From: Eledone cirrhosa | Taxonomy: Eukaryota | DNA length: 64,000 nucleotides | Direction: 5' to 3' | Assembly: GCA_964016885.1 (NCBI GenBank) | Contig: OZ024741.1 | Coordinates: forward strand, 361,646,001 to 361,710,000 | Shown here: positions 1-64,000 of the stretch, one piece after another | Position numbering within the stretch: position 1 is the stretch's first letter | Layout: the number at the start of each line of letters is the position of its first letter | The notes under the pieces: model-generated | Database searches by the model: none | What the model was told of the DNA's origin: nothing | Seen by the model: the letters and a program-made list of their open reading frames with translations, nothing else | Translations under genes and position numbers: made by a program

Positions 1-181
1 GAGTGCATGACCAAAGTAATAGTGGGTGCCTAATGATGATGAATTTCAGAGTTTGGCCCCAAATCCAATGTGTGAACATAAAGAATTGGTAACAACAGGA
101 TACCTTTCAAGATGTTATATCACTTCTTAGTAATGGTATTTGTGTTTTCTTTAATGTATATTTTCCTCTTGATTTTACCAG

Positions 182-27744
<27,563 letters not shown>

Positions 27745-28088
27745 GAAGAAGGGAACATACAATGTGGCATGTAACAGACATTTCTATACAATGCAGTCCT
27801 AATTTCCTTGTGAACAGTGTAAAACTATTACAGTTTCACTGATTATTTAGCAATTCTACTAAAGACTGAAATATTGTTGCTGGATATAAAACTATTCTTT
27901 CAAAGTCTTCAACACTAATTGAGCCAGTCAGTTGAATTAATTGAGGATGGGATTTCAAACAGAAAATCAGGACGTCTTAAGGTTGTGGCCAAAATAATTT
28001 AATTTCAAGTGGACCAGATTGTAATTATATTCACAAATAACTTCAATATTGTTTTTTTCCTCTTATCTTTAATGAAAAATTAAACAAA

Positions 28089-28094
28089 AATAAA
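28089..28094 (+). promoter_or_regulatory. Candidate polyadenylation signal of CLASRP
   Basis: AATAAA ~345 nt after the stop codon, followed by a GT/T-rich tract (gagtttgttttttt). Confidence 0.4.
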
Positions 28095-29079
28095 AACAGT
28101 TTCACTGAGTTTGTTTTTTTATTTAATGTGACCCAATGACCTGAGGTGCAGGACAACTCACCACTTGGCCAAATGTTCAAATCTTAACCTTTTTTTAATT
28201 TTTTTTACCACAAATGAATTGAGAGAAAAACTGGTCATAAGAGGAATTGAATATTGAGTGCAAGAGAAGACTGCACTTAAACAAATATGAAATGAGGAAG
28301 AACCAAGGAATACATCGGCAGTAGTTGTGGAAGCTGATCTAAGGAGGTTGAACCTCACAAATGGGGAGATGCTGTTTTGGAGAGGATCTGTCCATCCCAT
28401 GCAAACATGAAAAACATATTTTGTGATGGTGATGATGATTATGAATGATAAGGATGATGATGTTAGTCATAAGATAATGACTGTATTCATGACATATATT
28501 GTGTTGTGACTGTGAACAAGGCCAATAGCACTACTGATTGAGATTGTTTATATATATTGAAATATTTTTTACATGGTACCTGGCTATTATTTTTTTGTTG
28601 GGGTGGAGGGTATATCTGCCATAGCCTCCACATCTCTGCAGCCCCTGTAGATACACTATGACTGATAAGAAGGTCATGTATAAGATGTCTTTGGTCAGAG
28701 ATCTGTGGGATTAATGTTTTCATTACCATATTTCTAATGACATACACTATATTTCAAATAATTAATGAAGAACTTGGCAGGATTAATTAAAATTATTAGT
28801 TGTTTCATTATTAAGAAGGTCACTCACTCCCTCACTTCAAAACTATCCCCAGGACCCATCACTTAAATCCCTGATTCCCCCTTCCTTGGTCAAACCATGC
28901 CAACATAGAAAGGATACCCCCCTTCATCCCAATGTGCCACCAGACATCACACTAAAGCCATCTCTGTCTTTCACCTTTAGCAAGGAAAATGTAGGCTCTC
29001 TGCTCTTGGACCCATTGATGCTTTCCTAATCAAGCCAAAGACATCACAACTTCTCTCTCTCTCTCTTTCATCCTCTTCA

Positions 29080-29852
29080 ACTGTCTCCAATTGATGCAGC
29101 TGGATCCCCATGTGAGACCAGCCAAGCTCATGGATGTTATCTAACCATCTCGCTTGGGTTCTCCTGCAGGTTGGTTTTGCCCTTAAATCTGACTGACGAT
29201 TTTTTCCCCCCCCCGAGACATTCTAACCATATGTCCATAGTTATCAGAACTGTGATCTCTCAATTCACAAAAGTAGCAACTCCCTGATCGCCAAGTTACA
29301 CACTCTTTTGAGTAACGTTACTCCAAAGACCCTTCGGAGTAACCACCTGTATTCGCGATCATATTCTTTCGGTCATTGTCCATTCAATTTGGGTATCGAA
29401 CTCCAACAAGGATGCAGACTGTCACCTCCCCTGTTCATGAACAGGATTAGCAGCAGCAGCCAGGTTGGAAGGGATATCAAGACTGGTGGGTGTAGGATCA
29501 GCCGGCTGGAATCTGCAGACATGGTACTACTTGTAGGATTTCTACCAAGTACTGCAGGAAAAAAATCAGTGCTGCAAACTTGAGACACTCGTCCTTTTAA
29601 GGAAGCCTGTGCATTGTGCAGTGCACTCTACATGTGAGTGGATTTTCATAGAAGCAGGTGGAGAAGTTCAAGTATCTTGAGGTCATTTTCACATTTGATG
29701 GAAAGCAGGAGTCTGATTTAAGTGCAAGGATTGCAGAGCCTGTGCAGTAATGCACCATCTTCAGAGAAACGAAATATATGTAAAAGCCTAACTCATTATC
29801 TTCAATTCAGTGTTTGTGCCAACCCTTACCTATGGTCATACATCTTGGTAAT
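29080..29852 (-). mobile_element. RTE LINE family A fragment with inverted 5' portion
   Basis: 29080-29377 is the minus-strand 3' part; 29380-29852 is the plus-strand upstream part (PFN.G..LQQGC..FKYL..PTLTYGH). Confidence 0.85.
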
Positions 29853-30589
29853 CTTGATCGAACTGAACAGCTTGCTCATGAAATTAATGTGCTAGTAGCT
29901 GATCATTTCCCAGCCACATGTACCCTTAACTTTCTGGAGGCTGAATTTTTTCCTTGATAATGTATCATGGGGAGATTACTCTATTGGTGCATTCAGTCGG
30001 CTGCAGTACCAAGAGGATTAATGTAGTTTTCAAGAAGATTCAGGGTATGACAAGGCTAGTCCTTTGAATTACAAGTATAACTCACTTTTGCCAGCTGAAT
30101 GGACTGGGACAATGTGAAATAAAGTAAGTATCTTGCTCAAGGACATAATTCACCCCAGGAATTGAACTCACTACTTACGATTGGGAGCTGAACAGCCTAA
30201 CCATTAAGTAAGCAGTATTAGAAAAATAAAATCATTCTAATTAATTACTCCAAGATATCTACATGAAAAATAATAGTTATCACCTTTGTTACCATATTTC
30301 TAATGAGAGACTCAACCTATAAATTTCAATTACTTTTGAAAAAAGCTGCCTTAAAAAGTATTGCTCAACCAATGCAAGCATGGACAAATGAACATAAAAA
30401 AGATGATGATGATGACAGTCATACACACACGTTTGTGACCTAAAATACTATACATTCACATTTGTTTCTGACCTGAAATACCACATAAGTACACATGCAT
30501 TATTGATCTAAAATATCACACACGCAATTACACATATATTTCTGATCTATAATATCCCAGATATATTGACCCACACACTTTTTCACCCA

Positions 30590-31265
30590 CTTAGAGGATT
30601 GTGGGAGAAGAGTCCTCAAACACTCCTTCCAGTAGGTCCTGTCAGAAGCAACAGTCTCAAGCTGATCTGACTGGATCCCCAAGCGAGACCAGCCAAGCTC
30701 AAGGATGTTATCCAACCATCTTGCTCGGGGTCTACACCTGGGTCCCCTGCCAGTTAGTTTTGCCTGTAAAATCTGTCCAGTGATTCTTTCCTGAGACATT
30801 CTAACCACATCCCCATAGTATTGGAGCTGTAATCTCTCAATTCGGAGAAGTAGCAGCTCTATCTGGAGTGACTCTCTGATCTTCAAGTTATACACTCTAT
30901 CGAGTAACGTTACTCCAAAGACCATTTCAGCTGCTTGTATTCGCAATCATATTCTTTCGATCATTACCCAAGATTCATGACTATAGGGAAGGGTTGGCAC
31001 AAATACCGAATTGAAGATAGCGAGTTTGGTTTCTATGCCTACCTCCCATCTTCTGATTACTGAATCCTGAAGCTGATGCATTACTGCACCAGTTCCTGCA
31101 ATTCTTGCACTTAATTCAGTCTCCTGCCTTCCATCACTTGTGAACATGGCCCTGAAATACTTGAACTTGCTTCAGTGGAACTCCAATCACATTTAGAGTG
31201 CACTGCGCAGGCTTCCCTGAGCAGATGAGTGTTTCAGTTTTGCAGCACTGATTTTCATTCCAGCC
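30590..31265 (-). mobile_element. RTE LINE family A, 3' fragment
   Basis: ORFs 30947-31147 and 30500-30946 (FNSVFVPTL..HESWVM, RLQLQYYG.V.RM, GRGPRCRPRARW). Confidence 0.9.
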
Positions 31266-31939
31266 ATTCTTGGCAGAGTTGTTCTGCTAGAGAATAGGTG
31301 GCAGATAGTGATACAGCTACCAGATGTGGTGACTAGTTGAGATATAAGCGGACAACTGCTGGATGAATAAGCAATCCTGGACCAACAGTAGTAAACTACT
31401 AGGGGAGATGGACTAATGGGTGACACCTGTAGCTCCCAAGAAAACTCTCAACTCAGTGATGTAGCTACAATGAGGTGAGTAAAGGTTGACTTTAAAAAAG
31501 CCTAGTGCTCATGGGTTTGACAAAGTACCAAATTGGTGACTGGCGTAAATAAGACCACTGAACTGAAACTGCAATATAATGAGGAAAACAAAGAAGAACC
31601 ATACAACATCGTCCTTCATGCAGGTTAGCAAGGGACGCGTTCAGGCCTTAGGTAGAGGGGCCTGTTTGAAAAATATATTGCAGTCCCCATTTCATTTCAA
31701 CCCACACACATTGCTTTTAAATATTATGCACACACACACACACACACACATCACTTACCTAAAACACTACACATTAATCCAAAATACCTTTTACACTCAT
31801 GTACTCACACACTTACAGACACATGTTCTTACACAAACATCATTGAACACTTGTTAAGCACTCGAATAGCTAAACTAATTATTGTAATTATTATTGGGAG
31901 CAGTAGATTAAAAGCTCCATTGAATGGAAGCTAGACATG

Positions 31940-32072
31940 AGATGAATTGGAGATAAGGCAGACCTGCCAGGATCTGGCAGACATGGGTCTGACCTGGGGC
32001 CATATGGAATGGAGGTCTCTCATTGACCAATACCTTATAGGGAGTCAAAAGAAGAAAAGAAGAAGAAGAATC
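31940..32072 (+). mobile_element. LINE 3' end with (GAA)n tail
   Basis: DL.DMGLTWG..EWRSLI-like coding remnant followed by gaagaaaagaagaagaagaa. Confidence 0.45.
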
Positions 32073-32144
32073 AAGAACAGTGGGTTACAGCCCTGGGTCT
32101 AAAATACCTCAGTAATTAGTGAGAATCTTGTATGTTCTCAGTTC

Positions 32145-32370
32145 AGGTGCTAGAAGATGAACAAATACCAGGATTGTCCAGCTGCTTCCTCTTTGCATTG
32201 GTTACTGTTAAGACCCCAGGCATACTTGGACCCCATGCTGCTGAGATCCACTGCAAGTTTGGAACATTGGAGGCCCATCTGAGAAAGGAGCCCTGCGAGA
32301 GGTGGGGTGACTGTTGCAGTAGGTGTGGCTGGCCATTGTTTGCAGAAATGCTTTTGCGGTCTTGTCCATG
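32145..32370 (+). mobile_element. Remnant of an RLE-type (CRE-like) non-LTR retrotransposon C-terminus
   Basis: Frame-jumping translation KYQ..FLFALVTVKTPGILGPHA..EP.E..LLQ*VWLAIVCRNAFAVL resembles F.P.AVET.G.WGP.A..L.QRLS.AI.RGNA. Confidence 0.55.
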
Positions 32371-32714
32371 GGGCGCAGCCCAATTACCACTGCGCCCTAG
32401 ACCCAGAGCCCAATATACCTCCACCTCCCCATTCTTCTGTGACACTAGAGCCCTTGCCTTTCCCTCCTTTTTCCTGTTTTTTTAAAAATATCTTCTTATT
32501 TTACATTCCATTCTTTCTTCTCTAAATTTTTCTTTTTATTTTCTATTAAATTGTATTTACAGCCAGAAACACCCCTATTTGAGTTTGCCTTAAAATAGGA
32601 CCCGTCTAACCCATGCTAGCATGGAAGATAGATGTTAATCAATGATGATGATCGATTAAAATGATTAAATGTTAATCGATGATAGAATAAAATTACAGCA
32701 AAGTTGATTTAATT

Positions 32715-35422
32715 CAGGGGTTCCAAAACTTTTTTGCATCATCACCCAATTTCACATGGAAAAATTTCCACCATCCACTTGTAAAGTAAATGTTTAAAAG
32801 CATACTATAAATGATTGGTAAATGTTTGTTACTGGTTCATAAACTGACTTTATGATGTAGGAAAAAAATACCGAAGGGAGATAACAAATAACGTTGACTT
32901 GTGCTGCTGCTACTACCATATTAACCCTTTAGCATTTACATTACTCCACTATTATATTTTCATGGTAAAGGCTTTATCTCATATAATTATCTCATGTAAT
33001 ATGGAACCTACACAATTTTGATGATGTTATTATTCATTTTGAGAACAATACCTTAATGTCTGTATGAGTGGCCGGTTATGGCCAGTTTGAACAGAAAGAG
33101 GTGAGAGAATTCTTGCCGGATATGGCCAGTTTAAATGCTAAAGGGTTAAAGAACAAATGAAAGCAAACTCAACAATTTAAAACTGTATTCTATTAAATTT
33201 CATTAGATGAGGATTTGATGTCACTATACTTTGATGATTCCACAAGCCATGTTAACCGTGAAGCCAATTCTGCATTGCAGCTTCATTGTCATTTTGTAAA
33301 TCTATCAATTATTCTTGCACATTGTCTTCACAATCGATTACTTGGACTTCAAATGGGTTTATGAACCAAACTGGAACAGGCAATGTGATAATATCATGAA
33401 ATCACTGTACCATGTCATCATGCAATGATTGCAAATAATCATTGAAACTGGTAACGTTGATATCTTGAAATGTTCATCTTATATAGTGTTAATTTAGAAA
33501 TGAAGGCAATGATGGATGATTTACAGTTGACAAGCGTGTTTTATCTTCCCTGCAATAGTGTATCGAGGTCATTCAGTTTGGCAAATATGTCGCTAAGGAA
33601 ACATATCACATTTTGAAGCAATCAGTGAAGTAGATAGTGGAGTATTTTGAAGATAAATTATTTCCCACTGAAATCTGTAGAGCTGTCTTTCTATAAATTT
33701 ACCAAAAATTTATTGTTGTATCGAACAGTTTGACAAAACGGACAACATAGTTACCTTTTGATAACCATCGTATTTCATTATGGTACAAAAGCCTCACATT
33801 GTCATCATCATTATCAAGACACAGTTGAAAGATTAGTTCAGACAAAGAATTTGATTTTAGCTTATTCACAGTTTCAATAACTAACTGTAGTACATCACTA
33901 AGCTTGCCATTCATATTTTTTTCCAGTGAACTGTGAAAACAGGATGCGAAAGTTCAATTTTTAAGAGAGAAGAAAAACCTTTGTATCTACTTACAAAGCT
34001 GACACTCCATCAGATGCACAGGCAACAATATTGTTCAATGTTCATTATAAAATAACTTCAATAAATCTGAAATAGACATGCCTTTTGAGTCAAGCAACAA
34101 TTGATCAGTGAACATCATCTCATCACAAGGTTTCATAAAAAAACGAACATACTCCATCATCAAACATTGACTTCTCACAACTGTTGATTTGTCAACTTGC
34201 ATGGAAAATTAACAAATCTGGAGATTATAGATGAGTTGATATTTGATGTTGGTGGCTATTTCATCTATATGTGGAGAAATTGTGTTATTACTAAGTGGAA
34301 TTGTCTTCATAATTGTGTCAGGCTTTTTATGTATTACAGTTGACAGAACTTCTTCAATATTACATCAAAGTAATGTTTCTCCTATCGTGTGGAACTCACT
34401 GGCTTTTGTGACCAGTAACACAAGATCAACATTTTCCACTTTCCAAATGAGGTCTAAGTTGTAAGAAATATGACAAAGGTTTTTCCTTCCTGTCAGTATG
34501 CTTAGAATATAAATTATACTTTAAGAGTGGCAGTTTCATGGCTTTGTTCCTTAGAGTTTGGTTGTATATAAGATACAGCTAATTGAATGCTCTGATGAGA
34601 AGCGACAAATCGATAAGATAAATTATTATTGCTGTATTGATGACAAATTTCCTTAAATGGAGGCATTGGGGTGTTTAAAAATCGCACAATAGACAGAGAA
34701 ATTATAGGAACAATAGATAATTGAATTTTCGTTCACCAACGAAGTTCGTTTTCAATAATCCACAAACAAGAGAACACAAGAAGATTGCAATCAGTTGGTA
34801 ATCAATACAATCCAACAACTTCAAGTGGCTGTCTGTTTATATGAGTATGTGCATTAAGCTATGAACAGGTCCCATTTTAGGATTCTCATATTTTGTCTGG
34901 CATTGTTGTCCACACCTTCTCATTTAACACCTGACATCAGAGTTCTTAGAGATCATCACCTGTGTTAATTTTATGTGTGATCTCTCTATACTGCCAACAA
35001 TGACAAGTTTATCCTGAAGTCACTTCTTAATTTTAATGGCAAAGTTGTTCTCGATCTTACCAAATCTGATTTATATTCGAAAAAAGAAAATGTTATTTCG
35101 TCCAAAGAATTATTTGAATATCAATGACCTTTCTCAAAACTATAGGAAATACCAAAATGTTCCTTGTTTAAGGGGATGTTTATATTCTATTTAGGAATGT
35201 GGCCCAGTTATTCCCATTCAATCTCTTGTATTTTTTTTATGCAGGTTCTTTGCATATCTTTTTTCAGGTAGGATTTATTGAAATACCTTCTTAATACTCA
35301 AAATCCTATATCACCCACCAAAATTTCCAATTGATCACCATTTTCTCTTCAGTTGCTCATTGTTCACCCAAACGTTGAAATTGGCCACTAGCAGGTGATA
35401 TCGTCCAGGTTGGGAGACCCTG
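32715..35422 (-). mobile_element. hAT (Buster/Charlie, ZBED5-like) transposon with decayed transposase
   Basis: Ends caggggttccaaaact and aggttgggagaccctg; perfect 8-bp TSD ATTTAATT (32707-32714, 35423-35430); minus-strand LLYHNEIRWLSKG and BED-like N-terminus (HQYS..NKAMK) near 34650. Confidence 0.9.
32921..33149. mobile_element. piggyBac-like MITE, unexpanded copy 2, nested in the hAT
   Basis: TTAA|ccctttagcattta...taaatgctaaaggg|TTAA perfect TIR. Confidence 0.9.
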
Positions 35423-36091
35423 ATTTAATTGATTAATCTCCTCCCTGCCAAAATCTCTGACCTTATGCTTATGGAAAAAATTATTATTATTAAGGGCTAG
35501 TTCATAGCTGAGTACAACTTTGCTTTTCATACTTCAAGGTCAATATAGTAAAGTTCGGTACTGGGTCCAGTCCAGTACTGGGGTCAATTTAATTGCCTTT
35601 CTTCACCTTTCAGATTGCTGGCCTTATGCCTAAAACTAGAAATAATTATTATTAAGGATGATGGATAGGCAGGATCATAAGAGCACTGGACAAAATGCCT
35701 TGCTATATTTGTTTTGAGTTGAAATCCTGCTGAAGCCAATTCCAGGCTTGAAGAACCAGTTAAGTACTGGGTTCATTTCAATCGATTAACCCCTTCACTT
35801 CAAATTTCTGGCCTTGTGTTAGAAATCATTATTATTATTATTAGATCAATGGACAGGAGAGTGAATTAAGTCATTAGTGTGTCAGGCAAAATGCCTTATA
35901 ATATTTTATTATGTCTCTTTACGGTCTGAGTTCAAATTCTATCGAGGTCAACTTTCCCTTTCATCTTTCTGGGTTGATAATATGAAGTAGTAGGCCTATG
36001 TTTATATATATATATCAGATAGGGTGTGGTAAAATACCAGGTGGACCATAACCCACCAGATTAATTGATACTTGGGGTAGTAGAGTGGGTA

Positions 36092-36212
36092 ATATGAAAA
36101 GATTCAGGACTCCGATGGCTGAACTCCGGACGTTTCGACAGCTAGATCCAAACGGTTCTGATCTAGCTGACGAAATGGCCGGTGCTCAGCCGTCGGAGTC
36201 CTGACTCTTTTC

Positions 36213-36216
<4 letters not shown>
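36092..36216. repeat. Long imperfect inverted repeat (~57-bp arms, 11-nt loop)
   Basis: atatgaaaagattcaggactccgatggctga..cagctagatc / gatctagctg..tcagccgtcggagtcctgactcttttcatat. Confidence 0.9.
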
Positions 36217-36253
<37 letters not shown>

Positions 36254-36265
36254 TATATATATATA

Positions 36266-37211
36266 TCATCATCATCATCATTTTATGTCCGCTTTTCCCT
36301 GCTTGCAAGGGTGGGACGGGTCCTATTCAGCACAGCATCTCTCCACTTGGCAGTATAGAGAGATCAAACACACTTGTCACGTCATCTCCTCTGTGAGCTT
36401 CAGCGATCTGAAGTTCACTCTCACCACCTCCGCCCATGTTTTTCGTGGTCTTACTTGATTGCGTCTACCTTCTACTGGGATTTCTTGGCACTTTGTTACC
36501 CAGCGGTCATCCTCCATGCGCATCACATGTCCATACCACCGCAGTTTTCTCTCCCGCACACTACAACTTATCCCTCTTATACACAGTTTCTCTCTCAACT
36601 CATCTATGCTTGGTCGTTCACGCACATTGACATTACACATCCACTGGAGCATGCTTACTTCATTTCTTTCCAGCTGTCACCTATCCTCTGCAGTTTCTGC
36701 CCATATTTCCCTACCATGCAGCATCGCGCATCTCACACAGGTATCATATAACCGGCCTTTCGTACGCAGGGAGAAACCCTTCTTTGTCAACAGAGGAAGC
36801 AGCTCCCTAAACTTCTTCTAACCCGTCCTTATTCTAGATACTATGGCCTCGGACCCCCCCCCCTCTTCCATGCTAATCTGATCTCCTAGGTACCGGAAGC
36901 TATCAACCACTTCTATAGAATCTACCTGCATTTGAAAAATGTGTCTATCATTGCGACTCCTACTGTCAAATTTCCCTGTATATCTACTGCATATGTAGTT
37001 TTCCTTACCTGTTAGTTTGCCTGCTATCCCACTACATCTCTTGTGTACCCAGGATCTGCACTGGGTGCATTCTATAGAATTTATGCCAGTTCCTTTTCTA
37101 CATATCGAACATGGCCATTTCCCTGACAGAATCAGAGTTTTGTCCTCTTTTCTACTTATCAACACTTTTGTCTTAGCTTGGTTCCAGCTTGATTCCAACT
37201 GCTGTTTCCAT
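36266..37211 (-). mobile_element. RTE LINE family B, 5'-truncated, with (GAT)n tail
   Basis: KTKVL..WPCSIC..HKRC..DSFRYLGDQI, ERKLRWYGHVMRM, RPRKTW; tail ...gcggacataaaatgatgatgatg. Confidence 0.92.
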
Positions 37212-40200
37212 ATCATCATCATCATCATCATCGTTTAACATCCATCTTCCACGCTAGCATGGGTTTGGACGGGAATTTTCCCACTTGAGGCAAGATTGGT
37301 TGTCTTGCTTGTATAGGACTGTCTGGCGGATTTTCTACGGCTGGATGCCCTTCCTAACACCAACCATGTTTACAGTGTGGACTGGGAGGTTTTTACCGTG
37401 TTACCTACACGGCCACATTACAGCGTGGACTGTGTGTTTTTTTGTCGTGACACCTGCACGACCTCATTTATTTAGGACTGGATGTTGTGGTACCAACATA
37501 ACTTTACATTGAAAGGGGGTGGTGTGGATGGGGTGGGGGTATATTTTGGTAAGAGGTGCCTACTGACTGTAGGTTTCGCTTTGCACTTAGGCAAGGTGGG
37601 TCTTCTGTATTACTGCGTAGCGCCAAAGATTTCAGTCCAGTGACATTGTCTTGGAGAGGTGTAAGTGTGTGAGGTCGGAATTTATCAAGTCGTCCCAGGT
37701 TTTTCTGGGTCTGCCTAATCCGTGGCTACCGACTATTTTTATTGCCCTGCTCTTTTTTATACAGCTGTCGTCTTTCATGCGCATCACGTGACCATACCAA
37801 CGTAGTCTTCTCTCGAGTAAACAGCATCTGATCCGTCTTATTCCTAATTTCTCACTTAGTTCATTTATGCTTTGCCGTTCACGTATATTACACATCCAAC
37901 GGAGCATGCAAGCTTCGTTCCTCTCCAGTCTGCATAGATCCTCTGCACACAATGCCCAAGTCTCACTGCCATGTAACATTGCTGTTCGTATGCAGGCATC
38001 ATACAGCCTGCCTTTCATTTTTAGAGAGAAACCTTTAGCGGCCAATAGTGGTATAAGCTCTCTGAACTTTTTCCATTCTGTTCTGACTCTAGCTACTGTA
38101 CTTTCGGAGCACCCTCCACCACTGCTGATTTTGTCGCCCAGGTAACGGAAGGTGTCCACTATTTCTATAGAACCATCTGTGCAATGGAATGGGTTAGTAT
38201 TCTGTGGGCACTTGCTGCTACTTATTGCACCTGAGCACCGGCCACATATAAAATCTATATTCTTAGTTAGCTTACCTGTGATCCCACTACATCTTTTATG
38301 CACCCATACTTTGCATTTGGGACATAAAATGGAGTTTCTGCCTACTCCTTTCCTACACACTGAGCATGGCCATTTCCCGGATGGGACTGGTGCCCTATTT
38401 TCCTTCCTACATACTATAACTTTAGTCTTAGACAAGTTAACTTTAAGGCCATTTGATTCTAGGCCATGCTTGGAATTTCTTCTCTAGTTCAGCCATTGAT
38501 TCAGCTATGAGCATTAGATCATCTGCGTATAGGAGTTCCCATGGGCAGCCGATCTTGAACTCCTCTGTTATAGCCTGAAGGGCAATAATAAGATGGAGCC
38601 CTGATGAACACCAACTTTTATGCTAAACTCTTCACTATATTCATTGTTAATTCTAACCTTGCTGACTGTTTCTTTATACATGGCTTGTATAGCTCTCACA
38701 AGCCATTCATCAACACCTAGTTTTCTGAGAGCCCACCAGATAATGGGGCGTGGGATTCTGTCAAAGGCTTTCTCCAAGTCAACAAAAGCTAAGTATAGGG
38801 GTTTACTTTTAGCTAGGTACTTCTCCTGTAGTTGTCGTACAATGAAAAGAGCGTCTGTGGTACTTTTGCCTGACACAAAACCGAACTGCATTTCATCTAG
38901 ATCAATTCTCTCTCTGGTTAGTTGCGCTATTACTTTTTCTGTGACCTTCATGACCTGGTCAATTAATTTAATGCGTCTATAGTTTCCCCTATCTAGGGCA
39001 TCTTCTTTACCCTTGTAGTAGTTAATGATGATGCTGCTATTCCAGTCCTTCGGTACGACCCCATTCTGTATGACTTGGTTTACTATCCGGGTGACCATAG
39101 TGTGTCCCACCCTTCCAGATGCTTTCAGCATTTCAGCAACTATTTCCGAAGGCCCAGCCGCCTTACCCGTCTTCATATCTTTGATTGCCTTACTTATTAT
39201 ACTACCTTCAACTTGCACTGCTGGTCCCTCTATTGGATTGATGTGGGGGAGACTGTCTTTCTCCCATTTATTCTCCTCATTTAGTAGCCTTTCCTAGTGA
39301 CACTTTCAAGCTACCTTCTTATCAGCGTCAGTGATGGCAAGTGCACCATCATCATTAAGGACACACTTCTCCCCGACAATATCACGTTGCCTAACAATCC
39401 TCACACATTGCCTAACAATGCTGAACACCTCACGTTTTTGGTCCTCGTGTTGTAGAACATGCTTGAACTTTCTTTCCTTTGCTTCCCTTCTTGCGAAGTA
39501 CACTTGTCTTCTAGCTTCCCTCCTGGCCACTTGCTAGTCTTCTCTACTTCCCCCATCCCACCATACTTTCCAAGCCTGCTTTTTGGCCTTGATTGACTCC
39601 TCCACCTTACTATTCCACCACCACGTTACTCTCTTCCTGTCTATAGGTCTGCTCTAGCCACAGGCTTCATCTGTCACCTTCAGCAGGTTAGCTTCAGGAA
39701 TTCCCACTGTTCCTCTATATTGTACGACTCTAATTGCTCTTCCTTACTGTCGAAAGCATCAAGTAATATGCTTTTAAATTTATTACTGGCTGAGGATAGT
39801 CCTCCTCTGTTGTCGAGTACGTCTTGTCCTGATTATGAGGTCACTAACTATGAGTCTATGTTGGGAGGTGCATTCTTCATGGGGGAGGGATTTAGTGTTT
39901 ACAACAGACACTCTGTCACGTCTTCTGGTAAGGATATAATCTATCTGACTGGCGTGTTCCCCTGATCTATAGGTGATCAAGTGATTGTCTCCTTTTTTGA
40001 AGTTAGTGTTACAGATAGTTAGGTTATTTGCATCACAGAATTCCAGGATTCTGGAGCCTTCCTCATTTCTAGTACCAAACCCATAGCCTCCATGGATTCC
40101 GTCATAGCCATCACAATGTTGTCCAACGTGACCATTTAGGTCGCCAGCAATAATTATGTAGTCATTGTCGGTTATTTGGGAGGTAGTGAGCATTAATGAC

Positions 40201-40680
40201 TCATAGAATCTGTCTTTTATAATGCCAGGCAGTCCGGATTGGGGTGCGTATGCAGATATTATTGTCACAGTAGTTATATTTAGAACAAGTCTTATTTAAT
40301 TATTCTGTCGATCACTCTATTTACTTATCTGCCCATTTTTCAGCTAGTATGATTCCTACTCCACCCAGCCCATTGTTATTTCCCACCCAGAAAAGCTTAT
40401 AGCATCGTTTTTTACCCACAATGAATCTAGCAGATCCACCCCTCCACCTGGTCTCTTGGATACAGCAAACATCAACCTCCTTACGTTCAAGCATTTCTAC
40501 AACCTCGTTAGAGTGACCTTTTAAGGTGCCTACATTCATGGTACCAACAACCGAAATAAAGAGGAGGAGTCCTTGCATTTTCGTCCGGCAGCATAAGGTG
40601 AATTTGTCTTTTTCTTTGGCATTGTCACTGAGTGTCCAGATTTTTCAGATTCTCCAGAATTCCGTAGTCCATCCATCATA
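37212..40680 (-). mobile_element. Near full-length RTE LINE family B (APE endonuclease + RT + PHD-like insert), pseudogenised
   Basis: VGTMNVGTL..IQETRW, SAYAPQ, GDLNGHVG, QIDYIL, SQHRL; FVDLEKAFDR, GVHQGS, LLYADD (minus strand ~38520), FRYLG; (GAT)n tail; several frameshifts and stops. Confidence 0.95.
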
Positions 40681-42449
40681 TCGAAAGGCAACCAGGTCTA
40701 AATTTAAGAAGTGATAGCATAGGCCGCTGACTCATGATTGGTCCAAGTAATAATGGTGGGGGTTGGTGGAAGGGGTATGGGATAGTTAGTGAGAAGGTTT
40801 AAATAAAATCCTCGAATTTTGGGCATAATTGAACAAGCCTATAACAGTAATAAGAGAAGAATTATGGGATTTTTAAAATACAAGAAGATTATTTTGAACA
40901 ATTAGACATAATTATTGTAATAAAAAAGCAAAGATTGGATTCTGGACGATGATACAGATAGATGAATGGACCGGGGATGAAATTACACTACCACAAGGTG
41001 ATTTGTGTACCTATGACAATGTAATATCATTTCACACACTATCTTACTCAATGGTAACTGGAATAATTTCCAGAAACAGAGTACACTCATACAGATTTAG
41101 TAATGGAATATCAAAAATGGATGTTCCATTGATTCTAATCAATTAGGGTTATCAATAAAATTAATAACACTAATATTAACCGATTAATAAATCACATTGG
41201 TTAATAAAAAAGTATTGATATATGTACAATAGAGGTAAAAGAAACATTTTTTTGTCACTAATATATGAGATTTCGCAATGAATAAGATAGCATTTTAACA
41301 TAATTTAACTGACACCTAATTCTCCATAAGGGGGAATACAGGCCAAACTAACTAATACAAGAGAGTTTCACTTGCATCATATCCTTAACTGCAGTTTCTG
41401 GAATTAAGAAACAATATTAATTATCTTAATAAATTAAGACAACCAATATTGGAAGAAAATTCCATCATCAGAGGGATTCTTTGGAAGTAGAAAATAATTG
41501 TTTCTACTTTTTGGCACAAGGCCAGCAATTATCCCAGGGCATTACTGGTGCTTTATTTTATCGACCCCATAAGAATGAAAAGCAAAATTAACTTGGCAGG
41601 ATTTGAACTTAGAATACAAAGGACCACAACTCTAGGTGTCTGATCTACCAATACTGCCAATCCACCAGTGCATTACTGGTACTTTATTTTATCGACCCCG
41701 TAAGGATGAAAGGCAAAGTTAACAAAGTAGAAAATATTCATCAGTTAGTATAAAAAATAAGGTGATAAGAACCCTATCCTTATCAAATATATGTAGTTAG
41801 TTAGGGCTGTTTATGTTCTAAGTTCAAATCACATCTAGATCAATTTTACCATTTTCCCTTCTGGAAGTCAATAAAATAAATAACAATCAAGAGTAGTAAG
41901 GTAGAGTTAATCAACAATATTTTCCTAGTTGGATATCTTGTTATCTTGGTTCATTATATATAAATTTACAATTGAATGATATTCCCATATTGCATTTTAA
42001 GTTAGTTAAGTTAAAGTCTATCTCAAGCCATCAGATTCACCAGCCAAGTGTTTTGCCATGGTTTCATTTTCCATCAGCGTTAAATGACTGAGAATATAAG
42101 ACTTCTCCCTGGACAAGTTGCCTGTCAATTGCACAGTTAACTCCCAGCTACTACTGGTACTCATTTTTAGCTGAGTATATCGGAATAACATGAAATGAAG
42201 TGCCTTTCTCAAGAACACAATGTACCACCTGGTCCAGGAATCAAACCCACAATATTATGTTCATAAGTCCAGTACCCTACCCACTAGGTCACATGTTTAA
42301 CATGATATCCATACATTTTAATAGGAAGAATATTTAATGTTTCACACTCTTGATACTGAGATGCCTGAAACCACTCTGGTTCTACCATACAAAGCTGTTT
42401 ATTTTAAAATGTTTATATTTATCTAAAAACCAATCATTATAATTATGTA

Positions 42450-42840
42450 ATGGCGGATTAGCAGTATCAGTAGAGGGTCGGACGCCATGCTTTGACACAT
42501 AGAGTTACGGCCCTTGCCATTCTGAGTTCAAATCCCGCTGAGGTTAACTTTGCCTTTCATCCTTATGGGGTCAATAAAATAAAGTACCAGTAATACACTG
42601 GGTAATTGCTGGCCTTGTGCCAAAAGTAGAAACAATTATAATTATGTAATGGCGGTGAATTGGCAGTATTGGTAGAGTGTTGGTCATGCTTTCCAGCATA
42701 GTTAGGTCCCTTTACGATCTGAGTTCAAATCCTGCCGAGGTTAACTTTGCCTTTCATTCTTACGAGATCGATAAAATAAAGTACCAGTAATGTACTGGGT
42801 AATTGCTGGTCTTGTGCCAAAAGTAGAAACAATTATAATT
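42450..42840 (+). mobile_element. Tandem SINE dimer
   Basis: Two ~190-bp monomers, each with B-box gagttcaaatcc, separated and flanked by attataattat. Confidence 0.85.
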
Positions 42841-43949
42841 ATATATAAGAATCCTTGTTTAACACTGCTCAAAACACCAGTTTAACCTATTATTACCATA
42901 TCTCTAATGAAAGACACTGTCTATGATTTTCAAATAATTTTGTAAATAATCAAGAATTTGAAGGTATTCAGTAATTTTCTGAATAATCAAGAATTTTGAG
43001 GGATTTAGTAATATAACTAACTTTCTTCTTATTATGCTGGAATTTGGAACATGACTAAGTACTTGTCATCAGAATTAACACAACACACACCACTACAGTT
43101 GTGCTCAGTCAAATTTTCCAGAGACACAGTGCACAGCTTATGATGAGATGGATCCAAAGCCTTGGTCCCTGGGTTGATATCTTCACCATTTGGTACAGCT
43201 GTCACCAGCCTTAACTCTGTAGTGTTTTCAAACAGTATGGCCTAATTAATGAGCACAATATGGGACTTGATCACACGGCACCAAGTTTATAATCTCATGG
43301 CATGTATGGCAGAGAAAATCAATTGTTCATATAACTAGTTTGTTAGGCTCTAACAACTAAGGATAACATAATTAGTTCTATATTGTTGTCATATGAATAA
43401 ATAAGAGCAGATGTCCATATTTCACACCAAATTGAGAGAGTGTGTGTGTGCGTGTGGTGGTGGTGGGAGGGGGCAACACAAACATACACAAAACATGAAA
43501 ATTTAACAAAATAGAATTATGCAATGTTTATGAAACTAACATAAATAAGATCACAACCTTTATTCATATCACGTGAAACAATTGTTTAGAAAAGAAGTTG
43601 GTTATTTTAGCCCAGAGATCAACAACTTCTTTTTGTAATGGCAGATTTGATTTTCTTTTAGAAGAAGGGACTGATCGTAGTTCACATCTATATCTTATAT
43701 GACTCCAGAGTTTAGCCCAGGGTCAAACTTGACTGTCTTTTTAGAAATATCTCAGACATTATCTAATATGACCTCTTTTTTTCAAAAGATAGTAAATGAT
43801 TTGACAGAGATTTGGTTGTTATTTTTAGAATTGAGTTGTCACCTCAAGGCTCTCTCATTGAGGGTGGTGGTGGTGGTGGGGTTGGAATAAAGACAAAGAA
43901 GAGGAAAGAACTCATCACCAGATAGCTTGTAATGGGGTCAATCGGTGAA

Positions 43950-44430
43950 CTATTCAACAAAAAACCCAGTAATGGTAACAAACAATAAATAATTCAACAG
44001 AAAATCCCATTAATTACTTCATCTACAGAATATCCAAGATTACATCTTCTCTGTGAAAATATTGGCATTGTACCTTGTCAAAGAAGGTGAATTACTATCC
44101 TGCTTGTGTGACATTCCTAGATACATTGATGTCAATAACACAGATTTGTAGGAGAGGAGGCGTAGTTCACTAAATTGAACTTAGTAAATTATTGGTATTT
44201 CTTTGATTTGATCAACTCGGAGTGGGGGTGTGGGGTGAAAGGCAGAATTGACACCAGAGAGATTCTAAGTCAGAAAATAGAAGAATAAAAATACTTTCAA
44301 TGAGCCAGTACACAGAGTATGAAATACAGGGTGCAGTTATGACTATGTTAGTAAGAGGACCCCTGTGTCTGTGTTTGCTTCCACTGCCCTGCATCATGCA
44401 GTATTTGTGCAAATCTTCTGTCAATGTATT
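43950..44430 (-). mobile_element. Possible very old Penelope-like RT fragment
   Basis: Frame-jumping ..FCLSPH..PS.IK.TNNLL..D(I)TSMY..SHKQ loosely resembles PSYIKDTN.FL..DV.SLYTNIPH. Confidence 0.3.
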
Positions 44431-44547
44431 GTGGTGAAAGATGTAAAATATTGAATACTGATAAAAACACTGATCAATCAGTGTTTTTGGATAAATATAA
44501 TTTGTGGTATTTGTTCTACTTAAGTTGGCCAGACATTCTTAACATCA

Positions 44548-47500
44548 TTAACCCTTTAGCATTTAAACCGGCCGTATCCGGCTAGAATTCTCTCACCTTT
44601 TTCTGTTTAAATCGGCTGTAACTGGCCACTCATAGTGATGTTAAAGCATTGTTCTCAAAATAAATAACATCAAAATCTCATAGATTCCATATTATGTGAA
44701 ATAATTATGTGAGGTAAAGCCTTTACTGTGAAAATACAATAGTATATATAGAGTAATGTAAATGCTATGTGAGGTAAAGCCTTTACTGTGAAAATACAAT
44801 AGTATATATAGAGTAATGTAAATGTTATGTGAGGTAAAGCCTTTACTGTGAAAATACAATAGTATATATAGAGTAATGTAAATGTTATGTGAGGTAAAGC
44901 CTTTACTGTGAAAATACAATAGTTATATATAGAGTAATGTAAATGTTATGTGAGGTAAAGCCTTTACTGTGAAAATACAATAGTTATATATAGAGTAATG
45001 TAAATGTTTTGTGAGGTAAAGCCTTTACTGTGAAAATACAATAGTATATATAGAGTAATGTAAATGTTATGTGAGGTAAAGCCTTTACTGTGAAAATACA
45101 ATAGTATATATAGAGTAATGTAAATGCTATGTGAGGTAAAGCCTTTACTGTGAAAATAAAATAGTATATATAGAGTAATGTAAATGTTATGTGAGGTAAA
45201 GCCTTTACTGTGAAAATACAATAGTATATATAGAGTAATGTAAATGTTATGTGAGGTAAAGCCTTTACTGTGAAAATACAATAGTATATATAGAGTAATG
45301 TAAATGCTATGTGAGGTAAAGCCTTTACTGTGAAAATACAATAGTATATATAGAGTAATGTAAATGTTATGTGAGGTAAAGCCTTTACTGTGAAAATACA
45401 ATAGTATATATAGAGCAATGTAAATGCTATGTGAGGTAAAGCCCTTACTGTGAAAATACAATAGTATATATATAGAGTAATGTAAATGTTATGTGAGGTA
45501 AAGCCTTTACTGTGGAAATACAATAGTATATATATAGAGTAATATAAATGTTATGTGAGGTAAAGCCTTTACTGTGTAAATACATAGTATATATATAGAG
45601 TAATGTAAATGTTATGTGAGGTAAAGCCTTTACTGTGAAAATACAATAGTATATATATAGAGTAATGTAAATGTTATGTGAGGTAAAGCCTTTACTGTGA
45701 AAATACAATAGTATATATATAGAGTAATGTAAATGTTATGTGAGGTAAAGCCTTTACTGTGAAAATACAATAGTTATATATAGAGCAATGTAAATGTTAT
45801 GTGAGGTAAAGCCTTTACTGTGAAAATACAATAGTATATATAGAGCAATGTAAATGTTATGTGAGGTAAAGCCTTTACTGTGAAAATACAATAGTATATA
45901 TAGAGTAATGTAAATGTTATGTGAGGTAAAGCCTTTACTGTGAAAATACAATAGTATATATAGAGTAATGTAAATGTTATGTGAGGTAAAGCCTTTACTG
46001 TGAAAATACAATATTATATAGAGTAATGTAAATGTTTTGTGAGGTAAAGCCTTTACTGTGAAAATACAATAGTATATATAGAGTAATGTAAATGTTATGT
46101 GAGGTAAAGCCTTTACTGTGAAAATACAATAGTATATATAGAGTAATGTAAATGCTATGTGAGGTAAAGCCTTTACTGTGAAAATACAATAGTATATATA
46201 GAGTAATGTAAATGTTTTGTGAGGTAAAGTCTTTACTGTGAAAATACAATAGTATATATAGAGCAATGTAAATGTTATGTGAGGTAAAGCCTTTACTGTG
46301 AAAATACAATAGTATATATAGAGCAATGTAAATGTTATGTGAGGTAAAGCCTTTACTGTGAAAATACAACAGTATATATAGAGTAATGTAAATGTTATGT
46401 GAGGTAAAGCCTTTACTGTGAAAATACAATAGTATATATAGAGCAATGTAAATGCTATGTGAGGTAAAGCCTTTATTGTGAAAATACAATAGTATATATA
46501 TAGAGTAATGTAAATGTTATGTGAGGTAAAGCCTTTACTGTGGAAATACAATAGTATATATATAGAGTAATATAAATGTTATGTGAGGTAAAGCCTTTAC
46601 TGTGAAAATACATAGTATATATATAGAGTAATGTAAATGTTATGTGAGGTAAAGCCTTTACTGTGAAAATACAATAGTATATATATAGAGTAATGTAAAT
46701 GTTATGTGAGGTAAAGCCTTTACTGTGAAAATACAATAGTATATATATAGAGCAATGTAAATGTTATGTGAGGTAAAGCCTTTACTGTGAAAATACAATA
46801 GTTATATAGAGCAATGTAAATGTTATGTGAGGTAAAGCCTTTACTGTGAAAATACAATAGTTATATAGAGTAATGTAAATGTTATATGAGGTAAAGCCTT
46901 TACTGTGAAAATACAATAGTATATATAGAGCAATGTAAATGCTATGTGAGGTAAAGCCTTTACTGTGAAAATACAATAGTATATATATAGAGTAATGTAA
47001 ATGTTATGTGAGGTAAAGCCTTTACTGTGAAAATACAATAGTATATATATAGAGTAATGTAAATGTTATGTGTGGTAAAGCCTTTACTGTGAAAATACAA
47101 TAGTTATATATAGAGCAATGTAAATGTTATGTGAGGTAAAGCCTTTACTGTGAAAATACAATAGTATATATAGAGCAATGTAAATGCTATGTGAGGTAAA
47201 GCCTTTACTGTGAAAATACAATAGTATATATATAGAGTAATGTAAATGTTATGTGAGGTAAAGCCTTTACTGTGAAAATACAATAGTATATATATAGAGT
47301 AATGTAAATGTTATGTGAGGTAAAGCCTTTACTGTGAAAATACAATAGTATATATAGAGCAATGTAAATGTTATGTGAGGTAAAGCCTTTACTGTGAAAA
47401 TACAATAGTTATATAGAGCAATGTAAATGTTATGTGAGGTAAAGCCTTTACTGTGAAAATACAATAGTTATATAGAGTAATGTAAATGTTATGTGAGGTA

Positions 47501-49196
47501 AAGCCTTTACTGTGAAAATACAATAGTATATATAGAGCAATGTAAATGCTATGTGAGGTAAAGCCTTTACTGTGAAAATACAATAGTATATATATAGAGT
47601 AATGTAAATGTTATGTGAGGTAAAGCCTTTACTGTGAAAATACAATAGTATATATATAGAGTAATGTAAATGTTATGTGAGGTAAAGCCTTTACTGTGAA
47701 AATACAATAGTTATATATAGAGCAATGTAAATGTTATGTGAGGTAAAGCCTTTACTGTGAAAATACAATAGTATATATAGAGCAATGTAAATGCTATGTG
47801 AGGTAAAGCCTTTACTGTGAAAATATAATAGTATATATATAGAGTAATGTAAATGTTATGTGAGGTAAAGCCTTTACTGTGAAAATACAATAGTATATAT
47901 ATAGAGTAATGTAAATGTTATGTGAGGTAAAGCCTTTACTGTGAAAATACAATAGTATATATAGAGCAATGTAAATGTTATGTGAGGTAAAGCCTTTACT
48001 GTGAAAATACAATAGTTATATAGAGCAATGTAAATGTTATGTGAGGTAAAGCCTTTACTGTGAAAATAAAATAGTTATATAGAGTAATGTAAATGTTATG
48101 TGAGGTAAAGCCTTTACTGTGAAAATTCAATAGTATATATAGAGCAATGTAAATGCTATGTGAGGTAAAGCCTTTACTGTGAAAATACAATAGTATATAT
48201 ATAGAGTAATGTAAATGTTATGTGAGGTAAAGTCTTTACTGTGAAAATACAATAGTATATATATAGAGTAATGTAAATGTTATGTGTGGTAAAGCCTTTA
48301 CTGTGAAAATACAATAGTTATATATAGAGCAATGTAAATGTTATGTGAGGTAAAGCCTTTACTGTGAAAATACAATAGTATATATAGAGCAATGTAAATG
48401 CTATGTGAGGTAAAGCCTTTACTGTGAAAATACAATAGTATATATATAGAGTAATGTAAATGTTATGTGAGGTAAAGCCTTTACTGTGAAAATACAATAG
48501 TATATATAGAGCAATGTAAATGTTATGTGAGGTAAAGCCTTTACTGTGAAAATACAATAGTATATATAGAGTAATGTAAATGTTATGTGAGGTAAAGCCT
48601 TTACTGTGAAAATACAATAGTATATATAGAGCAATGTAAATGTTATGTGAGGTAAAGCCTTTACTGTGAAAATACAATAGTATATATAGAGCAATGTAAA
48701 TGTTATGTGAGGTAAAGCCTTTACTGTGAAAATACAATAGTTATATAGAGTAATGTAAATGTTATGTGAGGTAAAGCCTTTACTGTGAAAATACAATAGT
48801 ATATATATAGAGTAATGTAAATGTTATGTGAGGTAAAGCCTTTACTGTGAAAATACAATAGTTATATATAGAGCAATGTAAATGTTATGTGAGGTAAAGC
48901 CTTTACTGTGAAAATACAATAGTATATATAGAGTAATGTAAATGTTATGTGAGGTAAAGCCTTTACTGTGAAAATACAATAGTATATATAGAGCAATGTA
49001 AATGTTATGTGAGGTAAAGCCTTTACTGTGAAAATACAATAGTATATATAGAGTAATGTAACTGTTATGTGAGGTAAAGCCTTTACTGTGAAAATACAAT
49101 AGTATATATAGAGCAATGTAAATGCTATGTGAGGTAAAGCCTTTACTGTGAAAATACAATAGTATATATAGAGTAATGTAAATGCTAAAGAGTTCA
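44548..49196. mobile_element. piggyBac-like MITE inflated by an internal satellite
   Basis: Left end TTAA|ccctttagcatttaaaccggcc; right end taaatgctaaagag|ttca; body is the reverse complement of 32921-33149. Confidence 0.9.
44706..49187. repeat. ~60-bp satellite, ~74 units (tatgtgaggtaaagcctttactgtgaaaatacaatagtatatatagagtaatgtaaatg[t/c])
   Basis: Period 59-62 bp depending on the internal (TA)n length. Confidence 0.97.
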
Positions 49197-49342
49197 TACA
49201 GTGAACCATTGATTGACTTGATGGAAATCTATAACTAATTACATTACTAGGGTTGGATTAAATCCTTTTAACACCCTCCTCATCATAAAGCCTGCTAACA
49301 TTTTCTTTAATGACTAATATATTTAATTTGAATAAAATGATA

Positions 49343-52300
49343 CTTCTCTTCCCTAGATACCTGACGCATGTGTTTATGATGTCTCTCTCTTCCCTAGATA
49401 CCAGAAGCATGTGTTTATGATGTCTCTCTCTTCCCTAGATACCACAAGCATGTGTTTATGATGTCTCTCATCCCTAGATACCTAAAGTATGTGTTTATGA
49501 TGTCTCTCGTCCCTAGATACCAGAAGCATGTGTTTATGATGTCTCTCTTCCTTAGATACCAGAAGCATGTGTTTATGATGTCTCTCTTCCCTAGATACCA
49601 CAAGCATGTGTTTATGATGTCTCTCTTCCCTACATACCAGAAGCATGTGTTTATGATGTCTCTCTTCCCTAGATACCAGAAGCATGTGTTTATGATGTTT
49701 CCCATCCCTATATACCTAAAGCATGTGTCTATAATATCTTTCTCTTCCCTTGATACATGGAGTATGTGTTTATGATGTCTCTCTTCCCTAGATACCAGAA
49801 GCATGTGTTTATGATGTCTCTTTTCCCTAGATACCAGAAGCATGTGTTTATGATGTCTCTCTTCCCTAGATACCAGAAGCATGTGTTTATGATGTCTCTC
49901 TTCCCTAGATATCTGAAGAATGTCTTTATGATGTTTCTCTTCCCTAGATACCTAAAGCATGTCTTTATGATGTTTCTCTTCCCTAGACAGCTAAAGCATG
50001 TGTCTATGATGTCTCTCTCTTCCCTAAATACCAGAGGCATGTGTTTATGATGTCTCTCTTCCCTAGATACCAGAAGCATGTGTTTATGATGTCTCTCTTC
50101 CCTAGATACCAGAAGCATGTGTTTATGATGTCTCTCTTCCCTAAATACCAGCAGCATGTCTTTATGATGTCTCTCTCTTCCCTAGATACCAGAAGCATGT
50201 GTTTATGATGTCTCTCTTCCCTAGATACCAGAAGCGTGTGTTTATGATGTCTCTCTTCCCTAGATACCAGAAGCATGTGTTTATGATGTCTCTCATCCCT
50301 AGATACCAGAAGCATGTGTTTATGATGTCTCTCTTCTCTAGATACCAGAAGCATGTGTTTATGATGTCTCTCTCTTCCCTAGATACCAGAAGCATGTGTT
50401 TATGATGTCTCTCTATTCCCTAGATACCAGAAGCATGTATTTATGATGTCTCTCTTCCCTAGATACCAGAAGCATGTGTTTATGATGTCTCTCATCCCTA
50501 GATACCAGAAGCATGTGTTTATGATGTCTCTCTTCCCTAGATACCAGAAGCATGTCTGTATGATGTTTCTCTTCCCTAGACACCTAAAGCATGTGTTTAT
50601 GATGTCTCTCTTCCATTGATACATGGAGCATGTGTTTATGATGTCTCTCTTCCCTAGATACCTAAAGCATGTGTTTATGATGGCTCTCTTCCCTAGATAC
50701 CTAAAGCATGAGTTTATGATGTCTCTCTTTGCTAGATACCAGAAGCATGTGTTTATGATGTCTCTCTTCCCTAGATACCAGAAGCATGTGTTTATGATGT
50801 TTCTCTTCTCTAGATACCTAAAGCATGTATTTATGATGTCTCTCTTCTCTAGATACCACAAGCATGTGTTTATGATGTCTCTCTCTTCCATAAATACCAG
50901 AAGCATGTGTTTATGATGTCTCTCTTAGATACCAGGAGCATGTGTTTATGATATCTCTCTTCCCTAGCTACCAGAAGCATGTGTTTATGATGTCTCTCTT
51001 CCACAGATACCAGAAGCATGTATTTATGATGTCTCTCTTCCCTAGATACCAGAAGCATGTGTTTATGATGTCTCTATCTTCCCTAGATACTAGAAGCATG
51101 TGTTTATGATGTCTCTCTTCCCTAGATACCAGAAGCATGTGTTTATGATGCCTCTCTTCCCTAGATACATAAAGCATATCTTTATGATGTTTCTCTTCCC
51201 TAGACACCTAAAGCATGTGTTTATGATGTCTCTCTTCCATTGATACATGGAGCATGTGTTTATGATGTCTCTCTTCGCTAGATACCTAAAGCATGTGTTT
51301 ATGATGTCCCTCTTCCCTAGATACCTAAAGCATGTGTTTATGAAGTCCCTCTTCGCTAGATACCAGAAGCACGTGTTTATGATGTCTCTCTTCCCTAGAT
51401 ACCAGAAGCATGTGTTTATGATGTTTCTCTTCCCTAGATACCTAAAGCATGTGTTTATGATGTCTCTCTTCCCTAGATACCAGGACATGTGTTTATGATG
51501 TCTCTCTTCCCTAGATACCACAAGCATGTGTTTATGATGTCTCTCTCTTCCCTAGATACCAGAAGCATGTGTTTATGATGTCTCTCTTCCCTAGATACCA
51601 GAAGCATGTGTTTATGATGTCTCTCTTCCCTAGATACCAGAAGCATGTGTTTATGATGTCTCTCTTCCCTAGATACCAGAAGCATGTGTTTATGATGTCT
51701 CTCTTCCCTAGATACCAGATGCATGTGTTTATGATGTCTCTCTTCCCTAGATACCAGAAGCATGTGTTTATGATGTCTCTCTTCCCTAGATACCAGAAGC
51801 ATGTGTTTATGATGTCTCTCTTCCCTAGATATCTGAAGAATGTCTTTATGATGTTTCTCTTCCCTAGATACCTAAAGCATGTCTTTATGATGTTTCTCTT
51901 CCCTAGACAGCTAAAGCATGTGTCTATGATGTGTCGCTCTTCCCTAAATACCAGAGGCATGTGTTTATGATGTCTCTCTTCCCTAGATACCAGAAGCATG
52001 TGTTTATGATGTCTCTCATCCCTAGATACCAGAAGCATGTGTTTATGATGTCTCTCATCCCTAGATACCAGAAGCATGTGTTTATGATGTCTCTCTTCCC
52101 TAGATACCAGAAGCATGTATTTATGATGTCTCTCTTCCCTAGATACCAGAAGCATGTGTTTATGATGTCTCTATCTTCCCTAGATACTAGAAGCATGTGT
52201 TTATGATGTCTCTCTTCCCTAGATACCAGAAGCATGTGTTTATGATGCCTCTCTTCCCTAGATACATAAAGCATATCTTTATGATGTTTCTCTTCCCTAG

Positions 52301-55300
52301 ACACCTAAAGCATGTGTTTATGATGTCTCTCTTCCATTGATACATGGAGCATGTGTTTATGATGTCTCTCTTCGCTAGATACCTAAAGCATGTGTTTATG
52401 ATGTCCCTCTTCCCTAGATACCTAAAGCATGTGTTTATGAAGTCCCTCTTCGCTAGATACCAGAAGCACGTGTTTATGATGTCTCTCTTCCCTAGATACC
52501 AGAAGCATGTGTTTATGATGTTTCTCTTCCCTAGATACCTAAAGCATGTGTTTATGATGTCTCTCTTCCCTAGATACCAGGACATGTGTTTATGATGTCT
52601 CTCTTCCCTAGATACCACAAGCATGTGTTTATGATGTCTCTCTCTTCCCTAGATACCAGAAGCATGTGTTTATGATGTCTCTCTTCCCTAGATACCAGAA
52701 GCATGTGTTTATGATGTCTCTCTTCCCTAGATACCAGAAGCATGTGTTTATGATGTCTCTCTTCCCTAGATACCAGAAGCATGTGTTTATGATGTCTCTC
52801 TTCCCTAGATACCAGATGCATGTGTTTATGATGTCTCTCTTCCCTAGATACCAGAAGCATGTGTTTATGATGTCTCTCTTCCCTAGATACCAGAAGCATG
52901 TGTTTATGATGTCTCTCTTCCCTAGATATCTGAAGAATGTCTTTATGATGTTTCTCTTCCCTAGATACCTAAAGCATGTCTTTATGATGTTTCTCTTCCC
53001 TAGACAGCTAAAGCATGTGTCTATGATGTGTCTCTCTTCCCTAAATACCAGAGGCATGTGTTTATGATGTCTCTCTTCCCTAGATACCAGAAGCATGTGT
53101 TTATGATGTCTCTCTTCCCTAGATACCAGAAGCATAGGTTTATGATGTCTCTCTTCCCTAGATACCAGAAGCATGTGTTTATGATGTCTCTCTTCCCTAG
53201 ATACCAGAAGCATGTGTTTATGATGTCTCTCATCCCTAGATACCAGAAGCATGTGTTTATGATGTCTCTCTTCCCTAGATACCAGAAGCATGTGTTTATG
53301 ATGTCTCTCTCTTCCCTAGATACCAGAAGCATGTGTTTATGATGTCTCTCTCTTCCCTAGATACCAGAAGCATGTATTTATGATGTCTCTCTTCCCTAGA
53401 TACCAGAAGCATGTGTTTATGATGTCTCTCATCCCTAGATACCAGAAGCATGTGTTTATGATGTCTCTCTTCCCTAGATACCAGAAGCATGTCTGTATGA
53501 TGTTTCTCTTCCCTAGACACCTAAAGCATGTGTTTATGATGTCTCTCTTCCATTGATACATGGAGCATGTGTTTATGATGTCTCTCTTCCCTAGATACCT
53601 AAAGCATGTGTTTATGATGGCTCTCTTCCCTAGATACCTAAAGCATGTGTTTATGATGTCTCTCTTTGCTAGATACCAGAAGCATGTGTTTATGATGTCT
53701 CTCTTCCCTAGATACCAGAAGCATGTGTTTATGATGTTTCTCTTCTCTAGATACCTAAAGCATGTATTTATGATGTCTCTCTTCTCTAGATACCACAAGC
53801 ATGTGTTTATGATGTCTCTCTCTTCCATAAATACCAGAAGCATGTGTTTATGATGTCTCTCTTAGATACCAGGAGCATGTGTTTATGATGTCTCTCTTCC
53901 CTAGATACCAGAAGCATGTGTTTATGATGTTTTTCGTCCCTACATACCTAAAGCATGTGTTTATGATGTCTCTCTTCCCTAGCTACCAGAAGCATGTGTT
54001 TATGATGTCTCTCTTCCATAGATACCAGAAGCATGTATTTATGATGTCTCTCTTCCCTAGATACCAGAAGCATGTGTTTATGATGTTTTTCGTCCCTACA
54101 TACCTAAAGCATGTGTTTATGATGTCTCTCTTCCCTAGATACCAGAAGCATGTGTTTATGATGCCTCTCTTCCCTAGATACATAAAGCATATCTTTATGA
54201 TGTTTCTCTTCCCTAGACACCTAAAGCATGTGTTTATGATGTCTCTCTTCGATTGATACATGGAGCATGTGTTTATGATGTCTCTCTTCGCTAGATACCT
54301 AAAGCATGTGTTTATGATGTCCCTCTTCCCTAGATACCTAAAGCATGTGTTTATGAAGTCCCTCTTCGCTAGATACCAGAAGCACGTGTTTATGATGTCT
54401 CTCTTCCCTAGATACCAGAAGCATGTGTTTATGATGTTTCTCTTCCCTAGATACCTAAAGCATGTGTTTATGATGTCTCTCTTCCCTAGATACCAGGACA
54501 TGTGTTTATGATGTCTCTCTTCCCTAGATACCACAAGCATGTGTTTATGATGTCTCTCTCTTCCCTAGATACCAGAAGCATGTGTTTATGATGTCTCTCT
54601 TCCCTAGATACCAGAAGCATGTGTTTATGATGTCTCTCTTCCCTAGATACCAGAAGCATGGGTTTATGATGTCTCTATTCCCTAGATACCAGAAGCATGT
54701 GTTTATGATGTCTCTCTTCCCTAGATACCAGATGCATGTGTTTATGATGTATCTCTTCCCTAGATACCAGAAGCATGTGTTTATGATGTTTCTCTTCCCT
54801 AGATACCAGAAGCATGTGTTTATGATGTTTCTCGTCCCTAGATACCTAAAGCATGTGTTTATGATGTCTCTCTTCCCTAGATACCAGAAGAATGTGTTTA
54901 TGATGTCTCTCTCTTCCCTAGATACCAGAAGCATGTCTTTATGATGTCTCTCTTCCCTAGATACCAGCAGCATGTCTTTTTGATGTCTCTCTCTTCCCTA
55001 GATACCAGAAGCATGTGTTTATGATGTCTCTCTTCCCTAGATACCAGAAGCATGTGTTTATGATGTCTCTCTTCCCTAGATACCAGAAGCATGTGTTTAT
55101 GATGTCTCTCATCCCTAGATACCAGAAGCATGTGTTTATAATGTCTCTCTTCCCTAGATACCAGAAGCATGTGTTTATGATGTCTCTCTCTTCCCTAGAT
55201 ACCAGAAGCATGTGTTTATGAAGTCTCTCTCTTCCCTAGATACCAGAAGCATGTGTTTATGATGTTTCTCTTCCCTAGATACCTAAAGCATGTGTTTATG

Positions 55301-58300
55301 ATATCTCTCTTCCCTAGATACCAGGACATGTGTTTATGATATCTCTCTTCCCTAGATACCACAAGCATGTGTTTATGATGTCTCTCTCTTCCCTAAATAC
55401 CAGAAGCATGTGTTTATGATGTCTATCTTCCCTAGATACCAGAAACATGTGTTTATGATGTCTATTTTCCCTAGATACCAGAAGCATGTGTTTATGATGT
55501 CTCTCTTCCCTAGATACCAGAAGAATGTGTTTATGATGTCTCTCTTCCCTAGATACCAGATGCATGTGTTTATGATGTCTTTCTTCCCTAGATACCAGAA
55601 GCATGTGTTTATGATGTCTCTCTTCCCTAGATACCAGAAGCATGTGTTTATGATGTCTCTCATCCCTAGATACCAGAAGCATGTGTTTATGATGTCTCTC
55701 TTCCCTAGATACCAGAAGCATGTGTTTATGATGTTTTTCGTCCCTACATACCTAAAGCATGTGTTTATGATGTCTCTCTTCCCTAGATACCAGAAGCATG
55801 TGTTTATGATGCCTCTCTTCCCTAGATACATAAAGCATATCTTTATGATGTTTCTCTTCCGTAGACACCTAAAGCATGTGTTTATGATGTCTCTCTTCCA
55901 TTGATACATGGAGCATGTGTTTATGATGTCTCTCTTCGCTAGATACCTAAAGCATGTGTTTATGATGTCCCTCTTCCCTAGATACCTAAAGCATGTGTTT
56001 ATGAAGTCCCTCTTCGCTAGATACCAGAAGCACGTGTTTATGATGTCTCTCTTCCCTAGATACCAGAAGCATGTGTTTATGATGGTTCTCTTCCCTAGAT
56101 ACCTAAAGCATGTGTTTATGATGTCTCTCTTCCCTAGATACCAGGACATGTGTTTATGATGTCTCTCTTCCCTAGATACCACAAGCATGTGTTTATGATG
56201 TCTCTCTCTTCCCTAGATACCAGAAGCATGTGTTTATGATGTCTCTCTTCCCTAGATACCAGAAGCATGTGTTTATGATGTCTCTCTTCCCTAGATACCA
56301 GAAACATGTGTTTATGATGTCTCTCTTCCCTAGATACCAGAAGCATGTGTTTATGATGTCTCTCTTCCCTAGATACCAGATGCATGTGTTTATGATGTAT
56401 CTCTTCCCTAGATACCAGAAGCATGTGTTTATGATGTTTCTCTTCCCTAGATACCAGAAGCATGTGTTTATGATGTTTCTCGTCCCTAGATACCTAAAGC
56501 ATGTGTTTATGATGTCTCTCTTCCCTAGATACCAGAAGAATGTGTTTATGATGTCTCTCTCTTCCCTAGATACCAGAAGCATGTCTTTATGATGTCTCTC
56601 TTCCCTAGATACCAGCAGCATGTCTTTTTGATGTCTCTCTCTTCCCTAGATACCAGAAGCATGTGTTTATGATGTCTCTCTTCCCTAGATACCAGAAGCA
56701 TGTGTTTATGATGTCTCTCTTCCCTAGATACCAGAAGCATGTGTTTATGATGTCTCTCATCCCTAGATACCAGAAGCATGTGTTTATAATGTCTCTCTTC
56801 CATAGATACCAGAAGCATGTGTTTATGATGTCTCTCTCTTCCCTAGATACCAGAAGCATGTGTTTATGATGTCTCTCTCTTCCCTAGATACCAGAAGCAT
56901 GTGTTTATGATGTTTCTCTTCCCTAGATACCTAAAGCATGTGTTTATGATATCTCTCTTCCCTAGATACCAGGACATGTGTTTATGATATCTCTCTTCCC
57001 TAGATACCACAAGCATGTGTTTATGATGTCTCTCTCTTCCCTAAATACCAGAAGCATGTGTTTATGATGTCTATCTTCCCTAGATACCAGAAACATGTGT
57101 TTATGATGTCTATTTTCCCTAGATACCAGAAGCATGTGTTTATGATGTCTCTCTTCCCTAGATACCAGAAGAATGTGTTTATGATGTCTCTCTTCCCTAG
57201 ATACCAGATGCATGTGTTTATGATGTCTTTCTTCCCTAGATACCAGAAGCATGTGTTTATGATGTCTCTCTTCCCTAGATACCAGAAGCATGTGTTTATG
57301 ATGTCTCTCATCCCTAGATACCAGAAGCATGTGTTTATGATGTCTCTCTTCCCTAGATACCAGAAGCATGTGTTTATGATGTTTTTCGTCCCTACATACC
57401 TAAAGCATGTGTTTATGATGTCTCTCTTCCCTAGATACCAGAAGCATGTGTTTATGATGCCTCTCTTCCCTAGATACATAAAGCATATCTTTATGATGTT
57501 TCTCTTCCGTAGACACCTAAAGCATGTGTTTATGATGTCTCTCTTCCATTGATACATGGAGCATGTGTTTATGATGTCTCTCTTCGCTAGATACCTAAAG
57601 CATGTGTTTATGATGTCCCTCTTCCCTAGATACCTAAAGCATGTGTTTATGAAGTCCCTCTTCGCTAGATACCAGAAGCACGTGTTTATGATGTCTCTCT
57701 TCCCTAGATACCAGAAGCATGTGTTTATGATGGTTCTCTTCCCTAGATACCTAAAGCATGTGTTTATGATGTCTCTCTTCCCTAGATACCAGGACATGTG
57801 TTTATGATGTCTCTCTTCCCTAGATACCACAAGCATGTGTTTATGATGTCTCTCTCTTCCCTAGATACCAGAAGCATGTGTTTATGATGTCTCTCTTCCC
57901 TAGATACCAGAAGCATGTGTTTATGATGTCTCTCTTCCCTAGATACCAGAAACATGTGTTTATGATGTCTCTCTTCCCTAGATACCAGAAGCATGTGTTT
58001 ATGATGTCTCTCTTCCCTAGATACCAGATGCATGTGTTTATGATGTATCTCTTCCCTAGATACCAGAAGCATGTGTTTATGATGTTTCTCTTCCCTAGAT
58101 ACCAGAAGCATGTGTTTATGATGTTTCTCGTCCCTAGATACCTAAAGCATGTGTTTATGATGTCTCTCTTCCCTAGATACCAGAAGAATGTGTTTATGAT
58201 GTCTCTCTCTTCCCTAGATACCAGAAGCATGTGTTTATGATGTCTCTCTCTTCCCTAGATACCAGAAGCATGTGTTTATGATGTTTCTCTTCCCTAGATA

Positions 58301-61300
58301 CCTAAAGCATGTGTTTATGATATCTCTCTTCCCTAGATACCAGGACATGTGTTTATGATATCTCTCTTCCCTAGATACCACAAGCATGTGTTTATGATGT
58401 CTCTCTCTTCCCTAAATACCAGAAGCATGTGTTTATGATGTTTCTCATCCCTAGATACCTAAAGCATGTGTTTATGATGTCTCTCTTCCCTAGATACCAG
58501 AAGCATATGTTTATGATGTCTCTCTTCCCTAGATACCAGAAGCATGTGTTTATGACGTCTCTCTTTCCTATATACCAGGAGCATGTGTTTATGATGTCTC
58601 TCTTCCCTAGATATCACAAGCATGTGGTTATGATGTTTCTCATCCCTAGATACCTAAAGAATGTGTTTATGATGTCTCTCTTCCCTAGATACCAGAAGCA
58701 TGTGTTTATGATGTTTCTCTTCCCTAGATACCAGAAGCATGTGTTTATGATGTTTCTCGTCCCTAGATACCTAAAGCATGTGTTTATGATGCCTCTCTTC
58801 CCTAGATACCAGAAGCATGTGTTTATGATGTCTCTCTTCCCTACATACCAGAACCATGTGTTTATGATGTCTCTCTTCCCTAGATACCTAAAGCATGTCT
58901 CTATGATGTTTCTCTTCCCTAGACACCTAAAGCATGTGTTTATGATGTCTCTCTCTTCCCTAAATACCAGAAGCATGTGTTTATGATGTCTCTCTTCCCT
59001 AGATACCAGATGGATGTGTTTATGATGTCTCTCTTCCCTAGATACCTGAAGCATGTCTCTATGATGTTTCTCTTCCCTAGACACCTAAAGCATGTGTTTA
59101 TGATGTCTCTCATTCCTAGATACCAGAAGCATGTGTTTATGATGTCTCTCTTCCCTAGATACCAGAAGAATGTGTTTATGATGTCTCTCTTCCTTCGATA
59201 CCTAAAGCATCTCTTTATGATGTTTCTCATCCCTAGATACCTAAAGCATGTCTTTATGATGTTTCTCTTCCCTAGACAGCTAAAGCATGTCTCTATGATA
59301 TCTCTCTCTTCCCTAAATACTAGAAGCATGTGTTTATGATGTCTCTCTTCCCTAGACACCAGAAGCATGTGTTTATGATGTCTCTCTTCCCCCGATACCA
59401 GAAGCATGTGTTTATGATGTCTCTCTTCCCTAGATACCAGAAGCATGTGTTTATGATGTCTCTCTTCCCTAGATACCTAAAGCATGTCTCTATGATGTTT
59501 CTCTTCCCTAGACACCTAAAGCATGTGTTTATGATGTCTCTCTCTCCCCTAGATACCAGAAGCATGTGTTTATGATGTCTCTCTTCCCTAGATACCAGAA
59601 CCTTGTGTTTATGATGTCTCTCTTCCCTAGATACCAGAAGCATGTGTTTATGATGTCTCTCTCTTCCCTAGATACCAGAAGCATGTGTTTATGATGTCTC
59701 TCTTCCCCCGATACCAGAAGCATGTGTTTATGATATCTCTCTTCCCTAGATACCAGAAGCATGTGTTTATGATGTCTCTCATCCCTACATACCAGAAGCA
59801 TGTGTTTATGTTGTCTCTCTTCCCTAGATACCAGAAGCATGTGTTTATGATGTTTCTCGTCCCTACATACCGAAAGCATGTGTTTATGATGTCTCTCTTC
59901 CCTAGATACCAGAAGCATGTGTTTATGATGTCTCTCTTCCCTAGATACTTAAAGCATGTCTTTATGATGTTTCTCTTCCCTAGACACCTAAAGCATGTGT
60001 TTATGATGTCTCTCTTCCATTGATAGATGGAGCATGTGTTTATGATGTCTCTCTTCCCTAGATACCAGAAGCATGTGTATATGATGTTTCTCTTCCCTAG
60101 ATACCTAAAGCATGTGTTTATGATGTCTCTCTTCCCTAGATACCAGGACATGTGTTTATGATATCTCTCTTCCCTAGATACCACAAGCATGTGTTTATGA
60201 TGTCGCTCTCTTCCCTAAATACCAGAAGCATGTGTTTATGATGTCTCTCTTCCCTAGATACAAGAAGCATGTGTGTATGATGTCTATTTTCCCTAGATAC
60301 CAGAAGCATGTGTTTATGATGTCTCTCTTTCCTAGATACCTAAAGCATGTCTCTATGATATTTCTCTTCCCTAGACACCTAAAGCATGTGTTTATGATAT
60401 CTCTATTCCCTAGATACCAGAAGCATGTGTTTATGATGTCTCTCTTCCCTAGATACCAGAAGCATGTGTTTATGATGTCTCTCATCCCTAGATACCAGAA
60501 GCATGTGTTTATGATGTCTCTCTTCCCTAGATACCAGAAGCATGTGTTTATGATGTTTCTCGTCCCTACATACCTAAAGCATGTGTTTATGATGTCTCTC
60601 TTCCCTAGATACCAGAAGCATGTGTTTATGATGTCTCTCTTCCCTAGATACCAGAAGCATGTGTTTATGATGTTTCTCATCCCTAGATACAATAAAGCAT
60701 GTGTTTATGATGTCTCTCTTCCCTAGATACCAGAAGCATATGTTTATGATGTCTCTCTTCCCTAGATACCAGAAGCATGTGTTTATGACGTCTCTCTTTC
60801 CTATATACCAGAAGCATGTGTTTATGATGTCTCTCTTCCCTAGATATCACAAGCATGTGGTTATGATGTTTCTCATCCCTAGATACCTAAAGAATGTGTT
60901 TATGATGTCTCTCTTCCCTAGATACCAGAAGCATGTGTTTATGATGTTTCTCTTCCCTAGATACCAGAAGCATGTGTTTATGATGTTTCTCGTCCCTAGA
61001 TACCTAAAGCATGAGTTTATGATGTCTCTCTTCCCTAGATACCAGAAGAATGTGTTTATGATGTCTCTCTCTTCCCTAGATACCAGAAACATGTGTTTAT
61101 GATGTCTCTCCTCCCTAGATACCAGAAGCATGTGTTTATGATGTCTCTCTTCCCTAGATACCAGAAGCATGTGTTTATGATGTCTCTCTTCCCTACATAC
61201 CAGAAGCATGTGTTTATGATGTCTCTCTTCCCTAGATACCTAAAGCATGTCTGTATGATGTTTCTCTTCCCTAGACACCTAAAGCATGTGTTTATGATGT

Positions 61301-64000
61301 CTCTCTCTTCCCTAAATACCAGAAGCATGTGTTTATGATGTCTCTCTTCCCTAGATACCAGATGGATGTGTTTATGATGTCTCTCTTCCCTAGATACCTA
61401 AAGCATGTCTCTATGATGTTTCTCTTCCCTAGACACCTAAAGCATGTGTTTATGATGTCTCTCATTCCTAGATACCAGAAGCATGTGTTTATGATGTCTC
61501 TCTTCCCTAGATACTAGAAGAATGTGTTTATGATGTCTCTCTTCCCTCGATACCTAAAGCATCTCTTTATGATGTTTCTCATCCCTAGATACCTAAAGCA
61601 TGTCTTTATGATGTTTCTCTTCCCTAGACAGCTAAAGTATGTCTCTATGATGTCTCTCTCTTCCCTAAATACCAGAAGCATGTGTTTATGATGTCTCTCT
61701 TCCCTAGATACCAGAAGCATGTGTTTATGATGTCTCTCTTCCCTAGATACCAGAAGCATGTGTTTATGATGTCTCTCTTCCCTAGATACCAGAAGCATGT
61801 GTTTATGATGTCTCTCTTCCCCCGATACCAGAAGCATGTGTTTATGATGTCTCTCTTCCCTAGATACCAGAAGCATGTGTTTATGATGTCTCTCTTCCCT
61901 AGATACCTAAAGCATGTCTCTATGATGTTTCTCTTCCCTAGACACCTAAAGCATGTGTTTATGATGTCTCTCTCTTCCCTAGATACCAGAAGCATGTGTT
62001 TATGATGTCTCTCTTCCCTAGATACCAGAACCATGTGTTTATGATGTCTCTCTTCCCTAGATACCAGAAGCATGTGTTTATGATGTCTCTCATCCCTAGA
62101 TACCAGAAGCATGTGTTTATGTTGTCTCTCTTCCCTCGATACCAGAAGCATGTGTTTATGATGTTTCTCGTCCCTACATACCGAAAGCATGGGTTTATGA
62201 TGTCTCTCTTCCCTAGATACCAGAAGCATGTGTTTATGATGTCTCTCTTCCCTAGATACTTAAAGCATGTCTTTATGATGTTTCTCTTCCCTAGACACCT
62301 AAAGCATGTGTTTATGATGTCTCTCTTCCATTGATAGATGGAGCATGTGTTTATGATGTCTCTCTTCCCTAGATACCAGAAGCATGTGTTTATGATGTTT
62401 CTCTTCCCTAGATACCTAAAGCATGTGTTTATGATGTCTCCCTTCCCTAGATACCAGGACATGTGTTTATGATATCTCTCTTCCCTAGATACCACAAGCA
62501 TGTGTTTATGATGTCTCTCTCTTCCCCAAATACCAGAAGCATGTGTTTATGATGTCTCTCTTCCCTAGATACCAGAAGCATGTGTTTATGATGTCTATTT
62601 TCCCTAGATACCAGAAGCATGTGTTTATGATGTCTCTCTTCCCTAGATACCAGAAGCATGTGTTTATGATGTCTCTCTTCCCTAGATACCAGATGCATGT
62701 GTTTATGATGTCTCTCTTCCCTAGATACCAGAAGCATGTGTTTATGATGTTTCTCTTCCCTAGATACCCGAAGCATGTGTTTATGATATCTCTCATCCCT
62801 AGATACCAGAAGCATGTGTTTATGATGTCTCTCTTCCCTAGATACCAGAAGCATGTGTTTATGATGTTTCTCGTCCCTAGATACCTAAAGCATGTGTTTA
62901 TGATGTCTCTCATCCCTAGATACCAGAAGCATGTGTTTATGATGTCTCTCTTCCCTAGATACCAGAAGCATGTGTTTATGATGTTTCTCGTCCCTACATA
63001 CCTAAAGCATGTGTTTATGATGTCTCTCTTCCCTAGATACCAGAAGCATGTGTTTATGATGTCTCTCTTCCCTAGATACCAGAAGCATGTGTTTATGATG
63101 TTTCTCATCCCTAGATACCTAAAGCATGTGTTTATGATGTCTCTCTTCCCTAGATACCAGAAGCATATGTTTATGATGTCTCTCTTCCCTAGATACCAGA
63201 AGCATGTGTTTATGACGTCTCTCTTTCCTATATACCAGAAGCATGTGTTTATGATGTCTCTCTTCCCTAGATATCACAAGCATGTGGTTATGATGTTTCT
63301 CATCCCTAGATACCTAAAGAATGTGTTTATGATGTCTCTCTTCCCTAGATACCAGAAGCATGTGTTTATGATGTTTCTCTTCCCTAGATACCAGAAGCAT
63401 GTGTTTATGATGTTTCTCTTCCCTAGATACCAGAAGCATGTGTTTATGATGTCTCTCTTCCCTAGATACCAGAAGCATATGTTTATGATGTCTCTCTTCC
63501 CTAGATACCAGATGCATGTGTTTATGATGTCTCTCTTCCCTAGATACCAGAAGCATGTGTTTATGATGTTTCTCTTACCTAGATACCCGAAGCATGTGTT
63601 TATGATGTCTCTCATCCCTAGATACCAGAAGCATGTGTTTATGATGTCTCTCTTCCCTAGATACCAGAAGCATGTGTTTATGATGTCTCTCCTCCCTAGA
63701 TACCAGAAGCATGTGTTTATGATGTCTCTCTTCCCTAGATACCAGAAGCATGTGTTTATGATGTCTCTCTTCCCTACATACCAGAAGCATGTGTTTATGA
63801 TGTCTCTCTTCCCTAGATACCTAAAGCATGTCTGTATGATGTTTCTCTTCCCTAGACACCTAAAGCATGTGTTTATGATGTCTCTCTCTTCCCTAAATAC
63901 CAGAAGCATGTGTTTATGATGTCTCTCTTCCCTAGATACCAGATGGATGTGTTTATGATGTCTCTCTTCCCTAGATACCTAAAGCATGTCTCTATGATGT
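49343..64000. repeat. 39-bp satellite, ~375 units, runs off the window end (tctctcttccctagataccagaagcatgtgtttatgatg)
   Basis: Period 39 with 41-bp and shorter variants; higher-order duplications present. Confidence 0.98.

Follow-up and report, generated by a model that had tools for sequence, protein, structure and literature searches.

The Xenopus element Tx1D holds internal tandem repeats, which the retrotransposon Tx1L targets. Tx1L of Xenopus laevis is described as a non-LTR retrotransposon that has two ORFs, encodes an APE endonuclease and inserts at a specific site in the non-autonomous piggyBac Tx1D (PMC4494074, PMC6719617, PMC1950540). Likewise, Tx1-Mar and SINEU target the non-autonomous DNA transposon Mariner-N4_AMi, and co-transcription of R2 from flanking target DNA is reported to strengthen its site-specific integration (PMC4494074). 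Tandem repeats have also been described within MITEs. The Tc1/mariner MITE miDNA4 of Xenopus tropicalis, which carries a satellite, has one internal motif in 61% of its copies and arrays in the others; these arrays grow while the ends decay, multi-unit copies are enriched near chromosome ends, and the element is proposed to have captured a pre-existing repeat (Scalvenzi and Pollet 2014; PMC12628747, PMC9659126, PMC12054243). The Xstir repeat of Xenopus, associated with Xmix, is a tandem repeat from internal MITE sequence (Hikosaka and Kawahara 2004; PMC12628747, PMC9659126, PMC12054243), and the piggyBac-like CMITE elements of corals form tandem arrays in which whole MITEs are the repeats (PMC2872659). 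MITE-borne satellites such as miDNA4 and Xstir are thus already known, and what is unexpected in the system described here is that a LINE uses one fixed site in the satellite unit for its insertion.

We analysed a window of 64,000 nucleotides from Eledone cirrhosa (contig OZ024741.1), the features of which are listed in Table 1. A sequence-only reading of this DNA had recognised a 60-bp array inside MITE ends of the TTAA/CCC type, and this description is confirmed: the array comprises 74 anchored units of 58-62 bp (period 60, 96% matches), which fall into 28 variants with a mean pairwise divergence of 1.9%. A 10-unit higher-order period is seen in the right half of the array (lag-10 match 0.35 versus 0.14 in shuffled units, p 0.002, 20 lags tried). 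With the array collapsed to a single unit, the element is 229 bp long. The proposed left bracket, TTAA-CCCTTTAGCATTTA, is present as described, and short-read contigs join it to the unique left flank (44100-44571, 0-1 differences). The right end reads TAAATGCTAAAGAG followed by TTCA (49179-49196), so that terminal repeat and target duplication have one change each. The claim that each unit includes the inner part of the terminal repeat holds for a minority of joints, with TAAATGCTA present at just 13 of the 73 internal junctions, whereas 56 occurrences of TAAATGTTA were counted.

Table 1. Features of the array element and its one-unit relatives in the window.
Feature	Position	Strand	Basis
Left TTAA target-site duplication	44548..44551	+	sequence
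Left terminal inverted repeat CCCTTTAGCATTTA, 14 bp	44552..44565	+	identical at 23/23 bp to the L110 piggyBac left end
Pair of left-end modules spaced by 44 bp, outside the amplified part; predicted transposase dimer sites	44562..44630	+	
MITE body, homologous to autonomous piggyBac left end; 6.8% from family consensus	44552..44704	+	
74-unit tandem array	44705..49184	+	
First of 47 intact LINE insertion sites (ATATAGAGT^AAT; cut inferred after 44754)	44746..44757	+	
Mutated right terminal inverted repeat with GAG in place of GGG	49179..49192	+	
Right target-site duplication, mutated, TTCA	49193..49196	+	
One-unit MITE copy, TTTAATGTTC subfamily	27256..27458	-	clade 100/100
One-unit MITE copy, short-linker subfamily, without LINE target	32921..33149	-	

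Assignment of the array element to the piggyBac MITEs has direct support. The family is short, non-coding and present in high copy number, with 14-bp terminal inverted repeats that start with CCC or CCY. TTAA flanks most of the 84 complete MITE copies, a non-random set in which many arrays were chosen for their likeness to the window array, whose own right flank is mutated. In the nested copy L017, the internal TTAA of a host MITE was duplicated upon insertion. The original piggyBac call is supported by this true target duplication and by an autonomous relative, the genome containing intact piggyBacs of 2,575 bp whose ends match those of the MITE. Nineteen copies of 2.5-2.6 kb have TTAA-CCCTTTAGC ends and are 92.5-99.9% identical to copy L094; their ORF encodes 558 amino acids (PF13843 and PF13842), and the nearest solved transposase is that of piggyBat (PDB 9c0f, E 4e-56). 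Nucleotides 1-163 of the one-unit copy at 32921 are 69% identical to nucleotides 1-163 of L094 (E 1e-9), and its right end matches the autonomous piggyBac at 21 of 22 bp. The MITE is made up of ~185 bp of piggyBac left end, a linker and ~20 bp of right end, and an older relative's left end is its source. That the intact element is only 69% like the MITE counts against our explanation; no closer autonomous parent was found among the 70 of 125 PF13843 transposase matches examined.

Most of the repeat unit maps to nucleotides ~145-185 of the parental left end, followed by the linker and the inner right end, and we rejected on this mapping the idea that the unit is the parent's right subterminal repeat. 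Each left-end module consists of TTTAAA (element bp 11-16 and 55-60) and then a short direct repeat; the modules sit at equal positions in the autonomous piggyBac, as TTCAAA. The transposase dimer sites are predicted to fall within the left end, which is not amplified, and the suggestion that the array offers ~74 partial transposase sites is not upheld.

The search of the assembly for further expanded copies and for a matching autonomous piggyBac, which the sequence-only reading had proposed, found both. Exact matches to the array's tandem junction number 37,734 genome-wide, compared with 3,441 for the MITE left end and 6,628 for the long-linker right end (control 0). Dispersed copies with common ends carry from 1 to 74 units. 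Multi-unit copies account for 4 of the first 30 left-end matches and for 3 of 14 body matches in 59 spaced 10-kb windows, and at least three units are present in about one sixth of the MITE copies sampled. Arrays are restricted to the long-linker lineage and have one junction in common: the short-linker lineage, which includes the copy at 32921-33149 and in which no true array was found, yielded 46 right ends and four junctions, the junctions all from one locus whose body is of the long-linker type with a secondary deletion. The junction register is common genome-wide, with microhomology of ~2 bp. Long spacers occur in 16 arrays, and in 14 of these the 12-bp sequence is unlike the copy's own body, which supports an inherited junction; in the other direction, one spacer in each of L053 and L127 copies the host's own body. 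Multi-unit copies do not form one clade (15 changes, 3 of them forced by supported branches, with the bootstrap unsettled), and therefore a single origin of arrays is not established.

The window locus is consequently not a one-off conversion. That a MITE segment became an array stands, but the view that it did so at this site, starting from a single-unit element of the kind found nearby, is not supported, given the multi-unit copies with the same junction across the genome and the placement of both neighbours, in the tree, in subfamilies other than that of the array element. The collapsed element does match both short copies as had been claimed, at 81% over 233 columns for 32921-33149 (E 2.7e-61) and 81% over 198 columns for 27256-27458 (E 1e-47); the left terminal repeat of the latter, CCCTTTAATGTTCA, differs. 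Its TTTAATGTTC subfamily also includes 7- and 17-unit copies elsewhere in the genome.

Elsewhere in the genome, the MITE unit holds the fixed insertion site of a young 5.6-kb LINE, which inserts antisense at ATATAGAGT^AAT. ATAGAGT precedes 255 of 258 exact LINE 3' ends, a recognisable unit adjoins the LINE at 29 of the first 30 loci, and flank specificity exceeds the Tx1 criterion as given in PMC4494074 (more than 20% of flanks). ORF2 combines an APE endonuclease, reverse transcriptase and a zinc region (PF03372, PF00078 and PF13966), and a CX2CX4HX4C knuckle can be read in ORF1; the LINE search matches include no named Tx1 sequence. There are 278 exact head junctions. Of 20 copies fetched, 19 are full-length and start with the same head, and ORF2 exceeds 1,100 amino acids in 8. 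This head is identical to the array junction without its first 7 bp, and it constitutes the 12-bp array spacer. The 19 full-length copies replace 7 target bases and have no duplication, and the target duplication is 9 bp in the truncated copy L291 and 0-2 bp in L320. With copies 97.7-99.9% identical, the LINE is younger than the MITE burst. In L304, L305, L316 and L318 the unit downstream of the LINE does not resemble those of the host, but in L306, L307, L312 and L322 it is of host type, a point against our explanation. Two candidates were set aside: L322 is not a case of the LINE duplicating a one-unit host, its host being multi-unit, and L182, which lies within a GATA repeat, is another element that has diverged.

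No LINE insertion was found within the window array, and the LINE is absent from the whole window; this absence and the youth of the LINE relative to the MITE burst also count against our explanation. In 27 of the 74 units, GAGC stands in place of the intact site. An escape mutation at the cut site was considered for this T>C change and rejected, because the change is seen in just 2 of 86 array runs and so is not generally enriched.

We consider it probable that the array is an expanded right segment of a piggyBac MITE, of which short forms jumped and the window copy grew in place, with the LINE likely ferrying units. The junction may go back to one or a few events in a master copy that was dispersed in an old burst, and the arrays would then have expanded and homogenised locally, as suggested by the likeness of units within arrays, by variants private to a locus and by the 10-unit period. 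The LINE could be transcribed from upstream array DNA and the end of its cDNA pair with the following unit; this would restore the target and occasionally bring in units from the donor. Mobility and spread by cut-and-paste are likely for the short multi-unit forms. Because the right end is always reconstituted by the last unit, arrays need not block excision. Support for this mobility is indirect, because no near-identical arrays were found at different sites (best 93% and 95%, 40 scored each). Recent transposition of long arrays was rejected on these scores; L088 and L089 share flanks and represent a segmental duplicate.

Slippage and unequal exchange at the locus itself are the likely means by which the window array grew: its body is 6.8% from the consensus, versus 1.9% divergence inside the array, and private variants fixed along individual arrays indicate within-array homogenisation. 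Its ends are slightly decayed; runs of units without ends also occur, and these were split by LINE insertions. The window copy is predicted to be immobile because mutations have altered both the terminal GGG and the TTAA. With its closest other copy 93% identical among the 40 scored, the proposal that the long array stayed mobilisable finds no favour.

A possible but tentative extension is that the retrotransposon farms its own target. The MITE would supply the satellite, and the LINE would seed, spread and homogenise it through an RNA intermediate by nicking a unit, being transcribed from the array, restoring the target with every full-length insertion and moving units from array to array.

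It is unlikely that the LINE seeded the arrays outright, with transcripts carrying at least two upstream units entering one-unit MITEs, the LINE later being lost by recombination between units, so that an array remains, and the junction spread by the LINE lineage instead of by cut-and-paste. Such seeding would fit the scattering of arrays over MITE subfamilies, yet only in the lineage with the LINE target, and the identity of the shared spacer with the LINE head; however, a head without the first 7 bp of the junction means that a one-unit head cannot create that junction. Rare bases make up 23 of 1,510 positions (1.5%) in array consensuses versus 214 of 4,017 (5.3%) in the bodies of the same copies, but a consensus over units erases private changes anyway, and the biased choice of arrays weakens the contrast. 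L304 and L310 hold the LINE in unit 1 with several units after it, and in L304 these lack the private changes of the first unit; nevertheless, edge units diverge in any satellite, and the LINE lies in unit 1 at just 2 of the 14 loci with intact left ends among the first 30.

Local conversion of a one-unit MITE, driven by a hairpin and leaving 74 partial transposase sites in a still mobile element, is very improbable. The first junction holds the C of the host's right end in the window array, L060, L037 and L136, and both ends are intact in 17 of 28 complete multi-unit copies, as this model would have it. However, it is largely contradicted by the shared junctions and their slight microhomology, by dimer sites predicted outside the unit, and by the mutated right end and lack of a sister copy. 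Hairpin-driven expansion was rejected: GTAAAG-C-CTTTAC has a 1-nt loop, and the unit's fold (-2.9 kcal/mol, z = -1.05) is equalled by 26 of 200 shuffles. Least probable of all is that the array is really shorter and owes its 74 units to an assembly artefact, for although no bridging of the right junction was found in short-read data, the 28 variants follow an ordered 10-unit pattern, tandem joints occur in 96 raw reads from another sample (run X4; family-wide, not locus-specific), and the roughly measured unit-to-left-end depth of ~12:1 in X1-X3 resembles the 11:1 of exact counts in the assembly.

By itself the array merely adds to the known MITE-borne satellites, and the greater use lies in the system as a whole. 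A single genome holds the parent transposon, MITEs with one unit, arrays of all sizes and an intact site-specific LINE, which makes it possible to test directly how dispersed satellites spread and remain similar between chromosomes. If the LINE carries units, it would provide an RNA-mediated route to the concerted evolution of satellites. Its near-total site specificity and mostly full-length insertions also make it a candidate for studies of targeted integration.

We found no literature on this MITE family or on a LINE with satellite units as its head, although Repbase, Dfam, subscription journals or supplements may describe them. As described for miDNA4, unit number varies among dispersed copies and arrays are homogenised internally. 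In contrast to miDNA4 as described, the transposon's own left-end DNA and right end supplied the unit here, the genome has an intact piggyBac relative, and the unit is the target of a LINE. As in the accounts of Xstir/Xmix, the MITE occurs alongside array and composite forms; those accounts concern a different element and propose a stem-loop mechanism, whereas the hairpin here is not significant. Unlike the whole-element repeats of CMITE, an internal segment is amplified here within one pair of ends (PMC2872659). The left-end motifs lie at bp 11-16 and 55-60, as do G1LE and G2LE of piggyBat, but the motif sequences differ and the sites here are predicted by position alone (PMC11707139). The descriptions of Tx1-Mar/SINEU and R2 consulted in PMC4494074 mention no amplified target array. 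The LINE here resembles Tx1L in its two ORFs, its APE endonuclease and its specific site in a non-autonomous piggyBac. It differs from Tx1L, as described, in carrying a junction-derived head, in replacing 7 target bases and in preceding foreign units in some copies. The LINE and MITE appear to be an independent parallel to Tx1L and Tx1D in a mollusc-type genome.

The array, inside the element at window positions 44548-49196, is bracketed by TTAA-CCCTTTAGCATTTA on the left and by TAAATGCTAAAGAG-TTCA on the right. When collapsed to one unit, it leaves a 229-bp element that aligns end to end with the one-unit MITE at 32921-33149 (81%, E 2.7e-61) and across 198 columns with that at 27256-27458 (81%, E 1e-47), which bears out the sequence-only reading of an array inside genuine MITE ends. 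Several particulars of that reading require correction. The left terminal repeat of the 27256 copy differs, and TAAATGCTA, assigned to the amplified unit, is found at only 13 of 73 junctions. The proposed hairpin is a palindrome with a 1-nt loop, in a unit that folds no better than shuffled sequences (z -1.05). The left flank-to-element joint is present in short-read contigs of one sample, and the tandem joint, which is family-wide, is present in raw reads of a second; no contig bridging the right junction was found in the short-read data.

Coordinates of features in the window and of LINE runs elsewhere in the assembly
Position	Strand	Feature
2939-8259	+	Probable exons of a gene encoding a Ser/Arg-rich protein, which may resemble CLASRP; Pfam scan of two frames gave no match
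3734-4035		33-bp minisatellite, ~9 copies
15649-17812		28-bp array, 77 copies, within a decayed repeat resembling a LINE RT fragment
27256-27458	-	One-unit MITE
32921-33149	-	One-unit MITE
37632-40295	-	Broken LINE; endonuclease, RT and PHD-finger match
44548-49196		MITE containing the array
44705-49184		Array, 74 units of 58-62 bp
49345-64000		Separate 39-bp satellite, starting 150 bp beyond the right end of the array and extending at least 24.6 kb (through L133, the next 10 kb); no match among other fetched loci
C1:4.22-4.26 Mb, C10:40.72-40.75 Mb (G000)		Site-specific LINE in tandem runs, in places with a single satellite unit between copies

The flanks of the 28-bp array stand 37 bp apart at another locus (L207), which makes this array probably the second satellite to have arisen within a transposon.

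An autonomous piggyBac relative with matching ends, which the sequence-only reading had proposed seeking, is present. The PF13843 profile matches 125 places in the genome, and 19 of the first 30 matches fall into a single family of 2.5-2.6-kb elements that have TTAA-CCCTTTAGC at their ends and are 92.5-99.9% identical to an intact reference copy, L094. The 558-aa ORF of L094 carries PF13843 and PF13842 domains; the nearest solved structure is the piggyBat transposase, and the nearest named relatives of the transposase are from bivalves. MITE nucleotides 1-163 match the left end of this parent (69%, E 1e-9), the right end of the 32921 copy agrees with it at 21 of 22 bases, and the unit palindrome corresponds to its nucleotides 157-182. 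The unit therefore spans the deletion joint and comprises parental left-end DNA, a linker and the inner right end. No closer autonomous parent was found in 40 further PF13843 matches. Related TTAA-CCCTTT ends also mark three or more additional piggyBac families or subfamilies among L091-L120 and L200-L239, and in one of these the left ends resemble the 27256 MITE subfamily. Insertion of one nested MITE copy duplicated an internal TTAA of its host MITE. The available part of the piggyBat source places two required dimer sites at bp 11-16 and 55-60 (PMC11707139), where the parent and the MITE have a common motif. These predicted sites fall outside the unit, and the ~74 partial transposase sites supposed for the array are thus unsupported.

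In the 3.0-Gb genome, where the window lies on contig C2, the 26-nt MITE left end has 3,441 exact matches, the long-linker right end 6,628 and the tandem junction 37,734; reversed-sequence controls have none. Other TTAA-bounded expanded copies do exist: the matches listed for a three-unit query include multi-unit copies from many contigs, and their 60-bp and 72-bp units are joined in a single register. In samples not selected for unit number, multi-unit copies make up 4 of the first 30 left-end matches and 3 of 14 body matches in 59 spaced 10-kb windows. No MITE match fell in the 26 mid-arm windows sampled on C1-C4, the four largest contigs, but the MITE is common on small contigs. A rough extrapolation gives some tens of thousands of copies. 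The family displays the testable features of piggyBac MITEs and of MITE-borne satellites. A different element, which has a (CAT)n tail, recurs in MITE linkers or piggyBac right ends (L020, L053, L128, L226, L229).

The phylogeny covers 84 complete copies (56 single-unit and 28 multi-unit; a non-random set excluding incomplete and duplicate loci). In it, the 26 short-linker copies form a supported clade without arrays, and multi-unit copies are scattered among the long-linker copies, with 15 changes, of which 3 are forced, and bootstrap unsettled. The two neighbours belong to other subfamilies than the array: the 32921 copy lies in the array-free clade, and the 27256 copy clusters with copies of 7 and 17 units. 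Across the genome, exact matches to the short-linker form comprise 46 right ends and 4 junctions; the 4 junctions lie at a single locus, a long-linker copy that later underwent a deletion. The 12-bp spacer is unlike the body of its own copy in 14 of 16 long-spacer arrays (in 2 of the 14, one spacer does match), which suggests that the junction was mostly inherited or imported. Among multi-unit copies, 17 of 28 retain both ends intact, as do 29 of 56 single copies.

Units of the window array differ from each other by 1.9%, whereas its MITE body differs from the family consensus by 6.8%. The array also has a 10-unit periodicity (lag match 0.35, against 0.14 when shuffled; p 0.002 among 20 lags), and these observations point to expansion at this site. 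The suggestion that the long array stayed mobile is not supported. A mutated terminal repeat and TTAA should block piggyBac excision, and because both are mutated at the right end, excision of the window copy should be blocked; no close sister was found, the best other copy of 40 scored being 93% identical.

Several arrays outside the window are interrupted by one 5.6-kb LINE, which lies antisense to the unit and lacks a poly(A) tail. ORF1 has a CCHC motif, ORF2 (~1,145 aa) has endonuclease, RT and zinc domains, and the nearest named relative of the RT is from Argonauta hians (68%). With the bivalve relatives of the transposase, this makes a molluscan host likely, perhaps an octopod. ATAGAGT precedes 255 of 258 exact LINE 3' ends, and 29 of the first 30 adjoin a recognisable unit; both architecture and target specificity fit a candidate member of the Tx1 clade. 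All but one of 20 fetched copies are full-length, with 97.7-99.9% identity to a reference copy, and an ORF2 exceeding 1,100 aa is present in 8. Copies listed on C1-C3 concentrate near contig ends. The window holds no copy of this LINE, which is unremarkable given 47 intact sites in its array and fewer than one LINE per hundred junctions.

On the 5' side of all 19 full-length LINEs, the same 20-nt array-junction stretch, including the 12-bp spacer, replaces 7 target bases; this head joint has 278 exact matches genome-wide. Transcription of the LINE probably begins in upstream array DNA, with the 5' end joined by homology; the available part of a source on R2 describes flanking-DNA transcription and homology-based 5' joining (PMC4494074). 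Two truncated copies are consistent with target-primed insertion: L291, which has a 9-bp duplication, and L320, where the copy is 43 bp long and lies in a one-unit MITE. The unit following the head is host-type in L306, L307, L312 and L322, but in L304, L305, L316 and L318 it does not carry the variants of the host; the other 11 of 19 full-length copies are uninformative. These foreign units could alternatively stem from gene conversion once the LINE had inserted. Seeding of arrays driven by the LINE we consider rather unlikely. The hosts differ in their bodies and in their unit variants, and a single array can contain several LINEs, so the LINEs inserted separately rather than travelling as a single composite carried by piggyBac.

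The literature searched does not describe the present system, and the available text of two reviews on miDNA4- and Xstir-type systems makes no mention of piggyBac. As far as the accessible parts of the sources describe them, the miDNA4 and Xstir MITE satellites work like the arrays of this family, and the combination of MITE satellite and LINE works like Tx1L in the non-autonomous piggyBac element Tx1D.
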